From Patescibacteria group bacterium (GTDB taxonomy: Bacteria; Patescibacteriota; Patescibacteriia; 2-12-FULL-57-11): 64,000 bases of DNA. Location: positions 7,442 to 71,441 of the forward strand of contig JBBUJK010000029.1 of the NCBI GenBank assembly GCA_038054875.1. The letters are read 5' to 3'. Positions 1 to 64,000 of the stretch are shown in pieces (positions within the stretch are counted from its first letter, which is position 1; each line of letters opens with the position of its first letter). Both the position numbers and the translations under genes were made by a program. The notes beneath the pieces were generated by a model, which saw nothing but the letters and a program-made list of their open reading frames with translations, did not search any database and was not told the origin of the DNA.

Positions 1-539
1 GCGGTCTTTCCGCGAACATCGTGACGCTCTCCCACGAACATCTTTCGCACGCCGCGGCCGAACTCGTTGGTGGCGAACCGTTCGTCATCCGCGGGCCTGG
101 GGAGTACGAAGTGAAGGATGTCTTCGTGTATGGCATTCCGTCCGGTCATGGCGTTCCCAAGGGAAAGAAGGAAGGACCGAACACCATCTATCGTTTTGAG
201 ATCGGCGACTTGTCCGTTGCGCATCTGGGCGACATCGGGCATCCGCTCACGGATACGGAGCTCGAGCAGCTGGAGGACATCGACGTGCTGCTTGTGCCGG
301 TCGGCGGGCAAGGACCGACTATTGGTGCCGATGAGGCCGTGAAGATCGTGAATCGTCTGGCACCGCGCATCGTCATCCCCATGCACTACGCCGACCCGGA
401 CATCAATATGAAACTGGATTCCGCTGACAAATTTTTCCGCGAAGTCGGCGGCACCGCCGAGAAGGTCGAGAAGTTGAAGATTTCCCGCAAAGACCTGCCG
501 CAGGACAGCACGACGTTTTACCAGTTCATCCGCAGCTGA
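1..539 (+). CDS. MBL-fold metal-dependent hydrolase, C-terminal part (5' end outside window)
   Basis: The 21..539 reading frame stays open back to position 1. The C-terminus (VLLVPVGG...VIPMHYADP) resembles the beta-lactamase-fold hydrolase tail. 172 aa is too short for a complete MBL protein. Confidence 0.45.
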   Translation, partial: GLSANIVTLSHEHLSHAAAELVGGEPFVIRGPGEYEVKDVFVYGIPSGHGVPKGKKEGPNTIYRFEIGDLSVAHLGDIGHPLTDTELEQLEDIDVLLVPVGGQGPTIGADEAVKIVNRLAPRIVIPMHYADPDINMKLDSADKFFREVGGTAEKVEKLKISRKDLPQDSTTFYQFIRS

Positions 540-540
540 T

Positions 541-1074
541 ATGGCATCTCCCCGCAGCACAAAAGCCGCCGCGGACCGGGACCTTTCCGCCTTCGTGGGG
601 GAGCAGGTTTCCGGAGACGAGCGCGCCCGCCACGAACGCGAGCCGCTGGGTTTTGAGGACCAGATGCCGAGTCCGATCGGTTCGGTGCCGGAAGAGCATA
701 TGGGATACGGCGGCCTGCCCACGCATGAAGGGTATGATGTTGATCCGGACACGCACTTCCGTCGCGTGCGCAACATCATCGTCGCTTCCATTGTTCTCAC
801 TGTATTCGTGGGTGGGGCATGGGTGTTTGCCGTCGGATCACACATTGTGCCGAGCGGCGACCCGGGCCAGACGTCCGTTGCCGCCGATGAAGCGCGCGCC
901 CTGTTCGACTCGCAGTTCCGCGACATTTCGGCGCGGCTGAGCGCGCTGACCGGCGCCACCTCAACGCCGAACGCAGCCGCGACCGCCTCACTCAACACCG
1001 CACTGAACGCCATGCGCGACCGTTTGACCACCGCCGTGACCGCGACAAGCTCCGTTACTTCCACCCCCCGCTGA
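541..1074 (+). CDS. hypothetical membrane protein (one TM helix, Ala/Thr-rich tail)
   Basis: 177-aa ORF with a hydrophobic segment ([20 protein letters not shown]). No recognisable domain. Confidence 0.4.
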
Positions 1075-1081
1075 TCCTGCT

Positions 1082-3568
1082 ATGGCAAAGAAGCTGTCCC
1101 CGAAAGAAATTCCCATTCCCGCCGGTACCGACATCGGCAAGATCGAAGCGCGCGCCATCGTCGACGAAATGCAGACGAGCTATCTCGATTACGCCATGAG
1201 CGTAATCGTGCAGCGTGCGTTGCCGGACATCCGCGACGGTCTGAAGCCGGTGCAGCGCCGCATTCTGTACGCGATGTGGACGATGGGGTTGCGCGCCAAC
1301 GCCAAGTTCCGCAAGTCCGCGACCGTGGTCGGTGAAGTGCTCGGCAAATACCACCCGCACGGCGACCAGTCGGTGTACGACGCCATGGTGCGCATGGCGC
1401 AGGATTTCTCCGAGCGCTATCCGCGCATCCGCGGCCAGGGCAACTTCGGTTCCATGGACGGCGACAGCGCCGCGGCCATGCGGTATACCGAAGTCAAACT
1501 CGCCGGCGTTGCCGAAGAACTGCTCTTCGACATTGACAAGGACACTGTTGAATTCGCGCCCAACTACGACGCCTCCCACAAGGAACCGGTGGTGCTGCCC
1601 GCGAAAATTCCCGGTCTGCTGTTGAACGGCACGGTCGGCATCGCGGTCGGCATGGCCACGAACATCCCGCCGCACAACCTGCGCGAGATCTGCGACGGCG
1701 TCATGCTGCTCTTGGACAACCCGGACGCCTCCATTTCCGATCTCTGCAAAATCGTGAAGGGTCCGGACTTTCCGACGGGCGGCATCATCTACGGCACCAA
1801 GGACATCGCCGCCGCCTACGCCACCGGCCGCGGTTCCATTGTCATGCGCGGCAAGACGGAAATCGTCGAGGACGACAATACCGCCAAAATTTTCATCACC
1901 GAGGTGCCGTTCCAGGTGAACAAGGCGACCCTGATCGAGCGGATTGCTGACTTGGTGCGCGACAAGGAGTTGGAAGGCATCAAGGACCTGCGCGACGAAT
2001 CCAACAAGGATGGCGTGCGCATCGTGATCGAACTCAAACGCGACGCCTATCCGAAGAAGGTGTTGAACAAGCTGTTCCTGTCCACGGATTTGCAGACCAG
2101 CTTTCACGTAAACATGCTGGCGCTTATCGATGGACTCCAGCCACGCGTGCTCAATTTGAAGAGCATGCTCGAGGAGTTCGTGAAGCATCGCGAAACAGTG
2201 ATCCGCCGTCGCGCCACGTTCGAGCTGGCTCGAGCCCGCGACCGCGCCCACATCCTCGAAGGGTTGAAGATGGCGCTCCTGCACATCGACAAGATCATCG
2301 AGACTATCCGGAAGTCGGCGGACAAGGACGAGGCCAAGGTGAACCTCATCAAGAAATTCAAACTGACCGAACCGCAGACCTTGGCTATTCTCGAGATGAA
2401 GCTCTCCGCGCTCGCCAACCTCGAGCGTCTGCGCGTCGAGACCGAACTCAAGGAGAAGCTCGCCATCGTCAAAGAACTCGAAGCGCTCTTGTCCTCTGCA
2501 AAGAAGATTCGCGCCGTTATCAAACAGGAGACCGCCGAGATCCGGGTAAAATACGGCGACGACCGCAAGACGGACATCGTCGTCCACGGCGTGAAGGAAT
2601 TCTCGGTCGAGGATATCATCCCGAATGAACCGACCATCGTCATGATCACGCATGACGGGTATGTGAAGCGCGTGCCGCCGGACACCTTCAAGACGCAGGC
2701 GCGCGGCGGCAAGGGCGTGATCGGCGTCACCACGAAGGAAGAAGACGTGGTCCAGCACCTCTTCACCACGAACACGCATGCGGACATGTTGTTCTTCACC
2801 TCGCGCGGCCGCGTCTTTGGGATGAAGGCCTATGACGTGCCGCCAGGGTCGCGCACCTCGAAAGGCCAGGCGCTCGTGAACTTCCTCCAACTCTCTGCCG
2901 GGGAAAAAGTTTCGGCCGTCTTGAGCATCCCCGACATTGCCGAACAGAAGCACCTCGTCATGGTCACGAAGAACGGCAACATCAAAAAGACGGCCATCGA
3001 GGAATTCAAGAATCTGCGCGCGAACGGGTTGATCGCCATCAAGCTCAGGGACGAGGACATTCTGGAATGGGTGCGTCCCTCGACCGGTGCGGATGATGTG
3101 ATCCTTGTCACTGCGCAGGGGCAAAGCATCCGCTTCGCCGAAAAGAGCGTGCGCCCGATGGGCCGCGCCGCCGCCGGAGTGCGTGGCATCAAACTTAAGA
3201 AGAAGGGCGATCGCGTCATCGGCATGGACATCGTGGACCCCGAAATGGTCAAGAAAAATATGCTGGAGCTCTTCGTCATCGCCGAAAACGGCATGGGCAA
3301 GCGCACCAACCTCAAGGAGTACAAGCTTCAAGGTCGCGGCGGCTCTGGCATCAAGACCATGCACATCAGCGCCAAGACCGGCGAAGCAGTCGGCGCCTAC
3401 GTTTCCGCTTCCTCGGACGAACGCGATCTGATCGTCGTCTCCAAGAACGGCCAGGTCATCCGCCTGCCGTTCGGCTCGGTCTCCAAACTCGGCCGTGACA
3501 CGCAGGGCGTGCGCCTCATGCGCTTCAAAGAACAGAGCGACGTGGTGGCCACAGTCACCTTCATCTAG
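1082..3568 (+). CDS. gyrA: DNA gyrase subunit A
   Basis: 828 aa. N-terminus [28 protein letters not shown] with the catalytic-Tyr region and C-terminal beta-pinwheel repeats. Confidence 0.95.
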
Positions 3569-3623
3569 TAAAAGAACGACGCCGCTCCCTCGGGGGCGGC
3601 GTTCTGCGTTCAGGGAGGGGGAC

Positions 3624-3652
3624 TTGCCAGTTCCGTCACACCCGGCTATAAT
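3624..3652 (+). promoter_or_regulatory. sigma70-type promoter (TTGCCA-N17-TATAAT) upstream of rpmF
   Basis: TTGCCA at 3624-3629, a 17-nt spacer, TATAAT at 3647-3652. Confidence 0.45.
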
Positions 3653-3670
3653 GGCCGGGAACTGATACCT

Positions 3671-3952
3671 ATGGGTCTTCCTGGACATCGCCGCACATCC
3701 TCCCACAAACGCCGTCGCGCCGCGCATTTCGCGTTGAAAAAAATGATGATCGACACCTGCCCGAAGTGCAAGAAGCCGGTTCTTCCGCACATCGCCTGCC
3801 GATTCTGCGGCACGTACGCCGGCCGCCAAGTGCTTCCGGCCAAACTCGTTGAAGCCGGCAAGGCCCTGAAAAAGGCCGAGAAGGCCGCGGCCGCCAAGCA
3901 CGATCACGCCGACCACAAAGGTCACGACCATCCGCCCCAGAAAGACGAGTAA
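3671..3952 (+). CDS. rpmF: 50S ribosomal protein L32
   Basis: SHKRRRAAHFAL...CPKCKKPVLPHIACRFCGTY matches the L32 zinc ribbon. Confidence 0.85.
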   Translation: MGLPGHRRTSSHKRRRAAHFALKKMMIDTCPKCKKPVLPHIACRFCGTYAGRQVLPAKLVEAGKALKKAEKAAAAKHDHADHKGHDHPPQKDE

Positions 3953-4018
3953 CCCTCGTCTTTCGGTTTTTTCGCTCTTTCGTTCCTTTCGTCCAGCTGA
4001 GCTGGACACCAACAATGT

Positions 4019-4489
4019 ATGAGCAATCGGCACCTCGCGCGAACGATCGCCATGCAGGTCCTCTACCAATGGGACTTCAACGGGCAGAAGCCCGATGACG
4101 TCCCGGGCGTTTTGTCGTATCAGATCAAAGAGTTCGCGCCGGAGTTCAATGACAAGGGCTTTATCCAAGAACTCCTGGACGGCGTCCTTCAGCACCAAAA
4201 GGAAATCGACGAGACCATCATCACGTACGCGCCGGAGTGGCCGCTCGAAGCCATTACCCTCGTCGACAAGAACATCTTACGACTCGGTATTTCGGAGCTT
4301 CTGTATTCGGAGACCATCCCTTCCAAGGTGGCCATCAACGAGGCCATTGAGCTGGCCAAAACCTTCGGCGGCGAATCGTCCGGTCGATTCGTGAACGGCG
4401 TGCTCGGCGCGATATATCGGGATCGTGTCTCTGCCGGCCAATTGAAGAAGGTGGATCTCGAGCCGTCTAAGCCTCCAACCCATGAGTGA
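4019..4489 (+). CDS. nusB: transcription antitermination factor NusB
   Basis: [14 protein letters not shown] at the N-terminus and RFVNGVLG at the C-terminus are NusB hallmarks. Confidence 0.85.
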
Positions 4490-5171
4490 CCTTTCCGTGC
4501 TGGAAGCGCGCCTCGGCGTGCATTTCAAGAATCAGGAGAACTTGCGCCAGGCATTGGTGCATCGCTCCTATCTGAATGAACATCCGGAGTTTCCGCTTGG
4601 TCACAACGAGCGGCTGGAGTTTTTGGGTGACGCCGTGCTCGAGCTTGTTGTCACGGAATTTTTATATCGGACCTACCCGAACCCGGAAGGCGAACTCACC
4701 AACTGGCGCGCGGCGCTCGTAAATGCGGTGATGCTTGCTGAGGTGACCGGTGAACTCGAGGTCGAAGAACATCTCTATCTTTCGCGCGGTGAATCCAAAG
4801 ATGCCGGCAGCAAGGCGCGCCAGTACATTTTGGCAAACGCGTTTGAAGCGATCGTTGGCGCGTTGTATCTCGATCAGGGCATGGAAGCCTGCCGCGGGTT
4901 CATCGACGCCAAGCTTCTCACGCGTCTGCCCTACATTTTGGAACATCAACTCTATCTCGATCCCAAGAGTCGTTTTCAGGAGGCGGCGCAGGAGCAACTC
5001 GGCATTACCCCGAATTACAAAGTGCTCGAAGAGTCAGGCCCGGATCATGCGAGACACTTTATCGTCGGCATTTTTCTAGGCGATCAACTTGTGGCCAAGG
5101 GTGAAGGCACAAGCAAGCAGGAAGCGCAGGTCGCTGCTGCAGAAAAGGCCATCGGCGTGAAGGGTTGGTAA
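4482..5171 (+). CDS. rnc: ribonuclease III
   Basis: RNase III signature [20 protein letters not shown] plus a C-terminal dsRBD. Overlaps the nusB stop by 8 nt. Confidence 0.9.
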
Positions 5172-5192
5172 ACGTGATAGAATAAGGAGGAT

Positions 5193-6254
5193 ATGTCTGC
5201 ACCTGCCGTCAACAAAGTCATGGACGCGTTGTTTTCCGCGGCCGTGGCTGCCAAAGCCTCGGACTTGCATCTTGTTGTCGGTCGGCCGCCGACGTTGCGC
5301 ATCGATGGCGCGCTCGTGCCGGTCAAAGGCGGGCTGCCGCTCACGACAAAGCAGGTGAGTGAACTCGTGTATAGCGTGCTCACCAAGGAGCAGATCGCGC
5401 GGTTCGAAAAAGACTTAGAACTCGACGCTGCCTATACCACGGGCGGAGCGCGCTTCCGCATCAACGTCCATCAGGAAAAGAACAACGTCGGCTTGGCCGC
5501 GCGTCTCGTGCCGGTCAAAATTCCGAGCATCGCCGACCTGGCGCTGCCGCAAGCCGTCGCCGATCTCACCACGCTGCCCCACGGGCTCATTCTTGTGACC
5601 GGCCCCACGGGCTGCGGAAAATCAACGACGCTCGCCACCCTCTTGAACCTCATCAATGATCGCACCGCGGCGAACATCATCACGCTGGAGGATCCCATCG
5701 AGTTCCTCTTCCCGCAAGGCAAGGCGCTCATCCGCCAGCGCCAGCTCGGCGAGGACATGCGCACCTTCGCCGATGGTTTGAAGCATCTGCTGCGCCAGGA
5801 CCCGGACATCATCATGGTCGGTGAAATGCGGGACCTGGAGACGATCGCGACGACGCTCACCCTCGCCGAAACCGGCCACCTCGTCTTCGCCACGCTGCAC
5901 ACCTACAGCGCATCGACGACGATCGAGCGCATCATCGACGCATTTCCGCCATACCAGCAGAACCAAATTCGCGTGCAGCTCGCCTCGGTGCTGCGTGCCG
6001 TCGTCACCCAGCAGCTTCTGCCCAAGCGCGGCAGCGGTCGCATTGCGGTGCGCGAAGTGATGTTTAATGTCTCCGCCGTTTCAAACTTGATTCGTGAAGG
6101 AAAATCCGCGCAGATGGAGACGGTGCTCCAGACTTCCAGCAAGTACGGGATGTACACGTTGGCGCAGGATGCCAAGCGCCTCGTGGCCGAAGGACTCATC
6201 GACGCCAAAGACGCGCAGACACTCGTCATCCGCCCCCGCGAGCGCATCGTGTAA
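5193..6254 (+). CDS. pilT: type IV pilus retraction ATPase PilT
   Basis: Walker A GPTGCGKSTT, PilT/PilU family architecture, 353 aa. Strong RBS AAGGAGG. Confidence 0.85.
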   Translation: MSAPAVNKVMDALFSAAVAAKASDLHLVVGRPPTLRIDGALVPVKGGLPLTTKQVSELVYSVLTKEQIARFEKDLELDAAYTTGGARFRINVHQEKNNVGLAARLVPVKIPSIADLALPQAVADLTTLPHGLILVTGPTGCGKSTTLATLLNLINDRTAANIITLEDPIEFLFPQGKALIRQRQLGEDMRTFADGLKHLLRQDPDIIMVGEMRDLETIATTLTLAETGHLVFATLHTYSASTTIERIIDAFPPYQQNQIRVQLASVLRAVVTQQLLPKRGSGRIAVREVMFNVSAVSNLIREGKSAQMETVLQTSSKYGMYTLAQDAKRLVAEGLIDAKDAQTLVIRPRERIV

Positions 6255-6256
6255 AC

Positions 6257-6295
6257 AAAAACCGCTCCGCCGATGGCGGGGCGGTTTTTGTTTGT
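6257..6295. terminator. bidirectional rho-independent terminator
   Basis: AAAAACCGCTCCGCC gatggc GGGGCGGTTTTTGTTTGTTT lies between convergent pilT and the cyclase gene. Confidence 0.6.
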
Positions 6296-6946
6296 TTAGG
6301 ATTTCAGCCGGTAGTACTTGAGGCCGACGCCGGAAATCGAGGCCGAAACCTTTTCGAACTTCAGCGTGGAGTCGGTGATCTTGGCGTATGCGCCTTCCGT
6401 CAGCAGCACTTCGCCCTTTTCCGCGATGTCCTCGCCGAGCTTCGATGCCAGGTTCAGTTCGTTGCCGAAGAAATCCTCGTTCGGCATGAGCAGGATGTCG
6501 CCGTAGCCGATGCCGATCGACACGTAGATGTCCTTCTCGTCCGGCAGCACGGTGTTCAGCGCGTTCAAGCCGCGCACCACGTCCTGGGCGGCGTGCACCG
6601 CGTCCGTCGGGTCGGCGAAGACCGCAAAGATGTTGTCGGCTTCCTGTTTCACGAGCTCGCCGCGGTTGTCCTTGATCGCCGGCATGGCGACGTTCACCAT
6701 GCGGCGGATCATGGCCAGGTAGTGGACGATGCCGTACTTGATGACGGTCCGCGAAAAGCCGGACATGTCCAGGATGAACGGCGCGCGTTCGCACTCGAAC
6801 GTCTCACGGATCTTGCGGTCGATTTCCGCTTCGCGCTCGGGATGTTCGTTGCGCAGGTCGAGGAGTTCCATGAGGAACTCGTGCGGATGGCGCACCACTT
6901 TGCAGGCAAGGGCTTTTTCGAGCTTGGCGGTTTTCTTGGGAGGCAT
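6296..6946 (-). CDS. class III adenylate/guanylate cyclase catalytic-domain protein
   Basis: The six-frame ORF runs 6296..7108, but its 5' part overlaps tRNA-Arg; the start was moved to the internal ATG at 6946 (MPPKK...). Body matches the nucleotide cyclase fold (FVAPGVSRLVAVGGRHVVRL...SGDAMLVSF region). Confidence 0.55.
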   Translation of the reverse strand: MPPKKTAKLEKALACKVVRHPHEFLMELLDLRNEHPEREAEIDRKIRETFECERAPFILDMSGFSRTVIKYGIVHYLAMIRRMVNVAMPAIKDNRGELVKQEADNIFAVFADPTDAVHAAQDVVRGLNALNTVLPDEKDIYVSIGIGYGDILLMPNEDFFGNELNLASKLGEDIAEKGEVLLTEGAYAKITDSTLKFEKVSASISGVGLKYYRLKS

Positions 6947-6963
6947 ATAAAAAAGTTTCTTTC

Positions 6964-7038
6964 TGGTGCGCCCTGAGAGAATCGAACTCCCATCACTGGT
7001 TCCGAAGACCAGTGCTCTATCCGTTGAGCTAAGGGCGC
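6964..7038 (-). tRNA. tRNA-Arg (anticodon TCG)
   Basis: Cloverleaf reads GCGCCCT-TA-GCTC..GAGC-A-CTGGT[CTTCGGA]ACCAG-GGGAG[TTCGATT]CTCTC-AGGGCGC-A-CCA. Encoded CCA. Confidence 0.85.
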
Positions 7039-7142
7039 ATACTGGGGACATATTGTGCGATTTTCGCTGCTCTGGCAAGCCGGTGCGCATCTTGACGGTC
7101 ATGCTCACAACAGCCTATAATGGCGGCCGTATTGCTTTCATT

Positions 7143-7218
7143 CGCAGCGGTAGCTCAGCTGGTAGAGCAGAGGCCTCTTAAGCCTAAGGTCCTGGGTTCG
7201 AGCCCCAGCCGCTGCACC
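7143..7218 (+). tRNA. tRNA-Lys (anticodon CTT)
   Basis: GCAGCGG...GAGGC[CTCTTAA]GCCTA...CTGGG[TTCGAGC]CCCAG-CCGCTGC-A-CCA. Confidence 0.85.
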
Positions 7219-7219
7219 A

Positions 7220-7252
7220 AGAACGCGTTTCCTTCGGGAGGCGCGTTCTTTT
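7220..7252 (+). terminator. hairpin AAGAACGCG...CGCGTTCTT after tRNA-Lys
   Basis: Perfect 9-bp inverted repeat followed by TTTTG. Confidence 0.4.
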
Positions 7253-7397
7253 GTTGGTCACCTTTGACAGTCGGGCTGTTTTCATGTATTTTGTTTTCTT
7301 CCTCATTGGCCTGAGGAAGAACCTGCCGACCACGGCCCGGATGAAGCAATCATGCCGAACCGGAGCACGAGCGGCGGAGACGAAAGGAAGGTGGCCA

Positions 7398-7784
7398 ATG
7401 GTGCGCATCTACATCAATGAGGCAGGACGGTCGAAGATCGCGGACGGGAAGCTCGAGGGCTTCAAGGTGCGGTTTGACAACGACGGATTTCCGTTCGTCG
7501 AATCCGGCGGAGGGATGATGATCAAGACGCCGGAGAAGCTTCAGGGCTTCATCGAGCAGATCTCTTCCGTGCACCACTTCCCGGCGGCGCCCCACCGCAC
7601 GCTCGGCGAGTACCGGAAGGGCGAAGTCCGCGTGTTCCTCGACAAGAAGGATCCGGACGGCCCCATCAGCTGCACGATGATGGGCGACTCGATCGAGGCG
7701 ATGTTCGAGCTCTACACCGCGATCCGCGCGGGGTCGATCGCCCCGACGGTCAGCTGGGAGAGCGAGCAGAAGCCGGCCGCGTAG
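7398..7784 (+). CDS. hypothetical protein (128 aa)
   Basis: The six-frame ORF starts at 7251; the start was moved to the ATG at 7398, which has RBS AAGGAAGGTG 6 nt upstream. No recognised domain. Followed by hairpin CAGGTGT..ACACCTG plus a T-tract. Confidence 0.45.
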   Translation: MVRIYINEAGRSKIADGKLEGFKVRFDNDGFPFVESGGGMMIKTPEKLQGFIEQISSVHHFPAAPHRTLGEYRKGEVRVFLDKKDPDGPISCTMMGDSIEAMFELYTAIRAGSIAPTVSWESEQKPAA

Positions 7785-8206
7785 CGGCACACGGGTTTGT
7801 CAGGTGTCCCTCAACACCTGGCGCGTTTTTTTATTGCGTGAGCCTTGACATCTCCGCGCATCTCTGCCGGGCGTACGCTAGAAGCATGCCGTTCAACCCG
7901 GACACTCATCGCCGGCGGTCCGACTACCTGCTCAGTTGGCTGTGGATACCAATCTCGACATGCTCGTCCGGACGCGGTATGCTCTTGGCCGCAGTTTCCA
8001 GGTGTCCGGTATCGCGAATCTGGAGGATTTCGCGGGGCAGCAGGCCCCGTTTTTCTATGGCCCGCATCATCTTCGACTACCAGGAATTCGTTCTCCCCGG
8101 CGGGGTGGCAGGGTTGACAAAACCCTCCAATTATGATAGGGTCTCGCGTTTGCTGCCTCAACCGGCCGCATCCGACCTTATGCCCCATACCTGGAAATAC
8201 AATTCC

Positions 8207-8698
8207 ATGCCTGCCGGAAAAGCAGGTATGCAGCTTCTGGCCTGCCTTGTGCTGGCCGGACTCATGGCTGATGCCACCACCAAAGCCGGAAAGGCTGAGA
8301 TGACGCTTGCCGGCGACGTCCTGGTGCGCCAGGCCTTTGCGGCTGAGGTCGCTCCGGCTCCGGCCGAGGACGTTTTGATCCCCGCGGCTGACATGGCCGG
8401 AAAGAAGATTTATAAGAACGTGCCGGTGACGGCCTACTCGTCCACGCCGGATCAGACGGACGACACCCCGTTTACGACCGCCTCGGGCACCCATGTTAGG
8501 GACGGCGTGTTCGCCGCCAACTTCCTTCCGATCGGCACGCGCGTGAAGATCCCGGAAGTGTACGGCGACAAGATCTTCATCGTTGAAGATCGCATGAACG
8601 CCCGCTATCACATCCATGGCGACATTTGGATGGAAACGCGCCAGGAGGCCAAGACCTGGGGCATCAAGTACGTGACTCTCGAGGTCTACCCCCGCTAA
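8207..8698 (+). CDS. secreted 3D-domain protein (MltA/YuiC-like putative cell-wall hydrolase)
   Basis: Signal peptide MPAGKAGMQLLACLVLAGLMA. C-terminal 3D-domain pattern VTAYSSTPDQTDDTPFTTASG...IVEDRMNARYHIHGDIW. Start placed at the ATG that begins the signal peptide. Confidence 0.55.
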   Translation: MPAGKAGMQLLACLVLAGLMADATTKAGKAEMTLAGDVLVRQAFAAEVAPAPAEDVLIPAADMAGKKIYKNVPVTAYSSTPDQTDDTPFTTASGTHVRDGVFAANFLPIGTRVKIPEVYGDKIFIVEDRMNARYHIHGDIWMETRQEAKTWGIKYVTLEVYPR

Positions 8699-8785
8699 TT
8701 TCAAAGGAACTCGTGTAGGGGTGCGGCAACGCACCCCTACACTTGTTTATTCCGGCATACCGGGATATAGTCGCACGGCTTTTAT

Positions 8786-10594
8786 ATGGAACGCCGCAAC
8801 GTCGCCATCATCGCCCACGTCGACCACGGCAAAACAACGCTGGTGGACGCGCTCTTGAAGCAGTCGCATACCTTTCGGAATGCCGATGCCATGGGCACCA
8901 CGATCATGGACTCGAACCCCCTCGAACGCGAGCGGGGTATTACGATTTTTGCGAAGAACGCATCCATCGTCTGGAAGGACGTGAAGATCAACATTGTCGA
9001 CACGCCGGGCCACGCCGACTTCGGCGGCGAGGTGGAGCGCATCATGAATATCGTGGACGGCTGTTTGCTTCTTGTGGACGCCAAAGAAGGGCCGATGCCG
9101 CAAACCAAGTTTGTGCTCAAAAAGGCCATCGAGGCAGGTCACAAAATTATCGTGGTCATCAACAAGGTCGACAAGAAGGACGCCCGCCCGGAATGGGTGC
9201 TCGGCAAGACCTTTGATTTGTTCGTCGATCTCGGCGCTTCGGACGACCAGGCCGACTTTCCGGTGATCTACGCCTCGGCCGTGAACGGCATCGCCGGCGA
9301 GACGCCGGATATGGCCGCCATGAAGGACATCAGCCCGGTCCTCGATTTGATCGTCGCCAAGATGCCGTCGTCGAAAGGCGATCCGAATGCACCGTTGCAG
9401 ATGTCGGTCGTGAACGTGGCCTACGACAACTACAAAGGGAAACTCGCCATCGGCCGCATCATTGCCGGCCGCATCGCCATGGGTCAGGGCGTCATGCACA
9501 TCGCGCGCGATGGCAAGCGCACCCCGGCCAAAGTGACGTCGCTCATGGCGTTCAGCGGCCTGGAGCGCCAGGAGATTCCCGCCGCCGATGCCGGGGAGAT
9601 TGTCTCCGTGGCCGGCATTGCCGACGTGCAAATCGGGGAGACGATTGCTGATCCGATTGACTCCCAGGCACTGCCGATCATCACCATCGAAGAGCCGACC
9701 GTGAAAATGAACTTCTCGGTCAACACGTCGCCTTTTGCCGGCAAGGAAGGGCAGTATTCGACTTCCCGCAACATCAAAGAGCGTCTGGAGCGCGAACTCA
9801 TGACCGACGTGGCGTTGCGTATGGGGCCTGGTCAGAGCGCCGAGACGTTCGTTGTTTCCGGCCGCGGTGAATTGCATTTGGAAATTCTGATCGAGAAGAT
9901 GCGCCGCGAAGGATATGAGTTTCAAGTCTCGCGTCCGCAGGTGATTTTCCACGAGGATGGTGGAAAAAAGTCGGAGCCGTTTGAACAGGTGTTCATCGAG
10001 TGCCCGGAGAACACCGCGGGTTCGGTCATCGAAAAAATGGGCAAGCGCAAGGGCGAGATGAAGGACATGAAGATCGATTCCGGTACGGCCATGCTCGAAT
10101 TCGACGTTCCCACGCGCGGACTCATCGGCTACCGCGCGGAATTCCTGACGGACACCAAGGGGCTTGGCATCATCAACTCGCTGTTTTTGGGCTATCGGCC
10201 CTGGATCCCCGGATTCGAGTCGCTGCCGCATGGTTCCTTGATCGCCTTCGAAGACGGCACTGCCATGGGCTATGGTCTCGCCGCCGCGCAGGAACGCGGA
10301 CAGATGTTCATTGGTCCTGGTGTTCATGTCTACCATGGCATGGTCGTCGGCCAGAACGCGAAACCTGAGGATCTGGAAGTGAACGTGGCCCGCGAGAAGC
10401 GCTTGTCGAACATGCGCTCCAAGGGCGACGGCGCCGGCATCCGCCTCGACACGCCGCGCGATATGTCGCTTGAAGATGCCCTCGAATATCTCGGTGACGA
10501 TGAGCTTCTGGAAGTGACCCCGCTTTCCCTGCGGATCCGCAAAGCAACGCTCGATCCCATCGAACGCAAGCGCACCGCGCGCATTGCAGAATAA
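8786..10594 (+). CDS. typA: translational GTPase TypA/BipA
   Basis: 602 aa. [35 protein letters not shown] and NKVDK match the BipA family. Confidence 0.9.
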
Positions 10595-10834
10595 GAGACC
10601 CACTCAGAGTCTTGGCCGGGTTGACAAAGCCCGGCTTTTCTGATAGTTTATAGCGTTTCGTACCACGCCTGCACATGGCTCGCAGGGGTGGCGATTCTGC
10701 GATAGGGGACGGTCATTTGGACCGTTCGTCTCTCCCGAATTTTTACGAACGGCATCCACTAGGGATGGCGGGCGTAAGGCATTCGTTCGAGACAACATGA
10801 CCGGCCAGGCGGAAACCTGGAACAACGAGGCTAA

Positions 10835-12229
10835 ATGCGACATGGGATTCTGCTCTTCGCACTGCTCTGTGCGGCGTGCTCCACCGAGCGCGTCGAGGTC
10901 ATCCACGAGATGACCGGCTGCACGGCCGACGCCATGTGCGACGACCGCGACGACGAGACCAGCGACTGGTGCGAGGCCGATTCCGGCTTCTGCAGCCACG
11001 AGCGCACCGTCGTCGGCGGGCTGTGCGCAAGCGCGGCCGACTGCGACGACGGCGACGCGGCGACGGTCGATGCCTGCGAAGGCGGCGACTGCCACCACAC
11101 GCGCGACGTCACCGCGCCCTTCGATCCGGCCGCGCCGGAGCGGCAGGACGCGTACCTGATCTGCGAGACGCCCAGCATGCGTGACGTGGCTCCCGTGGGT
11201 GCGCTCACCGCAGAGCTCATCCTCGAGGGCTGCTACGAGCCGGCGTTCTGGAACGAGACGGGGTACCGCATGACTGCGGTGATCCGCGGTCTCGAGCCCG
11301 ATGAGAGCCTTCCGGTTCGCATCGCGCCGCAGCTGCGGGTCGGTGATCCGAGCGATCGGTATCACGTCACGGTCAGCACCCTCTACAGTTCCGGACTGAC
11401 CACTCTGGAGCGCGTGTCTCTCGCCGGAGACTTCTCCGTTGCGGAGATCGAGGCGGGTCTCGAGGTGACGGTTCCGGGATCGCCTTCCGGTCCGGTCGTG
11501 GGCGGCGCGCAGGTCATCTTGCGCTTCCAGCCGATCGGAGAGGTGCGATCGCGCACCATCCAGTGGGCGCTCCCACCGGACGGAGTGACGCGGCTCGACG
11601 GAGGGACGCCCATCCATACGTGGCCGGCGTCTTCCTCCTTCATGCGCGTGCCGCGCCACGGATTCCTCCGCATCAACGAAGGGTCCGGCGGCGAGGCGCA
11701 GTGTACGGGAGAGCTGCGCACGCTCGACGTACCGCCGTCTGGCTACATCCTCGGCGGCCTGGTGCGTGAGGAGTCCGATCCGGAGATCTTCTATCTCACG
11801 GATTTCGATTCGCCGCGGCGCCTCTACGAGTTCCAGGGCCTGCGGGGGGCGATCGACTGGTTCGGTTGGTGGGAGACCACCTGCGCCCAGGTCAGCGTCG
11901 TCCCCGACGGCAGCTTGGATGATCCGGGATTCGTTCGCGCGACGGTCGGTCTCCGTCCCGGCACCAGCGTGACGTGGTACGACCCGACGAGCGGCGTGCG
12001 GCGCTTCGGCTACACGGATCGCAATTTCGTGATTCGGGATACCGACGGAGTGGTCTCGGGGGTCGCCTGTTCCCGGTATCCTTCCTGGAGCGGAGATCTC
12101 CGCGGCTGCGAGCTCGACATCACGAGCATGCTCGCGGAGTACACCGTGATGCTGGCGACCGAGCCGTATCCCGACCTCGACCAGCTTCGGGCCTGGTCGA
12201 TCCAAACGTACGACGGCGGCAGTCCGTAG
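10835..12229 (+). CDS. Cys-rich lipoprotein with MopE-like putative metal-binding motifs
   Basis: Lipobox LLCAACS. Repeated C-x-DC-DD/DDxD spacing (CTADAMCDDRDDETSDWCEADSGFC; CASAADCDDGDAATVDACEGGDC). GC about 70%. Confidence 0.5.
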   Translation: MRHGILLFALLCAACSTERVEVIHEMTGCTADAMCDDRDDETSDWCEADSGFCSHERTVVGGLCASAADCDDGDAATVDACEGGDCHHTRDVTAPFDPAAPERQDAYLICETPSMRDVAPVGALTAELILEGCYEPAFWNETGYRMTAVIRGLEPDESLPVRIAPQLRVGDPSDRYHVTVSTLYSSGLTTLERVSLAGDFSVAEIEAGLEVTVPGSPSGPVVGGAQVILRFQPIGEVRSRTIQWALPPDGVTRLDGGTPIHTWPASSSFMRVPRHGFLRINEGSGGEAQCTGELRTLDVPPSGYILGGLVREESDPEIFYLTDFDSPRRLYEFQGLRGAIDWFGWWETTCAQVSVVPDGSLDDPGFVRATVGLRPGTSVTWYDPTSGVRRFGYTDRNFVIRDTDGVVSGVACSRYPSWSGDLRGCELDITSMLAEYTVMLATEPYPDLDQLRAWSIQTYDGGSP

Positions 12230-12367
12230 CAAGCGCCCCGCGTGGGTCGCAAAGGGGAGGGCAGTGCTCTTCGTGAGCACACCCTCCCATCCTTTTTCCA
12301 GCCCATCTCCGTGAAACGAGGTGCCCTGGAAGAGAGGATCCCTCTCTTGGTTCTTACAACGAGGTCA

Positions 12368-13183
12368 ATGATGCGTGCGCCACTACTCGCACTCCTGCTT
12401 ACCGGCTGCTACCTGTCGCACGAGCGTGCGGCACCCGTCGCGCCCGTGCCAGTCGCGGGTACCGCCATGGTGCGGTTGATCCGCGAAGCGCCCACACCGC
12501 TCGGATCGGATGAGAGTCGCCTGATCGGTGTTCATGTCTGGTCGACGGGCAATCCCATCGGCGTCATGAAGATGCTCTTCGTCCTGCATACCTTCCGAGG
12601 TGATCTCGTGGGCGATCCTGGATGGGGCATGGGCGATTTCCATCTCGAGATGAACGGCGAGGACGTGACGTCGGCTCTCGCCGAGATCTACGCTTGGGAG
12701 GGCCTCGTGGGCGTTGCTCCCAGGGACCTCGAGCAGGTGGTCTACGTCCGCTTCCATCACGAGCTTCTCGTGGATGGTGTCGGGTCGGACTTCATCCTGC
12801 ATGGTCGCGTGACGCGCGGGTCGCTTATGCCGGGTGACGAGCTGGAGCCCCGTTTCGTCTTCGGCGAATTTCCGGAGTGGTCCTGTCCGAATCGGGGGAT
12901 GCTGACGCCCACCTATCCGGTCACGGAGCGTCGCGTCTTCGGACCCGACATCTACAACGACCTTGCAGTCGTGCCGTGCGTTGTGCCGGTCGAGGCGGGT
13001 ACCTCGGAGAGCCCGTGCGCCGACACGACCTACGCGCGATTCCTCTGGTCGCCGCGAACGTCGCCGAGACATTCGGATCTCGACTGCGCAAGTGGCGGGT
13101 CGGATGACTGGGTGAGTGGCGCCTCGACGGACGACCCGGCTGCCATGGGTTCGGATCTCGTCGGCGAGACGCATCGTCCGTAG
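12368..13183 (+). CDS. hypothetical lipoprotein
   Basis: Start MMRAPLLALLLTGC (lipobox), preceded by a conserved leader module. Six-frame ORF 12242..13183 trimmed to the ATG after the conserved SD. Confidence 0.5.
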   Translation: MMRAPLLALLLTGCYLSHERAAPVAPVPVAGTAMVRLIREAPTPLGSDESRLIGVHVWSTGNPIGVMKMLFVLHTFRGDLVGDPGWGMGDFHLEMNGEDVTSALAEIYAWEGLVGVAPRDLEQVVYVRFHHELLVDGVGSDFILHGRVTRGSLMPGDELEPRFVFGEFPEWSCPNRGMLTPTYPVTERRVFGPDIYNDLAVVPCVVPVEAGTSESPCADTTYARFLWSPRTSPRHSDLDCASGGSDDWVSGASTDDPAAMGSDLVGETHRP

Positions 13184-13312
13184 GCGAGTCACCCGCAGGG
13201 GAGGGGCAGTCGAGTCCAGCTCGACACCCTCCCATCCTTTTTCCAGCCCATCTCCGTGAAACGAGGTGCCCTGGAAGAGAGGATCCCCCTCTTGGTTCTT
13301 ACAACGAGGTCA

Positions 13313-14125
13313 ATGATGCGTTCCTTGTTTCTCGCACTCGCGTTCTGCGCGAGCGGTTGCGGTGCACGGAGCGGACTCGAGTGTCCCGAGGTGCCCGTGC
13401 GGATTGCGGACGCCGGAATTCCGGACGCGCCGCTTCCCGTCGACGGCGGGACGGATGCCGGCAGCGACGCGGGAGTCGATGCCGGACCGCCCGCGCCGAC
13501 CTGCGTGGAGCCGGAGCCCGGTCGGCCTGTGGACTGCTCCTTCTACCTGAGCACGGGGCCTGGTGGCGGCTGCTTCTGTCGAACCTGCCCGCCGCGTTCC
13601 GACGACCGGGACCTCGCGCCCGGCAGCCTGGTACGGGGTACGAGTTCGTTCGCCAGTCATGTGGTGTACGTCATCGGGCGTGACGGCAGGCGGCATGTCT
13701 TCCCGTCGCCGCTCGAGCTCGCCTCCTGGCTCGGTGATGCTTCAAGCGCGGGTCCGACGCACCGCTGGGGCGACGGCGAGGACCGCAACCACATCTGCGC
13801 CCACATCGTGCAGGTGCCGGACGACGTCCTGAGCGCTTACCCGCTCAGCGATCGGAACGTGACGGTCCGACCCGGCACGTACATCGTCACCATCGATACC
13901 GTGCCGACGGAATGGGCGATCGACCGCGGGGGAGTGCTCCGCGAAATGACCCCCGAGATCTCCGAGGAGATCTGGCCGTTCTCCGCCCGCCGTCGCGTAC
14001 GGATCGTCGACGATGCGCTCTTCGGCAGCTACGTGCTCGGTTCGCCGGTCACGTCGGCCGCCGACTACGATCTCGATGCGCTCGCCCGCGTCACGCTGCT
14101 CGACGATCTCGAGGCACGGCCGTAA
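13313..14125 (+). CDS. hypothetical lipoprotein
   Basis: Start MMRSLFLALAFCASGC. The leader and first codons are near-identical to the preceding gene; the body is unrelated. Confidence 0.5.
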   Translation: MMRSLFLALAFCASGCGARSGLECPEVPVRIADAGIPDAPLPVDGGTDAGSDAGVDAGPPAPTCVEPEPGRPVDCSFYLSTGPGGGCFCRTCPPRSDDRDLAPGSLVRGTSSFASHVVYVIGRDGRRHVFPSPLELASWLGDASSAGPTHRWGDGEDRNHICAHIVQVPDDVLSAYPLSDRNVTVRPGTYIVTIDTVPTEWAIDRGGVLREMTPEISEEIWPFSARRRVRIVDDALFGSYVLGSPVTSAADYDLDALARVTLLDDLEARP

Positions 14126-14226
14126 CGCACGGTCAATCGGGAGTGGAGCTCACACGAGCTCCGTTCCCGTCCTTTTTCCAGCGCACCTCGCAACACGCGA
14201 AGCGTCCTGGAAGTGAGGAGAACCAG

Positions 14227-14547
14227 ATGCGTCAGGGCTTGTTCGTTGTCATTCTGTTCCTTGCGGCGGCCTGCGCCGGACCGATGCGGGAGGCGGAGCT
14301 GCTTTCCGTGCCGGAGTGGCGCGGCACGCGGCCCGCATTCCTCTCCGAACAGGAGACGGACTGCGACGCGGAGTTCGCGCGCACCTGGCTCTTGCAGCCG
14401 CCCCCGTGCGATCCTTCAGTGCTGGATCCCTGGCGGAGCATGAGCAGCCGCCGAGCGCCGCTTCGGCCGGAGCGGTCGTTCCGGCAATCCCGTCTGCGCG
14501 AGTCGGACACGACGATCGAGGAGGAGCTCGCGGCCCCCGCGCCCTGA
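14227..14547 (+). CDS. hypothetical small lipoprotein
   Basis: MRQGLFVVILFLAAACAG. Preceded by the same leader module (CCTGGAAGTGAGGAG-N6-ATG). Confidence 0.45.
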   Translation: MRQGLFVVILFLAAACAGPMREAELLSVPEWRGTRPAFLSEQETDCDAEFARTWLLQPPPCDPSVLDPWRSMSSRRAPLRPERSFRQSRLRESDTTIEEELAAPAP

Positions 14548-14717
14548 GCGCGGCGCCCCCTGGGAGCGTTATCCCAGTCCTTTTTCAAGACCATCACCGC
14601 GCGGTGCGGTGGCGGTCTGGAAGTGAGGATACAAACGTCGGTGTATCACCCGGCGGCAACGCTCGTAGAAGTGGGTACGGACTTCCTGCAGAAGTGCAGG
14701 AAGAAGGAGAAAACATA

Positions 14718-15110
14718 GTGAGATTCATTCTGACGGCTGTCTGCGCATTCGCCCTCAGCGGCTGCGCAGCGCTCGACCAGTACAGCGCGCGGCGCTCGGC
14801 CGAGTACGCGCGCGCCCGGCATGCGGAGCACGCCGAGGTCGAGCATCACGCCCTGCGTGACGGCACGACGATCCGACGGATCGACGCGTGCCGGGAGGAG
14901 CGGTGCATCGGCCACGGCCGCATCTGCACCATGAACATCCTCGATGCGGACGGGGACGGCAGTGCAGCCGCATCCTGCGGCGGCGAGGACTGCCGGGACG
15001 ACGACCCGACGGTCTCCCCGAACATGTCCGAGATCCGGGACGGCATCGACAACGACTGCGACGGCATGGTCGACGAGACCTGCGCCCCGGGCGAATCCCT
15101 TCATCTCTGA
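14718..15110 (+). CDS. lipoprotein with MopE-like metal-binding motif
   Basis: GTG start 8 nt after AAGGAG. Lipobox FALSGC. C-terminus CGGEDCRDDDPTVSPNMSEIRDGIDNDCDGMVDETC matches the putative Cu/metal-binding repeat known from myxobacterial MopE-like proteins. Confidence 0.5.
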   Translation: MRFILTAVCAFALSGCAALDQYSARRSAEYARARHAEHAEVEHHALRDGTTIRRIDACREERCIGHGRICTMNILDADGDGSAAASCGGEDCRDDDPTVSPNMSEIRDGIDNDCDGMVDETCAPGESLHL

Positions 15111-15202
15111 TGAGGAGGTCCGCCCGTTCTTTTTTATGGAAGGCCTTCGACGCGTCGAGGGGCTTCCACTGTCAGGCTGTGCCGTGTTAGATTGCTCGCG
15201 AT

Positions 15203-16468
15203 ATGCGCTACTCCCAGCTGTTCGCCAAGACCTCGAAGACCGTGCCGCACGACGCCGACTCCGCCAACGCGCGCTTCTTGGTGCAGGGCGGCTTTGTGAG
15301 TCAGCTCGCCGCTGGCATCTACACGTATTTGCCGTTCGGTTTGCGCGTCCTCGATAAGATCAAGAACATCATTCGCGAGGAGATGAACGCGCTCGGTGCA
15401 CAGGAAGTGCTCATGCCTGCACTCACCCCGAAGGAGCCCTGGACCGTGACCGGGCGCTGGAATGAGATCGACGTGTTGTTCAAGCTCGAGGGTCACGGCG
15501 ACAAGGAGTACGCGCTCGGCTCGACGCACGAGGAGATTGTGACGCCGCTCGTGCAGCAGTTCGTGAAGTCGTACAAGGATTTGCCGACGAGCGTCTATCA
15601 GATCCAGGACAAATTCCGGAACGAACCGCGCGCGAAGTCCGGCTTGTTGCGTGGCCGCGAGTTTTCGATGAAGGACATGTACAGCTTTCACCTCACGGAA
15701 GCGGACTTCGAACAGTATTACGAGCGTGCCAAGGAAGCGTATTTCAACGTCTACCGCCGCTGCGGGCTTGAAGCGCTCATCGTCGAAGCATCGGGCGGCG
15801 CGTTCTCCAAGTTCAGTCATGAGTTTCAAGTGCTGACAGACTCCGGCGAAGACCTGGTGTTCCACTGCGCCTGCGGCTTTGCGCAGAACAAGGAAATCGC
15901 CGAGGTGAAAGAAGGCGACACTTGCCCGAAATGCGGAGAAGGGAAGATTGCAGCGGACAAAGCCATCGAGGTCGGCAATATCTTTCCGCTCAAGAGCCGC
16001 TTCACCGACGCATTCAACTTTAAGGTCGCAAGTCAGGATGGCAAGCCGCAGCCAGTTCTCATGGGCTGCTACGGCATCGGTCCTTCGCGCGTCATGGGCA
16101 CGATCGTCGAGGTCCACCATGACGACAAGGGGATTGTCTGGCCGCGCGGCGTGGCGCCGTTCGATATCCACGTCGTCTCGATCGGCGGCAAGGATTCGGA
16201 GAAGGTGATGGCTGCGGCGGAAGCACTCGTCAAAGACATCGAGGCTACGGGACTTGAGGTGCTTTGGGATGACCGCGACGCGCCGCCGGGCGAGAAGTTC
16301 GCCGACGCCGACCTGATCGGCATCCCGTTGCGGCTTGTCGTGTCCGAAAAGTCGCTCGCGAAAGACGTCGTCGAGTGGAAGGAGCGCGGCAGTGAGAAAG
16401 CCGATCTCATCCCGAAGAACGATTTGATCGAGGCCGTGCGCGCTTGGGTGGGGCTGCGCGTCGCATAA
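15203..16468 (+). CDS. proS: prolyl-tRNA synthetase (short form, no editing domain)
   Basis: 421 aa. Class II aaRS motifs (FRNEPRAKSGLLRGREFSMKDMYSF; GCYGIGPSRVMGTIVE) and C-terminal anticodon-binding domain. Confidence 0.9.
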   Translation: MRYSQLFAKTSKTVPHDADSANARFLVQGGFVSQLAAGIYTYLPFGLRVLDKIKNIIREEMNALGAQEVLMPALTPKEPWTVTGRWNEIDVLFKLEGHGDKEYALGSTHEEIVTPLVQQFVKSYKDLPTSVYQIQDKFRNEPRAKSGLLRGREFSMKDMYSFHLTEADFEQYYERAKEAYFNVYRRCGLEALIVEASGGAFSKFSHEFQVLTDSGEDLVFHCACGFAQNKEIAEVKEGDTCPKCGEGKIAADKAIEVGNIFPLKSRFTDAFNFKVASQDGKPQPVLMGCYGIGPSRVMGTIVEVHHDDKGIVWPRGVAPFDIHVVSIGGKDSEKVMAAAEALVKDIEATGLEVLWDDRDAPPGEKFADADLIGIPLRLVVSEKSLAKDVVEWKERGSEKADLIPKNDLIEAVRAWVGLRVA

Positions 16469-16471
16469 ATA

Positions 16472-16503
16472 AAAAAAGCCCGGCGAGGTGCCGGGCTTTT
16501 TTT
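16472..16503. terminator. bidirectional terminator between proS and hup
   Basis: AAAAAAAGCCCGGCGAGGTGCCGGGCTTTTTTTATTT. Confidence 0.65.
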
Positions 16504-16783
16504 ATTTGCCTTTGAGTGCGTCCTTGAGATTCTTGCCGGCCTTGAATTTCGGCACGACGACGTCGGCGATCTGGATTTTTTCGGTGGGGTTGCGCGGGTT
16601 CACGCCGGTGCGGCCCTTGCGGACGCGGGCCTGGAAGGCGCCGAAGCCGGCGATGTTCACTTCGCCTCCGGCCTTGAGCGTCTGGGTGATGACCTCGGTC
16701 ATCTCCTCGATCATGCGCTCGGTCTGCGTCTTGGGGAGCTGTAATTTTTCCGCCAATGTTGCTGCGAGTTCTGCTTTGTTCAT
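16502..16783 (-). CDS. hup: DNA-binding protein HU
   Basis: 93 aa. MNKAELAATLAEK...GFGAF...RNPRTG matches the HU/IHF family signature. Confidence 0.9.
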   Translation of the reverse strand: MNKAELAATLAEKLQLPKTQTERMIEEMTEVITQTLKAGGEVNIAGFGAFQARVRKGRTGVNPRNPTEKIQIADVVVPKFKAGKNLKDALKGK

Positions 16784-16792
16784 ATCCTGTGA

Positions 16793-17617
16793 TTACACCG
16801 TGACGTATTCTTGCAAACGTTCGATGTGCGTGGCATGTCCGGTCGCGGGATCAACGGTGATGTGCAAGCCGTTCACGACGGCGTACCCGCTCTCCGGCAT
16901 CTCGGCGCCGTGAAGTTGTTCTCCTGCGCGGAATGCCGCGAGCGGTGCTGCTTTCTCGATGCCGATCACCCCGTCTGCGAAGCCGGTCATGCCGACGTCG
17001 GTCTGGTAGGCAGTGCCTGGCGGCAGAATGCGCGTGTCCGCGGTCGACACGTGGGTGTGCGTTCCCCAGACGGCGCTGGCCCGGCCCGCAACGTACCAGC
17101 CGAAGCCGACGCGTTCCGAAGTGATTTCTCCGTGCAGGTCGACGAGCACGATCTTCGCCTCAGGATGTTCCGCGACGATGCGGTCAAAGGCAGTGAAGGG
17201 GTTTGCGACCAGTTCCCCATCGCGCATCTTCACCTGGCAGAGCAAGTTTACCACAAGCACTGGCGTGCCGCCGACATCGACGACAACAATGCCTTTACCC
17301 GGCCGATCATCCGAAAAGTTGGCGGGTCGGAGCACGCGGTCGCGCCAGAGCGGATGCGCGAGCATCATCACGCCGTGTCCTTCGAACGTGTGGTTGCCGC
17401 CGGTCAGGAGCTGAACGCCAGCATCAAAGAGTTCCTGAGCTGTTGACTCCGTAATGCCTTTGCCGTGTGCTAGGTTCTCGCCGTTGGCGATGATGAGGTC
17501 CGGCGCGTACTTTTTTTTCCAGGCGGGGAGTACGACCGCGAGCGCGCGTCGTCCGACGCGGCCCATGACGTCCCCGAAGACGAGGATCTCCACCTGTGGT
17601 GAGCGGAGTCGAACCAT
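16793..17617 (-). CDS. ymdB: YmdB-like metallophosphoesterase (2',3'-cyclic nucleotide phosphodiesterase family)
   Basis: ILVFGDVMGRVGRRAL...IANGENLAHGKGIT matches TIGR00282-type YmdB. Lies immediately downstream of rny, as in Firmicutes. Confidence 0.8.
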   Translation of the reverse strand: MVRLRSPQVEILVFGDVMGRVGRRALAVVLPAWKKKYAPDLIIANGENLAHGKGITESTAQELFDAGVQLLTGGNHTFEGHGVMMLAHPLWRDRVLRPANFSDDRPGKGIVVVDVGGTPVLVVNLLCQVKMRDGELVANPFTAFDRIVAEHPEAKIVLVDLHGEITSERVGFGWYVAGRASAVWGTHTHVSTADTRILPPGTAYQTDVGMTGFADGVIGIEKAAPLAAFRAGEQLHGAEMPESGYAVVNGLHITVDPATGHATHIERLQEYVTV

Positions 17618-17621
17618 GCGT

Positions 17622-19145
17622 TTAGCGCGCTGTTTCGATGACGCGCGTTTCGCGGATCACGGTGACGCGGATTTCTCCGGGATATTTCAGCTCAGCTTCG
17701 ATCTTGCTCGCGATCTCCTTGGCGAGCTTGTACGCGGCGAAGTCATCGACCGCCTTGGGCGACACGAAGACGCGCAAGTCGCGGCCGGCCTGGATGGCGT
17801 AGGCCTTCTCGACGCCCGGGAACGACGTTGCCACGTTCTCGAGTTCCTCGAGGCGGCGGACGTATTCAGCGAGCGTGTCCTTGCGCGCGCCCGGGCGGGC
17901 GCCGCTGATCGCGTCGGCGGCCTTCACAATCACGGCTTCCAACGTCTTCGGTTTATCCTCATGATGGCCGATCGACTGGTAGCAGAGCTCTTCCGGGAAA
18001 CCGAACTTCTTCATGATGTTGTAGCCGATCTCCGGGTGAGAACCCTGGATGTCGTGGTCCACGGCTTTGCCGATGTCGTGGAACAGGCCGCCTTTTTTAC
18101 AGACAGTGATGTCAGCGCCGAGCTCTTCGGCCATGAGGGTCGAAAGCTGCGCCACTTCCATGGAGTGCTGGAGCGCATTCTGTCCGTAGCTGGTGCGGAA
18201 CTTGAGACGACCGAGGATCTGGATGAGCTTCGGATCAACGCCGGTGATGCCGAGTTCGTACAGCGCTTCTTCGCCGGCCTTCCGCATGTCGTTGTTCAAC
18301 TCTTTCTTTGCTTCGTCGACCGCTTCCTCGATGCGGCCCGGGTGGATGCGCCCGTCCGCCAAAAGCTTGTCGAGCGCGCGTTTGGCAATCTGACGGCGCA
18401 CCGGAGAGAAGCCGGAGATAGTGATGATGCCCGGCGTGTCGTCAACGATGAGTTCGCAGCCCGTGAGGTTTTCAATGGCCTTGATGTTGCGGCCTTCCTT
18501 GCCGATGATGCGGCCCTTCATGTCGTCGGCGGGCAGCTGCACCGAGGTCGTCGTGGTGTCGACGGCGTGCGAGGAAGCCAGGCGCTGGATGGTCGTGGCC
18601 AGAATGTTCTTGGCTTTGACTTCAAGCTCCTCGGCCGTGACCTGCTCGAGTTTGCGGATGCGTGAGACGATTTCTTCCTTCTGCGATTCTTCGACGAGCG
18701 CCGTGATGCGCTCGATAGCTTGCTCGCGGGTCAACCCCGCGATGGCCTGGAGTTTCTCAATCTGTTCTTCTTTCAGTTTATCGATGGAGGAGCGATCGGC
18801 TTCAACGGCCGCGGCTTTTTCCTGGAGCTTCGTGATTTTATCCTGGAACTCCATGAACTTCTGATCGAACAGCGTTTCGCGCTTCTCAAGCCGCTGTTGC
18901 GTCTCGGTCACTTCGTTGCGGCGGGTGGCGGCTTCGCGTTTTCCTTCTTCAACAATTTTTAGCGCCTTGTCGTTGGCATCGATCGCAAGCTGCTGCGCCT
19001 TCTTCGTGGCTTCGTTCACGATGTGACCGGCTTTGGCTTCGGCCGAGCCGATCTTTCCTGCGGCCAGTTTCTGCCGCAGGACATAACCAACAGCCCCACC
19101 GGCCAGAAGGCCGCCGAGGAGGAAAAGAATGGTGAACGGGGACAT
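17622..19145 (-). CDS. rny: ribonuclease Y
   Basis: N-terminal TM helix, coiled coil, KH domain (GRIIGKEGRNIKAIENLTG) and HD domain (LFHDIGKAVDHD). 507 aa. Confidence 0.9.
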   Translation of the reverse strand: MSPFTILFLLGGLLAGGAVGYVLRQKLAAGKIGSAEAKAGHIVNEATKKAQQLAIDANDKALKIVEEGKREAATRRNEVTETQQRLEKRETLFDQKFMEFQDKITKLQEKAAAVEADRSSIDKLKEEQIEKLQAIAGLTREQAIERITALVEESQKEEIVSRIRKLEQVTAEELEVKAKNILATTIQRLASSHAVDTTTTSVQLPADDMKGRIIGKEGRNIKAIENLTGCELIVDDTPGIITISGFSPVRRQIAKRALDKLLADGRIHPGRIEEAVDEAKKELNNDMRKAGEEALYELGITGVDPKLIQILGRLKFRTSYGQNALQHSMEVAQLSTLMAEELGADITVCKKGGLFHDIGKAVDHDIQGSHPEIGYNIMKKFGFPEELCYQSIGHHEDKPKTLEAVIVKAADAISGARPGARKDTLAEYVRRLEELENVATSFPGVEKAYAIQAGRDLRVFVSPKAVDDFAAYKLAKEIASKIEAELKYPGEIRVTVIRETRVIETAR

Positions 19146-19431
19146 AGGGGGTCAGGGCAGACCGCGCCTGAACCCGCTGCCGAAAACGCCGGGAGACTTA
19201 ACGCAAAACCTGGTGGCGTTCTGCCACCTTCGGGTCGGAAAAAGCGGACGATGCGTAAGCGTTCCTCATGGCGAGATTGTCGGCAACAAGCACAACCAGC
19301 ACGGAATACTGCCGTTACGTCGAGTCAAGACTTCTGGTGCGACTCTAGCACGGGGGTTGACCCCGGGCAAGAATTGTGGTAGGTTGCGCGGTCTTTCCGG
19401 GATCGTATTCCCCCCGGAAAGTGGAGGTTAC

Positions 19432-20475
19432 GTGGCTGTAAAGAAGACCGAGATTGTGATCCCGCGGACCGGGATCATGGGCTGGGTCGCGGCCGAAGTG
19501 CTCACGACCCATCCGGATCTTGCCGCGCAGGTCGCGGCGGATGCCCGGATTCGACGAGCAGCGGTGGGCCCTGAGTGGCGCCGGGATGTGCCCGAAGCCG
19601 GGGACCTCCCGGCGGACGAGTACGAGGTTCGGGCGCGCGCCATCCTGGTGAGCGTCTGCCCCGAGGAAGGCTGCATTGGCCAACGGGAGATCCTGACCTC
19701 GCCGGACTACGGACTGGCTGGGCTGTCGGAGCTTTTGGTCGGAGACCCGACGGCGCGCGACCCGCAGTTCGGTACGTTCCCCGGGACGCTCTCGGAGACT
19801 GCGCAGGCGCTGTGGGATTTGGCCGAGGGTGGGACGATTCCTGCTGCTGAGGCCGAAGCAACCTGTCGCTTCCTGGCTCGCGCCGCGTTGGCGCGATTCC
19901 GGGCAGGGAATGCGGTGGCAGCCGACATGAACGCGCTGCCGCTCAGGGCATTCATTCGTGCGCCGGGCACGCCCTGGCTCCACGAGCGGACCTTCGCCCG
20001 CGCCGGCGTGCATCTGCATCAGATGCGCAAGGCAGCGGCCCGCGACTGGCGTGTGGGTCGCGGACGGATCATTCCGGTGGCAACGCCGCAGGGGACGATC
20101 AAAGTCGCGGTCTGCCGGAGCAGTGCTCCGCATCTCGCGCAGTGGCTGTTCGAGAACGAAGCGCCGAACGTGGTGCTCCGGCTCGAGGACGGCGGCTTCT
20201 TCTGCCGCGCCGACAAGAACAGCGGTATCACCCTGCACCGCGCCGTCGCCGCTTGGCGTCGCGCCGCGCTCGATCGGCCGCTGACCGAGGACGAGGAAGA
20301 CGCGCTCGAGGAGTACGGCCGGCCCTTCGGGACCCCCATCGACTTCTGGTGCGACGACCTCACGGCGGGCAACAAGATGCTCGCCAACCCCCATCTCCCG
20401 GCGGTCGCTATCGACCCCGAGAAGATCGTGGAGATGCTCATCACTTCGTTCGCCGTCGTGGCGGAGGAGTGGTGA
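19432..20475 (+). CDS. hypothetical protein (347 aa, Ala/Arg-rich)
   Basis: GTG start after the GGAGG RBS and a promoter TTGACC-N17-TAGGTT at 19357. GC about 68%. No recognised domain. Followed by the hairpin/T-tract GAGG..CCTCTTTTTTT. Confidence 0.45.
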   Translation: MAVKKTEIVIPRTGIMGWVAAEVLTTHPDLAAQVAADARIRRAAVGPEWRRDVPEAGDLPADEYEVRARAILVSVCPEEGCIGQREILTSPDYGLAGLSELLVGDPTARDPQFGTFPGTLSETAQALWDLAEGGTIPAAEAEATCRFLARAALARFRAGNAVAADMNALPLRAFIRAPGTPWLHERTFARAGVHLHQMRKAAARDWRVGRGRIIPVATPQGTIKVAVCRSSAPHLAQWLFENEAPNVVLRLEDGGFFCRADKNSGITLHRAVAAWRRAALDRPLTEDEEDALEEYGRPFGTPIDFWCDDLTAGNKMLANPHLPAVAIDPEKIVEMLITSFAVVAEEW

Positions 20476-20526
20476 GCCTCTTTTTTTATCCTGAGCGGCA
20501 GTCGAAGGATGGCTCCCTCGACTCAC

Positions 20527-20555
20527 TCCGTTCGCTCGGGACAGGGTTGACAAAA
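20527..20555 (+). promoter_or_regulatory. consensus sigma70 promoter TTGACA-N17-TATAAA
   Basis: TTGACA 20527-20532, 17-nt spacer aaaccgttcttttcagg, TATAAA 20550-20555. The -35/spacer is nearly identical to the promoters at 27165 and 37195. Confidence 0.55.
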
Positions 20556-20783
20556 CCGTTCTTTTCAGGTATAAAGATATGTCTTCTCAATGGCCAGTCG
20601 TGCCACCTGGAGAAGGCTTTGAACCTTGAAAATTCAAGGAAAAAGCAGACGGGTCGCCGACCGTGGGAATCTGTATGGTTTCCAGGGTTGGTGGCCCGTC
20701 CATGGTGGAATGGGGCCTGTGTTCGAGTGAGTGAATATTTGGCCGAAAGGCCGTGCGCTCCGTAAGGAGCAAAGAGGAGTGCC

Positions 20784-22844
20784 ATGAAAGCACTTGTCGA
20801 TCGTCTCGCGAACCAGAACCTCAAGTCCGCAGCCCTGCCCGTGTCGGTCACGCCTCCCAAGGCGGAGCCGGTGAAGGTGCAGGCGGCGGTCGCCCTCACC
20901 ACGAAGTCGGCCAAGGCGCCGCGCCAGCCGCTCGAGCGAGCGGAGCGTATCGCCCACACACTGATCACCGCGCTCTTCGGAGCCAGCATGGCCAAGGCCG
21001 TTCGTTCGAAGGAGCTCAAGGCCGAGCGCGAGGATCCGCTCCGTGAGGAGCGGGCCCTGCTGCGCACGGCCCACATCCACGACGAGACCAACCAGGAAAT
21101 GATCATCGCGATGGCGAAGGTCTTCCGAGTCGAGCTCAAGTGGATGGTCGATGAGCACGCGGGGTTCAAGCGCCCCGTGCGCCCGGTGACGGTCATCCAC
21201 CCGCACACCAACATCGATGCGGAAGCCGCGTGCATGACGTGGCTGCTCGTGCGCAAGCCCGAGCTGCGCAGCCGCTTCAACATCGCGCCGGACGTTCACG
21301 TCGAGTGCGTGAAGTCCGGCGAGCTGACCGAGGAGGCGGCAACGCCGTCGCTCGAGGACATGCCGAAGGCGTTCCTGACGTCGAAGCACCTCGAGGAGTA
21401 CGGCCACCTCTTCGTCGATTGCGGCGGTGGAGGCGGTCGGCTCGACCAGCACGGGCGCGTGGAGAACAAGGGACGCAACACCGTCTCCTCCCTGCACCTG
21501 CTGATCACCGGCGCGCTCGACCACATCCCGTCCCTCGTCCACCTGGTCCCGCTCTTCGAGCAGGTCATCGACAACGACCTGACCGGAGAGCGGATCGCGC
21601 AGGGCTACAACCTGCGCGAGTTCCTGAACGGCCTCATTGAGCTCGGCCTGAGTTCTGAGGAAATTCTCGATTACCTCTTCGTCGCGTTCGACGCGGCAGA
21701 GGCCTTCCTGCTCGCCAAGCAGGAGGAGATCGAGGAGGACGATGCCACGGCGATCGACCGCTTCCGCGAGGTGCGCAAGCAGGTCCTCTCGATGGAGACC
21801 ATCCTCGGGAACCTGCGCGTGCCGACCGACGCCGACCTCCAGCAGGAGGCCGACGCCGAGGTGCGCTACCTCCTCAAGGAGGCCGAGCGCAGCGGCATGC
21901 CGATGCCGGCCGACGAGCGCGAGCAGTTGCTCGCCGTCAGCCTGCAGAACGGCCGCGAGCGCGCGCAGCACATCGGCGTCTTCCACGATCGCTTCCGGGC
22001 GGTCGAGCAGGAGGCCAAGGCGGCGCGCCAGGCGGCCTGGGAACAGGCCAACACCGACTGGGGGCAGGCGGAGGTCCGGCTGCTGAACGGCGGCAATGCC
22101 TTCGTCTTCTCGAAGCAGGAGATGAGCATCCCCGGGCGGCCGTTCCACGGCTACGAGGGGCGCGTCGGCCTCGTCATCGGCGAGAGCGGCACCGCGAGCT
22201 TCGGCCCGTGCTGCCGCTACCGCTACGGCAAGGAGACGCGCAACAAGCTGGCTCGCGAGCACCTGATGGGGCGGACGGTGTCGTTCGACACCGCACGCAA
22301 GGCGGCGCATCTGTACGCGCCCGCGCTCATCTCGGTCCAGCTGCGCGACGTGACGCGCGGCGCGGATGGCAAGGTCGTGAGCTATCGCTTCACGATCGCG
22401 GGTTCCGGCATCGACCTCACCCAGGTCGCCGTTGCGATCCGCGACAGCCACGCCCACTGGCTCGCCAAGGAGCAGGGCGCCACGCAGATCAACAACGTCG
22501 GCGTCCAGGCGCGCTCCATGACCGCGCGGCTCAAGGGCAGCGCGGACACGGTCGCCGTCGACTATCTCCCGGAGTTCCGTACTGTGTACGGAAACTGGTT
22601 CAAGACGAACCAGGAGATGCCACTGTGGACCATGCCGGTCCGCATCCTCCTCGAGGCAATCGAGGTCGGCATGGAGGCCAGCGCCGAGGTGACGGAGCGT
22701 CGCCTGCGCGAGCGGCACTTGCACCCGAAGCGCCTCATCGCACCGGTCTACGAGCGGATCGATGAACTCAAGAGCGCCACGCGCGCCCCGAAGCAGGGAT
22801 CGTCTTCCCCGGCTCCGGAGACCAAGCACGAAGACAACGACTGA
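20784..22844 (+). CDS. hypothetical 686-aa protein (possible degenerate DHH-like phosphoesterase motifs near the N-terminus)
   Basis: Long ORF with a good start context. VIHPHTNIDAEAA, FVDCGGGGGRLDQHG and similar segments loosely resemble DHH motifs I-III. GC about 67%. Flanked by direct repeats. Confidence 0.5.
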   Translation: MKALVDRLANQNLKSAALPVSVTPPKAEPVKVQAAVALTTKSAKAPRQPLERAERIAHTLITALFGASMAKAVRSKELKAEREDPLREERALLRTAHIHDETNQEMIIAMAKVFRVELKWMVDEHAGFKRPVRPVTVIHPHTNIDAEAACMTWLLVRKPELRSRFNIAPDVHVECVKSGELTEEAATPSLEDMPKAFLTSKHLEEYGHLFVDCGGGGGRLDQHGRVENKGRNTVSSLHLLITGALDHIPSLVHLVPLFEQVIDNDLTGERIAQGYNLREFLNGLIELGLSSEEILDYLFVAFDAAEAFLLAKQEEIEEDDATAIDRFREVRKQVLSMETILGNLRVPTDADLQQEADAEVRYLLKEAERSGMPMPADEREQLLAVSLQNGRERAQHIGVFHDRFRAVEQEAKAARQAAWEQANTDWGQAEVRLLNGGNAFVFSKQEMSIPGRPFHGYEGRVGLVIGESGTASFGPCCRYRYGKETRNKLAREHLMGRTVSFDTARKAAHLYAPALISVQLRDVTRGADGKVVSYRFTIAGSGIDLTQVAVAIRDSHAHWLAKEQGATQINNVGVQARSMTARLKGSADTVAVDYLPEFRTVYGNWFKTNQEMPLWTMPVRILLEAIEVGMEASAEVTERRLRERHLHPKRLIAPVYERIDELKSATRAPKQGSSSPAPETKHEDND

Positions 22845-23057
22845 TCGCCGGTTCGCCGGAGGTCGCGTCGGACCCGCCTGTGAGCGTCGCACTTGTGCGA
22901 TGCTCCGGGCGGTTCTTTTTTATCCTGAGCGAGCGGTAGCGAGTCGAAGGATTGGCCCTTCGACTACCGCTTAGGGCAAGATCGAAGGATTACGCCGTCG
23001 CGTACCAGACCCAGACGCCGGCCATGACAAACAGGGCGAAGACGACCCAGGCGATGT

Positions 23058-23738
23058 TTATTTCCATAGGAATGTTTTCCAGGTTTCCGGTGTTAGACGT
23101 TCAATCGGCATGGCATCGCTCACTGACCTGTTTCCACTTTTTGTTCGACGCAGAGCCGTGAGATAGCCGCCGGTGCCGAGGCGTTCACCGACGTCGCGTG
23201 CCACGGCACGCACGTATGTGCCGGTCGAGCAGGTGAGCGTGAAGTCGACGTCCGGCCAGGCGATGCGCGTCACCTCGATTACGCGAATGGTGATTTCCGT
23301 TGGTTTGGCTTCGACCGGCGTTCCGGCGCGCGCGAGATCGTACATTTTTTTCCCGCCGATTTTTTTGGCCGAGTAGGCGGGCGGTACTTGCTGCCGTGTG
23401 CCGACTTCGGCGGCGAATGCGGTGCGAATATTCTCAGTTTTTGGTTGCCCCTCGACGCGGCTCGGGGAAATTTTTCCGGTGACGTCGTCGGTGTCGCTCA
23501 TGCCGTCAAAACGCGCGGTTGCCACATATTCTTTTTCTTGTTTTTGAAACTCGCTCAGCCGCTTCGTGGCTTCGCGCCCGATGCCGACGATGAGCAGTCC
23601 GGTGGCAAACGGGTCGAGCGTACCGGCATGGCCGATCGTTTTCACGCCGGTGATGCGCCGGAGCTTGGCCACGACGTCATGCGACGTCCAGTCAACCGGC
23701 TTGTCGATGGCGAGAAACCCCGACGGAACAGCATCCAT
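23058..23738 (-). CDS. truB: tRNA pseudouridine(55) synthase TruB
   Basis: [23 protein letters not shown]...[13 protein letters not shown]. The six-frame ORF starts at 23813, but its 5' part runs through a REP-like repeat; the start was moved to the internal ATG at 23738 ([14 protein letters not shown]). Confidence 0.8.
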
Positions 23739-23767
23739 AGGTCGCGCATGATAGCACTCGTGTTGGA

Positions 23768-23843
23768 CTCCCTCCAGCTCCCTCTTCGCAAGAGGGAGAG
23801 TATGCGCGGGCAACCCCCTCTTGTGAAGAGGGGGAAGGGGGAG
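23768..23843. repeat. REP-like double-hairpin repeat, copy 1
   Basis: CTCCCTCTTCGCAAGAGGGAG ... CCCCCTCTTGTGAAGAGGGGGAAGGGGGAG. The same element occurs at 34488 and 37094. Confidence 0.7.
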
Positions 23844-23892
23844 TGCATTGCCGATTGACTACGGGCCTTTGCGCGGGTAGAGTGGCCCACGC

Positions 23893-25896
23893 ATGAACGT
23901 CACCGAACTGGCCCGCAAATTGCGCGTCACACCTGAAGACTTGCGCGGCATTTTGCCGGACGCCGGCTTCGACGTGGGGCGGCGCGCCATCAAGATCGAC
24001 GACCGCACCGCCAAGAAGGTCATGGAGTCCTGGCCGCAGATTGCGCAGCTGTTGGAAAAGAAGCGCATCGCCGCAAAGGAAGCCGCCGCCGCCGAGCTGA
24101 AAAAACTGGCCACGGAGCGCGGGCCGGTGCAGTTGCCGCCCGTCATCACGGTGCGCGATTTTGCCGCGCGCCTGGGTCTGCCGGTGACCCGCGTCATCCA
24201 GGAATTCATGAAGAACGGCATCCTTGCCCCGTTGAACGAGCGCGTCGACTACGACACGGCCTCGATCATTGCCGCGGACCTCGGCTTTGAAGTGAGTCCG
24301 CTCGCAGAAGGAGACGCGCCTGTTGAAGTGCTTTCGACCGGCGACATCATCAAGGAAGCGCTCGGCGCCGAAGCCAAGGGCACGCTCGTGGCGCGCCCGC
24401 CGGTCATCGTGGTCATGGGCCACGTTGACCACGGCAAAACAAAACTGCTCGACACCATCCGTTCGGCCGACGTTGCCGCCGGCGAAGCAGGCGGCATCAC
24501 GCAGCACATCGGCGCCTACCAGACGCAGAAGAACGGGCGCCTCATCACCTTCATCGACACGCCGGGTCACGAGGCCTTCACGGCCATGCGTTCGCGCGGC
24601 GCCAAAATCGCCGACATCGCGATTCTCGTCGTCGCCGCCGACGACGGCGTGCAGCCGCAGACCAAGGAAGCCATCAAGATCATCGAGGCGGCTCACCTGC
24701 CGTTTGTTGTCGCCATCAACAAGGTCGACAAACCGGACGCCGATCCGGAGCGCGTGAAGCGCGAGCTCTCTGAATTGAACGTCCTGCCCGAAGAGTGGGG
24801 CGGCAAAATTCCGATGCAGCCGATTTCCGCGAAGACGGGTTTGAACATCGACAAACTTTTGGAACTTATTTTGCTCGTCGCCGACGTCAAAGCCGATGAG
24901 ATCATGGCCAACCCGAATCGTCACGCGCAGGGCACGGTCATTGAATCGCACGTGTCGCCCGGCGAAGGCGTCGTCGCCACGCTCCTCGTCCAGAACGGCA
25001 CGTTGAAGCGCAACGAAGAGTTGGCCATCGGGAGCAACTCGTACGGTCGGGTGCGCGCCATGAAGAACTACCGCAACGAGAATGTGGACACCGCGACGCC
25101 TGGGACGCCGGTCCGCATTTTGGGTTTCCGCGTAGCGCCGCAGGTCGGCGACGTCGTAGAAGTGCCGGCAGCGGGGATGAAGCTGGAGCGGGTGCGCGAG
25201 CTGCGCGCCACCGGCGAGAAGATCGCCACGGTCGAAAAGACCTCTGCGGAAGATGTGGAAGAGAAGAAGTTCATGCCGCTCATCATCAAGGCCGACGTGC
25301 TCGGTTCGCTCGAAGCCATTCTCGTGTCCTTCGAAAAGTTTTCGCACCCGGAAGTGGGTTTGAACGTCGTCTCGAAGGGCCTCGGCAACATCACGGAAGC
25401 GGACGTGCTGCGCGCGGAAGCAACGGGCGCCCATGTCATCGGCTTCAACGTCCTCGTGCCGCCGCCGGTGGCTGAGTTGGCCCGCGAGAAGAACGTTTCC
25501 GTGAAGACCTACAAGATCATTTACGACCTGTTCGACGACCTGACCGCTCAGCTCGAAGGCATGCTCACTCTGGAAGTCGTGCGCACCGACTTCGGCCGTC
25601 TCCTGATCCTGAAAATTTTCCGCACGGAGCGCGACGAACAGATCGTCGGCGGCCGCGTCGAAGACGGACGCATCGTGAAGGGACTCTCTTTTGAAGCACG
25701 CCGCGGCGGCGAGGCGTTTGCGAAGGGCGAGGTCAAGACGGTGCAAAGCGGCAAACAGGAAGTGCCGGAACTGCGCATGGGTTCTGAAGGCGGCATGAAA
25801 GTGAAAACGTCCGCGCCCCTCGCAGAAGGGGACTCGATGCTCTTCTATAAGGAGGAAAAGAAGACGCGTAAAATCGTCTTCGATAAACCGAAATAG
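23893..25896 (+). CDS. infB: translation initiation factor IF-2
   Basis: 667 aa. G-domain [32 protein letters not shown], plus C-terminal beta-barrel domains. Confidence 0.9.
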
Positions 25897-25900
25897 ACGT

Positions 25901-26221
25901 ATGTCCGAAGTGATTCTCACGGACGCGACGTTCGAGAAGGAAGTGCTGCAGGCGTCGGAACCCGTGCTCGTGGATTTTTGGGCGCCGTGGTGCGGCCCGT
26001 GCCGCATCATTGGTCCGATCGTTGAGAAATTGGCCGGGGAGTTCGCGGGTAAGGTAAAGATCGGCAAACTGAATGTCGACGAGAATCCGGCTTCCGCGCA
26101 AACATACGGCGTGATGTCGATTCCCACACTCATCATCTATAAGGGCGGTCAGGTGGCCGAGCAGTTGGTCGGCGTGCAACAGGAATCCGCGCTGCGCGAG
26201 AAATTGAAATCATTGATGTAG
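25901..26221 (+). CDS. trxA: thioredoxin
   Basis: WAPWCGPC active site. 106 aa. Confidence 0.9.
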
Positions 26222-26225
26222 AAGC

Positions 26226-27158
26226 ATGTCCGTCCTGAACGTCATCATCATCGGTTCCGGTCCGGCCGGATATACCGCAGCAATCTACGCCGCGCGCGCC
26301 AACTTGGCGCCGTTGCTGTTTTCGGGGCTTGAGGCCGGCGGCCAGCTGACGACGACGACTTACGTTGAAAATTTTCCGGGATTCCCGAACGGCATCCAGG
26401 GCCCCGAACTCGTCCTCGCCATGCGCACCCAGGCCGAACGCTTCGGGACGCGCATTGTGGACGAGGCGGTCACGGCCGTCGATTTTTCCTCGCGTCCGTT
26501 TCGTATCACCGCGCCCTCCGGAAATTTTGAAGCGAAAACGGTCATCATCGCGACCGGCGCCTCGGCCAGGCGTCTCGGACTCGAAAGTGAAAAGGCACTC
26601 TATGGCAAAGGCGTCTCGGCCTGCGCCACCTGCGACGGCTTCTTCTTCAAAGGGAAGGACGTCATCGTCGTGGGCGGCGGCGATGCGGCCATGGAGGAAG
26701 CGAACTTTTTGACGCGGTTCGCGACGAAGGTCACGGTCGCCGTGCGCAAGGATACCTTGCGTGCCTCAAAGATCATGCAGGATCGCGCCAGGAAGAACGC
26801 GAAGATCGAATTCCTCTGGAACACGGAGGTCGCGGAGATCCTGGGCGTCGACGTCGGTCATGTCACCGGCGTGAAGCTCAAGGACACCGTTACCGGAGCA
26901 TTCTCCGAGATGAACATCGGCGGCGTGTTCGCCGCGATCGGCCACGAGCCGACCACGAAGCTGTTCACCGGCCAGCTCGAGCTCGACGCCAAGGGTTACG
27001 TGGTCACGAAGAACGGGACGAGCGCCACGTCGATCCCGGGCGTGTTCGCGGGCGGCGACGTCGCCGACTTCCGTTACCGCCAGGCCGTGACCGCTGCAGG
27101 CACCGGTTGCATGGCCGCGATCGATGCAGAGAAGTTTTTGGAGAGCGGGACGCACTGA
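26226..27158 (+). CDS. trxB: thioredoxin-disulfide reductase
   Basis: IIGSGPAGYTAA FAD site, CATCDG redox motif, VVGGGDAAMEEA NADPH site. Confidence 0.9.
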   Translation: MSVLNVIIIGSGPAGYTAAIYAARANLAPLLFSGLEAGGQLTTTTYVENFPGFPNGIQGPELVLAMRTQAERFGTRIVDEAVTAVDFSSRPFRITAPSGNFEAKTVIIATGASARRLGLESEKALYGKGVSACATCDGFFFKGKDVIVVGGGDAAMEEANFLTRFATKVTVAVRKDTLRASKIMQDRARKNAKIEFLWNTEVAEILGVDVGHVTGVKLKDTVTGAFSEMNIGGVFAAIGHEPTTKLFTGQLELDAKGYVVTKNGTSATSIPGVFAGGDVADFRYRQAVTAAGTGCMAAIDAEKFLESGTH

Positions 27159-27164
27159 TTAGTC

Positions 27165-27193
27165 TTGACAAAACCGTTCTTTTCTGCTATATT
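27165..27193 (+). promoter_or_regulatory. consensus promoter TTGACA-N17-TATATT (same family as 20527 and 37195)
   Basis: TTGACAaaaccgttcttttctgcTATATT. Confidence 0.55.
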
Positions 27194-27195
27194 AG

Positions 27196-27345
27196 GCCGT
27201 TGTTCTTTATCATGGTGGTATGTTGAAAGCGGCGTTTTGGGGCTTTTTTGAAGGCCCGAGAATGCCGTTTTTAACAGGTTGGTCCGAACTCGCGCTGGTG
27301 CGCGGGAGAGGGCTTGTCTGGCGGCGGTCGGAAGGTAGGTCAGCA
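27196..27345 (+). ncRNA. conserved 5' leader shared with the 37225-37351 leader (candidate cis-regulatory RNA)
   Basis: Blocks GGCCGTTGT / GCGGCGTTTT-GGGCTTTT-GGAAGGCC / GCCG(C)TTTT-ACAGGT are conserved between the two leaders. Both end in a GC hairpin plus SD. Confidence 0.35.
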
Positions 27346-27993
27346 ATGGCTCATCTCATCGCGGAAGTCTCACTCGGTCAGGTCTCGGAGCTCATCGCCC
27401 GCCTCGGGCGCGCGGGAATGGATCCCGCGCTCCTCAAGAAGGCGCTCGGTGACGACGAGTTGGTCGAGCGGATGGTCACTGCGGCCCGCACGGAGTCGCA
27501 GGACACCCCCACCCCGACGTCCTTCCCCATCTGGAAGACCATCCAGATCGGCGGGAAGACGAAGGACCAGCTCATCGCCGAGATCGAGGCGAAGGGCATG
27601 AAGATCGGCGACTACGCGCAGAGCATGCTGGCGAAGGAGGCGTTCACGACGCTTCCTAAGCCGTGCGAGCTCACCCTCGTCCGTCCCACGGTCGCGGAGC
27701 TCGGCTTCAAGAAGGGCGCGGTCACGAAGAACATCTGGAAGCGCGCCCAGGACCTGGGCCTCTCGCTCTGCCCAGCCGAAGTCGGTCCGCACCTGCGGCT
27801 CGTCGACGCCGACCAGGCGAGCGGCGACTACTACTGGATCGGCATGGAGCCGATCACTGGCGCCGGCGTCTACCCGGACGTGTTCATGGTCGGGCGCGGC
27901 GACTGCGGGCGCTGGCTGTTCAGCAGCGGTGCCTGGCCGGGCGATCACTGGTTTCCCGAGTTTCGGCTGGTGTTCGTCGCTCCGGGCAAGTAG
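27346..27993 (+). CDS. DGR target (variable) protein; C-terminal variable region ends ...EFRLVFVAPGK
   Basis: The 3' 135 nt (VR) matches the downstream TR, differing only where TR has adenine. The C-terminal FRLV motif is typical of C-type-lectin-fold DGR targets. The N-terminal 45 aa are paralogous to the gene at 37352. Confidence 0.7.
   Translation: MAHLIAEVSLGQVSELIARLGRAGMDPALLKKALGDDELVERMVTAARTESQDTPTPTSFPIWKTIQIGGKTKDQLIAEIEAKGMKIGDYAQSMLAKEAFTTLPKPCELTLVRPTVAELGFKKGAVTKNIWKRAQDLGLSLCPAEVGPHLRLVDADQASGDYYWIGMEPITGAGVYPDVFMVGRGDCGRWLFSSGAWPGDHWFPEFRLVFVAPGK
27857..27990 (+). repeat. DGR variable region (VR)
   Basis: About 134 bp aligned to TR 28350-28483. About 21 mismatches, nearly all at TR adenines (A to G/T). 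Confidence 0.8.
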
Positions 27994-27997
27994 TGGT

Positions 27998-28048
27998 CCT
28001 TGGCACGTGGTCCCTTGGTCGATGAGACCTTGGAACCCTTGCCCTTGG
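27998..28048 (+). repeat. array of five CCTTGG direct repeats immediately 3' of VR
   Basis: CCTTGG at 27998, 28013, 28028, 28043 (plus CCCTTG at 28036), spaced 15 nt. This is the position where DGR IMH/cis elements usually lie. Confidence 0.5.
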
Positions 28049-28349
28049 ACCGATCGGCGTCACCTCCATCACTCGTTCGCGAGTGGTGTCGAGGTGGCGC
28101 CGCACTTTTTTTATCCTGATATACTGGTGTCGGTAGTAGGCGAATACGCGGGAGATCACGGTTTCCCGCTGCCGAATCCGTTTCGCACGCGTCCAGAGTC
28201 CGTCGGATCACGGTTCGCCGGAGCGTGGCTCGTGATGAATCAAAAAATGAAGATACTTGGTGTGCGCGCCTAGGCCATTCTGATGGCGAATACGATTCAG
28301 CCCGGAGAGTACTCAATGGGCAGTGTTCCGGACGGACGCGCGCACGTCA

Positions 28350-28483
28350 CCGACGCCGACGACTACCCGAACGTGTTCAAGGTCGAGCACGACGACAACG
28401 GGCGCTGGCTGAACAGCAACGATGCCAAGCCGGACGATCACTGGAATCCCGAGAATCAGCTGGTGTTCGTCGCTCCGGGCAAC
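28350..28483 (+). repeat. DGR template region (TR)
   Basis: Adenine-rich (many AAC codons in the VR frame) homolog of VR. The listed ORF 28283..28552 is this TR, not a gene. Confidence 0.8.
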
Positions 28484-28488
28484 TCTCT

Positions 28489-28914
28489 TCATTTCTCCCC
28501 GTTTGCCCTGCGCGAAGCGCTGGGTGTCGGGGAGTTTTGTTTGACGAGCTGACCATGCCAACCGCCGAGCATCCTGCCGACCTCGTCGACGCGCTGCGAA
28601 ATGGCGATATACTTCTTGTTGTCGAGCGATTTCGTTTCCCAGAGCACGAGAAGCAAGATTTTCACCGTGTCGAGTTTCCGGACGGCGTCGCGGACCGCCG
28701 GAATCTTTTCCTGCCGTGGCGTGAAGACGGCGGCAACGATCGCCTCGATCGTCTCGATGAAGAGAAGATCAACGCGTTGACCGAGCGTATGTCTATGGAT
28801 TTTCGGAATCGTTTCGTAGTAAGCGAACCAGATCAGATACGCGCTTTTCGTTTTCTGGAGGATCGGCAACAGCGTCGGGGGGGGGGCTTGATGAATCCGT
28901 CGGATGCGCAGCAT
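28489..28914 (-). CDS. avd: DGR accessory variability determinant (Avd)
   Basis: The minus-strand ORF ends ...AISQRVDEVGRMLGGWHGQLVKQN, a helical Avd-type signature. The N-terminal roughly 20 aa may not be translated. Confidence 0.55.
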   Translation of the reverse strand: MLRIRRIHQAPPPTLLPILQKTKSAYLIWFAYYETIPKIHRHTLGQRVDLLFIETIEAIVAAVFTPRQEKIPAVRDAVRKLDTVKILLLVLWETKSLDNKKYIAISQRVDEVGRMLGGWHGQLVKQNSPTPSASRRANGEK

Positions 28915-29896
28915 ATTCCGTCATACCTACGAAGAGATTACTTCTGTCGAGAACCTGCTTGAAGCATGGCTGGAGTTCGTGTGCGGCAAGCGAGGACGGG
29001 CCGACGTCCAGGCGTATGAGCTGGACCTGATGGGCAACCTGTTCGCGCTTCATGAACGGCTTGCCGCGATCACCTACACGCACGGACCATACGAGGCGTT
29101 CACCGTCTCGGATCCGAAAACAAGGAACATCCACAAAGCCACCGTCACGGACCGCGTCCTCCACCGGGCAGTGTACCGGAAGCTGTACCCCTTCTTCGAC
29201 CGCACGTTCATCGCCGACTCCTTCTCCTGCCGGAACGGCAAAGGGACGCACAAGGCGCTCGACCGCTTCCGCACCTTCGCCCGTCGCGTTTCCAGAAATC
29301 ATACGCGGACCGTCTGGGTGCTGAAATGCGACATCCGCAAGTTCTTCGCTTCCATTGATCACGTCGTACTGCTCAGGCTGCTCGACGAACGCATTGAAGA
29401 CAAACGCATCACGTGGTTGCTCGGGCGAATCGTCGGTAGCTTCTCATCGACGCGTTCCGGAGTCGGCCTGCCGCTCGGCAATCTCACCTCGCAACTGTTC
29501 GCCAACATCTACATGAATTCGCTCGACCAATTCGCCAAACATTTTCTCAAAGCAACGCAGTACATCCGCTACGCCGATGACTTTGTCATCCTCTCGCATG
29601 ACCGACCGTATCTTCTCGCGGTGCTCAACCTGACCCGACAGTTCCTTCGCGAACGCCTGCATCTCGAACTTCATCCCCAGAAGGTCACGATCACCACTGT
29701 CGCATCCGGCGTGGATTTTCTGGGATGGGTGCACTTCCCGGATCATCGCGTGCTGCGGAACGCGACAAAGAAACGGCTGATGAGAGCAATCTCTCAACAC
29801 GCAGATCGTGCGACGCATGCCTCCTATCTGGGATTGCTTCGCCACGGAAACGCGCATACTCTTCATCAATGCATCACACGCGCGATTGGGAATTGA
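28904..29896 (+). CDS. DGR reverse transcriptase
   Basis: Has the RT YADD box (YIRYADDFVIL) and the DGR-type [I/L]GxxxSQ motif (LPLGNLTSQ) in place of the retroviral QGxxxSP; the N-terminal segment ITSVENLLEAW is also present. 330 aa. GC lower than the flanks. Confidence 0.9.
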   Translation: MRSIFRHTYEEITSVENLLEAWLEFVCGKRGRADVQAYELDLMGNLFALHERLAAITYTHGPYEAFTVSDPKTRNIHKATVTDRVLHRAVYRKLYPFFDRTFIADSFSCRNGKGTHKALDRFRTFARRVSRNHTRTVWVLKCDIRKFFASIDHVVLLRLLDERIEDKRITWLLGRIVGSFSSTRSGVGLPLGNLTSQLFANIYMNSLDQFAKHFLKATQYIRYADDFVILSHDRPYLLAVLNLTRQFLRERLHLELHPQKVTITTVASGVDFLGWVHFPDHRVLRNATKKRLMRAISQHADRATHASYLGLLRHGNAHTLHQCITRAIGN

Positions 29897-29936
29897 CTTT
29901 TTCACTTCGCGTGCTAACGTCGCCGCGGAGGACAAC

Positions 29937-30980
29937 ATGAACGACGTGACCGCGCAATTCGGCACGACGGACGGCAGGTTCGCCGCCCGCTTACCGGACA
30001 TACTCCGGGAGGTCTGCGCCGCGACCGGTTTTGAGCCGGGGGAGGAGATCTGGCGGGGACGGGTCGTGGCTGCAGAGAAGGTGGCCACGCAGATCGTCTC
30101 TGGGACATGGCAGGGGAAGCCCGCGGCGTTGAAGCTGCAAGGAATCCCGTTGCAGTTTGAAGAGGCGGAGTTGATCCGTCGCTTCACCATCATGAACGCG
30201 TCGGAGCGCATCCGCGCGCCACAGGTCTACCAACACGAACCGTGGGACGCCTCCCGCGGGTACGGTTGGACGATCATGGAGCTCGTCCAGATGCGACTCC
30301 CAATCTACAGCCCGCCGGACGCGCCGGAGCGGGCCCGTCGTCGGTTCGCGGATTTCTACGTGGAATTCCACGGCAAGACGGCCCAGCATCCATTCTTCCC
30401 GAACGAGGAGCCGATGCTCGACACGCCGGCGTTCCTGGAGAAGCGCCTCCTGACCTGGCTCGACATCAACGCGACGGCGCCGGAGCACAACCGCATGCTC
30501 GTCGGCGAACAGCGGGCGCTCGTTGCCGCATACAAGTTGCAGATTGCTGCGCGCGGTCCCGAGCTGCCGATGATTTTCACGCATGGCCATCTTGGCCCGC
30601 GCGACATCGTCTGCGAGGGTATTGGAAAGTACGTTCTGTTCGGCCATGCCTTCTGGGGTTGGCGGCCGCTGTGGTATGACCTGGCGTTCAATGTCTGGAT
30701 CAACCTGATGGCTGCGGGCGAGCATGCAGTGCCCTCGGATGTCGGGCTCCGACAGATCGTCGAAGACTGGGCGGCGACCTACGCGCAGCTGCCCATGGCG
30801 ATGTCAGACCACCACTTCATCCGGAACTTCCGGTTCATGATGATCGAGCGGTGCATCGGTGCGCTGCTCGTGGACATTCCCGCCGGCGTACGCAGCGCAG
30901 AAGGGGAGCAGGCGCGTTCCGGACACCGCGAGGCAGTGTATGTGCTGGCACGGCGCATGCTCAAAGAACTCGGGGGATGA
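29937..30980 (+). CDS. phosphotransferase-enzyme-family (APH/choline-kinase-like) protein, possibly catalytically altered
   Basis: FTHGHLGPRDIVCE (Brenner-motif region with HGH in place of HGD) and LFGHAFWGWRPLWYDLAF (DFG-like). Start ATG after GGAGGA. Confidence 0.45.
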   Translation: MNDVTAQFGTTDGRFAARLPDILREVCAATGFEPGEEIWRGRVVAAEKVATQIVSGTWQGKPAALKLQGIPLQFEEAELIRRFTIMNASERIRAPQVYQHEPWDASRGYGWTIMELVQMRLPIYSPPDAPERARRRFADFYVEFHGKTAQHPFFPNEEPMLDTPAFLEKRLLTWLDINATAPEHNRMLVGEQRALVAAYKLQIAARGPELPMIFTHGHLGPRDIVCEGIGKYVLFGHAFWGWRPLWYDLAFNVWINLMAAGEHAVPSDVGLRQIVEDWAATYAQLPMAMSDHHFIRNFRFMMIERCIGALLVDIPAGVRSAEGEQARSGHREAVYVLARRMLKELGG

Positions 30981-30988
30981 GACCGCTT

Positions 30989-31017
30989 TGACAAGCGGCT
31001 CTTTTTTTGCTATACTA
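30989..31017 (+). promoter_or_regulatory. terminator hairpin doubling as a TTGACA-N17-TATACT promoter
   Basis: GCCGCTTtgacAAGCGGC hairpin + TCTTTTTTTGC + TATACT. Confidence 0.5.
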
Positions 31018-31105
31018 CAAACATCCTCAAGAAGGTTCCGGGCAAAACTCGGCCGTAGGTCCGGCGGAAACGGATCAAAAACAAACATTGAAGGGAGGTG
31101 ACGAT

Positions 31106-31489
31106 ATGGAAACAAAAACACAAACGTGGCTTACTTCGCTATGGTTCGGCAAGAATGGGAATACCATGGAATCACTGCTCTTCGCAGTCTTCCTCTTCTT
31201 ATTCTCCTTTGCCCTGGCGATGGCGCCAGACGCGATGCGCCCCGGCGCACAAGTCGTTGTTGGCACGGCCAATGGCATCGGCCACGGCTATGAAATGACG
31301 ATTCGCCGTCTCGATCGCAACGTCGCGGTGCTTCCGGAAATCACTGCCGGCATGCAGCGCGAGATCGGAACGCGTTTCGAAGCAATGCAGGCGCCGAACT
31401 CGATCAGCAGGACGGTCGCCTTGCTCCAAATGCCTTCGACGAAACTTATTCGTTGGCAGGGAACGAGCGTAAATCGTCCCTACCGCTAA
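31106..31489 (+). CDS. hypothetical small membrane-anchored protein
   Basis: METKTQTW..., TM segment LLFAVFLFLFSFALAMA. RBS GAAGGGAGGTG. Confidence 0.4.
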   Translation: METKTQTWLTSLWFGKNGNTMESLLFAVFLFLFSFALAMAPDAMRPGAQVVVGTANGIGHGYEMTIRRLDRNVAVLPEITAGMQREIGTRFEAMQAPNSISRTVALLQMPSTKLIRWQGTSVNRPYR

Positions 31490-31669
31490 AGAGGTTGTCG
31501 CTTGCGGGTCTTCGCCGCGCGCACCTCTTCCCGCCCGCGGCGAGTCTCCAGCAAGGGACTCCGCGCCCGGAACAACCCATCCGCGGGAAGCGCCTCATGG
31601 GGGGCCAGCGGATAGGCAGTTCCAGACCGCGCGCAGCGCGTTCCTTAACAATTGAGGAGGAAACAAAAA

Positions 31670-31700
31670 CAAAATATCCCGCACCGCGGGATTTTTTGTT
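31670..31700. terminator. rho-independent terminator
   Basis: AAAATATCCCGCACCGCGGGATTTTTTGTT. Confidence 0.55.
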
Positions 31701-31718
31701 GTGCTATACTTTCCCTAT

Positions 31719-31943
31719 ATGCCGCGCCTCCTTGATCCCGCCCCGCACGTCCCCGCACGCCGCTTTTCGGACGGCGCGCGCGGGCTCGTCGTCGCGATCG
31801 CGCTCGTGCTCGCCGTCGCGTGGTACGTGGTGATCGGTGAGCAGGCCCGTGCCGTCCACGTCGAAATGCGGAACCTTACGGCGCGTCTCGACCGGTTCAC
31901 CGTGCGTGCCGAGGCCTTCGAGCGCGATCTGGCGCGGCCGTGA
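31719..31943 (+). CDS. hypothetical small membrane protein (74 aa)
   Basis: MPRLLDPAPH..., one TM helix LVVAIALVLAVAWYVVI. Overlaps the leuS start. Confidence 0.3.
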   Translation: MPRLLDPAPHVPARRFSDGARGLVVAIALVLAVAWYVVIGEQARAVHVEMRNLTARLDRFTVRAEAFERDLARP

Positions 31944-34411
31944 TACGTTGCGCCCCCCGCAGTTCATCGTTACACTCGGGGGACGCTATGAGATACGACC
32001 ACGTCTCACTCGAAAAGAAATGGCAGGAGCGCTGGAAGGCGGAGCAATCTTTTGTCGCGCCAGAGCGTCCGTCCGGAAAGAAGACCTACATCTTGGACAT
32101 GTTTCCCTACCCCTCGGCGCAGGGGTTGCATGTCGGCCATCCCGAGGGCTACACCGCGACCGACATCATTGCACGCAAGCGCCGCATGGAAGGTTTTTCG
32201 GTGCTGCACCCCATGGGGTGGGACGCCTTTGGTCTTCCCACGGAAAATTACGCGATCAAGGTCCAGAAGAACCCCAAGGAGATTGCCGCCGCCAACATCG
32301 AAAATTTCCGGCGGCAGATTCAGTCGCTCGGGTTTTCGTATGATTGGGCGCGCGAGGTGAACACCGCGGACCCTTCTTACTATAAGTGGACGCAATGGTT
32401 GTTCCTGAAACTCTTTGAGCGCGGTTTGGCATACAAGGCCACAGCGCCAGTCAATTGGTGTCCCAAGGACCAGACCGTGCTTGCGAACGAGCAGGTCGTG
32501 AATGGGTGTTGTGAGCGTTGCGGAACGTCGGTGGAACAGAAGGAATTGTCGCAGTGGTTTTTTCGCATCACGGCCTATGCCGATCGGCTTTTGGCCGGCC
32601 TCGAGAACCTTGACTGGCCGGAGCGCATTGTGGCCATGCAGCGCAACTGGATCGGCAAGAGCGAAGGTGCCGAGATTGTTTTCTCTGGCATCACAGAATC
32701 GGGCCGACAATTTTCTTTGCCGGTGTTCACAACGCGGCCGGACACGTTGTATGGCGTCGTTGCCATCGTGCTCGCGCCGGAGCATCCGCTCGTTGCGGAG
32801 ATCGTCGCATCGGATTTTAAAGAGAAGGCTGAACTCTTCACCGCCGCGGTCACCGCGCGCGCCGAACGCGAACGCATCGAAGCCGAGACCAAGGAAGGTG
32901 TTCCGCTCGGCGTGCATGTTCGTCATCCGCTGACCGGTGCATTGGTTCCGGTTTGGATCGCCGACTACGTGCTGCCGCAGTACGGCACAGGCGCAGTCAT
33001 GGTCGTTCCGGCGCACGACGACCGGGATTGGGCTTTCGCGAAGACGTATGGATTTGATCCGTTGTTTGTCATCGCTCCACCGTCAGGCATGAATCCGTAC
33101 GTTGCGGATAAGAAGGAAGGTGCCTACACCGCCGAGGGCATCATGGTGCACTCCGGTCCCTATGACGGACTCATCAATCGTCAGGCGGCCACGGACATCA
33201 CGGATGCGCTTGTTGCGGCCGGTGTCGGGAAGCCCGCCGTGCATTGGCACCTGCGCGACTGGCTTGTTTCGCGTCAGCGGTATTGGGGTGCGCCGATTCC
33301 GATCATCTTGTGCGATGACTGCGGCGAAGTGCCCGTCCCGGAAAAGGATTTGCCCGTGGAATTGCCCGACGATGTCGACTTCCGGCCAACCGGCGAATCG
33401 CCGCTCGTGCGATCAAAGACGTTTCATGCGGTATCGTGTCCGACATGCGGCAATCCGGCGCGACGCGAGTCCGACACCATGGATACGTTCGTTGATTCGT
33501 CCTGGTACTTCCTGCGCTACGTCTCTCCGCACAATGACACACAGCCGTTCGACAAAAAGGACATCGCGGCCTGGTGCCCGATCGATCTTTACGTCGGCGG
33601 TGCCGAGCACGCCGTGTTGCACTTGCTGTATGCGCGGTTCATCACCGCCGTTCTCTCCGATCTCGGGCTTGTGCCATTCACTGAACCGTTCACGACCTTA
33701 AAGAACCAGGGGCTCATCCTTGGTGAAGACGGGCAGAAAATGTCCAAGTCGCGCGGCAATGTCGTGAGTCCGGATGAGGTCGTGGCAATGCACGGCGCGG
33801 ATACGCTTCGGCTCTACGAGATGTTCATGGGGCCGTTCGAGGATGCGAAGCCGTGGAGCACGCAGGGGATCGTCGGCGTGCGGCGTTTCTTGGAGCGCGC
33901 ACACGGGATTGCCGAGCAGGTTGCTCCGGGATCGGACGACGCGCTGCATCGTCTTACTCACAAGACGCTTGCCAAAGTGTCTGCCGACATCGACGGCTTC
34001 CGTTTTAACACTGCCATCTCCGCGATGATGGTGCTCGTGAATACATTCGGAAAGGCCGCGCACATCCCACAAGAAGATTGGGAGTTATTTGTGAAGATGC
34101 TTTCTCCGTTCGCCCCGCACTTGGCAGAAGAGCTCTGGGAGCGGCTCGGATACGATGAGAGCGTGGCACGCCAGAGCTGGCCCATCGCCGACGCCGTACT
34201 ACTTGTTGAGGATGAAGTGAAGATTATCGTTCAGATCGACGGCAAAATGCGTGACGCGCTCATCGTGCCCGCGGACATCGACGAGGAGACGCTCAAAGGT
34301 CTTGTTTTGGCGTCGAAGAAGGTGCAGACCTGGATTCACGGTCACCCCATTGAAAAGATCGTCGTCGTCCCCGGACGACTGGTGAGTATCGTGTTACAAA
34401 AGGCCGCCTAG
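31940..34411 (+). CDS. leuS: leucyl-tRNA synthetase
   Basis: 823 aa. HVGHPEGYTATDIIAR (HIGH-like) and KMSKSRGN (KMSKS). Confidence 0.95.
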   Translation: MIRCAPRSSSLHSGDAMRYDHVSLEKKWQERWKAEQSFVAPERPSGKKTYILDMFPYPSAQGLHVGHPEGYTATDIIARKRRMEGFSVLHPMGWDAFGLPTENYAIKVQKNPKEIAAANIENFRRQIQSLGFSYDWAREVNTADPSYYKWTQWLFLKLFERGLAYKATAPVNWCPKDQTVLANEQVVNGCCERCGTSVEQKELSQWFFRITAYADRLLAGLENLDWPERIVAMQRNWIGKSEGAEIVFSGITESGRQFSLPVFTTRPDTLYGVVAIVLAPEHPLVAEIVASDFKEKAELFTAAVTARAERERIEAETKEGVPLGVHVRHPLTGALVPVWIADYVLPQYGTGAVMVVPAHDDRDWAFAKTYGFDPLFVIAPPSGMNPYVADKKEGAYTAEGIMVHSGPYDGLINRQAATDITDALVAAGVGKPAVHWHLRDWLVSRQRYWGAPIPIILCDDCGEVPVPEKDLPVELPDDVDFRPTGESPLVRSKTFHAVSCPTCGNPARRESDTMDTFVDSSWYFLRYVSPHNDTQPFDKKDIAAWCPIDLYVGGAEHAVLHLLYARFITAVLSDLGLVPFTEPFTTLKNQGLILGEDGQKMSKSRGNVVSPDEVVAMHGADTLRLYEMFMGPFEDAKPWSTQGIVGVRRFLERAHGIAEQVAPGSDDALHRLTHKTLAKVSADIDGFRFNTAISAMMVLVNTFGKAAHIPQEDWELFVKMLSPFAPHLAEELWERLGYDESVARQSWPIADAVLLVEDEVKIIVQIDGKMRDALIVPADIDEETLKGLVLASKKVQTWIHGHPIEKIVVVPGRLVSIVLQKAA

Positions 34412-34426
34412 CGCGGCCTTTCTTGT

Positions 34427-35257
34427 ATGCGCGCCATACTGCTCGTCATTGCCGTTCTGCTTGCAGGGGCGGGATGCGTGCCATTGCAAACTCCCCCTTC
34501 CCCCTCTTCGCAAGAGGGGGTTGCCGGAGCATCACTCCCCCTTGTGAAGGGGGAGACGGAGGGAGTCCCTGAACTGCGCGTCCCCGTCCTCATGTACCAC
34601 CACGTCGGCACTGTACCCGCGCGTGATCCGTACGGGCTGTTCGTTTCGACTTCGACCTTCCGCGCCCAGATGCAGGCGCTCAAGGACGACGGCTGGAGCG
34701 TCGTGACCATGCCGGCGCTTGCGGACGCGCTCGAGGGAAAACAAACGCTGCCGAAAAAATCCGTTGTCATCAGTTTCGACGACGGCAACCGCGACACGTC
34801 CACGGGTGCATTCCCCATACTCCAGGAATTCAGATATGACGCAACGGTCTTCGTCATGACCGGTCCGTCCGGCAACAAGGCCGCGTCTTATCTGCCGCCG
34901 GATCTGCTGCGCGAGTTGATGGACGCGGGATGGACGATTGCGCCGCATACCCGCTGGCATGAGACGCTGACGCGTGTACCAGAAGCGCTTGCCCGCGAAG
35001 AGGTCGTTTCGTCGGTCGAGTTTCTTGCGCGCGAGGTCGGCGTGCGCGAGCCGTATTTTGCGTATCCAAACGGCGAAGAAAACGAAACGGTGCGCGGTTT
35101 CCTGCGCGAGGCCGGTATCCGCTATGCCTTCACCATTCACGAGGGTGTGGTGACGACGTCGAGCGATCCGTTGGCTTTGCCGCGGCTGCGCATGGGAGAA
35201 GATTACGGCGTCCAGAAATTTCTGGAACGGTTGCGTGCCGCTGCGGTACGTGGCTAG
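34427..35257 (+). CDS. polysaccharide deacetylase (NodB-family) lipoprotein
   Basis: Lipobox LLAGAGC, NodB motifs VVISFDDGNRD and HTRWHETL. The N-terminal linker contains an in-frame REP-like repeat. Confidence 0.75.
   Translation: MRAILLVIAVLLAGAGCVPLQTPPSPSSQEGVAGASLPLVKGETEGVPELRVPVLMYHHVGTVPARDPYGLFVSTSTFRAQMQALKDDGWSVVTMPALADALEGKQTLPKKSVVISFDDGNRDTSTGAFPILQEFRYDATVFVMTGPSGNKAASYLPPDLLRELMDAGWTIAPHTRWHETLTRVPEALAREEVVSSVEFLAREVGVREPYFAYPNGEENETVRGFLREAGIRYAFTIHEGVVTTSSDPLALPRLRMGEDYGVQKFLERLRAAAVRG
34488..34575. repeat. REP-like double-hairpin repeat, copy 2 (inside a coding linker)
   Basis: CCCCCTCTTCGCAAGAGGGGG ... CCCCCTTGTGAAGGGGGAG. Translated in-frame as ...PSPSSQEGVAGASLPLVKGETEG. 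Confidence 0.65.
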
Positions 35258-35268
35258 ATAGATGCACT

Positions 35269-37092
35269 ATGTGCGGCATCATCGGCTACATCGGCAATCG
35301 CCCGGCCACGCCCTTCCTCATCGAAGGACTGCATCGTTTGGAATACCGCGGGTATGACTCCGCCGGCGTGGCGCGTCTGACGCCGACAGGGCTTGTGCTT
35401 TCCAAGGCGGCCGGGAAAGTCGCCGAGCTTGCCGCGCTCCTGCCGGCTGATGCGACGGAGACGCTGGGCATTGCCCACACCCGCTGGGCGACCCACGGCG
35501 CGCCGTCCGAAGTGAACGCCCACCCGCACCTCGACTGCACCGGGAAAATCGCCGTCGTGCACAACGGCATCATTGAGAACTATCAGCACTTGAAACGCCG
35601 GCTCGAAGACGAAGGTCACCGCTTCCTGTCGGAAACCGATACCGAAGTGTTGCCCCATCTGATTGAAAAGCATTACCGCGAGAATTTGGGCGAGGCAGTG
35701 CGCCTGGCGCTGCAGGAAGTGCGGGGCGCCTATGCCGTGGCCGTTGTCGCCGCCGACCAGCCGAATTTGATCGTCGCGGCACGTCGCGGCAGCCCGCTCG
35801 TGCTCGGCGTCGGCACGAACGAACACTTCATCGCCTCCGACGTCGGTGCAATCCTGCAGTTCACCAAGGATATCGTATATTTGAACGATGGCGAGCTGGT
35901 GCGTATTTCCCGCGAAAGATTCCGTGCCATGACGCTCGACAATATCTGGGTTGAAAAGGAAGTCGAACACCTGACGCACGAAGCCGACAAATACGAGAAA
36001 GGCCAGTGGCCGCACTACATGCTCAAAGAAATGCATGAGCAGCCGGAAGTCATCCGGCGCGCAGCCATGGGGCGCGTGCTCGTGGATGACGCCATGGTGC
36101 GTTTCAGCGGGTTGAACCTGACGCTCAGCGAGCTGCGCGCCAAGCGGCGCGTCGTCATCATCGGTTGCGGCAGCGCGTCCTACGCCGGCATGGTCGGCAA
36201 GTACCTCTTTGAAGAGTTCGCGGGCATTCCCACGGACGTGGTTGTTGCCAGCGAGTTCCGCTACAAGCGCATCCAGGTGGAAGACGATGCGCTCGTGCTT
36301 GTCGTGAGCCAGTCCGGCGAGACCGCCGACACCCTGGCCGCGTTGCGCGAGCTCAAACGGAAAGGGTTGAAGGTCTACGGCATCTCGAACGTGCTGGGCT
36401 CCTCCATCGCACGGGAAACAGACGGCGGCATTTTCATCAATGCGGGTCCCGAGATCGGCGTGGCATCGACCAAAGCATTTTTGGGTCAGCTCACCGTGCT
36501 CACCCTGCTCGCATTCTTGATGGGCCGGTTGCGGGAGATGTCCGTTGCCGACGGCCGCGAGGTGTTGCGCCAGCTCGGCCAGGTTCCCGGCATCATCGGC
36601 GACCTGTTGGCCCGGCGCGCCGAACTCGCTCCGGCGGTGGCGCTCCTCAAAGACGCGCCGTCGGCGTTTTACCTTGGCCGCAAGATGACCTACCCGATCG
36701 CGCTCGAGGGCGCGTTGAAGTTGAAGGAGATCGCCTACGTCCACGCCGAAGCGTATCCGGCCGGGGAGATGAAGCACGGACCGATCGCGCTTCTGACCGA
36801 CACCTTCCCGTGCGTGGTGCTGGCACCCAAGGACAGCGTCCGTGAAAAGACGATTTCGAACATCCAGGAGATCCGCGCCCGTTCGGCGAAGATCATCGCG
36901 ATCGGCACGGCGGGCGACGAGGAACTCGCGGCGCTCGCCGACGTCTTCTTCCCCATCCCCGAGATCCACGAAATGCTCCTGCCGCTCGTGACGCTCATCC
37001 CGATGCAGATGTTGGCCTACGAAACCGCCGTGGCCAAAGGATACGACGTCGACAAGCCGCGCAATTTGGCGAAGAGCGTGACCGTTGAGTGA
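35269..37092 (+). CDS. glmS: glutamine--fructose-6-phosphate aminotransferase
   Basis: MCGIIGYIG N-terminal nucleophile and two SIS domains. 607 aa. Confidence 0.95.
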   Translation: MCGIIGYIGNRPATPFLIEGLHRLEYRGYDSAGVARLTPTGLVLSKAAGKVAELAALLPADATETLGIAHTRWATHGAPSEVNAHPHLDCTGKIAVVHNGIIENYQHLKRRLEDEGHRFLSETDTEVLPHLIEKHYRENLGEAVRLALQEVRGAYAVAVVAADQPNLIVAARRGSPLVLGVGTNEHFIASDVGAILQFTKDIVYLNDGELVRISRERFRAMTLDNIWVEKEVEHLTHEADKYEKGQWPHYMLKEMHEQPEVIRRAAMGRVLVDDAMVRFSGLNLTLSELRAKRRVVIIGCGSASYAGMVGKYLFEEFAGIPTDVVVASEFRYKRIQVEDDALVLVVSQSGETADTLAALRELKRKGLKVYGISNVLGSSIARETDGGIFINAGPEIGVASTKAFLGQLTVLTLLAFLMGRLREMSVADGREVLRQLGQVPGIIGDLLARRAELAPAVALLKDAPSAFYLGRKMTYPIALEGALKLKEIAYVHAEAYPAGEMKHGPIALLTDTFPCVVLAPKDSVREKTISNIQEIRARSAKIIAIGTAGDEELAALADVFFPIPEIHEMLLPLVTLIPMQMLAYETAVAKGYDVDKPRNLAKSVTVE

Positions 37093-37093
37093 C

Positions 37094-37188
37094 GGACTCC
37101 CTCCGTCTCCCTCTTCGCAAGAGGGAGGGAAACCCGGGTAACCCACCTCGGCAGCCCCCTCTTTGTGAAGAGGGGGGAAGGGGGAGTA
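37094..37188. repeat. REP-like double-hairpin repeat, copy 3
   Basis: CTCCCTCTTCGCAAGAGGGAGG ... CCCCCTCTTTGTGAAGAGGGGGGAAGGGGGAG. Confidence 0.7.
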
Positions 37189-37194
37189 TGGACC

Positions 37195-37223
37195 TTGACA
37201 ATTCGGGCTTTTTCTGTTATATT
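37195..37223 (+). promoter_or_regulatory. consensus promoter TTGACA-N17-TATATT
   Basis: TTGACAattcgggctttttctgtTATATT. Near-identical to the promoter at 27165. Confidence 0.55.
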
Positions 37224-37224
37224 T

Positions 37225-37351
37225 GGCCGTTGTGGAATGCGGCGTTTTTGGGCTTTTGGAAGGCCTTAGGACGCCGCTTTTCACAGGTGAGCCGATTCCG
37301 GGGCGTTTCCCGGAGGAGGTCAGCCGAGGCGGTGACAGGAGGGTGAGCCAC
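37225..37351 (+). ncRNA. conserved 5' leader, paralog of 27196-27345
   Basis: Same conserved blocks as the 27196 leader, including the GCGGCG...CGCCGC stem, a CCGGGgcgttTCCCGG hairpin and SD GGAGGG. Confidence 0.35.
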
Positions 37352-38206
37352 ATGGCCAGCCTTTTCGATCTGGGTCTGGGTGAGTTCGACGAGTTCAAGC
37401 GCATCGCCCACAAGGCGGGATTCAGCGCCGAGCTGATCCGCAAGGTGAACGGCGACCCCGAGCTCGCCGTCGTCGCGCGCGCGGCCATCGAGGCCAAGCT
37501 CGCGGAGATGGCGAAGCCCCGCTTCGTCCTCTCGGTCTACGAGCAGTTCCGTCGCTTCAGTGCCGCGAACAAGGCACAGGGCTGGGGCTTCGACGCAGAG
37601 GTCTTCGAGAGGCTCGCGGCGACGGTGCCCGAGTGGCCCGAGGGCAAGCTCTGTGTGCGGTCGCTGCGGATCCGCATCGGCGAGGGAGCCGCGGGGGCCG
37701 CCACGACCTTCGAGGCCCACGCCGCGGAGATCCAGCGCGTCTTCTCCAGCGAGAAGTACTGGCGCTGGGAGCATCTGCGCTCCGCACCCCACCCCTACGA
37801 GGGGGCGGACCCCAAGCTCCAGAAGCGCTTCGGGGACAAGCCGGTGGAGCGCCTCCGGCTCCTCGCGGGCAACGACACACACAAGCCCGTGGTCGAGTGG
37901 GTCGTGATCGACCTCGACGCCCACCGGAGCCGCAGGAGCATCACGGCGGTCCGCGACAAGAAGTCGTCGCTGGCCGACGAGCTGCTCGTCGTCGCCTGGA
38001 TGTTCCCGGAACTGATCCGGGCCATCGACTACGACGAGGTCCCCGGGCTGTTCGCCGGCGGCTACGAGCTCAACGTTCCCGAGGAGGACGGCGAGGGGTG
38101 GCGGGACGTGCCGTGCGTCGTCTTCAGCGGCAGTCAGGTGGAGCTGGGCGCCGGCTGGCACTGCGACGACGGCTCGTACGACTCAGTTCCCGCCCTGCGG
38201 GAGTGA
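37352..38206 (+). CDS. hypothetical protein, N-terminal domain paralogous to the DGR target (no VR)
   Basis: N-terminal 45 aa about 50% identical to the 27346 product (LGxxxExxxxxxxAGxxxxLxxKxxGDxELV). The C-terminal 230 aa are unrelated. Confidence 0.5.
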   Translation: MASLFDLGLGEFDEFKRIAHKAGFSAELIRKVNGDPELAVVARAAIEAKLAEMAKPRFVLSVYEQFRRFSAANKAQGWGFDAEVFERLAATVPEWPEGKLCVRSLRIRIGEGAAGAATTFEAHAAEIQRVFSSEKYWRWEHLRSAPHPYEGADPKLQKRFGDKPVERLRLLAGNDTHKPVVEWVVIDLDAHRSRRSITAVRDKKSSLADELLVVAWMFPELIRAIDYDEVPGLFAGGYELNVPEEDGEGWRDVPCVVFSGSQVELGAGWHCDDGSYDSVPALRE

Positions 38207-38458
38207 AGGGACTTGATACTGGGTCCCTCGGGGCTTTCACACGACTTGGTCTTCGGACCTCGGCGTGCGGGAGCCCCATTCTTTTTGATATGATGTGCAT
38301 GGAGAGTAGGTTCATGAACCGCCGTTTACGGATGTCGGTCACCGAAATCTCTTGTCGCCGCACGTAAGAACTCGTAGGATTCTTCGCTCCGCTCAGAATG
38401 ACAACAGCGCTTGGACTTGACATCTGATGCGATTCGTGGCGCGGCATACTAGAGAGGT

Positions 38459-39670
38459 ATGCCGCTTTTGTTTTTGGCGCAGAGCGCCGGATCGCCGTCC
38501 AAGACGTTTCGTATTTGCGGCCTGGCGCTCCTGCTCGGATTGGCTTTTGCGCCGTATCACGCCGTTCTCGCAGTCGGTGTCGGCGTGCTCGTCGTTGCCG
38601 CATGCCGCATGCCGCGTGCACGTCGCGTTCTTGCCGTCGCCGCAATCGTGTTTCTGATCGGCGCAATCCGACCGCGGGGGCCGACGATTGTGTTGCCGAC
38701 GGAGTCGTTTGCTTCCCTCCGCGCCGCGTCGGTACGCGCCGTGCGCCGGGCAGCGCCCGGGCCGGAAGGAACGCTCTTGCTTGGCATGAGCGTCGGCGAC
38801 ACCACCGACATGCCGCGCTGGTTGACGTTGCGATTCCGGCGCACCGGCACGTCGCATCTTCTTGCTGTCTCCGGCGCGAACGTTACGATCGCTGCAGGTA
38901 CTCTTGTTTCGATGTTGTTTGCCCTGCGATTGCGGCGCCGTGCGGTCGCGCTTGGTGCGGCGGTAGCAGTGTGCGCCTTCGCGCTTTTCGCCGGTGCGGA
39001 ACCGCCGGTCACGCGCGCCGCGTTCATGGCGCTGCTTGTTCTCACTGCGCGCGAACTCGGTCGCACACCGGACAGCGCCAACCTGCTCATCGCCGCAGCC
39101 TGCATCATGCTCGCCTTGGATCCTCGCGCAATCACGAGCGTCAGCTTCGCGCTGTCGTTCACGGCAACGGGCGGCTTGCTCTGGCTGACACCGCCGATCG
39201 CGGCCCGGTTCGAAACGATGCGCCTCGTCCGACGCGCGCCGGAGTTCTTACGCGGGACTGCTGCGGACGGACTCGCGGCGCAGCTCGCGACGCTTCCCAT
39301 TGCGTTGGGCACTTTTGGCACGTTCTCGGCCGTCTCGCCGCTTGCGAACATTCTGGCTGCGCCGTTTGTGCCGCTTTTGACCATCGGCGGGGGAGTGCTT
39401 CTTGCCGCCGCAGGCATCCAGCCAGACCTTGGGCGCGTCGTTGGTGTGTTTTTGGCTATCCCTGTCCGCGTGCTTCTCGTGCTTCTTGCGTGGTGTGACG
39501 CCGTACCAGGCGCGTTTCTCGCCGGCGGAAGCATCCCGCTTCCCCTCGCCGTTGCCTGGTATATTTTTCTCGCCGCGATCGTTGTCCGGGCCAGGGGCTT
39601 GGCGGATGACGGAAAAGCGCGTATGATTGGCGAAACCATTCCTCCCTTTGTATATGCCAAACACGATTGA
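38459..39670 (+). CDS. comEC: ComEC/Rec2-family competence protein (membrane channel domain only)
   Basis: Competence-domain pattern LLAVSGANVTIAAG...FALSFTATGGLLWL with multiple TM helices. 403 aa, no beta-lactamase domain. Confidence 0.65.
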   Translation: MPLLFLAQSAGSPSKTFRICGLALLLGLAFAPYHAVLAVGVGVLVVAACRMPRARRVLAVAAIVFLIGAIRPRGPTIVLPTESFASLRAASVRAVRRAAPGPEGTLLLGMSVGDTTDMPRWLTLRFRRTGTSHLLAVSGANVTIAAGTLVSMLFALRLRRRAVALGAAVAVCAFALFAGAEPPVTRAAFMALLVLTARELGRTPDSANLLIAAACIMLALDPRAITSVSFALSFTATGGLLWLTPPIAARFETMRLVRRAPEFLRGTAADGLAAQLATLPIALGTFGTFSAVSPLANILAAPFVPLLTIGGGVLLAAAGIQPDLGRVVGVFLAIPVRVLLVLLAWCDAVPGAFLAGGSIPLPLAVAWYIFLAAIVVRARGLADDGKARMIGETIPPFVYAKHD

Positions 39671-40112
39671 ACGGACCTGTATCATTCTTAAACCGGACGC
39701 ATTGCAGCGCAATCTGCTCGGCGATATCGTCCGTCGCTTCGAACTCAAGGGATTGAAGATCATCGGCATGAAGATGATCGCGCTCTCCGATGTACACCTG
39801 GACGAGCACTACGCCCATCACAAGGACAAGCCGTTCTTCGGCGATCTCAAGAAGTTCATGATGTCCTCGCCGGTCGTCGTCATGGCACTTGAGGGCGTGG
39901 ACTGTGTGAACGCGGTGCGTATCCTCGTCGGCAAGACGCGCGGCAACGAGGCGGATGCCGGATCCATTCGCGGCGACCTCTCCATGGGCACGATGAACCT
40001 GGTGCACGCCTCCGATTCTGCGGAGAACGGAGCTGCCGAGATTTCCCGTTTCTTTGCTCCAGAGGAAGTCTTCGCCTACAAGAAAATTGACGCCGACTTC
40101 ATCTACGGATAG
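39654..40112 (+). CDS. ndk: nucleoside diphosphate kinase
   Basis: ERTCIILKPDALQRNL...NLVHASDS (NxxHGSD-type active site). 152 aa from the internal ATG; overlaps the comEC end. Confidence 0.85.
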   Translation: MPNTIERTCIILKPDALQRNLLGDIVRRFELKGLKIIGMKMIALSDVHLDEHYAHHKDKPFFGDLKKFMMSSPVVVMALEGVDCVNAVRILVGKTRGNEADAGSIRGDLSMGTMNLVHASDSAENGAAEISRFFAPEEVFAYKKIDADFIYG

Positions 40113-40205
40113 ATGCCTTGCCGCCGTTTTCTTTTGCTGGTAGGTTCATTTCTTCCGTCGCGCGGTGCGATGGGAGCATGCCATGCTGCATGAGAAGGAG
40201 ACGAC

Positions 40206-41525
40206 GTGGATGATGTGACAAAACAGGTGTTGCCGCGCTTCGACGAACCGCGGACGTTCGCGAAAAAAAAGGAACGGCCGCAGTTGCGGGCCGTGGACCC
40301 GCCCGGATACGAGGAGCTGCATCCCATCTGGCCGGTGACGGCGCAGGGGTTGCGCACCTACATGCGGCTTCTCGCGGACCGCGGCGAGTGCGTGTCCTAC
40401 CCGTACCTCCATAAGCAGCGTGTCTACGCCAAGCTGCTGGAGCGGCTCCAAGCGCTTTCATCAGGAGAGCGGCCGAAGTTCCTGGCGCAGCGTGTTCGGG
40501 AGACGTACCGCGTCGATGGCGGGCTCGACGATGACGGCGTCTACGACCTGATGCGGGAATGCCTGCAGACGGCACGTGACGCGGTCACGGAGTACAACGA
40601 GAAGTTCATCCCGGAACTCTTCCGCGCGCCCTTCACTTCGGAAGGGACGCTCGAGACGAAGGTCGATCCCGTTGAGATGATGTTGGAGATCGTGGACACG
40701 CCCTGGCTGCATCTTGATCCCGGCAACGCGCGCGACTACAAGCAGCGCATTCGCCTGTTCTCGATGCGACGCGATCTGGTACTGGGCGAGCGGCTGTTCG
40801 CCATCTGGCACAAGCTGCAGGACATGACGGCCGGGCGGCCGTTCGAGAAGTACATCACCGATGTGCTGGAAGAACGGTTCTTCACCCCAGGCGTGGAACG
40901 CCAATTCCAAGTCCGCGTCCTGATCGATCGCGAGACGGGCGATCCGCTCCGCGTACTCGGTCCGCAGGAATCAGCAGACGGCGGGGAGTTCATTCCCGTG
41001 CCCATGCCATGCCGCTACTTCAAGGATCGCTTCGGTCGCGAACTGCCGGTCTTCTTCGATCCCGGACAGAAGAAGCCGGACGAAGTGCTGTTCAAGATGA
41101 TGGAGCGCGGCATCACGGATCCGCTCAAGCTCCACGACTTGTTCCGTTTCCAGCTGGTGTTCCGGGATGAGTGCGAACTCGGCCTCGGCATCCAGGCGCT
41201 CGTGGAACGGGTGTTCCCGATGGTCGGCGCCATGAGCGACATCAAGGATACGCGGCGCGACAACGGCGATCGGGGAAATCCGATCTCGGCCAACGACTAC
41301 CGGGTCATCTACGTGGACTTCACCTACGGCGGATACGTCTTCGAAGGGCAGTTTCATGACTTCGAGAACTACGTTCGTTCGCGGTCCTCGAAGGGTCCGG
41401 TCAACCACCGGCAGTACAAGCGGCGGCGCGCAGGCAGGGTGTTGCCACTGCTGAATCCGGCGGAAATCTTCGGGGTGGATTGGGCGGATCCCGACATCGC
41501 CGCACAGGTGCTCGCCGGCGGGTAA
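40206..41525 (+). CDS. divergent RelA/SpoT-like nucleotidyltransferase-fold protein with long N-terminal extension
   Basis: The C-terminal 160 aa align to the small alarmone synthetase synthetase-domain core: FKMMERGIT (cf. KEKMARRGIT), HDLFRFQLVFRD (Syn2 position), DIKDTRRDNG..YRVIY (Syn3), FEGQFHDFENY (ExQxR/H Syn4). The key G/R of Syn2 are substituted. Confidence 0.4.
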   Translation: MDDVTKQVLPRFDEPRTFAKKKERPQLRAVDPPGYEELHPIWPVTAQGLRTYMRLLADRGECVSYPYLHKQRVYAKLLERLQALSSGERPKFLAQRVRETYRVDGGLDDDGVYDLMRECLQTARDAVTEYNEKFIPELFRAPFTSEGTLETKVDPVEMMLEIVDTPWLHLDPGNARDYKQRIRLFSMRRDLVLGERLFAIWHKLQDMTAGRPFEKYITDVLEERFFTPGVERQFQVRVLIDRETGDPLRVLGPQESADGGEFIPVPMPCRYFKDRFGRELPVFFDPGQKKPDEVLFKMMERGITDPLKLHDLFRFQLVFRDECELGLGIQALVERVFPMVGAMSDIKDTRRDNGDRGNPISANDYRVIYVDFTYGGYVFEGQFHDFENYVRSRSSKGPVNHRQYKRRRAGRVLPLLNPAEIFGVDWADPDIAAQVLAGG

Positions 41526-41602
41526 TGCCGCGGCTCGCGGTCCGTATCAGGACCCCGGGCCGCCTTTTTTATTCCGGCCATTTCTGCTAGCATGTCCCGC
41601 GT

Positions 41603-43516
41603 ATGAAGAAACGAACTTTTCTCGCCGTCTTTCTCCTCGTGCTCGTCGCAGCTGTCGTGGGCGGACTGAACGCCTGGGCATTGTCGGCGCCCGCGGAGCG
41701 CGGCGTGCCGATCGCAACGGTAACGGTCGACGAAGGAGAGGCGTTCCTGCGGCACGGTGCCGGATCCTGGGAACCGGTCGCGGCCGATGCGGCGCTGGCC
41801 GAAGGAGATCAGGTGAAAACCAACATCAAGAGCCAGGCGACGATCAATTTCTTTGACGGCGCCACGGCACGGCTCGATGAGGACAGCGAAGTTGTCATAC
41901 GCGAGCTCACGATGGATGCGGATAATCATGCGAGTTCCCGCGTAACGCTCGCGGTGACTGCCGGGCGCGTCTGGTCGCGCGTCGTGAAAATTCTCGACCG
42001 CGATGCAACCTACAGCGTGCAATCCTCGACTGTTGTTGCCACGGTGCGCGGCACGACCTTTGTGGCTGATGTTTCGAGTCCTGACGGTGACGCCATGCAA
42101 GTCGCCGATGGTCTTGTCCGTGTTGCCCGCGCGCCGAACACACCCACGGAACCGGCTTGGGAAGACGTCCGCTCCGGCGAGGAAGCATGGATGCCAAAGA
42201 AGGGCGGGGTCGCCGCCGCAGACAAGCTGGTTCGTCGCGCCATGGCCGAGCGTTTTCGTAGCTCGGCGTGGTTCCGCAAGAACCAAGCCGCGGACGAAGT
42301 GTTTTTGAATTATGTGAAGCAGCAGCGTGAGCGGATTCTTTCCGGCGCTGCGCGGACCCTGCCGGGAACACCGCACCACGCGCTTCAGGGATTTGGTGAG
42401 CGGCTTCGCCTGGCGCTCACGACCGATTCCGATGCGCGGCGCAATTTGCGCATGGCATACGAGGACCGCCGTTTTGCGGAAACTGTGCTTTTGGCGCGCG
42501 CCGGCAAGACAGATGCGGCCATGCGTTCCTGGTCCCGCTACCTCGACGGGTTCCGCGCCATGCAGCGCGAGATCGGCGTCGGAAAGATGGAACAAAAGAA
42601 GACGCGCACGATTATTAAGCAGATGGTCGGCCGCATGGCTGAACACCGCATGCTCATCGCCGCCTTGAACGGCGAAGGGGTGCAGGTGCCGGACACGTTG
42701 CGCGACCGCATCATGGGCGAGCGTTCCGAGATGGGCGACATGCTGTCCGCGCTCCAGGTGATGGATCCGGATGCCTTCGGCACCGCAGTGCCGGTTCGCT
42801 TCCGTCCGCTTGATGCACCGCGCGTCGACACCGCGACCACGACGGAACCGACGGTCATTGATGATACGAAGAATCTTCCGACGACGAACACCAACACGAA
42901 TACCAACAAACCGGTCAACACGAACACGAACGTTCCGACGAATACGAACACGAATATTCCCGTGACCGGACCTACGGCACAATCGCTTGCCGTCATTGGC
43001 ACGCGCACGCTCATGAACATTCCGGACTCCCAGCAGTTCCGGGCGATGCTCTCGATGAGCGACGGCTCGACCAGCGACGTAACCGTCGACGCCCAGTGGG
43101 AACTTGTCGGCGACGCCATTGGGACGCTCGCGCGCGGCTATCTCACAACCGCGGCGCTTGGCAGCGCCAGCGTGCACGCCACGTATGCCGGCTTCACGGG
43201 CAGCTACAACATCCGCACCATCCAACAGGCGCCGACGCAGGCGACGCTCCAGAGCGTGACGGTTTCACCCGCCTCGGCATCGCTCAAGAACGGCCAGCAG
43301 CAGGCCTTCAGCGCCACTGCCTCGTACAGCGACGGCTCGACCCGCGATGTCACCGCTCAGGCAGCCTGGTCGCAGTCGAATCCGGCGGCCGGTACGCTCA
43401 CGGGGAACGTCTTCGTCGTGAGTTATCAGTTCCAGGCGCAAGCGACGACGATCACGGCACGCTACACCGACGGCATCACCGTCTCTGGAACGGCGAACGT
43501 GTCCGTTGGTCCGTAA
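41603..43516 (+). CDS. FecR-domain membrane-anchored protein with NTNTN low-complexity linker and two Big_2 Ig-like domains
   Basis: N-terminal TM helix; FecR-like segment TVDEGEAFLRHGAGSWEPVAADAALAEGDQVKT; C-terminal Big_2 patterns (VTVSPASASLKNGQQQAFSATASYSDGSTRDVT). Confidence 0.6.
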   Translation: MKKRTFLAVFLLVLVAAVVGGLNAWALSAPAERGVPIATVTVDEGEAFLRHGAGSWEPVAADAALAEGDQVKTNIKSQATINFFDGATARLDEDSEVVIRELTMDADNHASSRVTLAVTAGRVWSRVVKILDRDATYSVQSSTVVATVRGTTFVADVSSPDGDAMQVADGLVRVARAPNTPTEPAWEDVRSGEEAWMPKKGGVAAADKLVRRAMAERFRSSAWFRKNQAADEVFLNYVKQQRERILSGAARTLPGTPHHALQGFGERLRLALTTDSDARRNLRMAYEDRRFAETVLLARAGKTDAAMRSWSRYLDGFRAMQREIGVGKMEQKKTRTIIKQMVGRMAEHRMLIAALNGEGVQVPDTLRDRIMGERSEMGDMLSALQVMDPDAFGTAVPVRFRPLDAPRVDTATTTEPTVIDDTKNLPTTNTNTNTNKPVNTNTNVPTNTNTNIPVTGPTAQSLAVIGTRTLMNIPDSQQFRAMLSMSDGSTSDVTVDAQWELVGDAIGTLARGYLTTAALGSASVHATYAGFTGSYNIRTIQQAPTQATLQSVTVSPASASLKNGQQQAFSATASYSDGSTRDVTAQAAWSQSNPAAGTLTGNVFVVSYQFQAQATTITARYTDGITVSGTANVSVGP

Positions 43517-45512
43517 TCGTATGGCACGCCTCGGTCCTTTCCGCGCCGTTCTCTTCACCGCCGCCCTCGCGGCGGTGTTGGTTGTGTGCGCGCGTCTCGG
43601 ATTTTTTCAGTCGGCGCAGAGACTCTTGTCCGACGCGTTGTTCATTGGGTATGCACCGCCGCAGAATATCGTGATCGTGGGTATCGACGACGCCTCGATC
43701 CGCGAGATCGGCCGCTTTCCCTGGCGGCGCAGCGTGCATGCCGCGCTCATCCAGAAACTCACCGAGTCCGGCGCCCGCGCCGTCGGCTACGACGTGAATT
43801 TTCCGGAACCAACCTGCGCAAAAGGGGAGACTGGCACGGCCTGTGGCGACGACGCCACACTCGCCGCTGCATTGCGCGAGGCGGGCAACGTCGTCCTGCC
43901 GCTTGAAGCAACGTTCGTGCAGACATCCGGCGAATCATCGCCCCTTGCCGTGCGGCCGATTGCGCCCATTCCAGAACTCACCGCTGTGGCGCCGCTCGGA
44001 TTTGTGAATACGCCGCCGGATGCTGATGGCGTCTTCCGCCGCGTGCCGCTGTCCGTGCGCGGCGTGTCTGCGGAGCGCAATCGGCCGATGTTCCGCGCCG
44101 TGCTCGAGACCGCCTTTCCCGGGCGGGAATTTTCGCAGACGGAAGGATCGTTCATCGTGAATTTCGCCGGGCCCAAGGGAACGTTCCGGACCGTCTCGTT
44201 CGCTGATGTGCTGAACGGCCGCTTCGACGCCACGATGTTTAAGGACGTCATCGTGCTTGTGGGCGCCACGGCACCGGATCTTCACGATGTGCTGACAACG
44301 CCCACGGCCAAACGCGACCCGATGTCCGGGATCGAAGTGCACGCCAACGCCATTGCCACGGAACTGTCCGGACACCACCTGCGTGATCTGCCGCCGCTCG
44401 TGCGTGATGCACTCATCGTATTGTTTTGCGCCTTGGCCGCGGCAACCATGCTGCGCCTGCGTTTACGCACGGCCTGGCTCATCGTCGGCGGCACGTTCGT
44501 CCTCTACATCCTGGCAATGCTCGCACTTTTCGACGCCGGCATTGTCGGCGATCTGTTCTACCCGCCGCTCGCGCTTGTGCTTGCCTCCGGTTTGACCATG
44601 GCCGAGCGCACGCTTCGGGAAAAGGCGGAACATCTGCGGACCCGCACCGTACTCGAACGCTACGTCTCCAGCGCCGTGGTGCGCGATCTCATGGCGCATC
44701 CGGAAAAGCTGGAACTCGGCGGCGAGCGTCGCGAGATGACCGTGCTCTTTTCCGACCTGCGTGGATTCACCTCCATTTCAGAAAAGCTGTCGCCGGAAGA
44801 TCTTGTTGCCGTGCTGAACATCTACCTCGATGTGATGACCGAACTCGTCTTCGCGCATGAGGGCGTGCTCGACAAATACATGGGCGACGCCATCATGGCC
44901 TTCTGGGGCGCGCCCTACGACGACGTGAAGCACGCCATGCATGCGGTTGAAACAGGACTTGCGATGCGCACGCGCCTGACCGAGATGAACGCGCGAGGCG
45001 CATTTCCGGAAGGTGTGATCTTGAAACTTGGCATCGGCGTCAACTCCGGGCAGATGGTCGTCGGCAACATGGGATCGAAGAATCGTTTCGACTACACCGT
45101 CATGGGCGACGCCGTAAATCTTGGCGCGCGGCTCGAGGGGTTGAATAAAGATTACGGCACAGAGGTCATTGTTTCCGAGAGCACCAAGAAATTGATCGGT
45201 CACGGCTATTTGCTGCGTCCGCTCGACCGCGTGGCGGTCAAAGGCAAGAAAGAGCCGATTGATATTTACGAAGTGGTCTGCGGCGCAAACGAAGCGAGCG
45301 ACGCCCAGAAGATGTTCGTGAAGCATTTCGCCGACGCGCGCGACCTCTACCTCGCCCGGAAGTTTTCGGACGCCCGTGACGCTTTCCATGTCATAGCCCA
45401 CGTCCGCACCGACGACCTCTCCCTCCAGAATTACATCGCGCGCTGCGAACAGTTCCTGGAAGTTCCGCCGCCTGCCGACTGGGATGGGACACTGGTGAAG
45501 AAGACGAAGTGA
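43506..45512 (+). CDS. CHASE2-sensor class III adenylate/guanylate cyclase
   Basis: Periplasmic CHASE2-like region between TM helices, then cyclase domain (TVLFSDLRGFTSISEKL...MGDAVNLGARLEG). The start overlaps the upstream FecR gene. Confidence 0.8.
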   Translation: MVRNRMARLGPFRAVLFTAALAAVLVVCARLGFFQSAQRLLSDALFIGYAPPQNIVIVGIDDASIREIGRFPWRRSVHAALIQKLTESGARAVGYDVNFPEPTCAKGETGTACGDDATLAAALREAGNVVLPLEATFVQTSGESSPLAVRPIAPIPELTAVAPLGFVNTPPDADGVFRRVPLSVRGVSAERNRPMFRAVLETAFPGREFSQTEGSFIVNFAGPKGTFRTVSFADVLNGRFDATMFKDVIVLVGATAPDLHDVLTTPTAKRDPMSGIEVHANAIATELSGHHLRDLPPLVRDALIVLFCALAAATMLRLRLRTAWLIVGGTFVLYILAMLALFDAGIVGDLFYPPLALVLASGLTMAERTLREKAEHLRTRTVLERYVSSAVVRDLMAHPEKLELGGERREMTVLFSDLRGFTSISEKLSPEDLVAVLNIYLDVMTELVFAHEGVLDKYMGDAIMAFWGAPYDDVKHAMHAVETGLAMRTRLTEMNARGAFPEGVILKLGIGVNSGQMVVGNMGSKNRFDYTVMGDAVNLGARLEGLNKDYGTEVIVSESTKKLIGHGYLLRPLDRVAVKGKKEPIDIYEVVCGANEASDAQKMFVKHFADARDLYLARKFSDARDAFHVIAHVRTDDLSLQNYIARCEQFLEVPPPADWDGTLVKKTK

Positions 45513-45834
45513 TCCTGCCGCGCCGCTCTTTAATACTGGACAAAGCGAGATATTCGGGCTATGTTGGGGGTAGCCTCATGTGCTCTCTGGCATTGGTTTC
45601 GGGACAATCCTACTTCATTGGGAGTCCCTTTCCGCGGTCTTTCTGACCAGGTCTCCGGGCTCGGCCGGGACGATACGCGCAAGGGATGCGGTCCCCGCAC
45701 CACGGGGAATCCACCGCGCCTTTTTATCCGTCGTCCGTGGACGTCGGATGCGGGCACCCACGTGGCTTTTAGCCGAAACCAGTATCAGCACGAGTCGTGA
45801 GGCCTTTAAGTTCCAAATACCGTAATCGCTTTTC

Positions 45835-47433
45835 ATGAATCCACAATCGTTTTCCGAACTCGGCTTGCCCCCGTTGCTTCTGAGGAACGTCGCCGCTGCA
45901 GCGTACGAATCTCCGACGCCGATTCAGGCGCAGGCGATTCCGCCGGGCATTGCCGGCCGTGACGTGGTGGGCATTGCCCAGACCGGCACCGGCAAGACCG
46001 CCGCGTTCGCCCTTCCCATGCTCATGCGCCTCGCAGGCAAGAAGGGAACCGTCGGACTGATCCTCGCGCCGACGCGTGAACTTGCGCTCCAGATTGATGA
46101 ATCGTTCACCAAGCTCGCCAAAGGCGTGCCGCTGCGCCGTGCCGTTGTGATCGGCGGCGCCGGCATGGGGCCGCAGACTGCCGCCCTGCGTTCCGGCGTC
46201 AACATTGTCATCGCCACGCCGGGCCGGTTGATCGACCATCTCGACCGCCGCATCGCCGACTTTTCCAAGCTTGAAATGATCGTGCTCGACGAAGCAGACC
46301 GCATGCTCGACATGGGATTCTGGCCGCAGATCCGTCGAATTTTTTCGGCGCTCCCCAAGCAACGCCAGACCATGCTTTTTTCGGCGACCATGCTGCCGGA
46401 AGTGGTGCAGCTCGCCAACCAGCAGCTGCATGATCCGGTGCGCATTGAGATCGCCCGGTCCGGACAGACCGCCGAAGGCATCACCCAGCGCATCTTCTTC
46501 GCCGACGACAAAATGAAAATGCCGCTTCTTCTGTGGTTGCTCGGCGAGGAGCCGGGATCGGTGCTCGTGTTCACGCGCACCAAGCATCGCGCCGACAAAG
46601 TGGCGCACCTGATTGCCAATGCCGGGCATAAGGTCGAACGCATCCACTCCAACCGCAGTCTGAACCAGCGTCTGCGCGCGCTTGAGGGTTTTAAGACCGG
46701 CAGGCATCGCATACTCGTGGCGACCGATATCGCCGCCCGTGGCATCGACGTCGCGAACATCGCGCATATCGTGAACTTCGATCTGCCGTCCGTTTCCGAG
46801 GACTACGTGCACCGTATTGGCCGCACCGCGCGCGCCACGGCGACCGGCCGAGCAACGAGCTTCGTCTCGCCGGATCAGCGGAAATTGCTTGGGCCGATCG
46901 AGCGGCTTATCCGCCAACAGATTCCGGTGGCACCGCTGCCCGAAGGTTTGCAGGCATTGGCCGGCTCTTCCGCCATGCCCGTCGACAGACAGCAGCGCGG
47001 ATTTCAGCGGCGCCCGCTGGCACCAACCCACCGTTCGGACATGGGCGGTGCGCAGCGCATGGCGTCGCCAGGATTCCGTCGTGGGGGAACGCCATCTGGT
47101 CCGCCGGATGAGAGCTGGGGCTTCATGCCCGGCACGTTGCGCGGCAAGCGCCGAGCTCAGCTCGGCTCCGGCCGCCCCGGCGGCCCGCCCCCGCGCCGCT
47201 ACGGCGCCGACCAGCGTCCACGTCCGAGCGGCGGGCAACAGTCGAGCTCAGCTCGACAACAGCAACCACCCCAGATCGACATGACCATTCCCGGCACCGG
47301 CGCATTTTGGGAAACGCGTCGCCCCATTGGTCCGGCGCCCGGCGCCCGTCCAGGTGGCCGCGGCGGTCGCGGCGGACAGAACAACCGCGGCGGACGTAGC
47401 GGAAGTGGCGGCGGACGCGGTCATCGTCGCTAA
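45835..47433 (+). CDS. DEAD-box ATP-dependent RNA helicase with RGG-rich C-terminal tail
   Basis: Q-motif, AQTGTGKT, DEAD, SAT and HRIGRTAR motifs, then a C-terminal GRGGRGGQNNRGGRSGSGGGRGHRR tail. Confidence 0.9.
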   Translation: MNPQSFSELGLPPLLLRNVAAAAYESPTPIQAQAIPPGIAGRDVVGIAQTGTGKTAAFALPMLMRLAGKKGTVGLILAPTRELALQIDESFTKLAKGVPLRRAVVIGGAGMGPQTAALRSGVNIVIATPGRLIDHLDRRIADFSKLEMIVLDEADRMLDMGFWPQIRRIFSALPKQRQTMLFSATMLPEVVQLANQQLHDPVRIEIARSGQTAEGITQRIFFADDKMKMPLLLWLLGEEPGSVLVFTRTKHRADKVAHLIANAGHKVERIHSNRSLNQRLRALEGFKTGRHRILVATDIAARGIDVANIAHIVNFDLPSVSEDYVHRIGRTARATATGRATSFVSPDQRKLLGPIERLIRQQIPVAPLPEGLQALAGSSAMPVDRQQRGFQRRPLAPTHRSDMGGAQRMASPGFRRGGTPSGPPDESWGFMPGTLRGKRRAQLGSGRPGGPPPRRYGADQRPRPSGGQQSSSARQQQPPQIDMTIPGTGAFWETRRPIGPAPGARPGGRGGRGGQNNRGGRSGSGGGRGHRR

Positions 47434-47436
47434 CAC

Positions 47437-48113
47437 GTGCCTATGGCACACCCTATTTCGGTCGGTTCGGCGTTTTCCCGCGGCTGGGAGGCTTTTGCCA
47501 AACGGCCGCTGTTCTTCGTCGGCGTGCTGCTTCTTGTTTTTGTCATCGGCGCAGCCCTGCAGATTCCGTCGGTCGTGATCGACGTGCTCACTCCGGACAA
47601 CGTCAAGAAGATCGATGCTGCTTCGCTACCGTTGTTCCTCATTGGCGGGTGGTTCACGCTGGTGTTCAGTCTGATCGGTTGGAGCGTACAGCACTCTCGA
47701 CCGGCGTGATGCAGTTGACCCTCGACGCTGCGGTCGGACGTCCGTACACGTTGAAGGCGCTCCTTGTGGAACCGAAAATTTTCTTGAATGCGATCTTAGC
47801 GTCGAGCATTGTCGGTATTCTCGTGCTCGTCGGCCTGCTCTTTTTCATCATCCCCGGTATCTATTTCAGCCTGGCATTTGCGCCGGTGATCTACGTCGTT
47901 CTGGACCAGAAGCTCGGACCGGTCGATGCAGTGCAGCGCTGCTGGAACCTGACCAAAGGCAACCGCGGTCGGATATTCCTGTTCGGTCTGGCTTCGTTCG
48001 GCATCAACCTGCTCGGCATCCTCGCGCTCGGCATCGGCTTGCTCGTCACGGCACCGTTCACCTGGCTGGCCATGGCCGACGTGTACCGGCAACTGGCGGA
48101 CAAGAAATCCTGA
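47437..48113 (+). pseudogene. DUF975-like polytopic membrane protein, apparently frameshifted near 47690
   Basis: Two overlapping ORFs (47437..47709 and 47649..48113) in different frames together encode one multi-TM protein. The shift falls inside a TM helix. Confidence 0.35.
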
Positions 48114-48120
48114 ATACAAA

Positions 48121-48147
48121 ATCCCCCTCCGGAAAGGAGGGGGATTT
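48121..48147. terminator. terminator hairpin CCCCCTCC ggaaa GGAGGGGG TTTT
   Basis: Perfect 8-bp stem plus T-tract between the membrane-protein gene and tRNA-Pro. Confidence 0.6.
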
Positions 48148-48223
48148 TGGTCGGGCTAGCGGGACTCGAACCCGCGGCCTCTTGCACCCCATGCAAGCGC
48201 GCTACCAGCTGCGCCATAGCCCG
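48148..48223 (-). tRNA. tRNA-Pro (anticodon GGG)
   Basis: CGGGCTA-TG-GCGC..GCGC-G-CTTGC[ATGGGGT]GCAAG..GCGGG[TTCGAGT]CCCGC-TAGCCCG-A-CCA. Confidence 0.8.
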
Positions 48224-48279
48224 AAGATGATGCGTGGGGAGTATAATGAAGGCAGAAGCATTCGTACATCCCCCACCCC

Positions 48280-48729
48280 ATGCTTATTTTGCGCATCCTT
48301 GGTTATATCTTCGCCAGCATCGCTCTATTGGCCCTGCTGCTCTATGTGTTTTTAAATGTGCATCCGGCTGCCTGGGAGTACGCGCGGCAATTTTCCGCCG
48401 GTCGCGCGCCGGATTCACTCGTGGGCGTCTATGATGGCACGCTTCTTGCACCGCCGCTGTCGACAACCTGGAAAGGCAAAGTGTTTCGCGCCGATGGCAC
48501 GGGCGTGAACCGAATAGGGGATGCGGAACAGTATCCGTTTCATCACGAGGTGCGTAATGGCCGTCTAGTCATCGATTACACGCGCGATGCTAATCCATGG
48601 TGGCTGAAGCTGACGGAAGATCAGATTGTGGTGCAGGAGGACGGTGCGTTTCTTGGCCGCATCACGTTGCGCATTGGTGGTTGGCGCATGCCGCTCGGCT
48701 GGTTCACCATCGTCCCTGCCGCGCCCTGA
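48280..48729 (+). CDS. hypothetical membrane-anchored protein (149 aa)
   Basis: N-terminal TM helix ILGYIFASIALLALLLYVF. No recognised domain. Confidence 0.4.
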   Translation: MLILRILGYIFASIALLALLLYVFLNVHPAAWEYARQFSAGRAPDSLVGVYDGTLLAPPLSTTWKGKVFRADGTGVNRIGDAEQYPFHHEVRNGRLVIDYTRDANPWWLKLTEDQIVVQEDGAFLGRITLRIGGWRMPLGWFTIVPAAP

Positions 48730-48779
48730 GCGCATATCAAAAATCCTCCGCATGTGCGGAGGATTTTTTGCGTGCAGCG

Positions 48780-48962
48780 TTAGGTCTTCTTCAATGCCTT
48801 GGCCTGGGTCTTGAGGCAGCGGGTGCAGACCCTGATGGTCTTGCCAACGAAGTGCCTCACCTGCAGGTTCACAAACCGGCGGTGCTTGGTCTTGACGTTG
48901 GAGTGGCTGCGGGTCGCGCTCATGATCGGGCCGCGGCCACAGGTGTCGCAAATACGCGCCAT
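48780..48962 (-). CDS. rpmB: 50S ribosomal protein L28
   Basis: MARICDTCGRGPIMSATRSHSNVKTKRRF..RVCTRCLKT matches the L28 Zn-ribbon pattern. Start placed at the internal ATG. Confidence 0.75.
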   Translation of the reverse strand: MARICDTCGRGPIMSATRSHSNVKTKHRRFVNLQVRHFVGKTIRVCTRCLKTQAKALKKT

Positions 48963-49021
48963 AGGAGGAGGATTGAATGCCGGCATATGCTATCATTGCG
49001 GAAACGCTTTGGCAACCCCCT

Positions 49022-49702
49022 ATGGAGACCATCATCCTGCGCGTGCCTTACTATCTGGATTTCGCGGCTCCGCTCGCCATCCTTCTCTGGTTGGCGGCGA
49101 TTGTCCTCGCGCTGTCGCTCCACGAGTTCTGCCACGCGCTCGCGGCAACGTTGCTCGGAGACCAGACGGCGCGTTTGGCCGGGCGACTTTCGCTGAATCC
49201 GCTGGTCCACGTCGACCCGCTCGGCATGGTCATGGCCGTCGTTGCCGGTTTTGGGTGGGCACGACCAGTCCCGTTCAATCCCTACAATCTTCGGGTCCAG
49301 CAGTGGGGACCGACTCTCGTTGCCGTGGCCGGACCGGTCTCGAACTTCCTTCAAGCTACCGTTGCAGGCATCGCCATTCGGTTGGCCACAGGTGCCGGGG
49401 TTCCGGAATCGAACCTGCTGATGATATTCCTCGGCTACTACTTCCTGATCAACGTCGGCCTGTTCTTCTTCAACCTCCTGCCCATTCCGCCGCTCGACGG
49501 CTCCAAGTTCCTGCTCGACCTGCTCGCCGGCCCCCAGTACGCCCGAGCCCGGTTTTTCCTTGAAACCAAGGGTCCGCTCATTCTCCTCTTGATCCTTTCC
49601 CTCCAGTATTTGATTGGAATTTCGGTCTTCGGGATCCTCTTCTCCCTGGTCTACCGGTACATCTTTTTCCCGCTATTCGGGATCGTGGTGCAGGTGCTAT
49701 AA
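49022..49702 (+). CDS. site-2 protease family (peptidase M50) membrane metalloprotease
   Basis: HExxH (LHEFCHAL) in TM1 and NLLPIPPLDG in a later TM segment. Confidence 0.75.
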   Translation: METIILRVPYYLDFAAPLAILLWLAAIVLALSLHEFCHALAATLLGDQTARLAGRLSLNPLVHVDPLGMVMAVVAGFGWARPVPFNPYNLRVQQWGPTLVAVAGPVSNFLQATVAGIAIRLATGAGVPESNLLMIFLGYYFLINVGLFFFNLLPIPPLDGSKFLLDLLAGPQYARARFFLETKGPLILLLILSLQYLIGISVFGILFSLVYRYIFFPLFGIVVQVL

Positions 49703-49719
49703 CGTCATATATATCTTGA

Positions 49720-58834: not shown

Positions 58835-60025
58835 ATGGCAGAAAAGTTCGACCGCTCCAAACCGCACGTCAACGTCGGCACCATCGGCCACGTCGACCAC
58901 GGAAAGACGACGCTGACCGCCGCCATTCTTGCGGTCGCCTCCGCCCACGGCATGACGGCCCAGAAGAAAGGCATCGAGGACCTCGACAAGGCTCCGGAAT
59001 CGCGTTCCCGCGGCATTACGATCGCCACGGCGCATTGTGAATACGAGTCCGAGAAGCGCCACTACGCGCACGTCGACTGCCCGGGCCACGCCGACTACGT
59101 GAAGAACATGATCACCGGCGCCGCGCAGATGGACGGCGCGATCCTGGTCGTGTCCGCCGCCGACGGTCCGATGCCGCAGACCCGCGAGCACATCCTGCTC
59201 GCCCGCCAGGTCGGCGTGCCGTCGATCGTGGTCTTCCTGAACAAGGTCGACACGGTGGATGATAAGGAACTCATCGACCTCGTCGAAGAGGAAGTCCGCG
59301 ACCTCCTCAAGAAGTACGATTTCCCGGGCGACACGACCCCGATCATCCGCGGGTCCGCCTTGAAGGCGCTTCAGAATCCGAGCGATCCCGAGGCCGCAAA
59401 GCCGGTGCTCGAGCTCCTGAAGACGCTCGACGAGTACATTCCGGAGCCGATTCGCGAAATCGAAAAGCCGTTCCTGATGCCGGTCGAAGACGTCTTCTCG
59501 ATTGAAGGCCGCGGCACGGTCGTCACCGGCCGCATCGAGCGCGGTATCATCAAGATCAACGAAGAAGTCGAGATCGTCGGCCTCGGGGAAACCCGCAAGA
59601 CCGTCGTGACCGGCGTCGAGATGTTCAACAAGCAGCTCGACGAAGGCCGCGCCGGCGACAACGCGGGCCTGCTGCTCCGCGGCACCAAGAAGGAAGAAGT
59701 GGAGCGTGGCATGGTCCTCGCCAAGACCGGTACGGTCAAACCGCACACCGAGTTCGAGGCCGAGGTGTACACCCTGACCAAGGAGGAAGGCGGCCGTCAC
59801 AAGCCGTTCTTCAACGGCTACAAGCCGCAATTCTATATCCGCACCACAGACGTGACCGGCGAGATCACCCTGCCCCAGGGCACGGAAATGGTCATGCCGG
59901 GCGACACCGTGAACGTTTCGGTCAAGCTGATCTCCCCGGTCGCGCTTGAAGAGAAGATGCGCTTCGCGGTGCGCGAAGGCGGCCGCACGGTCGGTGCCGG
60001 CGTCGTGACGAAGATCACCAAATAA
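58835..60025 (+). CDS. tuf: elongation factor Tu
   Basis: [31 protein letters not shown]..., 396 aa. Confidence 0.95.
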
Positions 60026-60072
60026 CTCTCCCGCCCACCTCTGCCTTGCGGGGGTGGGCATCCGTGGATTGC

Positions 60073-60423
60073 ATGAGCACTGTCGTCAAAAAAACTGCGG
60101 AGAAGGGCAAGGATGAGGAGAAGCAGCGGATCCGTATCAAAATCCGGGCCTATGATCACAAGATCATCGACCAATCCGCCCGGACGATCATCGACACGGC
60201 ACTGCGCTCCGGCGCCACCGTGATCGGGCCGATTCCGCTGCCGACCGAGAAGAAGAAGTTCACGGTCAACCGCTCGACCTTCGTCCACAAGGACGCCCGC
60301 GAGCAGTACGAGGTCCGCACTTCGAAGCGGATCGTCGACATCATCGATCCCACGCCCCGCACCATCGACGCCCTCATGAATTTGAATCTTCCTGCAGGCG
60401 TCGACGTCGAAATCAAGATGTAA
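60073..60423 (+). CDS. rpsJ: 30S ribosomal protein S10
   Basis: S10 signature [22 protein letters not shown]. Start at the internal ATG. Confidence 0.85.
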
Positions 60424-60707
60424 GTCGCAGCCCTCCGGCTGCCCCGTGTGCCTCTTCCGGGGACGCACAGGGGAGCCGGAGCGGCCCCAACCTCAGCTTC
60501 CCACCGCGTCGTGCTGGTACGCCTCTGGCGTAGACCCGACGTCGATCGGCGGCCGAGACTCGTGAGGTATCGTCATTGACAGTTATTCCCACGCCACCCG
60601 TTGAAGACGGCAGTGCGTGCTAGAAGTGTTCGCATGATGCGCCCGCAACCGCGGATGTTCTCATGGTGCGAAGGCTTCTGGTTTTTGTTTAGCCAGAATC
60701 ACGGAAT

Positions 60708-61409
60708 ATGAAATTCATCGTCGGTCGAAAAATTGAGATGCGCCAGGAGTTTCGGCCGGACGGCACTGTCGTCCCGGTCACTTTGGTTGCAATCGAACCG
60801 AATACGGTTACGGCTGTTCGCACGCAGGAGAAGGATGGATACGTCGCCATTCAGGTCGGCGTCGGGTCGTCCAGGAACGTGAAGAAGCCGCAGATCGGTC
60901 ACACCAAGGCTCTTGGCCGCAGTTTTGCGCATTTCCGTGAGTTCCGCGTTGATGATGTTTCTGATGTCGTGCCGGGGCAGGTGACGGACATTTCTTTGCT
61001 CGTGCCTGGAGACATCGTGCACGTTGTCGGTACGTCGAAGGGCAAGGGCTTTCAGGGCGTGGTGAAGCGCCACGGATTCCACGGGCACCCCGCGTCCCAC
61101 GGTCATAAGGACCAGCTGCGCATGCCGGGTTCGATCGGTTCCAAGCGTCAGGGTCCGGTGGCTCCGGGAAAACGCATGGCAGGCCGCATGGGCGGCGATC
61201 GTATCACCGTGCGCGGTCTTGAAGTTGTTTCCGTGGACGCCGCCGCCGGCGTTGTCTCGCTCAAGGGCGCCGTGCCTGGTGCGCGCAACGGATTGTTGCT
61301 GCTTTCCGGTTCTGGGACACAGACATACCGTACAACGCAGGCGCCGGTCGGAGAACCCGCCACGGTTCCGACGGAGACGCTTGCCGCTCCGGTCGCCGAA
61401 CAGTCTTAA
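60708..61409 (+). CDS. rplC: 50S ribosomal protein L3
   Basis: MKFIVGRKIEMRQEF...GTSKGKGFQGVVKRHGF. Confidence 0.9.
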   Translation: MKFIVGRKIEMRQEFRPDGTVVPVTLVAIEPNTVTAVRTQEKDGYVAIQVGVGSSRNVKKPQIGHTKALGRSFAHFREFRVDDVSDVVPGQVTDISLLVPGDIVHVVGTSKGKGFQGVVKRHGFHGHPASHGHKDQLRMPGSIGSKRQGPVAPGKRMAGRMGGDRITVRGLEVVSVDAAAGVVSLKGAVPGARNGLLLLSGSGTQTYRTTQAPVGEPATVPTETLAAPVAEQS

Positions 61410-61415
61410 ACGCAT

Positions 61416-62042
61416 ATGGTGAAAGTTCCCCTGTACAACATGGACGGCAAGAAGGTCGGCGAGCAGGAGCTCTCGGCCGCAGTTTTCGGCGTCGACATCA
61501 AACCGACCGTTCTTCATGAGGCTGCGGTGGCTCATGCTTCCGCCTCCCGTCAGATTGTCGCTCACACGAAGACCCGCGGCGAAGTCCGCGGCGGCGGCAA
61601 GAAGCCTTGGAAACAGAAGGGGACTGGTCGCGCTCGCCACGGTTCCATCCGTTCTCCGATTTGGAAGGGCGGCGGCGTGGTGTTCGGACCGCGCAACACG
61701 CGCAACTACGAAAAGAAGATCAACCGCAAGGTGAAGCAGCAGGCGTTGCGCATGGCGCTGACCGACAAGGTCGCGCACGATCGTTTGCTCGTGCTTGAGT
61801 CGCTTACCGCGGCCGAATACAAGACCAAGATCATGGTGAAGATGCTGAAGGCGCTCCCGGTGGGTCGCAAGATTCTCGTGGCGCTCCCGACGCGCGACCA
61901 AAAGGTCGTGAAGTCGCTCGCCAATCTTCCGCGCGTGACGTCCGTGAATGTCGGCAGCTTGAACATCACGGCGCTGCTCGGTCATGACACGGTGCTGACC
62001 ACGGCGGAAGGGACGAAAAAGATGGAAGAGATGTTTGGCTAA
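61416..62042 (+). CDS. rplD: 50S ribosomal protein L4
   Basis: 208 aa. [31 protein letters not shown]. Confidence 0.9.
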
Positions 62043-62051
62043 CCGCCGGCT

Positions 62052-62471
62052 ATGTCTACGTTTTTGGACAAATTCAAGTTTGGGAGGAAGCCACCGACCG
62101 GGGCCTCCGGCGGTAAAAAGGCACCGATCAAGAAAGCCGCATCCACTGCGGCTGCGGTTGCTGCTCCTTCTGGCGACCAGGACACCGGAATTGCCACCTC
62201 GGTGCTGCGCCACCCGCACGTCACGGAAAAGGCAGCCCGCATGTCCGCGCAGCGCCAGTACGTGTTCGTTGTGCCGCTCAAAGCCACCAAGCTCCAAGTT
62301 CGCGATGCTGTCATGAAACTCTATGGCGTGCGTCCGATCGGCGTGAACATCGTGCGCGTCAAAGGCAAGCAGGTGCGCTTTGGCCAGCGGAGCGGCGTGC
62401 AGAAAGATTGGAAGAAGGCCATGGTGACGCTCGCGCCGGGCGCTGCGCTCTCCATCTACGAAGGCGTGTAA
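62052..62471 (+). CDS. rplW: 50S ribosomal protein L23 (with about 45-aa N-terminal Lys/Ala-rich extension)
   Basis: C-terminal L23 core LRHPHVTEKAARMSAQRQYVFVV..KLQVRDAVMKLYGVRPIGVNIV. Confidence 0.8.
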   Translation: MSTFLDKFKFGRKPPTGASGGKKAPIKKAASTAAAVAAPSGDQDTGIATSVLRHPHVTEKAARMSAQRQYVFVVPLKATKLQVRDAVMKLYGVRPIGVNIVRVKGKQVRFGQRSGVQKDWKKAMVTLAPGAALSIYEGV

Positions 62472-62477
62472 ACTTGT

Positions 62478-63320
62478 ATGCCGATCAAATCTTTCAAACC
62501 AACAACTCCGGGACGGCGCCTTGCGTCGGTGGACGCGTACGCGGACATCACCAAGTTCGAGCCGGAAAAGTCGCTCATCACGTTTAAGAAGCGGAGCGGC
62601 GGCCGCAACAACCAGGGCAAAATCACCGTCCGCCATCGCGGCGGCGGCGCTCGTCGCTTTTTGCGCGACGTCGACAACAAGCGTGAGAAGTACGACGTGC
62701 CTGCGCGGGTTGAGGCCATCGAACACGATCCGGCCCGCGGCGCCCGCATCGCGCTCCTGGTGTATCGCGATGGAGAACGCCGCTACATGGTCGCACCGGG
62801 CGGCGTCACCGTCGGTCAGACCGTGGTGTCTTCAAAGCATCGCGTCGAGGTAACGCCCGGCAATCGCATGCCGCTGTCCGAAATTCCGGTCGGCATGACC
62901 ATTCATGACGTGGAATTCCTTCCCGGTGAAGGCGGCCGGATGGTGCGTGGCGCCGGGCTTGGCGCCCAGCTCATGGCCGTCGAAGGCGAGCATGCGCAAG
63001 TGAAACTTCCGTCCGGCGAAGTGCGCCGGTTGCCGAAGGGCTGCATGGCGACGATCGGTTCCGTGGGCAACCCGGACCACCGTCTGGTGCGACTCGGCAA
63101 AGCCGGTCGCATGCGTCACCGCGGCATTCGTCCAACGGTGCGCGGGAAGGCCATGAACCCGGTCGACCATCCGCACGGTGGTGGTGAAGGCAAGCACCCC
63201 ATCGGCATGAAGTATGCAAAGACGAAATGGGGTAAGCACGCGCTGGGCGTGAAGACCCGCCGTGCCAAGAAGTGGAGCAACAAAATGATCGTGAAGCACC
63301 GGAAGGGTGCCAACCACTAA
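62478..63320 (+). CDS. rplB: 50S ribosomal protein L2
   Basis: 280 aa, with the L2 HPHGGGEGK signature. Confidence 0.95.
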
Positions 63321-63321
63321 T

Positions 63322-63651
63322 ATGTCGCGTTCCCTGAAGAAGGGCGTTTGGATCGATCCCAAACTGCTCATGAAAATCCAGAAGGCAAAACCAGGCGACA
63401 AGTCCATTCGGACGTGGTCGCGTGATTCGACGATCATCGCCGAAATGGTGGGTCTCACCATCAACGTGCATAACGGCAAGGTGCATGTTCCGGTCTACGT
63501 CGTTGAAAACATGGTTGGCCACAAGCTCGGCGAGTTCTCGCCGACGCGCAAATTTGTGCGCCACGGCGGCAAGATGCAGAAGGACCTCGAGACGGCCGCC
63601 GCGATCACGGCCAAGCCGGCAGCCGCGCCGGCGGCGGGTGGCAAGAAATAA
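63322..63651 (+). CDS. rpsS: 30S ribosomal protein S19 (with Ala/Pro-rich C-terminal tail)
   Basis: [16 protein letters not shown]...[22 protein letters not shown]. Start at the internal ATG. Confidence 0.85.
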
Positions 63652-63655
63652 TTCT

Positions 63656-64000
63656 ATGGACGTCCACGCTTCCCTCCGCTATCTGCGCATGGCGCCCCGC
63701 AAGGTGCGACTGGTTATTGATGTTGTTCGCGGCATGTCGGTCGCTGAGGCCGAGATGCGGTTGACCTTCTTGCCGAAAGCCGCAGCAATGCCGGTCTTGA
63801 AGCTTCTGCGTTCCGCGGTTGCCAATGCCGAACACAATTTCAAACTCTCCCGTGAAACGCTTTTCGTGAAAACGATTACCGTTGACGGCGGTCCCATTCT
63901 GCATCGTTGGCGCGCACGCGCCATGGGCCGGGCCGCGCCGATCCGCAAGCGCACGTCCCACATCATGCTTATCGTTTCCGATGAAAAACCGGCCGCTAAA
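63656..64000 (+). CDS. rplV: 50S ribosomal protein L22 (3' end outside window)
   Basis: MDVHASLRYLRMAPRKVRLVIDVVRGMSVAEAE...; the ORF is open to the window end. Confidence 0.8.
   Translation, partial: MDVHASLRYLRMAPRKVRLVIDVVRGMSVAEAEMRLTFLPKAAAMPVLKLLRSAVANAEHNFKLSRETLFVKTITVDGGPILHRWRARAMGRAAPIRKRTSHIMLIVSDEKPAAK

Follow-up and report, generated by a model that had tools for sequence, protein, structure and literature searches.

A strain-variable lipoprotein operon of Patescibacteria with repeated intergenic hairpins that may sequester Shine-Dalgarno sequences

The interval between typA and proS is a fixed chromosomal slot for a variable lipoprotein cluster, described here from a groundwater member of the Patescibacteria (CPR). 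In the 64-kb stretch of DNA that was analyzed (hereafter, the window), the interval carries five tandem genes on the + strand between positions 10835 and 15110 (g1-g5, Table 1). As the original prediction stated, all five encode lipoproteins: every N-terminal signal peptide ends in a lipobox-like x-x-[GA]-C, and a positive n-region, a hydrophobic h-region and a lipobox within ~25 residues are predicted for each. Lipoboxes were tested with the regular expression [LVI][ASTVI][GAS]C and by inspection; those of g1 and g4 fit the consensus less well at position -3, and the g1 counterpart in the related genome L032 reads ISAC. The + strand frames are favoured over long antisense shadow ORFs by the GC content of the codon positions (GC3 > GC1 > GC2).

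Table 1. Genes, RNA features and signals of the typA-proS interval (positions counted in the window)
Feature	Position	Strand	Description
typA intrinsic terminator	10614-10640	+	hairpin and U-run; loop holds promoter -35 TTGACA
Promoter-like site	10622-10650	+	TTGACA-N14-TGATAGTTT, extended -10
Hairpin with ATG in loop	10663-10697	+	conserved
Type B leader module of g1	10707-10834	+	three hairpins, then SD ACGAGG
Type B hairpin	10707-10727	+	
Type B hairpin, long	10728-10793	+	CGAAUUUUUAC.../...GUUCG
Type B hairpin, small	10805-10820	+	CCAGGCGGAAACCUGG
g1	10835-12229	+	464-aa lipoprotein, ..LCAAC followed by S
M2 hairpin 1	12255-12288	+	GGGAGGG...CCCUCCC, terminator-like
M2 hairpin 2	12289-12339	+	base UCCUUUUUCCAG / CUGGAAGAGAGGA, top variable
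Alternative small hairpin and second SD	3' of M2 hairpin 2	+	GAGAGGAUCCCUCUC; SD ACGAGG
g2	12368-13183	+	271-aa lipoprotein, LLTGC
M3 hairpin 1	13199-13233	+	
M3 hairpin 2	13234-13284	+	identical to M2 hairpin 2
g3	13313-14125	+	270-aa lipoprotein, CASGC
M4 hairpin 1	14138-14169	+	14 bp, terminator-like
M4 hairpin 2	14170-14219	+	3' arm = g4 SD (GAGGAG, 7 nt before ATG)
g4	14227-14547	+	106-aa lipoprotein, LAAAC
M5 hairpin 1	14560-14577	+	CUGGGAGCGUUAUCCCAG
M5 hairpin 2	14578-14629	+	22 bp, -30 kcal/mol
Possible upstream ORF	14641-14718	+	25 codons, GTG start, 11 nt past M5 SD
g5	14718 (GTG)-15110	+	130-aa lipoprotein, LSGC
Operon-end intrinsic terminator	15088-15136	+	CGGGCG...CGCCCG then UUCUUUUUU

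The locus is anchored by the conserved gene g1, whose product contains two N-terminal Cys/Asp repeats followed by a beta-rich domain without an assigned fold. No Pfam or NCBIfam match was obtained for g1, even at E <= 1; the N-terminal repeats match repeat proteins, 3/4 of which carry PF00526 (Dicty_CTDC). The g1 family is rare, with ~26 representatives at E < 1e-10 among 1.84e9 proteins. g1 itself is annotated as a Patescibacteria protein, and all homologues with a named organism belong to Patescibacteria or Ca. Uhrbacteria. Residues 91-120 of g5 match PF11617 (Cu-binding_MopE, putative metal-binding motif) at 38.5 bits (E = 1.3e-9; gathering threshold, 27 bits), and one copy of the MopE-type Cys/Asp motif is present. 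The proposal that the first and last proteins are both MopE-like was therefore upheld for g5 and not for g1, which lacks a Pfam match. g3 has orthologues in L032, L038 and L029, and its C-terminal domain is also fused to different N-terminal domains in L026 and L028. The mature part of g2 is an orphan, the signal peptide (..GCYLSHER) being all that g2 has in common with genes in relatives; g4 is likewise an orphan, and L032 and L038 have no counterpart of it between their orthologues of g3 and g5. g5 is conserved in relatives and adjoins proS on the upstream side in the window and in L026/L027, and three extra genes lie between its orthologue and proS in L032 and L038. The possible ORF upstream of g5, whose TAG stop overlaps the g5 GTG start as read from the sequence, is not conserved in relatives and sits in a window-specific 89-nt insert.

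Regarding transcription, the TTGAC and TGATAGnTT elements of the promoter-like site are kept in L026, L028, L029 and L032, in L026 even though the surrounding hairpin is absent, and the architecture TTGACA-N14-TGnTAGnnT, which is conserved after typA, is found again at 8113-8141. Judging from this conservation, the site is probably the single promoter of the island operon. In relatives, a small membrane-protein gene begins at the conserved hairpin downstream of it, and only a 42-codon remnant ORF (10673-10801) represents that gene here. The type B leader module that follows is also present in L026, L028 and L029. A strong terminator is seen only after g5, and no promoter-like site was found in the island interior, modules included; as CPR promoters are poorly known, internal ones are possible. 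A single conserved promoter of the sigma-70 type immediately downstream of typA thus probably drives transcription of g1-g5 together, with the transcript ending after g5.

The genes are separated by four copies of a module (M2-M5), consisting of a GC-rich hairpin (hairpin 1), TCCTTTTTCMAG, a variable stem-loop and CTGGAAGWGAGGA in this order. The pattern TCCTTTTTCMAG-N(24-27)-CTGGAAGWGAGGA is found at exactly four positions (12290, 13235, 14170 and 14578) and nowhere else in the 64 kb, and shuffled sequences give an expectation of 0 copies; the conserved module predicted before genes 2-5 is accordingly present at 4/4 positions. M2 and M3 differ at 1/98 nt (12279-12376 vs 13224-13321; 99% identity) and are 93% identical over 116 nt, reaching the first codons of otherwise unrelated proteins, in agreement with the near-identity and abrupt divergence noted originally. 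A covariance model of the module finds 21 strong + strand copies at six loci and matches L038 (40-45 bits) and L041 (52-57 bits), both of which lie outside the model-building set. A search beyond the cluster, as had been suggested, found no copies outside the islands in the 64 kb plus flanks, nor in the other genomes scanned. Rfam gave no match at gathering score in the window and, at E <= 1, only a chance traJ-II match inside g1 within 10500-15300. In total, at least five species-level genomes together contain more than 25 copies of the module. Type A modules of L026 precede two genes for a 177-aa protein and a CDP-alcohol phosphatidyltransferase; because neither product is a lipoprotein, the module is not lipoprotein-specific.

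Hairpin 1 stands directly 5' of TCCTTTTTCMAG, and its stems differ among the four modules in a compensatory way, as predicted. The designation of hairpin 1 as a terminator holds in part. M4 and M5 pass a terminator scan; in M2 and M3 the stem is separated from UUUUU by 3-4 nt. The U-run of relatives is down to 2-4 U, with the SD pairing preserved, and no promoter-like site follows. Efficient termination at hairpin 1 would silence g2-g5, as the modules are without such a site.

The base of hairpin 2 is a pyrimidine block paired with a purine (Shine-Dalgarno, SD) block, in predicted stems of 17-22 bp and -20 to -34 kcal/mol. Among 20 distinct copies, 91.8% of the pair cells are paired, a share that drops to 50-66% after a shift of the partner by 1-3 columns, and compensatory double changes occur at 7/17 pairs, figures that are inflated by the mixture of paralogues and orthologues and by an alignment fitted to the model. 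A shuffle control reaches 87.3%, and the margin is moderate because tracts of pyrimidines and purines lying opposite each other can pair in nearly every register. Pairing runs past the U-tract/SD into CCAG/CUGG and the variable upper stem, where compensatory changes are also seen, and the two arms change in step (U>C with A>G; CCAG>CCGGG with CUGG>CCCGG). Each hairpin 2 contains 2-4 G-U pairs, and folding of the sense strand is favoured over that of the antisense strand by a mean of 4.7 kcal/mol. As G-U pairs work on the sense strand only, hairpin 2 would act as RNA.

In most copies across the related genomes, the start codon lies ~3-9 nt past the 3' arm, and the predicted unpaired probability of the SD region is 0.00-0.42 in 11/12 leaders. 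Among g2-g5 of the window, the conserved purine block is the working SD for g4 only; it lies 30 nt upstream of ATG in M2/M3 and 89 nt upstream of the g5 GTG in M5. The M2/M3 and M5 leaders have a second, proximal SD, which is predicted to be open in the M5 leader (0.86). In the predicted structures, the downstream gene's SD is thus held in a stable stem that has been conserved in evolution, as in an SD-sequestering hairpin. The two roles originally offered for the inverted repeat were an operator and an RNA stem sequestering the SD, and the latter is supported by the pairing of the blocks, their covariation in relatives and the restriction to the sense strand imposed by the G-U pairs.

In at least five related Patescibacteria genomes, the typA-to-proS interval holds a variable gene set with the same module, and the g1, g3 and g5 families are carried by relatives at this locus. 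L026 and L032 have the layout typA-[variable island]-proS-HU-YmdB-RNaseY with homologues of g1, the g3 domain and g5, and the proS-HU end of this layout is seen in L038. Within the genome, M2 and M3 share 99% identity, against 76-86% with the corresponding modules of L028 and L029. Alignments with relatives lose homology within the modules and signal peptides or immediately after them. g4 behaves as an indel of one unit, and genomes differ in which whole units of module plus gene they contain; conservation is far higher in the spacers than in the genes, and the flanking proteins are unrelated.

Several other explanations of the modules deserve consideration. They might be plain spacers, each composed of a terminator and a ribosome-binding site, that were duplicated with the genes, the complementarity being a by-product of a U-tract beside an SD. 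Hairpin 1 with UCCUUUUUCC does pass a simple terminator scan in M4 and M5, tract composition alone gives 87% pairing in shuffles, and the modules are limited to one locus. However, this explanation is unlikely, given that pairing reaches CCAG/CUGG and the upper stem with matched changes in the arms, that both arms are kept even ~90 nt from the start codon (M5), that pairing stays where the U-run decays, and that spacers between unrelated proteins are conserved far better than the genes. The two-hairpin leader, with UUUUU facing GAGAG/GUGAG via A-U and G-U pairs and a bulge, is also reminiscent of a fourU-type RNA thermometer, in which pairing between the U-run and the SD is lost on warming. 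Such a function is very improbable: stems of 17-22 bp and -20 to -34 kcal/mol would be too stable to melt physiologically (fourU and ROSE elements are far less stable), C-G pairs replace the U-run in GC-richer relatives, and the source is presumed to be a thermally stable aquifer, as is assumed of groundwater. Conservation of the inverted repeat upstream of each gene would suit an operator as well, with a dimeric transcription factor bound to the TTCCAG-N-CTGGAA palindrome. This role is disfavoured to a similar degree, because the arm spacing is variable (24-27 nt here, ~18-29 nt in relatives), the half-sites change yet stay complementary, including through T/G "wobble" pairs, an asymmetric feature at the DNA level (each hairpin has 2-4 G-U pairs), and there is no promoter-like site for a regulator to control.

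Two further explanations concern the DNA. The inverted repeats may be recombination sites, attC-like or other, of a cassette system with the lipoprotein genes as mobile cassettes. Unrelated, co-oriented and promoterless genes do lie between imperfect inverted repeats in which some bases are conserved, the centre varies and a bulge is present, and units are present or absent between genomes with breakpoints at the modules. Against this, no integrase or recombinase was found among the called genes within 10 kb (L026, L032) or the ORFs tested near the window island; the arms are CCAG/CTGG and not the attC cores RYYYAAC/GTTRRRY, as compared by core sequence; and attC folds as bottom-strand DNA, whereas the sense strand is favoured here and G-U (G-T) pairs are needed. 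In addition, the 3' arm doubles as an SD, breakpoints run into the signal-peptide codons, a pattern expected of homologous exchange and not of a site-specific one, and the module is missing from all other genomes scanned. A cassette system is therefore improbable. The cluster was also taken for a 70% GC island with motifs odd for this genome, and recent acquisition, for example from Myxococcota, would be in keeping with its GC content, the MopE-type motif of one protein and low-complexity linkers that look "myxobacterial". GC is indeed above the flanks, although the figure for the coding sequences is 67.6% (64.6-70.1% per gene) vs 60.8%. The codon-usage comparison that had been proposed showed that the excess lies in GC2 (0.53 in the cluster vs 0.41 in the flanks) and not in GC3, and that the synonymous composition is native; the GC2 excess reflects amino-acid composition, with almost no lysine. 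GC3 of island vs flank is 0.82 vs 0.79 in the window, 0.84 vs 0.87 in L026 and 0.90 vs 0.94 in L032, being near or under flank GC3 and tracking each host genome. The borders are free of tRNA genes, integrase genes and flanking direct repeats. The foreign-island claim falls because the same locus, gene families and modules occupy the same chromosomal position in related Patescibacteria with native composition, and a foreign origin is hardly credible.

The interpretation preferred here, to which a probability of roughly 60% is assigned, is that the cluster is a native, lineage-specific, hypervariable surface-lipoprotein operon that is translationally gated by the module hairpins, with the modules also being recombination substrates. 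The variable GC-rich stem of hairpin 1 would terminate transcription weakly and/or protect the 3' end of the upstream RNA. In the abutting hairpin 2, the pyrimidine "anti-SD" tract UCCUUUUUCCAG would pair with the SD block of the next gene, CUGGAAGWGAGGA, the top being free to vary. In the intact transcript, this stem of 17-22 bp may mask ribosome binding, so that each downstream cistron would be gated. Release of the SD would most plausibly occur by endonucleolytic processing of the stem, possibly by RNase III, or else through another RNA-opening factor. The RNase III gene rnc is located at 4482-5171 in the window, and hairpin 2 stems, which contain a bulge or small internal loops, can be compared with RNase III substrates of ~20 bp (two helical turns). 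At the DNA level, the repeated modules would be substrates for homologous recombination and gene conversion, and recombination between them may reshuffle, delete or add units of module plus gene between strains. It is conceivable, as a tentative extension, that the module is a dual-purpose junction unit, whose RNA silences each lipoprotein cistron until RNase III or another factor cuts the stem and lays the SD bare, and whose DNA repeats allow units of module, signal peptide and gene to be swapped, gained or lost through homologous recombination and gene conversion. If so, strains would show their hosts different, almost lysine-free lipoprotein sets, and the operon would resemble a cassette array, although one that has no integrase and has translational gating built in.

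CPR/Patescibacteria are uncultivated and host-dependent, and to our knowledge almost nothing is known of their gene regulation and surface variation. The module is a candidate cis-regulatory RNA motif, absent from Rfam, that recurs at each gene junction of a lipoprotein operon varying between strains. Should its hairpins control translation or indicate where the transcript is processed, they would provide a handle on post-transcriptional control in CPR; if the modules mediate unit shuffling, they would explain diversification of the surface repertoire without dedicated recombinases. The scope is narrow, covering one clade and one locus, and the principle of an SD masked by a hairpin is classical.

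Among known systems, Mycoplasma vlp/vsp-type families are variable surface lipoprotein loci with conserved 5' regions. They resemble the present operon in having tandem lipoprotein genes, a conserved upstream region and signal-peptide start, divergent mature parts, and repeats that drive recombination and strain variation. In contrast to these families, no phase-variable repeats or invertase sites were found here, the mature proteins are unrelated rather than repeat variants, and what is conserved is a pair of structured RNA hairpins. Integron cassettes are similar in that promoterless, unrelated and co-oriented genes lie between imperfect palindromes with conserved ends and variable centres; they differ from the modules, which have no integrase and no RYYYAAC/GTTRRRY cores, fold in an RNA-type manner on the sense strand with G-U pairs, and use the 3' arm as an SD. 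RNase III processes intercistronic hairpins in phage T7 early mRNA and the lambda N leader. Those sites share with the modules ~20 bp intercistronic stems with a bulge or internal loop, and an RNase III gene is present here. By analogy, a similar cut of the module would leave a 3' protective hairpin upstream and free the next SD. There is no sequence similarity to the phage sites, and the host is a CPR bacterium and not a phage. Within the CPR, cysteine-rich extracellular proteins of Peregrinibacteria are very large, ~1,650 aa on average (PMC4736985), whereas the lipoproteins described here are small and are encoded in one operon with conserved RNA modules. The coat gene hairpins of MS2 and Q-beta are SD-sequestering translational operators in polycistronic mRNAs (PMC2978339). 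As modelled, the modules are alike in that a stable stem would hold the downstream SD and translation would need its opening. The anti-SD arm of the module differs in lying in an untranslated spacer directly after another hairpin; since ribosomes ending the upstream gene cannot melt an arm located there, classical translational coupling would not operate. A further difference from MS2 and Q-beta is that the device is repeated at every junction of one operon.

Five consecutive + strand genes (g1–g5) occupy the island between typA and proS, and each of the encoded proteins (5/5) carries an N-terminal signal peptide with a terminal lipobox-like motif. As GC3 (0.76–0.87) exceeds GC1, and GC1 exceeds GC2, in the five + strand ORFs, these are the genuine reading frames; in the long ORFs on the antisense strand the pattern is mirrored. 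The public gene call of g2 starts one codon later. Beyond their signal peptides, the g1–g5 proteins are mutually unrelated. In an independent assembly at ENA (Hainich well H41, 0.1 μm filter fraction), the same stretch is present at 99.75% identity, and a contig of the 0.2 μm fraction matches it at 99.8%, indicating that the island arrangement is not an assembly artefact.

Protein homologues of g1 and g3, together with exact-protein contig look-ups, led to five further lineages, namely L026/L027 (GCA_004297205.1, 856-kb contig), L032/L033 (GCA_964648865.1, with the related L038–L040), L028, L029, and L041/L042, among which L028, L029, and L041 are short contigs covering part of the island only. 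The frame typA ... proS-HU-YmdB-RNaseY is present in both L026 and L032, and its proS-HU end in L038, and the typA-proS slot holds ten genes in L026, ten in L032, and five in the window. The g1 gene is found in L026, L028, L029, L032, and L041, the g5 family in L026, L032, and L038, and the g3 domain in L026, L028, L029, L032, and L038. The remaining island genes vary between genomes, and their domains are recombined; in L026 and L028, the g3 C-terminal domain is joined to another N-terminal domain bearing the g2 signal peptide, and g4 is missing between the g3 and g5 orthologues in L032 and L038. Distant g1 homologues (Ca. Uhrbacteria L030; L034–L037) lie in other contexts without the intergenic module described below.

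Coordinates of the island, its leader elements and other features of the window and of related loci
Feature	Source	Position	Strand	Remark
RNase III gene	window	4482-5171		
Promoter-like architecture	window	8113-8141; 10622-10650; 15186-15194		
typA/bipA	window	8786-10594		left border of island
ATG-loop hairpin	window	10663-10697		
ATG-loop hairpin	L026	8530-8564		
ATG-loop hairpin	L028	1739-1768		
ATG-loop hairpin	L029			
ATG-loop hairpin	L032			
Remnant ORF	window	10673-10801		
Type B/C leader	window	10707-10834		leader of g1
Type B/C leader	L026	8846-9001; 9845-10000; 12751-12908		
Type B/C leader	L028	1981-2521		
Type B/C leader	L029	1202-1360		
Type B/C leader	L032	9144-9268; 9869-10003		
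g1	window	10835-12229	+	LCAAC
g2	window	12368-13183	+	LLTGC
g3	window	13313-14125	+	CASGC
g4	window	14227-14547	+	LAAAC
g5	window	14718-15110	+	LSGC; GTG start
Start-proximal purine arm	window	M4		
Start-proximal purine arm	L026	13268; 15722		
Start-proximal purine arm	L029	4376		
Start-proximal purine arm	L032	12221; 12561; 13438		
Start-proximal purine arm	L038	79; 979; 1862		
Insert between M5 and g5	window	14630-14718		
Long SD-masking hairpin	L032	13999-14082		
Long SD-masking hairpin	L038	2422-2505		
proS	window	15203-16468		right border of island
HU, YmdB, RNase Y genes	window	beyond proS	minus	
61-nt direct repeat	window	23760-23820; 37089-37149		
DGR	window	27220-29896		
ORF with variable repeat	window	27220-27993		
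DGR variable repeat	window	27854-27989		
DGR template repeat	window	28347-28482		
DGR reverse transcriptase ORF	window	28904-29896		
Low-GC stretch	window	50736-55093		
MmeI-type restriction-modification gene	window	50736-53525		
ORF in low-GC stretch	window	53545-54675		
Three tandem tRNA genes	window	54867-55093		

The motif TCCTTTTTCMAG-N(24-27)-CTGGAAGWGAGGA occurs in exactly four copies (M2–M5), one ahead of each of g2–g5, with 0 expected by chance and 0 elsewhere in the 64 kb. The module folds as a pair of directly adjoining hairpins (z = -3.3 to -4.7). Compensatory differences between copies mark the GC-rich hairpin 1, and the base of hairpin 2 is formed by UCCUUUUUCCAG paired with CUGGAAGWGAGGA, with one purine bulged, below a variable top. 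The same two-hairpin module recurs between the genes of the related islands, where the arms are changed but matching (UCCUUUUCCCAG/CUUGGGAGAGAGGA, CCUUCUUUCCAG/UUUGGAAAGGAGG, CCUUUUCCGAG/CUGGGAGGAGG, and UCUUCUCCGGG/CCCGGAGGAG). The original prediction of a conserved intergenic module is thus borne out by the four copies out of four in the window and by the relatives, and the observation as a whole largely holds. Rfam contained no matching family at either threshold, and a search for CCTTTTTCNAG-N(14-44)-CTGGAAGNGAGG in 185,579 species genomes and JGI/ENA metagenome contigs returned no relatives, only single matches in unrelated taxa at about the number expected by chance (a rough estimate) and one contig of the same strain. 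A covariance model trained on 16 module copies gave 21 strong + strand hits, spread over six loci, with scores outside the training set of 40–45 bits in L038 and 52–57 bits in L041, and only weak palindromic echoes (13–29 bits) on the minus strand. A degenerate copy lies ahead of proS in L026, and the model had no other hits in the window or in any locus flank.

Across 20 distinct copies, 91.8% of the hairpin 2 pair cells are standard-paired, compared with 87.3% in column shuffles and 50–66% when the partners were slid by 1–3 columns, and double (compensatory) changes are found in 7 of the 17 pairs. Each hairpin 2 comprises 17–22 bp with 2–4 G-U pairs (-20 to -34 kcal/mol), and the sense strand is more stable than the antisense strand by a mean of 4.7 kcal/mol. 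The G-U pairs and this sense-strand excess point to a module that acts as sense-strand RNA, not as duplex DNA. As the start codon lies roughly 3–9 nt past the purine arm in most copies, the purine arm of these copies is the SD of the gene. The suggestion that an RNA stem sequesters the SD, one of the options in the original prediction, is supported by the conserved covarying pairing and by the predicted pairing of the SD region, whose unpaired probability is 0.00–0.42 in 11 of 12 leaders. Hairpin 2 may be pictured as a translational gate, the stem stability of which would be expected to repress initiation strongly unless the stem is opened. We infer RNase III processing, which would unmask the SD, as the favoured mechanism; an RNase III gene is present in the genome, and the stem length of hairpin 2 fits a minimal RNase III substrate.

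M2-type copies, which follow g1 in every g1-bearing genome and, in the window, also lie ahead of g3, have ~30 extra nucleotides. Their purine arm can engage the pyrimidine arm or, alternatively, a CCUCUC downstream of it, and a second SD lies beyond, giving pairing options with a 1:2 / 2:3 / 3:4 topology; the predicted fold of the L026 copy at 11450 adopts the alternative pairing. Between M5 and g5, the window has a specific 89-nt insert, and in relatives g5 starts directly after the module. This insert holds a CUUCCUGCAGAAGUGCAGGAAG hairpin and a possible 25-codon upstream ORF, with a GTG (14641) 11 nt past the M5 SD and a TAG stop that overlaps the g5 GTG start. In the long hairpin of L032 and L038, CUUCCUUGGAC is paired over a ~60 nt insert to GUCCAAGGAGG, which serves as SD for a 45-aa gene; this is the same anti-SD/SD masking theme in another sequence.

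The g1 leader belongs to a second conserved module family, type B, in which a hairpin is followed by CGAAUUUUCA...GUUCG around a variable hairpin, by GUUCnnUACAAy, and by a covarying CCAGG...CCUGG hairpin preceding the SD. Type B modules lie ahead of several genes in L026, L028, and L029, with shortened variants in L032, and type B/C leaders precede g1 and other early island genes. A further conserved covarying hairpin, CCACGCCUGC-ACAUGGCUC-GCAGGGGUGG, exposes an ATG in the loop. Among relatives, the gene of a 68–76 aa membrane protein that opens the island lies behind this hairpin or starts with it, and in the window the hairpin is accompanied only by a 42-codon remnant ORF.

Regarding transcription, a sigma-70-like promoter scan of the island gave no sites. 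A perfect TTGACA-N14-TGATAGTTT lies directly after typA and is kept in L026, L028, L029, and L032, in L026 even though the surrounding terminator hairpin is missing. A TTGACA-N14-TGnTAGnnT-type architecture is also found at 8113–8141, and this promoter-like arrangement recurs at the positions tabulated; in two cases the -35 element sits in the terminator loop of the gene before. For proS, TGTTAGATT places the -10 element 9 nt from the ATG without an SD, which suggests that the proS mRNA is leaderless or near-leaderless. A canonical terminator with UUCUUUUUU follows g5, and the U-run past hairpin 1 comprises 5 U in the window versus 2–4 U in relatives, in which SD complementarity is kept. From the promoter-like site after typA with none inside the island, the terminator after g5, and the decaying U-run of hairpin 1, the island is read as a single operon, in which hairpin 1 would serve as a weak terminator, as protection for the 3′ end upstream of it, or as both. 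The TACAAC/TACAAT of type B and M2-type leaders was rejected as a -10 element because it lies directly against the SD in L032, and sigma-54 and ECF-type readings of CTGGAAG/GGAAC were rejected on the spacing read from the sequence. At two distant intergenic sites of the window, a 61-nt direct repeat (77% identical) includes a CCCTCTTCGCAAGAGGG hairpin and could represent one more dispersed element resembling a terminator.

M2 and M3 match at all but 1 of 98 nt over a stretch that runs from within hairpin 1 (3′ half) to the first codons. This 99% identity within the window genome, against 76–86% to the counterparts in L028/L029, implies concerted evolution; the g1 genes differ by 16–18% between the window and L028/L029. 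Homology of the window with L026 stops at 12347, just past M2, and that with L028/L029 at 12426–12430, past the shared signal peptide. M2 and the g2 signal peptide recur in L026 ahead of a different gene, and units of module and gene are gained or lost whole between genomes. Judging from the identity of M2 and M3, the homology ends near modules, and the exchange of whole units, the modules appear to serve as substrates for recombination. Integron membership was rejected, as attC core motifs are absent and no integrase turned up among the called genes within 10 kb in L026 and L032 or among the ORFs examined near the island in the window. Separated from the island by 13 kb, a diversity-generating retroelement (DGR) represents a second, independent surface-variation device, with a variable repeat at the 3′ end of an ORF, a template repeat 83% identical to it over 136 nt, and a reverse transcriptase ORF (PF00078, E=1.4e-24). 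A link of the DGR to the island was rejected, as its repeats are absent from the island.

The island CDSs have a GC content of 67.6% versus 60.8% in ten flanking genes (GC2 0.53 versus 0.41; GC3 0.82 versus 0.79). The encoded proteins are rich in Pro, Cys, Asp, Ser, and Arg, and this amino acid composition accounts for the GC excess at codon position 2. The earlier view of a foreign, myxobacterial-like island is not sustained, as the locus is common to relatives at the same site and its GC3 is not atypical, being lower in the island than in the flank in L026 and L032; the island is thus a native, hypervariable locus and not a recent import. A low-GC stretch of the window (43–53% versus ~60%), with an MmeI-type restriction-modification gene, an ORF of 39% GC without a Pfam match, and tRNA genes, is a better candidate for a true foreign insertion than the lipoprotein island. 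Lysine makes up 0.1% of the island proteins in the window (10835–15110) versus 6.4% in flanking genes, 1.1% versus 5.7% in L026 (8636–16179), and 0.5% versus 6.2% in L032 (8937–15568), with zero lysine in g1 and one in the mature part of g2. Arg stays at 7–9%, enrichment is seen for Cys, Pro, Asp, and Trp, and the lysine depletion far exceeds that of other amino acids with AT-rich codons.

Among the proteins, g5 has one MopE motif (PF11617). No curated family matched g1, the N-terminal repeats of which match repeat proteins, 3/4 of these with Dicty_CTDC repeats; its predicted model is beta-rich (pLDDT 76.8), and a PDB search with it gave no significant match. NCBI names g1 a Patescibacteria protein, and its family is rare (~26 cluster representatives at E<1e-10 among 1.84 billion proteins), all homologues with an organism-named source being from Patescibacteria or Ca. 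Uhrbacteria. The homologue search for g2 gave no protein at all, g2 itself included; g2 and g4 are orphans, and very few homologues exist for g3. CPR genomes encode cysteine-rich, strain-variable extracellular proteins weakly similar to Myxococcus repeats (PMC4736985), and a literature search for a described equivalent found only this general observation on CPR cysteine-rich surface proteins. The module between the cistrons of this hypervariable CPR lipoprotein operon is an RNA element restricted to one clade and not described before. With its release mechanism put forward as a proposal only, the module is a classical principle in a new form.

Follow-up and report, generated by a model that had tools for sequence, protein, structure and literature searches.

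Structured 5' leaders that act in cis have been described in several forms. In Escherichia coli, the pnp and rnc messages carry autoregulatory leaders that depend on RNase III, and the ompA 5' UTR, like the aprE and ermC leaders of Bacillus subtilis, is stabilised by a stem-loop at its 5' terminus. Translational operators, wherein the Shine-Dalgarno sequence (SD) or the AUG is placed within a hairpin, include the MS2 replicase operator, thrS, and ribosomal-protein leaders; in riboswitches of the ZTP class (pfl, RF01750), a CCGCCUGGGC-like pseudoknot strand is expected downstream of a GGGUCG...GAC sub-domain. To our knowledge, almost nothing is known of how genes are regulated in the Patescibacteria (CPR). 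Within a 64-kb stretch of patescibacterial DNA, referred to here as the window, a leader of some 200 nt precedes gene Y (Table 1), and this leader is very probably a real regulatory RNA: an undescribed, very probably functional member of the structured cis-regulatory 5' leaders.

The product of gene Y is 100% identical to AAB974_03025, annotated as a hypothetical protein of a Patescibacteria group bacterium, and a metagenome DNA pattern scan recovered only the window itself, as the identical contig ERZ1292625 'Hain-H41' (L004). The order rny / X - Y / truB is kept across the orthologous loci of the gene Y family, and the leader lies in an RNA-metabolism neighbourhood (rny, truB, and infB). Read from its sequence, the hairpin and T7 tract that follow gene X look like a terminator-like close of the preceding transcription unit, and the T-run is present in all orthologues. 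The leader itself stands behind a consensus promoter; the motif TTGACAA-N16-TATRNT occurs six times in the 64-kb window against 0.11 expected occurrences, and over its first 20 nt the leader promoter is identical (20/20) to another promoter at 27165. A generic promoter scan had passed over the leader promoter solely because its -10 element ends in A. The same promoter is found at the matching position in L001, L003, L006, L007, L013, and L017, that is, in every orthologous locus with a leader. If transcription begins where the promoter geometry predicts, the 5' end of the transcript would read GUCUUCUC, and a 5' GUCUU(C/U)U is common to the leaders of groups A, B, and D of the family (groups defined below).

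Table 1. Coordinates of the leader, its promoter, its predicted structural elements, and the flanking genes, numbered from the first nucleotide of the window
Feature	Position	Strand	Details
Class II aminoacyl-tRNA synthetase	15203-16468		
ymdB	16793-17617	minus	
rny (RNase Y)	17622-19145	minus	Two genes away from the leader
Gene X, uncharacterised	19129-20475		Stop codon 20473-20475
End of gene X and imperfect hairpin, then T7	20430-20487	+	T7 at 20481-20487; from sequence reading and hairpin census
Sigma-70-type promoter	20547-20575	+	-35 TTGACA (20547-20552), 17-nt spacer, -10 TATAAA (20570-20575)
Predicted transcription start	20581-20583	+	G20581, 6 nt past the -10 element; from promoter geometry
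Leader	20581-20783	+	Between the promoter and the ATG of gene Y
P1, 5'-terminal hairpin	20583-20615	+	CUUCUC (20583-20588) / GAGAAG (20610-20615), inner UGGC/GCCA stem
P2	20616-20646	+	GCUUU...AAAGC outer stem enclosing CCUUGA-AAAU-UCAAGG (20624-20639)
P3	20648-20700	+	53 nt, 23 bp (15 bp, G.G mismatch, 8 bp), 5-nt loop
3' strand of predicted alternative long-range helix	20700-20717	+	CCAUGGUGGAAUGGGGCC; RNAalifold consensus
Variable linker	20718-20740	+	Sole indel-rich stretch of the leader (alignment)
P5	20741-20752	+	GGCC-GAAA-GGCC, stem invariant
P6	20757-20770	+	GCUCC-GUAA-GGAGC, 3 nt upstream of the SD, no U-run
SD	20774-20779	+	GAGGAG; ATG at 20784-20786
Initiation-region hairpin (predicted)	20774-20798	+	SD and UGC pair with GCACUUGUC (codons 3-6), AUG in loop
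Gene Y, presumed controlled gene	20784-22844	+	686 aa
truB	23058-23813	minus	
infB	23893-25896		

From its predicted start to the AUG, the leader has a minimum free energy (MFE) of -101.5 kcal/mol and folds into six hairpins, whereas dinucleotide shuffles reach -66 +/- 4 kcal/mol (z = -8.4), none of the 200 shuffles being as stable. It ranks in the top two for structure among 3190 segments of 206 nt drawn from both strands of the 64 kb and corrected for GC content. The opposite strand of the leader folds to -68.3 kcal/mol (z = -3.8); since the plus strand is far more stable than its complement, the signal is that of an RNA structure of the plus strand rather than of a DNA palindrome. P3 is likewise specific to the plus-strand RNA because it holds five G.U pairs. 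The initial annotation had been right in describing a leader dense in stems, and every element that it listed is present in the sequence, with small corrections. Its perfect 7-bp hairpin CCTTGAA-aa-TTCAAGG is indeed there, but physically consists of 6 bp (20624-20629 with 20634-20639) and an AAAU loop within P2; its GACGGG...CCCGTC stem, described as long-range and as enclosing about 45 nt, is the base of the continuous 23-bp P3 rather than a stem set around single-stranded sequence; and its GNRA-type GGCC-GAAA-GGCC hairpin is P5, the loop of which is not conserved as GNRA (GAAA, GAAA, and, in L003, CAAU across the three close sequences). P1, P6, and the hairpin between the SD and codons 3-6 are stems that were absent from that annotation.

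Close relatives of this leader are few. At a protein identity of at least 67%, gene Y has only two other representatives among 5.8 billion clusters, and these, L001 (GCA_004297205.1) and L003 (a Logan assembly), form group A together with the window; the word-indexed protein search behind this count returned three proteins in all, and no more came from repeating it with P0006 or with a profile of 24 sequences. A genome scan with eight sequences gave six loci and one new usable leader (L013), which belongs to a more distant group, a scan of viral contigs for copies of the leader gave no match, and no second copy was found in the window or in the orthologous loci. Within group A, the leaders are 88-93% identical, whereas the coding sequence of gene Y is 77-84% identical and its four-fold degenerate sites 63-71%; the leader is therefore under purifying selection that exceeds the selection on the protein. 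Conservation in orthologous loci, on which the initial annotation had made its proposal depend, was thus found to be stronger in the leader than in the coding sequence. Upstream of the -35 element, the DNA of the orthologues cannot be aligned (100-nt indels).

The substitutions that have occurred in the leader fall at stem positions where pairing is preserved, in the hairpin loops of P3, P5, and P6, and in the linker at 20718-20740. Among the three orthologues, P1 varies only by a U-A to U-G change and a single substitution in its loop, and the inner hairpin of P2 is invariant, loop included; the outer stem of P2 shows one double change and two broken cells across the three sequences. P3 is of equal length in all three and contains a C-G to G-C double change and, at its base, an A-U to G-C change in L001; several G-U/A-U exchanges complete the list of stem changes. 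Over the six hairpins and three sequences, 98.9% of cells are paired, as against 35-53% when the partners are slid by one to three columns. Covariation, the other evidence that the initial annotation had called for, is consistent with the predicted structure insofar as a few compensatory changes are present in the stems; nevertheless, it is not significant, because only three close sequences exist (two double-change pairs, a score equalled by 51 of 500 shuffles).

The same three sequences agree on how the ribosome-binding site would be occupied. When the first codons are included in the fold, the SD is predicted to pair with codons 3-6 at a probability of 0.97-1.0 in all three orthologues, and the initiation stem is longer in L001 and L003 through differing insertions that are matched by an AAA-to-AAG or a GCA-to-UCA change. 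At -21.7 kcal/mol, the initiation hairpin is unexceptional beside a genomic median of -16.7 kcal/mol (about 0.7 sd), this background being a crude one whose control set is contaminated with shadow ORFs. When the coding arm is left out, the MFE structure closes the whole leader through a helix between the invariant 5' CUUCUC and the SD GAGGAG, so that CUUCUC has two alternative partners, the GAGAAG of P1 and the SD. RNAalifold additionally proposes a 16-bp interrupted long-range helix in which 20592-20610 (GGCCAGUCGUGCCACCUGG) pairs with 20700-20717; on this modelled fold, the helix would take the place of P1, with P2 and P3 enclosed in the junction that it closes. In each of the three orthologues, no more than 2-3.5 kcal/mol separates the two conformers, and both strands of the helix are nearly invariant, with no compensatory change there; near-isoenergetic conformers could be the reason why these segments do not vary. 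As the SD stays paired in both conformers, no switch logic is demonstrated by them.

A full HMMER search extends the gene Y family to 35 representatives, and the leaders of the more distant members permit a deeper comparison. Relative to group A (67-100% protein identity to Y, leader of about 200 nt), group B comprises L007 (= L008) and L013 (Ca. Uhrbacteria; best matching segment 34%) at about 24% identity, group C comprises L006 at 24-29%, and group D comprises L017 at about 23%, all with leaders of 180-215 nt; in group E (L009 and L010, about 24%), X and Y lie about 55 nt apart without a long leader. Groups B, C, and D have the same promoter as group A and, after it, a leader whose z lies between -3.9 and -6.7. 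They share a layout that opens with a hairpin at the 5' end or close to it and continues with a CU-rich tract, a long hairpin (18-28 bp), one or two others, and finally a short GC hairpin immediately before the SD. In groups B and C (L007, L013, and L006), this last hairpin precedes a run of 5-7 U and is scored as terminator-like, whereas in groups A and D this is not the case; P6 sits where groups B and C have their terminator-like hairpin. The two group B sequences differ by compensatory double changes at five base pairs, and their helix between the CU-rich tract and the SD outlasts five one-sided changes. An antiterminator pairing considered for group B amounts to a GC-rich complementarity of 5-6 bp and was set aside as unconvincing.

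The likeness among the groups is one of layout. With MAFFT, group A could be aligned to groups B, C, and D in the promoter and the last hairpin alone; nhmmer with a group A profile gave no match to the leaders of the distant orthologues; and a group A covariance model (R1) hits L013 at the correct coordinates with only 7.7 bits (E = 0.23). Sequence homology of the group A leader to those of groups B, C, and D thus cannot be shown, and no nucleotide core common to group A and the distant leaders (about 25% protein identity) was found. Since L009 and L010, the most distant orthologues, do without the leader, it appears to be regulatory rather than an obligatory partner of the protein. Taken together, very strong selection within a narrow clade, deep conservation of the layout only, dispensability in the most distant orthologues, and a last hairpin that is either SD-proximal or terminator-like point to a cis-regulatory leader in which shape matters more than a universal nucleotide core. 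A layout retained without sequence would be expected if the shape itself is recognised, or if a binding protein and its RNA evolve together; metabolite aptamers do not typically behave in this way, whereas leaders that proteins or RNases recognise typically do.

The reading that we tentatively prefer, at a probability of roughly 0.45, is post-transcriptional control in cis that combines masking of the SD, processing or binding at P3, and protection of the 5' end by P1. Transcription would begin at about 20581, and the first 200 nt would fold co-transcriptionally into P1, P2, the 23-bp P3, P5, and P6. Before codons 3-6 are transcribed, the SD could pair with the 5'-terminal CUUCUC, which would otherwise be held in P1; in the full-length mRNA, the SD would pair with codons 3-6, such that the ribosome-binding site would be masked by default. 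Expression would then be set by a macromolecular factor rather than by a metabolite, and P1 would also shield the 5' end of the transcript.

Two candidate effectors may be named. The first is RNase III, which would cut P3, a two-turn duplex of a type that this enzyme is able to recognise; the enzyme is encoded in the window at 4482-5171 (Ribonuclease_3, E = 1.7e-36; dsrm, E = 1.1e-14), and, with about 20 bp or more taken as the length of a near-perfect dsRNA hairpin, P3 has 23 bp, its counterparts in groups B, C, and D ranging from 18 to 28 bp. A census over the 64 kb took in hairpins of 18 pairs or more; apart from those flanked by A- and T-tracts, as terminator-type hairpins are, only three in it reach 23 bp, namely those at 20648, 27216, and 37230, and all three lie in leaders downstream of a consensus promoter, which hints at a common mechanism.

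The second candidate is an RNA-binding protein, possibly Y itself, that would hold or open the structure, although autoregulation by protein Y is speculation. Gene Y has no match in Pfam, NCBIfam, PADLOC, or PDB sequence and profile searches, and no Pfam domain was found in the representatives of its family. An AF2 model built with 24 sequences (pLDDT 81, compared with 39 when three sequences were used) gave no significant Foldseek match to PDB or viral structure libraries, the match to a family II pyrophosphatase being non-significant (E = 0.24). The conserved motifs are H-x-NPD-x-EA, DCGGG-x2-3-LDQHGRPEN, and ND-x-TGE, which we take to resemble those of DHH/MYG1-type phosphoesterases, a likeness at the level of motifs only.

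Among the other explanations, the one that survives best, doubtful as it is, would have the leader act constitutively and sense nothing, stabilising the mRNA against RNases that depend on the 5' end and permanently damping translation from a very strong promoter. Such a role would account for the position of P1, which in group A begins 2 nt downstream of the start that the promoter geometry predicts (about 4 nt being the distance taken for a stabiliser) and whose equivalents in groups B and C lie just as near the predicted 5' end; such a role would suit the presence of rny two genes away, the pairing of the SD in every predicted conformer, and the long hairpins with which other strong-promoter transcripts of the window start, suggestive of a genome-wide habit. 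Stability, however, needs a 5' hairpin only, so that 200 nt of leader with near-invariant loops and linkers (88-93% identity) would go unexplained, and the terminator-like hairpins of groups B and C imply that read-through is conditional.

A new riboswitch for a metabolite or ion is unlikely, and control by a protein or an RNase is the likelier of the two. Its aptamer would comprise P1 (or the long-range helix), P2, and P3, with P6 and the SD as the expression platform, and this platform would control translation in the group A leader and transcript termination in the leaders of groups B and C. The pair of near-isoenergetic, mutually exclusive conformers, which are built from the most invariant segments of the leader, would be at home in such a device, as would the invariance of loop and junction nucleotides within group A, the GNRA-type loops of P6 (GUAA and GCAA), and the terminator-like or SD-proximal last hairpins of the relatives, which resemble the platforms of many riboswitch classes. 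Neither conformer frees the SD, however, and a hairpin as long as the 23-bp P3 is unusual for an aptamer; moreover, the leaders of groups A, B, C, and D share no core, the spread is very narrow (three loci among 5.8 billion proteins and the DNA scans), and gene Y has no known metabolic role. It may be observed that near-invariant loops and linkers in group A would equally suit a ligand-binding tertiary fold.

Comparison with described RNA families also speaks against a riboswitch. At the Rfam gathering score, the whole window yields tRNAs only; at E<=10, the leader gives chance matches of miRNA hairpins to P3 and a match to ROSE_2, with no riboswitch family and no T-box, 6S, SRP, or other sRNA family, and the relatives' leaders give chance miRNA and ROSE matches only. 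The Rfam scan that the initial annotation had suggested as a check for a riboswitch class thus links the leader to no described family, and the faint ZTP-like resemblance noted there dissolves on inspection, the segment in question being the 5' arm of P3. ZTP (RF01750) has no match at the gathering threshold over the whole window or at E<=10 over 20440-20860 with permissive filters; the best candidate for its pseudoknot strand within 20576-20800 has 3 mismatches in 10 and lies at the unrelated position 20603; and the link of ZTP to purine/folate (one-carbon) genes finds no echo in the neighbours rny, ymdB, truB, and infB. The attenuator once envisaged for this leader fares no better, since the plus strand of 20581-20783 contains no intrinsic terminator (no stem followed by a U-run, P6 being followed by AAAGAGGAG); it is the distant relatives that have a terminator-like hairpin.

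That same hairpin, at which an RNA of about 185 nt would be released in groups B and C, lends what appeal there is to a small RNA gene of about 190 nt, co-transcribed with gene Y and acting in trans, in the manner of 6S RNA or as a protein scaffold. The strong consensus promoter and the extreme stability of the fold would suit it as well; nevertheless, this is quite improbable, given that the leaders of the window and of group D have no terminator, the SD follows P6 by only 3 nt, no 6S, SRP, or other sRNA family is matched, and the RNA is always found beside gene Y and is absent where X and Y are fused into one operon.

An RNA thermometer, in which the hairpin holding the SD and AUG would melt at higher temperature, is very improbable: the match to ROSE_2 (RF01832) is sub-threshold (14.6 bits where the gathering score is 65; E = 2.7), the apparent groundwater origin (from the 'Hain-H41' contig L004) would be thermally stable, and 170 nt of additional conserved structure would not be needed. 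A non-functional origin, whether in palindromes that arose by chance, in a repeat element, or in a short upstream ORF, can hardly be credited, because conservation is far above that of neutral sites, no second copy exists in the window, loci, or viral contigs, and the two ORFs present do not behave as leader peptides: that of 16 codons (MSSQWPVVPPGEGFEP*), starting at 20579, begins at or before the predicted transcript start, has no SD, and has non-synonymous changes in two of its three changed codons, and that of 10 codons, starting at 20702, is frameshifted in L001.

The leader is of interest beyond this locus. A leader under stronger selection than the protein that it precedes marks gene Y, which is restricted to the CPR, as tightly controlled, and offers an experimental handle on it. 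Should P3 prove to be the target of RNase III or of a protein, or should the RNA sense a ligand, the leader would count as a regulatory RNA specific to its lineage, in a bacterium whose genome is minimal. The two further long-hairpin leaders in the window suggest that the mechanism may be general, and the leader may be one case of a wider, undescribed habit of placing hairpin leaders of about 24 bp behind consensus promoters. A bolder and rather doubtful proposal is that this is the first case of a new class of regulatory RNA limited to Uhrbacteria-like Patescibacteria, either a riboswitch or a feedback operator bound by Y; if true, its platform would differ by lineage, with control at translation in groups A and D and at termination in groups B and C, and it would control a conserved, uncharacterised gene within the RNA-metabolism cluster rny / X - Y / truB.

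Set beside the systems described at the outset, the leader shares features with each. With riboswitches, the ZTP/pfl class included, it has in common a conserved multi-stem leader right upstream of the SD, predicted alternative conformers, and, in its relatives, a last hairpin that is terminator-like or SD-proximal; it differs in having no covariance-model match, no ZTP pseudoknot motif, no core across distant orthologues, and neither a candidate ligand nor a gene function that hints at one. Like the MS2 replicase operator, thrS, and the ribosomal-protein leaders, it has a conserved hairpin whose 5' arm contains the SD and whose loop contains the AUG, although no known RNA ligand is mimicked and the stability of the hairpin is ordinary for the genome. 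The ompA, aprE, and ermC leaders resemble it in a hairpin that, in groups A, B, and C, starts no more than about 2 nt from the predicted 5' end, and in an encoded RNase Y; theirs, however, are single hairpins, whereas here about 200 nt and six stems are conserved in sequence, loops included. The pnp and rnc leaders show no sequence similarity to it, protein Y is not a known ribonuclease, P3 is only a putative substrate of RNase III, and five further conserved hairpins accompany P3; nevertheless, the two cases and this one have in common a long leader behind a strong promoter, a near-perfect hairpin of about two turns (23 bp here), an RNase III encoded in the genome, and a neighbourhood devoted to RNA metabolism.

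The sequence TTGACAA-N16-TATRNT is a promoter consensus specific to this genome: it is matched six times in the window, as against 0.11 matches expected by chance, and all six matches lie on the plus strand, their spacers often being T-rich, with a TG ahead of the -10 element. Two of these sites, at 27165 and 37195, are nearly identical to the promoter at 20547, and each is followed by GGCCGUUGU and then by a hairpin of 25-29 bp. The two leaders can be aligned to one another, and no match to either was found in Rfam. Both genes behind them are uncharacterised, and their predicted N-terminal regions are weakly similar, at 28% identity across 81 residues that include some translated leader. Ahead of the DEAD-box helicase gene, a weaker promoter match is followed by a stretch with a predicted fold of -111.6 kcal/mol (z = -4.1), which may constitute one more long structured leader.

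Features on the strands of the window (coordinates in nucleotides)
Feature	Position	Strand	Remark
RNase III gene	4482-5171	+	Ribonuclease_3 plus dsrm domains
TTGACAA-N16-TATRNT promoter sites	8114, 20547, 27165, 30988, 37195, 45537	+	
Shadow ORF	17454-18665	+	opposite rny
Shadow ORF	20634-22892	minus	opposite gene Y
Promoter and leader hairpin	27165-27281	+	hairpin 27216-27281
Promoter and leader hairpin	37195-37286	+	hairpin 37230-37286
Hairpin motif, two copies	34499-34556, 37096-37190	+	CCCTCTTCGCAAGAGGG / CCCCCTCTTTGTGAAGAGGGGG
Gap of about 265 nt	45566-45834	+	between promoter match 45537-45565 and DEAD-box helicase gene 45835-47433

A separate hairpin motif, possibly a terminator or else a repeat element, occurs twice; the stretch 37081-37330, spanning its second copy plus the leader hairpin at 37230, folds at -127 kcal/mol (z = -5.8).

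Gene Y (20784-22844), the 686-aa gene behind the promoter at 20547, belongs to an uncharacterised family of 35 representatives with the conserved motifs H-x-NPD-x-EA and DCGGG..LDQHGRPEN; its AF2 model is confident (pLDDT 81), and no significant structural neighbour of that model was found. In the window and at the loci of more distant relatives (L005-L010 and L017), gene Y is flanked every time by the equally uncharacterised gene X and by truB, with rny and ymdB adjoining. The genome has a GC content of 60%, and many long ORFs in the mechanical ORF list are shadows of opposite-strand genes. The true start of gene X is probably later than 19129, because its 448-aa reading (19129-20475) and the start of rny (19145) overlap, and the gene call for the orthologue in the closest sequenced relative (L001) is 369 aa long and leaves about 280 nt between rny and this gene.

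Between truB and infB, L001 carries an inserted diversity-generating retroelement (bAvd plus reverse transcriptase; 10511-11906) together with two more uncharacterised genes; the window lacks this insertion.

Lastly, the window encodes an RNase III, which bears on the long leader hairpins, for which this enzyme is a candidate processing factor.

Follow-up and report, generated by a model that had tools for sequence, protein, structure and literature searches.

The locus at positions 27160–29900 of the window (by which we mean the whole 64-kb stretch of DNA that was analyzed) is very probably a chromosomal, apparently intact diversity-generating retroelement (DGR) of the CPR lineage, with the B3 layout in which a target gene ending in VR is followed by TR, an avd gene on the opposite strand and the RT gene (Table 1). 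The open reading frames of the cassette are all intact, VR contains no frameshift or stop codon, and the element lies amid the housekeeping genes infB, trxA, trxB and leuS. A first-pass annotation had proposed that the DGR is complete (target-VR, TR, Avd and RT), and this was supported on each point examined. It had also called the inverted orientation of Avd unusual, which is true only relative to the Bordetella phage element; the arrangement found here, TR-(avd)-RT with a reverse-strand avd, is architecture B3, to which 90% of the CPR (Patescibacteria) DGRs in Wu et al. 2018 belong (PMC5758913). Since B3 so dominates the CPR DGRs, and since the same order is common to all 29 of the related cassettes that we fetched, an inverted avd is normal for this host group. 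Related cassettes with RTs 52–72% identical to the one described here are nearly all in Patescibacteria MAGs; the host label here is Patescibacteria as well, and the target protein is identical to one encoded in a Patescibacteria MAG. Among the 29 cassettes, the end of TR lies 1–37 nt from the avd stop codon in the 25 with a locatable TR (in one of the remaining four TR and avd overlap, and in the other three TR was not found). The locus shares gene order, strands and host group with the CPR DGRs (B3, PMC5758913; clade 2, PMC8144416), as well as the chromosomal setting and the C-terminal position of VR in the target. Clade 2 targets have no TM segments or known domains (Roux et al. 2021, PMC8144416), the target here is likewise small and free of both, and we find no essential difference between the locus and this class. 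The downstream open reading frame at 29937–30980 was considered as a further part of the element and rejected; it belongs to no family and has no counterpart beside the other cassettes.

Table 1. Features of the DGR locus, in window coordinates and in order of position
Feature	Position	Strand	Remarks
Putative sigma-70-type promoter	27165..27193	+	near-consensus TTGACA-17-TGnTATATT, upstream of target gene
Target (variable protein) gene	27346..27993	+	215 aa, VR at C terminus
VR	27854..27989	+	last 45 codons of target; ungapped alignment
Candidate IMH (VR 3' end)	27966..27989	+	identical to TR 3' end; adenine-free except final AA
CTTGG array	27994..28050	+	directly after target stop codon; 15-nt period
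GC-rich long hairpin and T run	28055..28111	+	possible target-gene terminator
Extended -10 element TGATATACT	28117..28125	+	putative DGR RNA promoter
Structured RNA leader	28131..28346	+	~215 nt, upstream of TR, five helices
Leader helix P1	28131-28180	+	covariation model
Leader helix P2	28186-28234	+	covariation model
Leader linker AAAAAATGAAGATACTTGGT	28242-28261	+	
Leader helix P3	28260-28271 with 28334-28345	+	encloses P4 and P5
Leader helix P4	28274-28287	+	
Leader helix P5	28300-28321	+	
TR	28347..28482	+	136 nt; 33 adenines, each in the first or second position of a codon in the VR frame, none in the third
TR 3' flank TCTTCATTT	28486..28494	+	pairs with leader AAATGAAGA (28245-28253)
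Stem-loop (28495-28534), then TTTTGTTT (U tract)	28495..28542	+	antisense to last avd codons
avd	28489..28869	-	126 aa from TTG 28869; longest ORF extends to ATG 28914, 141 aa
G10 homopolymer	28877..28886	+	in 34-bp gap between avd and RT starts
DGR RT	28904..29896	+	330 aa; LPLGNLTSQ, YADD

The relationship between VR and TR is that of a DGR. They are 83% identical and collinear with an offset of 493, and 22 of their 24 mismatches are at TR adenines (12 A to G and 10 A to T). The two exceptions lie at the edges of the repeat, a C to T change at the 5' edge (27858) and a change at the 3' edge (27990), where the homology ends at the stop codon; within 27859–27989 every one of the 22 mismatches is at a TR A. 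This adenine specificity is highly significant (hypergeometric P = 3.7e-17; A is 25% of TR) and bears out the earlier claim of collinear repeats differing where TR has A, with coordinates that were off by at most 3 nt. The capacity for diversification is 25 variable codons, or about 1e20 possible proteins. The 3' ends of VR and TR are identical over 24 nt, and because this stretch is also adenine-free save for its final AA, it is by analogy a candidate IMH. A search of the 64-kb window with this conserved 24-nt end, allowing up to 3 mismatches, found VR and TR only, and so no second VR.

The RT is of the DGR type by both motif and similarity: the DGR motif ([ILV]GxxxSQ) that had been noticed beside the YADD box (YxDD) is confirmed. 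It matches RVT_1 with an E value of 1.4e-24, and its best relative of solved structure is Brt of the Bordetella phage (8ub7_A; E 3.2e-46, 161 bits), far ahead of every other RT of solved structure, the group II intron RTs included (1e-19, 74 bits). The best NCBIfam model is nevertheless a group II intron RT (150 bits), because NCBIfam has no DGR RT model, and this match is the one point in favor of reading the repeats as an ordinary duplication or gene-conversion tract that lies beside the RT of a group II intron, retron or defence system. Those 150 bits are far under the cut-off of that model, 300; the RT scores more than twice as high against Brt as against the group II RTs; Rfam finds no intron or retron RNA family; and an Avd gene adjoins the RT. 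The adenine-specific mismatches (P = 4e-17) and the similarity to Brt refute this reading, to which we give practically no credence.

The first-pass assignment of the minus-strand reading frame to Avd was upheld by the profile searches. It matches PF22296 (bAvd) with 44.9 bits, above the gathering cut-off of 40, and NF033474 (DivGenRetAVD) with 63.7 bits, which is under the equivalog cut-off of 80 although the match is full length, with profile positions 1–102 aligned to residues 1–104. (The sole phmmer match of Avd in the PDB, to TAL effectors, is spurious and due to repeats.) The 11-bp head-to-head overlap of avd and RT is a different matter. It is present at the level of the open reading frames, ATG to ATG, but the real Avd start is probably TTG 28869, which leaves 34 bp to the start of RT, and the overlap an artefact of taking the longest reading frame. 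With the 126-aa form, which begins at this TTG, the NF033474 alignment starts at residue 1. NCBI annotates 141 aa and other gene callers 126 aa, and the extra 15 codons of the longer form pass through the hypermutable tract (C10 on the avd strand). A consensus scan found no promoter for either avd or RT.

A rival reading takes the overlap as real, with Avd starting at ATG 28914, its N terminus extended by codons that pass through the C10 tract, and the length of the tract acting as a frameshift switch on Avd. Poly-G tracts within reading frames are a classic device of translational phase variation; the ATG reading frame is in frame with G10 and is the form that NCBI annotates, and a related population contains all three upstream frames, each with its own start. 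On the other hand, the Avd profile begins with the TTG form, Pfam coverage begins only at residue 19, and the 126-aa reading frame remains intact with a G9 allele. Moreover, in-frame upstream starts are no commoner than those in the shifted frames: among 25 related loci the avd reading frame is open through the tract in 11, compared with 13 and 11 for the two shifted frames. We consider a true overlap improbable, and translational phase variation of Avd was dropped as the leading idea because the tract-spanning reading frame is no more frequent than expected by chance.

The tract itself, whichever start is used, is a conspicuous feature. It is the sole simple repeat of its kind in the 64-kb window, and 23 of the 27 such repeats in the 29 cassette loci are at the avd-RT junction, where they are poly-G or (GA)n with the purines always on the RT strand. 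In one related population, junction alleles of C9 to C13 with identical flanks are present (lengths 9–13), so the junction tract is hypermutable there; in the window's own population, at low coverage, an independent contig has G9 where the window has G10. The G10 tract is a candidate for either a contingency (phase-variation) locus or a polypurine element, and a purine-on-RT-strand repeat could equally well have a polypurine, RBS or H-DNA role. The promoter region between the divergent hifA and hifB genes of Haemophilus influenzae contains a (TA)n contingency tract. Both that region and the present one have a hypermutable repeat in a short region between divergent genes, with length alleles that coexist; the repeat here differs in being poly-G or (GA)n and in that its switch function is putative. 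The regulation of DGR activity is not addressed in the DGR literature that we found.

The RNA around TR was modeled by covariation. Upstream of TR is a structured leader of 57 base pairs, 41 of which show compensatory changes; its paired positions are 96.5% paired, compared with 37–46% when the partners are slid, and none of 500 shuffles reaches the observed values. The leader structure is thus supported by covariation. It has a single nhmmer match in the window (28121–28356) and is present in 44 of 80 related loci. No Rfam motif, including RT-1 to RT-19, was found around TR (the window as a whole gave no match that reaches the gathering score, and nothing relevant appeared at E values up to 10 in 27950–28950). 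Just upstream of the leader, TGATATACT is a putative promoter of the DGR RNA, judged from its resemblance to an extended -10 element; related loci have a -10-like element at the corresponding position, and no consensus -35 element lies ahead of it here.

Downstream of TR two further elements would complete the RNA. [quoted passage not shown] The locus therefore has the Bordetella-type combination of an upstream:downstream duplex and a stem-loop 3' of TR, both of which have been described for CPR DGRs, with the stem-loop just downstream of TR, by Handa et al. (bioRxiv 10.1101/2023.10.23.563531). A further duplex, between the 3' end of TR and P5 of the leader (GCCCGGAG with CTCCGGGC), is attributed to chance, as it is not conserved in two related loci (L002 and L003). 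We found no description of the leader RNA, the CTTGG array or the junction repeat in the DGR literature that we consulted.

The target protein is 215 aa long and not 216 as in the first-pass annotation, which described it as apparently cytoplasmic with a CLec-type C-terminal end. It has no hydrophobic segment, and its predicted fold is an N-terminal helical part followed by a C-type-lectin-like domain. It matches no Pfam or NCBIfam family, its own family has more than 200 members without a Pfam domain, and a profile of that family found no match among PDB sequences at E values up to 1. It is probably a small C-type-lectin-like protein of the cytoplasm. The putative promoter ahead of the gene has 11 of 12 hexamer matches plus the TG extension, and would leave the transcript with a 5' UTR some 145 nt long. 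Past the stop codon, exact CTTGG copies begin at 27999, 28014, 28029 and 28044, with one CTTGC half-copy in addition; per 80 nt after the stop codon, DGR-linked loci contain 1.3 exact CTTGG copies where the background is 0.11, and the repeats are degenerate in AT-rich genomes. A pairing of these repeats with the loop motif of P1 and P2 (CACGG/CAAGG) was rejected because inspection found no covariation. The strong GC hairpin starts 62 nt 3' of the target stop codon, with the CTTGG array in between, and could terminate the target gene, correspond to the GC-rich inverted repeat 3' of the IMH, or both.

These parts suggest the following mechanism. The element would express a non-coding RNA of its own, about 415 nt long and running from about 28131 to 28542 (putative boundaries). 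In this RNA the structured leader (215 nt) would come first and TR (136 nt) next, and a short 3' flank would fold back to pair with the leader, so closing TR into a loop; the stem-loop with its U tract would form the end. The RT-Avd complex would bind this RNA, its elements presumably being recognized as in the Bordetella phage, and copy TR into cDNA with misincorporation opposite the 33 TR adenines. The cDNA would then replace VR at the 3' end of the target gene, and 25 codons (about 1e20 variants) on what would be the ligand-binding face of the target would be recoded. We infer both that retrohoming is currently active and that the target functions in this way.

It is unlikely, in our judgment, that the element is instead a relic, a complete-looking cassette that no longer retrohomes and whose VR/TR differences are frozen. 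The search for VR variants found none: the two assemblies that carry the target have identical VRs, and a scan of metagenome contigs for VR alleles with the A positions wild-carded matched nothing but TR, in an independent contig. Decay does occur among relatives, since two related loci (L016 and L038) keep the leader RNA with no detectable RT or avd, one related population mostly has a nonsense SNP in RT, and a related strain (L085) has lost some 140 bp from the 5' end of RT. Against this, the RT with its YADD box, Avd, the in-phase TR adenines and all of the RNA helices are intact here, and the body of VR has no mismatch at a position other than A, which speaks against prolonged drift after the most recent homing event.

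The comparison with the DGR of Bordetella phage BPP-1 (mtd-avd-TR-brt) is instructive. The two elements have in common the adenine-specific VR/TR pattern, related RTs (161 bits) with the same IGxxxSQ-type motif, an Avd four-helix-bundle protein, a target of CLec type (by predicted fold here), and an RNA with a duplex between the regions upstream and downstream of TR and a stem-loop after TR. Unlike in BPP-1, avd here follows TR in the opposite orientation, the 3' flank is short (about 60 nt) and antisense to avd, and most of the conserved RNA structure is in the five-helix leader of about 215 nt upstream of TR rather than a 140-nt downstream spacer; the Rfam RT-10 motif of the BPP-1 spacer has no match here. 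The present element is also cellular and chromosomal, and its target has no signal or tail-fibre context. A tentative reading, which we hold to be possible but doubtful as a whole, is that the hypermutation machinery is under a hypermutable switch of its own, the junction tract turning Avd/RT on and off, and that, in addition, the RNA scaffold that recruits RT-Avd has moved in this lineage from downstream of TR to a 215-nt upstream leader, which would be a new RNA class absent from Rfam.

The locus is one more example of a well-surveyed class of DGR, and at 2.8 kb with every part intact it is useful as a clean and compact reference for the CPR type. We know of no biochemical study of a CPR-type DGR. 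The covariation model provides exact predicted RNA boundaries for in vitro reconstitution of RT, Avd and RNA, and suggests how the RNA architecture of the Bordetella phage is rearranged when avd is inverted, while the target family is a candidate for finding which intracellular ligand CPR cells diversify against. If the switch reading is true, the length of the tract would alter how far apart or how strong the overlapping divergent promoters are, or would act on the regions where translation starts, and cells would stochastically turn Avd and/or RT, and hence diversification, on and off. Should the junction repeat control Avd/RT, bacteria with reduced genomes could time targeted hypermutation.

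Comparison of the window with itself finds a direct repeat, offset by 493 nt, whose two copies differ at 24 positions when aligned base by base. The first-pass annotation had described these copies as collinear and as differing essentially only where the downstream one has A, and the per-base tally agrees: 22 of the 24 differences are at adenines of the downstream copy (12 A to G and 10 A to T), which has a hypergeometric probability of 3.7e-17 given that 25% of that copy is adenine. The other two are a C to T change at the 5' edge and the first base past the end of the homology, and within 27859–27989 every mismatch is at such an adenine. This is the signature of a diversity-generating retroelement (DGR), in which the upstream copy is the variable repeat (VR) and the downstream copy the template repeat (TR). 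All 33 TR adenines occupy codon positions 1 or 2 of the target-gene frame, and the 25 variable codons correspond to about 1e20 possible proteins. No further VR was found in the 64-kb window. An 89-amino-acid ORF (28283–28552, + strand) reads through the TR and has been annotated as a gene in certain assemblies (loci L083 and L084), but it is most likely spurious.

Features of the DGR and its RNA (window positions)
Feature	Position	Strand	Remark
Target gene	27346–27993	+	ends in VR
VR	27854–27989
TR	28347–28482
Target-gene terminator hairpin	28055–28111	+
Extended -10 element	28117–28125	+	-10-like element at the equivalent position of related loci
Structured leader	28131–28346	+	215 nt, conserved in genomes of 39–67% G+C
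P1, P2			leader hairpins sharing one loop motif, followed by a conserved single-stranded linker
P3			12-bp long-range helix around hairpins P4 and P5, ending one base before TR
Longest avd ORF	28489–28914	-
G10	28877–28886		between avd and RT starts; the window has no other long simple repeat
RT ORF	28904–29896	+	RVT_1 match; YADD present

The reverse transcriptase (RT) gene adjoining the TR is of the DGR type, as had been proposed. Among all solved structures its closest relative is PDB chain 8ub7_A (E 3.2e-46, 161 bits), which tblastn confirmed to be Brt, the RT of Bordetella phage BPP-1, whereas no group II intron RT exceeds 74 bits; in the alignment with Brt, GVGLPLGNLTSQLFANIY lies opposite GVGIPIGSLTSQLFANVY. 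The profile search of the minus-strand ORF likewise upheld its assignment as avd, with Pfam bAvd above its gathering score and a match, under the equivalog cut-off, to the NCBIfam "diversity-generating retroelement protein Avd". The flanking genes are infB, trxA, trxB and leuS, so the element is chromosomal. Just past the RT gene is a 347-amino-acid ORF (29937–30980, + strand) that could be assigned to no Pfam or NCBIfam family and lacks a counterpart beside other cassettes; it contains HGHLGPRD, which may resemble kinase or aminoglycoside-phosphotransferase motifs. Elsewhere in the window, at 54867–55096, three tRNA genes form a tight cluster, Arg(tct)-Arg(cct)-Ile(tat); bacteria seldom use the Ile anticodon TAT.

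The claim of a complete DGR (target with VR, TR, Avd and RT) therefore stands, and this is a true one. The inverted orientation of avd was also read correctly, but it is not unusual; the layout is the known norm for the host group. It is architecture B3, a TR-(avd)-RT order in which avd is encoded on the reverse strand and which makes up 90% of the Patescibacteria (CPR) set of Wu et al. (2018, PMC5758913). Roux et al. (2021, PMC8144416) assign CPR DGRs to their clade 2, where transmembrane or other recognisable domains are typically absent from the targets. We compared 80 of the 350 loci that encode relatives of the target, taken from species-representative genomes. RT and avd are present within 5 kb in 29 of these, and all 29 cassettes have the TR-(avd)-RT order. 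The distance from the 3' end of the TR to the avd stop is 1–37 nt, most often 5 nt, in the 25 cassettes where it could be measured on a located TR; in the remaining four, the TR and avd overlap in one and no TR was found in three. The target gene is upstream on the same strand in most loci and convergent with the cassette in five. In about 40 of the 80 loci (including L005, L006, L019, L021 and L022), neither a TR nor an RT nor avd lies within 5 kb of the target homologue.

The first-pass annotation also had the avd and RT start codons overlapping by 11 bp. The longest avd ORF, beginning at ATG 28914, does run 11 nt into the RT ORF, but the true avd start is probably TTG 28869, which gives a 126-amino-acid protein, and the overlap is probably not real. 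Positions 1–102 of the 104 in the NCBIfam Avd profile align to residues 1–104 of this form, Pfam coverage of the 141-amino-acid form starts only at residue 19, and gene calls in other assemblies make Avd 126 amino acids. The 15 extra codons of the longer form cross a C10 tract, and among 25 related loci the avd ORF is open through the tract to a start codon in 11, compared with 13 and 11 in the two shifted frames, which is no better than chance. With the TTG start, avd and RT thus stand head to head, about 34 bp apart. Depending on the starts chosen, the related loci show anything between a gap of about 30 bp and an apparent overlap of about 40 bp.

The 354-nt stretch from the target stop codon to the TR is more than a featureless spacer. 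The consensus structure of the leader, from an alignment of 15 loci, has 57 base pairs, 41 of them with compensatory double changes; 96.5% of cells are paired, against 37–46% when partners are slid by 1–3 columns, and none of 500 shuffles reached the observed values. The linker AAATGAAGA pairs with TCTTCATTT just 3' of the TR (98.6% paired, 4 of 9 pairs covarying). Twelve nucleotides past the TR is a stem-loop, antisense to the last avd codons and followed by TTTTGTTT, which 18 of the 19 inspected loci share, with differing stem sequences. The U tract points to a discrete DGR RNA transcript and to transcription of the RT gene either separately or by read-through. A leader HMM hits the window once (28121–28356) and also recognises 44 of the 80 loci, including every locus with an avd match and 28 of the 30 with an RT match; Rfam gave no match to the leader/TR region, even with E values of up to 10 admitted.

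For the Bordetella phage, Handa et al. (bioRxiv 10.1101/2023.10.23.563531) showed that RT and Avd are wrapped by the RNA that lies 3' of the TR and that a duplex between upstream and downstream RNA ("cPRT Stop") is essential; for CPR DGRs they report a stem-loop immediately 3' of the TR and an upstream:downstream duplex. The duplex and stem-loop found here agree with that description, and no description of a large upstream leader was found in the DGR literature examined. Because avd on the other strand fills the space downstream of the TR, we infer that the leader assumes the protein-binding roles that the spacer has in the Bordetella phage. Related locus L051 has two leader copies (2269–2490 and 5616–5854) and a second G10 at 2963, and in L061 the leader halves are tandemly duplicated; these loci may have multiple or duplicated DGR RNA genes.

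Directly after the target stop codon is a CTTGG array (27994–28050) of four exact copies (at 27999, 28014, 28029 and 28044) with a 15-nt period, plus a half-copy. Most members of the target family, some of them without a DGR in the vicinity, have comparable arrays behind the stop codon, built of CCTTGG in GC-rich genomes and of CTTTGA or CTTAG where AT predominates. In DGR-linked loci the frequency of exact CTTGG is 1.3 per 80 nt against a background of 0.11, and ACTTGGT is also found inside the invariant linker of the DGR RNA; that the array takes part in recognition of the target site is a guess. Near-consensus promoters almost identical to each other (TTGACA-17-TGCTATAyT, 11/12) are present at 27165–27193 and 30988–31016, the first of which implies a target-gene 5' UTR of about 145 nt; an alternative MGnify call is a 257-amino-acid ORF from 27220.

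All parts of the element are intact and the body of the VR has no non-adenine mismatch, which argues for recent homing. No VR alleles were found in a second assembly of the target or in metagenome contigs scanned with the adenine positions wild-carded. Relatives show DGR decay in several forms. All or part of the leader RNA is kept, with no RT or avd detected, in some loci (L016, L038 and L052), which suggests such decay. In most contigs of an Uhrbacteria population (L086–L110) a G to T SNP at locus position about 604 splits the RT into ORFs of 143 and 192 amino acids, a nonsense change that is common there, and one contig (L100) has an intact 339-amino-acid RT. Finally, a related strain, represented by a contig of coverage 1 from well H32 of the Hainich aquifer (L085, 94% identical to the window), has G6 followed directly by the RT from about codon 42, so that the 5' end of the RT gene is short of about 140 bp.

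The short junction between the avd and RT starts carries a simple repeat in nearly all related cassettes as well, G7–G12 in the 13 closest and (GA)4–15 in a second subgroup, with the purines always on the RT strand. Of 27 such repeats in the 29 cassette loci, the junction, with 1.5% of the sequence, holds 23, and most of the others adjoin additional avd genes or a second copy of the leader. At the junction, G9 is seen in an independent contig of the same aquifer, and another contig ends in the tract; both are of low coverage. Stronger evidence of variation comes from the Uhrbacteria population, sampled many times, where identical flanks enclose C9 in 1 locus, C10 in 10, C11 in 8, C12 in 4 and C13 in 2, with only one to three other SNPs over 1.3 kb; the tract is therefore hypermutable in nature.

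The junction tract may be a regulator of Avd or RT, and our literature search found no paper linking DGRs with such repeats. It could instead be a purine-rich ribosome-binding region for the RT, which suits the (GA)n group, whose RT begins 4–7 nt downstream, but fits the poly-G group poorly; alternatively, it could form a homopurine-homopyrimidine DNA structure or have no function. Along with this candidate regulator, the upstream RNA leader and the CTTGG array are the features of this DGR that merit follow-up.

Follow-up and report, generated by a model that had tools for sequence, protein, structure and literature searches.

A candidate two-state 5' leader RNA conserved upstream of DGR variable-protein genes in Patescibacteria

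Candidate-phyla-radiation (CPR) bacteria are rich in DGR variable proteins. To our knowledge, nothing is known about the timing of their expression or their role in these organisms, and we are aware of few RNA motifs described in Patescibacteria. RNase III-processed leaders and hairpins that stabilize an mRNA at its 5' end are familiar from other systems, such as the rnc and pnp leaders of E. coli, the N mRNA of phage lambda, the early mRNAs of T7, and the ompA 5' UTR. The cis elements known from DGRs comprise the 'DGR RNA' flanking the template repeat (TR), with its spacer, and the Rfam RT-10 motif between the TR and the reverse transcriptase (RT) (PMC5737381), as well as the IMH and the hairpin or cruciform downstream of the variable repeat (VR), i.e., the segment diversified by the DGR (PMC3240598). 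Furthermore, comparative genomics has provided 224 candidate structured RNA motifs (Weinberg et al. 2017, PMC5737381).

In the window, i.e., the whole 64,000-nt stretch of DNA analyzed here, which derives from a high-GC (~60%) Patescibacteria MAG, two genes are each preceded by what comparison and folding predict to be copies of one conserved structured 5' leader RNA, made up of a hairpin P1, a hairpin P2, and a GRCGGC box. The leader resembles the orphan 5'-UTR motifs (PMC5737381; Rfam 'Cis-reg') in that it covaries on the sense strand, lies between promoter and ribosome-binding site, is linked to a set of genes, and contains alternative pairings in the style of an expression platform. Different from those motifs and from riboswitch candidates, it has no junction-type aptamer and one of its states is far more stable, and it is associated with genes for Patescibacteria DGR variable proteins, not with those of a metabolic pathway. 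With the known DGR cis elements it shares its occurrence in DGR loci and its nature as a structural nucleic acid; however, those elements serve cDNA synthesis or homing and are found at the TR and RT or 3' of the VR, whereas the leader is situated 5' of the target, 500 to 850 nt from the VR. What is unusual in the leader is its association with DGR targets and its long- and short-form architecture.

A search of the whole window against Rfam 15 (4227 models, including RT-1 to RT-19 and the DUF1874 motifs) at the gathering threshold returned six tRNAs only, and in E-value mode both leaders, together with leader L014 from another locus, gave chance-level matches far below threshold. The original prediction had recognized no common riboswitch class in the leader, and indeed no Rfam family matches it. 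Nor did we find a description of a promoter, leader, or UTR element of target genes in the searchable DGR surveys and RNA-motif papers. We suggest that the leader represents a new family within the structured cis-acting 5' leaders and a candidate new regulatory RNA.

Gene 1 (27346 to 27993, plus strand) encodes a DGR variable protein of 215 aa, identical to AAB974_03050 (Patescibacteria group bacterium), with a three-helix domain at the N terminus (about 27346 to 27498) and a VR at 27854 to 27989. Comparison of repeats located the TR at 28347 to 28482 (plus strand), 83% identical to the VR, with 22 of the 23 mismatches at adenines of the TR. Downstream lie a bAvd accessory gene on the minus strand (28492 to 28914; Pfam PF22296, E = 1.8e-11) and the DGR RT on the plus strand (28904 to 29896; Pfam RVT_1, E = 1.4e-24). 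Gene 1 is the target of a complete DGR, with a 3'-terminal VR, its cognate TR, and RT and bAvd nearby.

Gene 2 (37352 to 38206, plus strand; 284 aa) belongs to a second DGR-target family and combines an N-terminal three-helix domain (about 37352 to 37510) with an orphan VR-like 3' end (about 38060 to 38206). It is flanked by glmS and comEC, and the order glmS-leader-gene 2-comEC is retained in a sister genome (GCA_964648865). The original prediction had assigned a VR to gene 1 only and had regarded it as a single family member captured as a DGR target, a picture which does not hold for gene 2. In particular, its closest homologue (P0001 at locus L001; 70% identity) has its own VR, TR, bAvd, and RT, and both the VR and the TR of that DGR can be aligned with the final ~130 nt of gene 2, which mismatch the TR at 22 of 33 adenines compared to 12 of 88 other positions (p = 3e-8). 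This adenine-biased mismatch points to a VR in gene 2 that is orphan or remotely served; no cognate TR for gene 2 was found within the 64-kb window. Both protein families are DGR-target families. Homologues of the two genes occur in Uhrbacteria-type and other Patescibacteria MAGs, and the 145 homologues of gene 2 all come from Patescibacteria-type MAGs.

More generally, the proteins encoded downstream of the leader fall into at least five families, namely, the gene 2 family (34 members), the gene 1 family (5 members), and at least three small families or singletons. About 11 of the 44 leader loci present a TR-like repeat close by, with nearly all mismatches confined to TR adenines, and mostly with an RT in the vicinity. 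The leader also precedes orphan targets that have neither a TR nor an RT next to them.

The N termini of the two window proteins share 14 of 39 residues by BLASTP (36% identity, 51% positives, pairwise E = 0.004), which is less than the roughly 50% identity over 45 residues initially proposed. The similarity itself is borne out by profile comparison, since an HMM of the gene 2 family N terminus (48 columns) matches the gene 1 N terminus with 37.6 bits (E = 7e-11), compared to a maximum of 9.2 bits in 500 shuffles. Among the relatives of gene 1, clear matches to this HMM are confined to P0121 (identical to gene 1 of the window) and P0122, which is the distribution of a mobile module; the N-terminal three-helix domain is a separate protein module shuffled among these families. 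AF2 models place three helices at residues 9 to 53 of both proteins. As had been predicted, the remaining parts of the two proteins are unrelated: homology of the bodies was rejected (hhalign probability, 0.8%), and the suggested modularity is seen in the exchange of N-terminal and body domains among leader-bearing families. Different from the C-type-lectin-fold variable proteins (Mtd, TvpA), the proteins have no sequence-level matches in Pfam, NCBIfam, PHROGs, or the PDB; the gene 2 body, whose model is of only moderate confidence, has no Foldseek match, and it is not homologous to the gene 1 body.

The promoter of leader 1 (27165 to 27193, plus strand) is composed of a -35 element TTGACA (27165 to 27170), an extended -10 TG (27185 to 27186), and a -10 element TATATT (27188 to 27193), with 11 of 12 consensus positions and a 17-nt spacer; that of leader 2 (37195 to 37223, plus strand) has the same TTGACA, 17-nt spacer, TG, and TATATT. 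The 39-nt pattern TTGACAA-N8-TTTTCTG-N-TATATT-N-GGCCGTTGT occurs exactly twice in the window, at 27165 to 27203 and 37195 to 37233 (0 expected from 100 shuffles). The near identity of the two promoters thus stands in the original prediction, with the spacing corrected from N10, which gives no match, to N8. The conserved leader blocks are likewise found, the GGCCGTTGT-containing pattern and the block GCGGCGTTTTNGGGCTTTT being exact at both sites, and the latter nowhere else in the window. The promoter is not a feature specific to the pair, since the TTGACAA-N8-TTTTCTG-N-TATA layout recurs at 10621, 20547 (with 20 identical bases in common with the copy at 27165), and 30988 before unrelated sequence; it follows that this layout is general to the genome and not private to the two genes.

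From promoter to hairpin the two window leaders are ~80% identical, except for a 20-nt indel, after which the similarity fades. Between the loci, DNA identity amounts to ~50% in the sequence preceding the -35 element and to ~57% within the genes; it therefore falls in both flanks, which is not what a block duplication including the flanks would leave. The genes upstream also differ (trxB before gene 1 and glmS before gene 2). The recent local duplication considered at the outset as a refuting explanation is excluded, since the leader is conserved in about 60 copies from other genomes.

The distance from the -10 element to the ATG is 152 nt for leader 1 and 128 nt for leader 2, the leader having first been described as roughly 130 nt long. 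The elements follow each other in the order P1, a conserved AAAGG linker, P2, the GRCGGC box, 10 to 20 nt, SD, and AUG. In leader 1, the predicted 5' end of the transcript (27194 to 27221, plus strand) is seen in the sequence to contain GGCCGTTGT and GTTCTTT, and in most long-form leaders elsewhere the -10 element is likewise followed by a GTTCTTT(GAAAT) block (upstream sequences L009 to L047 and L053 to L093). P1 of leader 1 occupies 27222 to 27275 on the plus strand, with the 5' arm GTTGAAAGCGGCGTTTTG (27222 to 27239) and a 3' arm at 27257 to 27275 (core GCCGT, 27264 to 27268), and its predicted fold energy is -38.2 kcal/mol (z = -7.1). Folding then predicts a three-tier P2 (27277 to 27319) with an inner GC stem CGCGC..GCGCG at about 27290 to 27306, followed by the box G-GCGGC-G (27320 to 27326), complementary to the P1 3' arm core, and by the SD GGAAGG and the start codon (27346 to 27348), together spanning 27330 to 27348 and consistent with the reading frame. 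In leader 2, also on the plus strand, P1 (37232 to 37284; -36.2 kcal/mol, z = -5.4) has its 5' arm at 37232 to 37249 and its 3' arm at 37266 to 37284 (core GCCGC, 37273 to 37277), the three-tier P2 (37287 to 37325; z = -3.2) reads GGTGAGCC...CCGGGGCGTTTCCCGG...GGTCAGCC, the box GGCGGT (37328 to 37333) is complementary to 37273 to 37277, and the SD AGGAGGG and start codon (37352 to 37354) span 37338 to 37354. The GC hairpin followed by an SD, as originally reported, is thus present in both leaders. The P1-to-ATG segment of leader 2, including P2, is 88.6% identical to that of the orthologous leader L046.

Altogether, Uhrbacteria-like Patescibacteria provided 62 different versions of the leader, in ~60 related genomes and metagenomes. 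When a gene 2 family profile was run against the GTDB species genomes, it retrieved 41 loci, with the leader upstream in 28 and short forms of it in at least 6 more; in most of the 41, GTTGAAAGYGGCGTTTTG...CARAAYGCCGYTTTCAAC is found after a TTGAC-N17-TATAAT promoter and ahead of the gene. The same DNA pattern yielded 41 further loci in metagenomes, where the motif is always on the sense strand and the gene starts 50 to 80 nt downstream. In viral contigs the pattern had no match, and in view of this result and of the lack of PHROGs matches for the proteins, a viral origin was rejected. A covariance model built from 44 leaders gave 73 sense-strand matches in 88 sources (48 to 111 bits, compared to 20 to 43 bits for the antisense strand); on the 64-kb window it scored 75.9 and 74.0 bits at the two leaders, both of which are in its training set, with no other credible match. 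The leader goes chiefly with the gene 2 family and with a minority of gene 1 relatives only, being absent upstream of the distant gene 1 homologues L049 to L052.

In the sister genome, the same hairpin precedes the two orthologues; its apex differs there, and it contains compensatory changes. The P1 apex is common to both leaders within each genome, as observed in the window genome and, with another apex, in the sister genome. This sharing suggests some exchange between the leaders of one genome; as a measure of concerted evolution of paralogous leaders, global identities are not decisive because of indels.

P1 generally comprises 22 to 25 bp, and its base is conserved in sequence (GUUGAAAGYGGCG/CGCCGYUUUCAAC). 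Over the 44 leaders, 88% of its cells are paired and 15 of the 22 pairs have changed on both sides (e.g., pair 10:123 is GC in 23, AU in 12, and GU in 6 leaders). None of 500 shuffles reached the observed values; since the leaders are phylogenetically related, such shuffles overstate significance, and slid registers, with 39 to 55% paired, are the fairer comparison. P2 shows little sequence conservation but folds well (mean z of -2.9, below -2 in 34 of the 44 leaders), and its three outer base pairs covary over the 62 leaders (pair 142:186 is GC in 27, AU in 14, and GU in 14). When duplex energies of a leader's own segments were compared to those with segments of other leaders, leader-specific pairing was confined to the two P1 arms, the P1 3' arm with the box, and the P2 strands (p <= 0.0005 each). 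The shared structured RNA suggested by the original prediction is thus seen as covariation in P1, in the outer pairs of P2, and in the helix between the 3' arm and the box.

The latter helix represents an alternative to P1. The GRCGGC box between P2 and the SD is near-invariant, its CGG nearly so, and it is complementary to the core of the P1 3' arm and covaries with it. Over the 62 leaders this helix is 88% paired, compared to 27 to 54% in slid registers, and 0 of 500 shuffles reached its covariation score; pair 121:191, for instance, is CG in 29, UA in 21, and UG in 7. Compensations are visible by eye in the alignment (GCCAU:AUGGC in L028, GCCAC:GUGGC in L035, CACCGC:GCGGUG in L032, and CUACUC:GAGUAG in L031) and in the folds of short forms (ACCGC:GCGGU in L027 and CGUCC:GGACG in L040), and the covariation count is conservative at L028, L029, L031, and L047, where the MAFFT alignment mis-registers the box. 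The P1 3' strand therefore has two mutually exclusive partners, the P1 5' strand and the box, and pairing with the box closes a hairpin around P2. Mutually exclusive helices of the riboswitch kind are found here, in that both P1 and the helix with the box covary.

Six natural short forms (L001, L017, L021, L027, L038, and L040) have no P1 5' strand, and their promoter abuts the 3' strand. In all six, the unconstrained minimum-energy fold is the box-closed hairpin around P2, located at the 5' end. The box-closed hairpin thus looks like the core structure, with the P1 5' strand as an added competitor for pairing with the 3' strand; the covariation of both helices, together with the alternative taken by the short forms, implies that the leader has two structural states. 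There is also a resemblance between the box and the P1 5' arm, and part of the covariation of the box with the 3' arm could come from a factor that reads both the box and the 5' arm, but the short forms argue against this explanation.

For 38 of 44 long-form leaders, the minimum-energy fold is P1; for the others, P1 comes to within 3.5 kcal/mol of the minimum reported, and the alternative state is on average ~12 kcal/mol less stable; an equilibrium switch was rejected on these grounds. Constrained folds showed no consistent difference between the states in the accessibility of the SD (0.62 versus 0.55 unpaired), and the duplex-energy test gave no leader-specific pairing with the SD or AUG region. 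An SD-sequestering switch was rejected for lack of such complementarity, and no alternative pairing that occludes the SD or AUG or forms a terminator, as in a riboswitch, was found. As a separate observation, the segment after P1, the P2 3' strand, and the spacer between SD and AUG vary together between genomes as direct repeats, with GGTACGCC present three times in L013; the similarity of these repeats within a leader is significant (first versus third segment, p <= 0.0005).

On this basis, we consider it probable that the element common to these genes encodes a conserved, cis-acting, structured 5' leader RNA with two states, carried by the mRNAs of DGR variable proteins in Uhrbacteria-like Patescibacteria; we hold the details of its processing, set out below, with lower confidence. 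A strong sigma-70-type promoter would produce an RNA predicted to start ~30 nt ahead of P1 in leader 1 and ~8 nt ahead of it in leader 2, and P1, the state more stable by ~12 kcal/mol, would form first during transcription. Since P1 is expected to form first and to be far more stable, the alternative would arise only after P1 has been cleaved or opened. The box-closed 5' hairpin may be the core functional structure, e.g., as an mRNA stabilizer or by setting the ribosome-binding site, with the P1 5' strand as an add-on holding the mRNA in the other state. The switch would then require the removal or opening of P1, most likely through RNase III-type cleavage of the duplex or through a factor binding at the conserved base of P1. 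Once P1 is removed, the mRNA would resemble the short forms in having a hairpin at its 5' terminus, and the switch would alter its stability or how the variable protein is translated. On this comparative evidence, we therefore favor post-transcriptional control acting via processing and via either stability or translation.

In terms of size, P1 is comparable to an RNase III substrate (a near-continuous duplex of ~20 bp or more), with 22 aligned pairs that are 88% paired. Like the RNase III-processed leaders, it offers a long, near-perfect duplex of about two helical turns in the 5' leader, and, as in mRNAs with a 5' stabilizer, a second hairpin can stand at the extreme 5' end, as it does in the short forms. 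Different from those systems, the released 3' strand would pair again with a downstream box that covaries with it, and the P1 base shows strong conservation of sequence, beyond what RNase III would need, a point against processing.

Alternatively, a small molecule or an RNA-binding protein could recognize the P1 base and the UUUCAACAAAGG segment and select between P1 and the box-closed hairpin in the manner of a riboswitch, with the N-terminal three-helix domain as a candidate protein. Both the P1 base and the UUUCAACAAAGG linker are indeed conserved in sequence even in the short forms. However, the stability of P1 makes a simple equilibrium switch unlikely, there is no multi-stem junction or pocket of the aptamer type, nothing in the downstream genes suggests a metabolite, the N-terminal domain is missing from several genes that carry the leader (L005, L073, L075, and L093), and the models of this domain are of low confidence (pLDDT of 46 to 71); we thus regard this explanation as rather improbable. 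The broader idea of a true sensor, responsive to a protein or a ligand and possibly autoregulated through binding of the N-terminal three-helix domain to P1 RNA, which would give one signal for all DGR-diversified proteins, is tentative and in our opinion unlikely.

It is also possible to hypothesize that P1 is an intrinsic terminator (A-run, GC stem, and U-run) acting as an attenuator or insulator on transcription from its own promoter and on read-through from trxB or glmS, so that antitermination would be needed. GAAA and UUU(U) border its GC-rich core GCGGCG/CGCCGC, in 40 of the 44 leaders GCCG(C) is followed by an unbroken run of 3 to 5 U, and the interval from the trxB stop codon (27158) to the promoter contains no terminator. 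Against a terminator, the 8 nt after the GC core hold only 3 or 4 U in 42 of the 44 leaders (at least 5 being the criterion), these are paired in the full stem, a terminator consensus scan did not call P1, and the stem of 22 to 25 bp is far longer than that of typical terminators. Moreover, the sole covarying competitor of the 3' arm is the downstream box, which is unable to antiterminate during transcription, and the short forms retain the 3' arm with no upstream hairpin partner. Attenuation by P1 is thus possible but weak, and we doubt that it explains the leader.

The possibility of an operator had been raised together with that of a shared RNA element. The inverted repeat GTTGAAAGCGGCG...CGCCGCTTTCAAC could be a DNA palindrome bound by a dimeric repressor, with the RNA hairpin incidental, and its arms are in fact conserved in sequence, covary, and lie just downstream of the promoter. 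A DNA palindrome, however, predicts symmetry between G·U and A·C pairs, whereas P1 contains 141 of the former and 20 of the latter, an excess which argues for selection as sense-strand RNA. Furthermore, the apical helix covaries without being conserved in sequence (six pair types at pair 48:111), the half-sites are separated by a variable 17 to 60 nt, and the pairings of the 3' arm with the box and within P2 are sensible only as RNA, all of which makes an operator very improbable. Least credible is a functionless product of neutral duplication or gene conversion between paralogous upstream regions: lineage-specific details are common to the window leaders (GGCCGTTGT and the P1 apex GGGCUUUU..GAAGGCC), and the two leaders of the sister genome share another apex, but the conservation of 62 distinct leaders across many genomes and metagenomes with compensatory changes, the unrelated flanks, and the glmS-leader-gene 2-comEC synteny of the sister genome refute it as a full explanation.

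With the favored reading of a two-state cis-acting leader, one leader RNA marks at least five unrelated families of variable proteins, including orphan targets far from any RT, and its sequence can be used to search metagenomes for DGR targets and their paralogues. The common leader implies co-regulation of variable-protein genes, and, with its two competing helices and its natural long and short forms, it is a compact RNA amenable to testing. The leader would add a class of structured regulatory RNA to the Patescibacteria. If the tentative sensor hypothesis were true, it would represent a dedicated post-transcriptional regulon for the hypervariable proteins of an ultra-small symbiotic bacterium, with the removal or opening of P1 as the switch.

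In the structured leaders that precede the two DGR-target genes of the window and their relatives, the long first hairpin (P1) occurs with an alternative, longer apical module, GUYGUC-CCCCG..CGGGG-AUCCAGAAY, which was located in the leader-bearing loci L005 (2857-2929), L046 (2365-2436) and L034 (2207-2287) and which is common to both leaders of the sister genome (GCA_964648865) and to one unrelated genome. In each genome, the paralogous leaders carry the same P1 apex, a within-genome likeness that hints at gene conversion, or at a swapping of modules, at the tip of P1. Among the leaders in alignment A9, the segment following P1 (AAAGG and about 8 nt) is closer to the real Shine-Dalgarno (SD)-plus-spacer of its own leader than to those of other leaders (p<=0.0005), as exemplified by L013, L033, L053 and L079 and, in the window, by 27276-27288 versus 27333-27345; no complementarity explaining this likeness was found in the same leaders. 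The post-P1 segment may represent a pseudo-ribosome-binding site.

Elsewhere in the window, additional near-consensus promoters that have the layout TTGACAA-N8-TTTT(C)TG-N-TATA in common with those of the two leaders were identified at 10621-10649, 20547-20575 and 30988-31016. The second of these has 20 identical bases in common with the promoter of gene 1 (27346-27993, the DGR variable protein), and the leader that follows it is unrelated to the gene 1 leader.

An upstream region of about 100 nt is present in two copies (12279-12394 and 13224-13339), 93% identical and 945 nt apart, which take in the SD and the ATG and apparently serve as leaders for a tandem pair of paralogous genes; a template repeat (TR)/variable repeat (VR) pair was ruled out because the differences are not adenine-specific. 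GC-rich, REP-like palindromes (units CCCTCTTCGCAAGAGGG / CCCCCTTGTGAAGGGGG) occur at 23760-23820, 34493-34568 and 37089-37183, intergenic and in direct and inverted orientation, among other places on either side of glmS; possible readings are terminators or a family of repeats. The GC content falls to 0.43-0.52 across 52000-55100, around three adjacent tRNA genes (Arg-TCT, Arg-CCT and Ile-TAT; 54867-55096).

Overlapping the end of the DGR reverse transcriptase gene, a 390-aa ORF (29808-30980) gave no matches in Pfam, NCBIfam or PHROGs. Gene 2 (37352-38206) ends in a VR-like segment (38060-38206), for which no matching TR was found within the window and whose divergence from the TR of a homologue is adenine biased. 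It is possible that this end of gene 2 is a remote target or belongs to a decayed DGR.

Follow-up and report, generated by a model that had tools for sequence, protein, structure and literature searches.

The described systems closest to the protein discussed here are the small alarmone synthetases (SAS) RelQ and RelP (PDB 5ded and 6ex0), the long RelA/SpoT-homolog (RSH) proteins Rel, RelA and SpoT (PDB 7oiw, 6yxa, 7qps and 1vj7), and the toxic SAS (toxSAS) and fused RSH proteins, including FaRel2 (PDB 8pu4), CapRel (PDB 7ztb and 9erv) and Tas1. The TIGR04552 family, one of two NCBIfam models (the other is TIGR04562) that also come close, has been reported from Myxococcus and Bdellovibrio and is listed in the literature as uncharacterised; our search of the literature on TIGR04552 found nothing functional. 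Here we compare these systems with an RSH-like protein of 439 aa from a tiny groundwater bacterium of the Patescibacteria. The gene is located in a 64,000-nt stretch of DNA, hereafter the window (Table 1).

The 439-aa sequence on its own has no match in Pfam (no family at E <= 10), PADLOC, PHROG or the PDB sequences. It belongs to a family of 107 clusters at 50% identity that carries no family name, and all named members are “hypothetical protein” entries from Patescibacteria, including Candidatus Uhrbacteria. Full-length homologues are found at 77–46% identity, and identity falls to ~16% in the family alignment (A2), which holds 105 sequences drawn from 107 distant relatives. A profile search with the 105-sequence alignment returned 9 proteins, and a related-locus search with alignment A1 returned one GTDB species genome. 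In L012, L015, L021 and L023, which are more distant loci, the ribosome-binding motif AAGGAG(G) is likewise found ahead of the start codon. Judged from these comparisons, the open reading frame is a genuine, conserved gene. Its product is predicted to be cytoplasmic.

The first-pass annotation had assigned a RelA/SpoT-synthetase fold to this protein, and the assignment is borne out by profile matches, profile–profile alignment and structure prediction. The A2 consensus matches PF04607 with 29.8 bits, above the gathering score of 27 bits (E = 7.9e-7, model positions 1–109 of 113). The PF04607 search proposed as a check therefore succeeds with the family consensus but not with the single sequence; a consensus built from its 12-sequence clade gives no match either, and weak matches are obtained from 11 of the 105 individual members. 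Among PDB sequences, the best match of the A2 profile is B. subtilis Rel (8acu, E = 3.8e-6); Rel, RelA and RelSeq entries come next. With hhalign, the family profile aligns to E. coli RelA and SpoT at E = 2.5e-5 over 115 columns (aa 279–408 against RelA 246–361 and SpoT 228–342) with every motif aligned, which reproduces the motif-by-motif correspondence to alarmone synthetases originally read from the single sequence. The AlphaFold2 model built from the 105-sequence alignment has a pLDDT of 93.8 and a pTM of 0.91. The top Foldseek matches of this model in the PDB are S. aureus Rel, SpoT, B. subtilis Rel, RelQ, RelP, CapRel and FaRel2, and those in the viral library are phage RelA/SpoT proteins and Tas1. 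The TM-scores are low (0.16–0.46) and the E-values modest (7.8e-4 to 0.1), but the better-scoring matches are RSH proteins and generic nucleotidyltransferases appear from E >= 0.5 only, so the predicted structure agrees with the proposed fold. By profile and model comparison, the protein is a very divergent member of the RSH superfamily with a synthetase domain. Enzymes of this superfamily produce ppGpp, with which bacteria signal starvation.

The protein shares with RelQ and RelP the synthetase fold, the order of the motifs (Syn1 Lys, Syn2 Asp, Syn3 stacking aromatic, Syn4 ExQ and HxxYK) and a chromosomal gene without an antitoxin. The Foldseek probabilities are 0.99–1.00, but the TM-scores normalised to the SAS reach just 0.40–0.46. 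In addition, the protein has ~440 aa against ~200–230 aa in RelQ and RelP, with ~280 residues, including a conserved helical domain, before the core. The motif-1 arginine has moved to the motif-2 glycine position and there is an extra C-terminal P...GxDW motif. A single-domain SAS stands alone at ~200–250 aa, and the 439-aa protein, with its helical domain and N-terminal extension, is not of this kind. The best sequence-profile and fold matches are instead to the long RSH proteins, which also have an all-helical region before the synthetase domain. However, hhalign aligns only the synthetase domain, and no HD or TGS Pfam model matches any of the relatives at E <= 0.01. The protein stops ~30 residues beyond HxxYK. 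The TGS, ZFD and ACT/RRM regulatory domains of the long RSH proteins are absent from the family member studied here, which makes ribosome-dependent control unlikely.

The catalytic fold is also shared with the toxSAS and fused RSH proteins. The closest local superposition is obtained with FaRel2 (rmsd 4.1 Å over 112 columns), and Tas1-like phage proteins are matched as well. Unlike these systems, the gene is accompanied by no conserved antitoxin gene, shows no association with mobile elements or defence systems, and lies in core-genome synteny. The structural alignment to CapRel covers just 177–180 columns, and in place of a CapRel-type C-terminal antitoxin/sensor domain, the ~45 residues that follow Syn4 and HxxYK contain the family motif P418...GVDW. 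TIGR04552 and TIGR04562 are the sole curated models touched by the single sequence, over aa 283–339 in the Syn1–Syn2 region at E ~0.01, and the protein length is similar (the models have 352–356 positions). Weak touches of the two models are seen in 10 and 6 of the 105 relatives, respectively. Membership in either family is ruled out, as the scores of 14.8 and 15.1 bits are far under the cut-offs of 125 and 140.

Table 1. Positions of the RSH-like gene, its domains and motifs, and the neighbouring features in the window.
Feature	Position	Strand	Basis or remark
ndk (nucleoside diphosphate kinase), conserved upstream neighbour	39627..40112	+	PF00334, E = 2.3e-47
Promoter-like element, weak, TTGCCG-N17-TAGGTT, between ndk and RSH-like gene	40118..40146	+	Inferred, read from sequence
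Ribosome-binding site AAGGAG	40195..40200	+	5 nt 5' of GTG start; read from sequence
Gene for divergent RSH-like (RelA/SpoT synthetase-fold) protein, 439 aa	40206..41525	+	ORF, GTG start
N-terminal extension, clade-specific, aa 1 to ~80	40206..40445	+	37–77% of 105 relatives gapped per 20-residue block up to aa 80
All-helical domain, family-wide, aa ~81–225	40446..40880	+	Few gaps in A2, conserved columns
Beta strands, then synthetase (SYN) core with Syn1–Syn4 and HxxYK, aa 226–405	40881..41420	+	hhalign; PF04607 match of family consensus
Syn1 equivalent, G287-Q-K289-K...K297	41064..41096	+	Gly for canonical Arg (RelA R252); both Lys retained
Syn2 equivalent, D311-L-F-R314-F-Q316	41136..41153	+	Mg-binding Asp invariant; Arg at canonical Gly position
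Syn3 equivalent, N358-P-I-S-A-N-D-Y365-R-V-I-Y369	41277..41312	+	Acceptor-base stacking aromatic, counterpart of RelA Y319
Syn4 equivalent, E380-G-Q382-F-H384	41343..41357	+	Catalytic Glu, counterpart of RelA E335
C-terminal motifs N400-H401-x-x-Y404-K (RSH AHWxYK counterpart) and P418...F-G-V-D-W426 (family-specific)	41403..41483	+	
Terminator-like GC-rich hairpin then U-run, directly after RSH-like stop codon	41530..41570	+	RNA fold -29.4 kcal/mol, z-score -2.8
FecR/DUF5667/Big_2 protein with N-terminal hydrophobic (signal or transmembrane) segment	41603..43516	+	Pfam; downstream neighbour in window clade only
CHASE2 adenylate/guanylate cyclase	43506..45512	+	PF05226 1.3e-53, PF00211 6.9e-23; clade-specific neighbour

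The residues before the synthetase core had been described as a 280-aa N-terminal region. A long region does precede the core, but it is not uniform and consists of the extension, the helical domain and beta strands at aa 226–273 that lead into the core. The confidence of the model is lower over the first ~20 residues of the extension. The helical domain of ~145 aa is formed by helices H89–101, H109–134, H155–164, H175–208 and H213–224 in the AlphaFold2 model and carries two motifs, D154-P-x-x-L-L and an arginine-rich helix with R181..F185-x-x-R188-R189. It has no Pfam, PDB-sequence or RelA/SpoT match and packs on the catalytic domain in one confident model (pTM 0.91). The synthetase (ATP pyrophosphokinase) domain spans ~130 aligned residues (aa ~279–408). 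Relatives of ~735 aa carry the same domain in a fusion with an XPRT-like phosphoribosyltransferase and a NUDIX hydrolase. Known targets of (p)ppGpp include XPRT and HPRT, and NUDIX enzymes break it down.

The hhalign alignment to RelA defines the equivalent of each catalytic motif. In Syn1, PGQKKPDEVLFKM is equivalent to GRPKHIYSIWRKM of RelA; in Syn2, D311-LFRFQ to D275-VRAVR; in Syn3, which is the part least similar to RSH proteins in the comparison with RelA and SpoT, NPISANDY365 to NPKPNGY319; in Syn4, FE380GQFH to VE335IQIR; and in the HxxYK motif, NHRQYK to AHWKYK. The catalytic Asp (RelA D275, RelSeq D264) and Glu (RelA E335, RelSeq E323) are both present, as D311 and E380, and are invariant in the alignment (105/105 each). 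The Syn1 lysines are nearly so, with K289 retained in 104 and K297 in 100 of the 105 sequences. The Syn3 Asn is found in 97/105 and Phe or Tyr at position 365 in 76/105, while Q382 of Syn4 is Gln in 78/105. In the C-terminal motifs, P418 is invariant, Y404 is Tyr in 97/105 and W426 is Trp in 87/105. Three canonical basic residues are absent from the protein: RelA R252 is replaced with Gly, R280 with Gln and R339 with His. Compared with the canonical Syn1 R-x-K...K and Syn2 D-x-x-G-x-R, the protein thus has R to G287, G to R314 and R to Q316, with K289 and K297 present.

The substitution noticed earlier in Syn2 is real: in DLFRFQ, Arg replaces the canonical Gly and Gln the canonical Arg. Its description as a substituted catalytic motif holds in so far as motif 2 is non-canonical, but the change is not a plain loss. 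Position 287 is Arg in 91/105 sequences, and position 314 holds Gly (70 sequences), Ala (22) or Arg (13). The motif-1 Arg is missing from every one of the 13 with Arg at position 314, and R287 is kept in 91 of the 92 sequences with Gly or Ala there. The coupling is therefore strict (counts 13, 0, 1 and 91; Fisher p = 1e-15 over 105 sequences). The swap-bearing sequence P0091 is 38–39% identical to sequences without the swap, and on this basis the swap is recurrent, with at least two origins in the alignment. As read from the aligned sequences, DLFRFQ represents half of an arginine exchange between motifs 1 and 2 in which one change compensates for the other: the ATP-phosphate-binding Arg of motif 1 would have been relocated to the motif-2 Gly position in the window clade. 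Since the loss of R287 always comes with the gain of R314, the pattern is the one expected from selection for a working phosphate-binding site.

The ndk gene, which the first-pass annotation placed next to the RSH-like gene, lies immediately upstream of it and also precedes it in the related loci (L001, L002, L004, L008, L011–L015 and L021–L023). It is directly upstream even at 16–22% identity, where both outer flanks differ. The block leuS-glmS-comEC-ndk-RSH-like gene-FecR-CHASE2 cyclase is kept down to 27% identity. The position of the FecR-like gene is conserved in relatives at 77–27% identity, and the gene is missing in L021 and L023. The CHASE2 cyclase gene begins within the last bases of the FecR-like gene. 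We give less weight to a functional unit in which the RSH-like gene forms an operon with FecR and the CHASE2 cyclase, because a terminator-like hairpin follows the RSH-like gene and distant relatives that retain ndk lack this pairing. No canonical Rel/SpoT or small alarmone hydrolase was found within the 64,000-nt window; a weak SpoT tblastn match at 61965–62120 was rejected, as it falls in ribosomal protein genes.

Terminators follow ndk in L012 and L021. In L012, a TTGACT-N17-TATCCT element stands after a clear ndk terminator, and L016 keeps the promoter-like element of the window as TTGCCG...TACGTT. The element TTGCCG-N17-TAGGTT itself is not called by a consensus promoter scan. The ndk–RSH-like gene interval has no Rfam match to a riboswitch or leader RNA in the window and 10 related loci, and the aligned intergenic regions show no conserved structure. 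The two genes appear to be separate transcription units; given the terminators and the promoter-like element, the pairing with ndk is a matter of position rather than demonstrated co-expression. Because these small genomes are syntenic overall, gene neighbourhood is also weaker evidence of shared function within the close clade.

Based on these observations, we propose that the protein is an active housekeeping enzyme, a reading to which we assign a probability of roughly 0.5. The synthetase would move the beta-gamma pyrophosphate of ATP onto the ribose 3'-OH of a purine nucleotide, and the product would be a (p)ppGpp- or (p)ppApp-like alarmone. Catalytic competence is argued from the invariance of D311 and E380, the retention of K289 and K297 in at least 95% of sequences and the strict coupling of R287 and R314. 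The housekeeping role is suggested by the deep conservation of the leuS-to-cyclase block and of the adjacency to ndk, and the fusion to XPRT-like and NUDIX domains in the ~735-aa relatives points to a link with nucleotide metabolism. The conserved pairing with ndk would tie the enzyme to the NDP/NTP pool. In the window clade only, the gene also sits upstream of a putative surface sensor pair formed by the FecR-like protein and the CHASE2 cyclase.

The same evidence can be read in other ways. We consider it improbable that the protein is a pseudo-enzyme with a sensory or regulatory role, in which the RSH fold binds a nucleotide or alarmone without catalysis. The window clade has lost its counterparts of RelA R252, R280 and R339, the clade consensus no longer matches PF04607, and pseudo-catalytic domains are known in long RSH proteins, the inactive hydrolase domain of RelA being an example. 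However, the catalytic Asp and Glu are invariant, the window protein and its clade retain the Syn1 lysines, the Syn3 Asn and the stacking aromatic, and in at least two lineages R314 was gained where R287 was lost. Also rather unlikely is an active enzyme of the RSH/Pol-beta nucleotidyltransferase fold with another chemistry or acceptor and a product that is not an alarmone, for example by pyrophosphorylation of a non-nucleotide ribose phosphate or by transferring a nucleotidyl group to a protein or small molecule. The helical domain packed on the catalytic domain could form a new acceptor site, the family motif P418...GxDW is without an RSH counterpart, the Syn3 region is the least RSH-like, and the fusion to a PRPP-using phosphoribosyltransferase in relatives fits a ribose-phosphate acceptor. 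On the other hand, the RSH-specific ExQ, the aromatic equivalent to RelA Y319 and HxxYK are all present, and RSH proteins are the fold matches above noise, with generic nucleotidyltransferases at E >= 0.5.

The first-pass annotation took the protein for a candidate stress or defence effector, naming toxic SAS and CapRel-type phage sensors among divergent RSH proteins, and the toxin or defence reading is not supported here. A toxic SAS or CapRel-like effector would pyrophosphorylate the tRNA CCA end or respond to phage infection by flooding the cell with (pp)pApp, restrained by an antitoxin or an autoinhibitory domain, and we regard this as very unlikely here. In favour of it, the fold search recovers FaRel2, CapRel and Tas1, some toxSAS likewise have divergent catalytic motifs, and the large extra domain could serve as a sensor or autoinhibitor. 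Variable small ORFs are also found between ndk and the RSH-like gene in some relatives, but these fall into four unrelated groups and singletons, and none is present in the window, so the search for an adjacent antitoxin-like ORF in homologous loci yielded no conserved candidate. Downstream, the next gene encodes a secreted FecR-like protein of >600 aa. No match was found in 50,697 phage and 72,556 plasmid records, no PADLOC model matches the window protein, and the 105 relatives give five single weak PADLOC matches. Moreover, the gene lies in a vertically conserved core block with ndk, glmS and comEC, and its surroundings resemble the remainder of the window in base composition.

Patescibacteria (CPR) have tiny genomes and rely on salvaged nucleotides. 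A wider and more speculative suggestion, which we think rather unlikely to hold in full, is that this unclassified RSH branch is the resident nucleotide second-messenger synthetase of many Patescibacteria. It would act alongside NDK, with an ATP site rewired by the relocated Arg and a helical domain that selects the acceptor, and its product would be a (p)ppGpp-like alarmone or an undescribed pyrophosphorylated nucleotide. Our search of the literature on ppGpp, the stringent response or growth-control signalling in CPR/Patescibacteria found no functional description, and the terms CPR, Candidate, Patescibacteria and Parcubacteria are absent from the 2020 RSH classification paper. A conserved, vertically inherited RSH-like enzyme paired with ndk, whose single sequence is missed by the Pfam RelA_SpoT model, is a concrete candidate for alarmone-type signalling in these bacteria. 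The coupled R287/R314 exchange offers a natural experiment on the rebuilding of the RSH ATP site, and the XPRT-like and NUDIX fusions in relatives suggest a compact module that may make, sense and destroy its product. Should the enzyme prove ordinary, the gain would be an annotation for ~100 “hypothetical protein” clusters.

The window protein, a divergent RelA/SpoT-homolog (RSH)-like protein, gives zero matches on its own in Pfam, PADLOC, PHROGs and the PDB sequences. In NCBIfam, it matches only TIGR04562 and TIGR04552, with ~15 bits each over aa 283–339, far under the cut-offs of 140 and 125 bits, respectively. The lack of a PF04607 match for the single sequence is, read literally, what the first-pass annotation had named as refuting its RSH assignment, and evidence was therefore sought at the family level. 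Just six close homologues (100–46% identity) are found among 5.8 billion clustered proteins. Their profile, searched against 1.84 billion representatives, retrieves 107 relatives (E <= 1e-3), mostly 360–470 aa long, with alignments that start near residue 80 and reach the C-terminus, and 105 of these form the family alignment (A2). All recoverable names read “hypothetical protein”, the source being either Candidatus Uhrbacteria or an unclassified “Patescibacteria group bacterium”. The 90% cluster of the window protein includes MEK7073402.1, “MAG: hypothetical protein [Patescibacteria group bacterium]”. Three public contigs encode an identical protein; the other contigs, named with an initial “Hain_”, are from metagenome assemblies. 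The GC content around the gene is 0.62, as in most of the window.

Individual A2 members matching PF04607 do so weakly (11/105), and the A2 HMM consensus matches it with E = 7.9e-7 over model positions 1–109 of 113, its 29.8 bits exceeding the gathering score of 27. The PF04607 match thus holds for the family and not for the single sequence. Among sequences of proteins with solved structures, the A2 profile also finds Rel, RelA, and RelSeq, with B. subtilis Rel (8acu, E = 3.8e-6) first, aligned in the region RxKxxxSxxxKM...DxxGxR. The alignment of A2 with E. coli RelA and SpoT by hhalign (E = 2.5e-5, 115 columns) reproduces, for RelA, the motif-by-motif correspondence drawn earlier. AlphaFold2 with A2 gives a confident single-body model (pLDDT 93.8, pTM 0.91); with 6 sequences only, the pLDDT is 44. 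When this model is compared with the PDB by Foldseek, the top 21 positions are all RSH proteins, with probabilities up to 1.00, and no competing fold is found among the matches. They include S. aureus Rel, SpoT, B. subtilis Rel, RelSeq, M. tuberculosis Rel, RelQ, RelP, CapRel, an exported SAS and, placed slightly lower, FaRel2. In the viral library, the matches are phage “RelA/SpoT” proteins and Tas1. The low TM-scores (<= 0.46) and modest E-values mark the window protein as a distant RSH relative. It is very probably an RSH-fold homologue.

Features of the window and of the window protein (residues aligned with RelA by hhalign)
Feature	Position	Strand	Remarks
ndk	39627–40112		immediately upstream of RSH-like gene
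Ribosome-binding site AAGGAG	40195–40200	+	5 nt before GTG
RSH-like ORF	40206–41525	+	439 aa, GTG start
Strong hairpin and U-run	41530–41570		3' of stop codon; -29.4 kcal/mol, z-score -2.8
FecR/DUF5667/Big_2 protein gene	41603–43516
CHASE2 adenylate/guanylate cyclase gene	43506–45512		start overlaps FecR-like gene by 11 nt
Window clade-specific region	aa 1 to ~80		20-residue blocks up to aa 80 gapped in 37–77% of other sequences
All-helical domain	aa ~81–225		conserved family-wide
D-P-x-x-L-L motif	aa 154–159		within helical domain
Arg-rich helix	aa 181–189		within helical domain; family consensus RRRRFEA(R)R
Strands	aa 226–273		run into synthetase core
Synthetase core	aa ~279–408
Syn1 Arg lost	G287		RelA R252
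Syn1 Lys retained	K289		RelA K254
Syn1 Lys retained	K297		RelA K262
Syn2 Asp retained	D311		RelA D275
“Gly” position of DxxGxR	R314		RelA A278
Syn2 Arg lost	Q316		RelA R280
Syn3 stacking aromatic	Y365		RelA Y319
Syn4 Glu retained	E380		RelA E335
Syn4	Q382		RelA Q337
Syn4 Arg lost	H384		RelA R339
N-H401-R-Q-Y404-K405			RelA AHWKYK
Family-specific C-terminal motif	last ~30 residues		invariant P418, F/Y-G-[IV]-D-W426

The helical domain is unmatched in Pfam, the PDB sequences and RelA/SpoT in searches with the relatives, the A2 profile and hhalign. Within the core, D311 and E380 are invariant in A2, and lysine is found at K289 in 104/105 and at K297 in 100/105 sequences; Asn358 and Tyr404 are each present in 97/105. 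The motif-1 (Syn1) position 287 is Arg in 91/105 sequences, while the motif-2 (Syn2) position 314 carries Arg in 13 sequences and Gly or Ala in the remaining 92. None of the 13 R314 sequences has R287 (G, D or V instead), and R287 is present in 91 of the 92 with Gly or Ala at 314 (counts 13, 0, 1, 91; Fisher p = 1e-15, a value that ignores shared ancestry). The relative P0091 (D287/R314) is 38–39% identical to R287/G314 sequences and far less similar to the window clade, and the nearest neighbours of P0047, P0082, and P0109 are likewise non-swapped. The swapped state extends beyond one lineage. Judged from the alignment, the swap would relocate an ATP-phosphate-binding arginine rather than inactivate the enzyme. 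The window clade also lacks equivalents of RelA R280 and R339, both variable positions across the whole family. The substituted catalytic motif noted in the first-pass annotation is present in Syn2, but it belongs to a compensated swap with motif 1, with D311 and E380 invariant.

The genes of this part of the window run as follows: glmS, a hypothetical gene, comEC, ndk, the RSH-like gene, the FecR-like gene, the CHASE2 cyclase gene, and a DEAD-box helicase gene. The same block surrounds homologues with 77, 46, 42, 32, 30, and 27% identity and is also found on an 856-kb contig of a GTDB representative genome. The hypothetical gene, a 327-aa ORF at 37223–38206 that Pfam does not recognise (its counterpart in locus L004 is called at 284 aa), is missing there in L001 and L012–L014, the more distantly related syntenic loci, and is thus a lineage-specific insertion in a conserved block. 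The reported adjacency to ndk extends to distant relatives: ndk lies immediately upstream in P0016 (22% identity), in P0021 (21%), where both flanks differ (upstream nusB on the opposite strand, downstream a 414-aa hypothetical gene), and in P0045 (~16%), despite different downstream genes. Only P0078 and P0069, a multi-domain protein, have no ndk nearby, so the pairing of the RSH-like gene with ndk extends across the family. FecR and the CHASE2 cyclase, by contrast, form a sensor pair that is conserved downstream in the window's clade alone. A stretch of T-N dipeptide repeats (TNTNTNTN...) lies within the FecR/DUF5667/Big_2 surface protein.

The spacer between ndk and the RSH-like gene is consistently ~90–125 nt (L012:5044–5172, L021:4872–5006, window 40113–40205). 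L012 and L021 have a clear terminator after ndk, and a promoter-like TTGxCx-N17-TAxxxT precedes the RSH-like gene in L012, with a weaker form in the window and L016. Several spacers combine, in this order, a clear ndk terminator, a promoter-like element and a strong AAGGAGG ribosome-binding site. The leader shows neither an Rfam family nor a conserved RNA structure. The two genes may be transcribed separately.

The first-pass annotation also raised a stress or defence effector, with toxSAS and CapRel as examples of divergent RSH proteins, and suggested a search of homologous loci for a small neighbouring ORF resembling an antitoxin. Small ORFs do lie between ndk and the RSH-like gene in some relatives, but they fall into mutually unrelated groups (170–171 aa; 243 aa; 245/211/173 aa; 111–121 aa), none with a homologue in the window. 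Tblastn of phage and plasmid collections gives zero matches, PADLOC matches neither the window protein nor, consistently, its relatives, and the gene, surrounded by housekeeping genes, is conserved vertically. A toxin or defence role is accordingly given low weight. In L011 (9744–10691, minus strand), the FecR-like and CHASE2 cyclase genes are separated by the genes for a 182-aa SocA_Panacea antitoxin-domain protein and a 131-aa partner; these look like a toxin–antitoxin pair inserted in an otherwise conserved block and do not adjoin the RSH-like gene. The window itself contains a low-GC island at 50736–54675 (GC 0.49–0.50 vs. ~0.60, GC skew +0.15), with a complete MmeI-type (type IIL) restriction-modification enzyme (929 aa, all five MmeI Pfam domains) and an unannotated 376-aa ORF, directly followed by three tRNA genes (54867–55093). 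This is probably a defence island gained by horizontal transfer.

Clues to function come from six relatives of ~731–742 aa with a C-terminal NUDIX domain (P0069, P0076, P0077, P0096, P0105, and P0108). Three of them carry an XPRT-like phosphoribosyltransferase segment between the RSH-like part and NUDIX (in P0077, aa 479–594, E = 2e-10). At L019:5001–7196, a NUDIX-fusion gene lies near an isochorismatase-family gene, and ndk is not nearby. NUDIX hydrolases degrade (p)ppGpp, which directly targets the PRPP-using enzymes XPRT and HPRT. These fusions and the conserved neighbour ndk assign the family to purine-nucleotide phosphate metabolism. The simplest mechanism would be the one known for the fold, in which the beta-gamma pyrophosphate of ATP is transferred to a nucleotide 3'-OH in an Mg-dependent reaction. 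The window protein is somewhat likely to be catalytically active; an alarmone-type product is a more tentative proposal. For the whole reading, an active housekeeping RSH pyrophosphokinase with an alarmone-like product, we estimate a probability of about 0.5.

The window protein falls outside every defined RSH subfamily tested. It lacks the Syn1 Arg and Syn2 Gly/Arg of canonical RSHs, the HD and TGS domains of long RSHs, and the antitoxin of toxin–antitoxin RSHs, and it works most like a small alarmone synthetase. The fold, motif order, and catalytic Asp/Glu of the RSH superfamily are found at the family level. It is a variant of known RSH enzymes and not a new kind of system; the active-site rewiring is neat, and the gain in annotation for the Patescibacteria is real and interesting.
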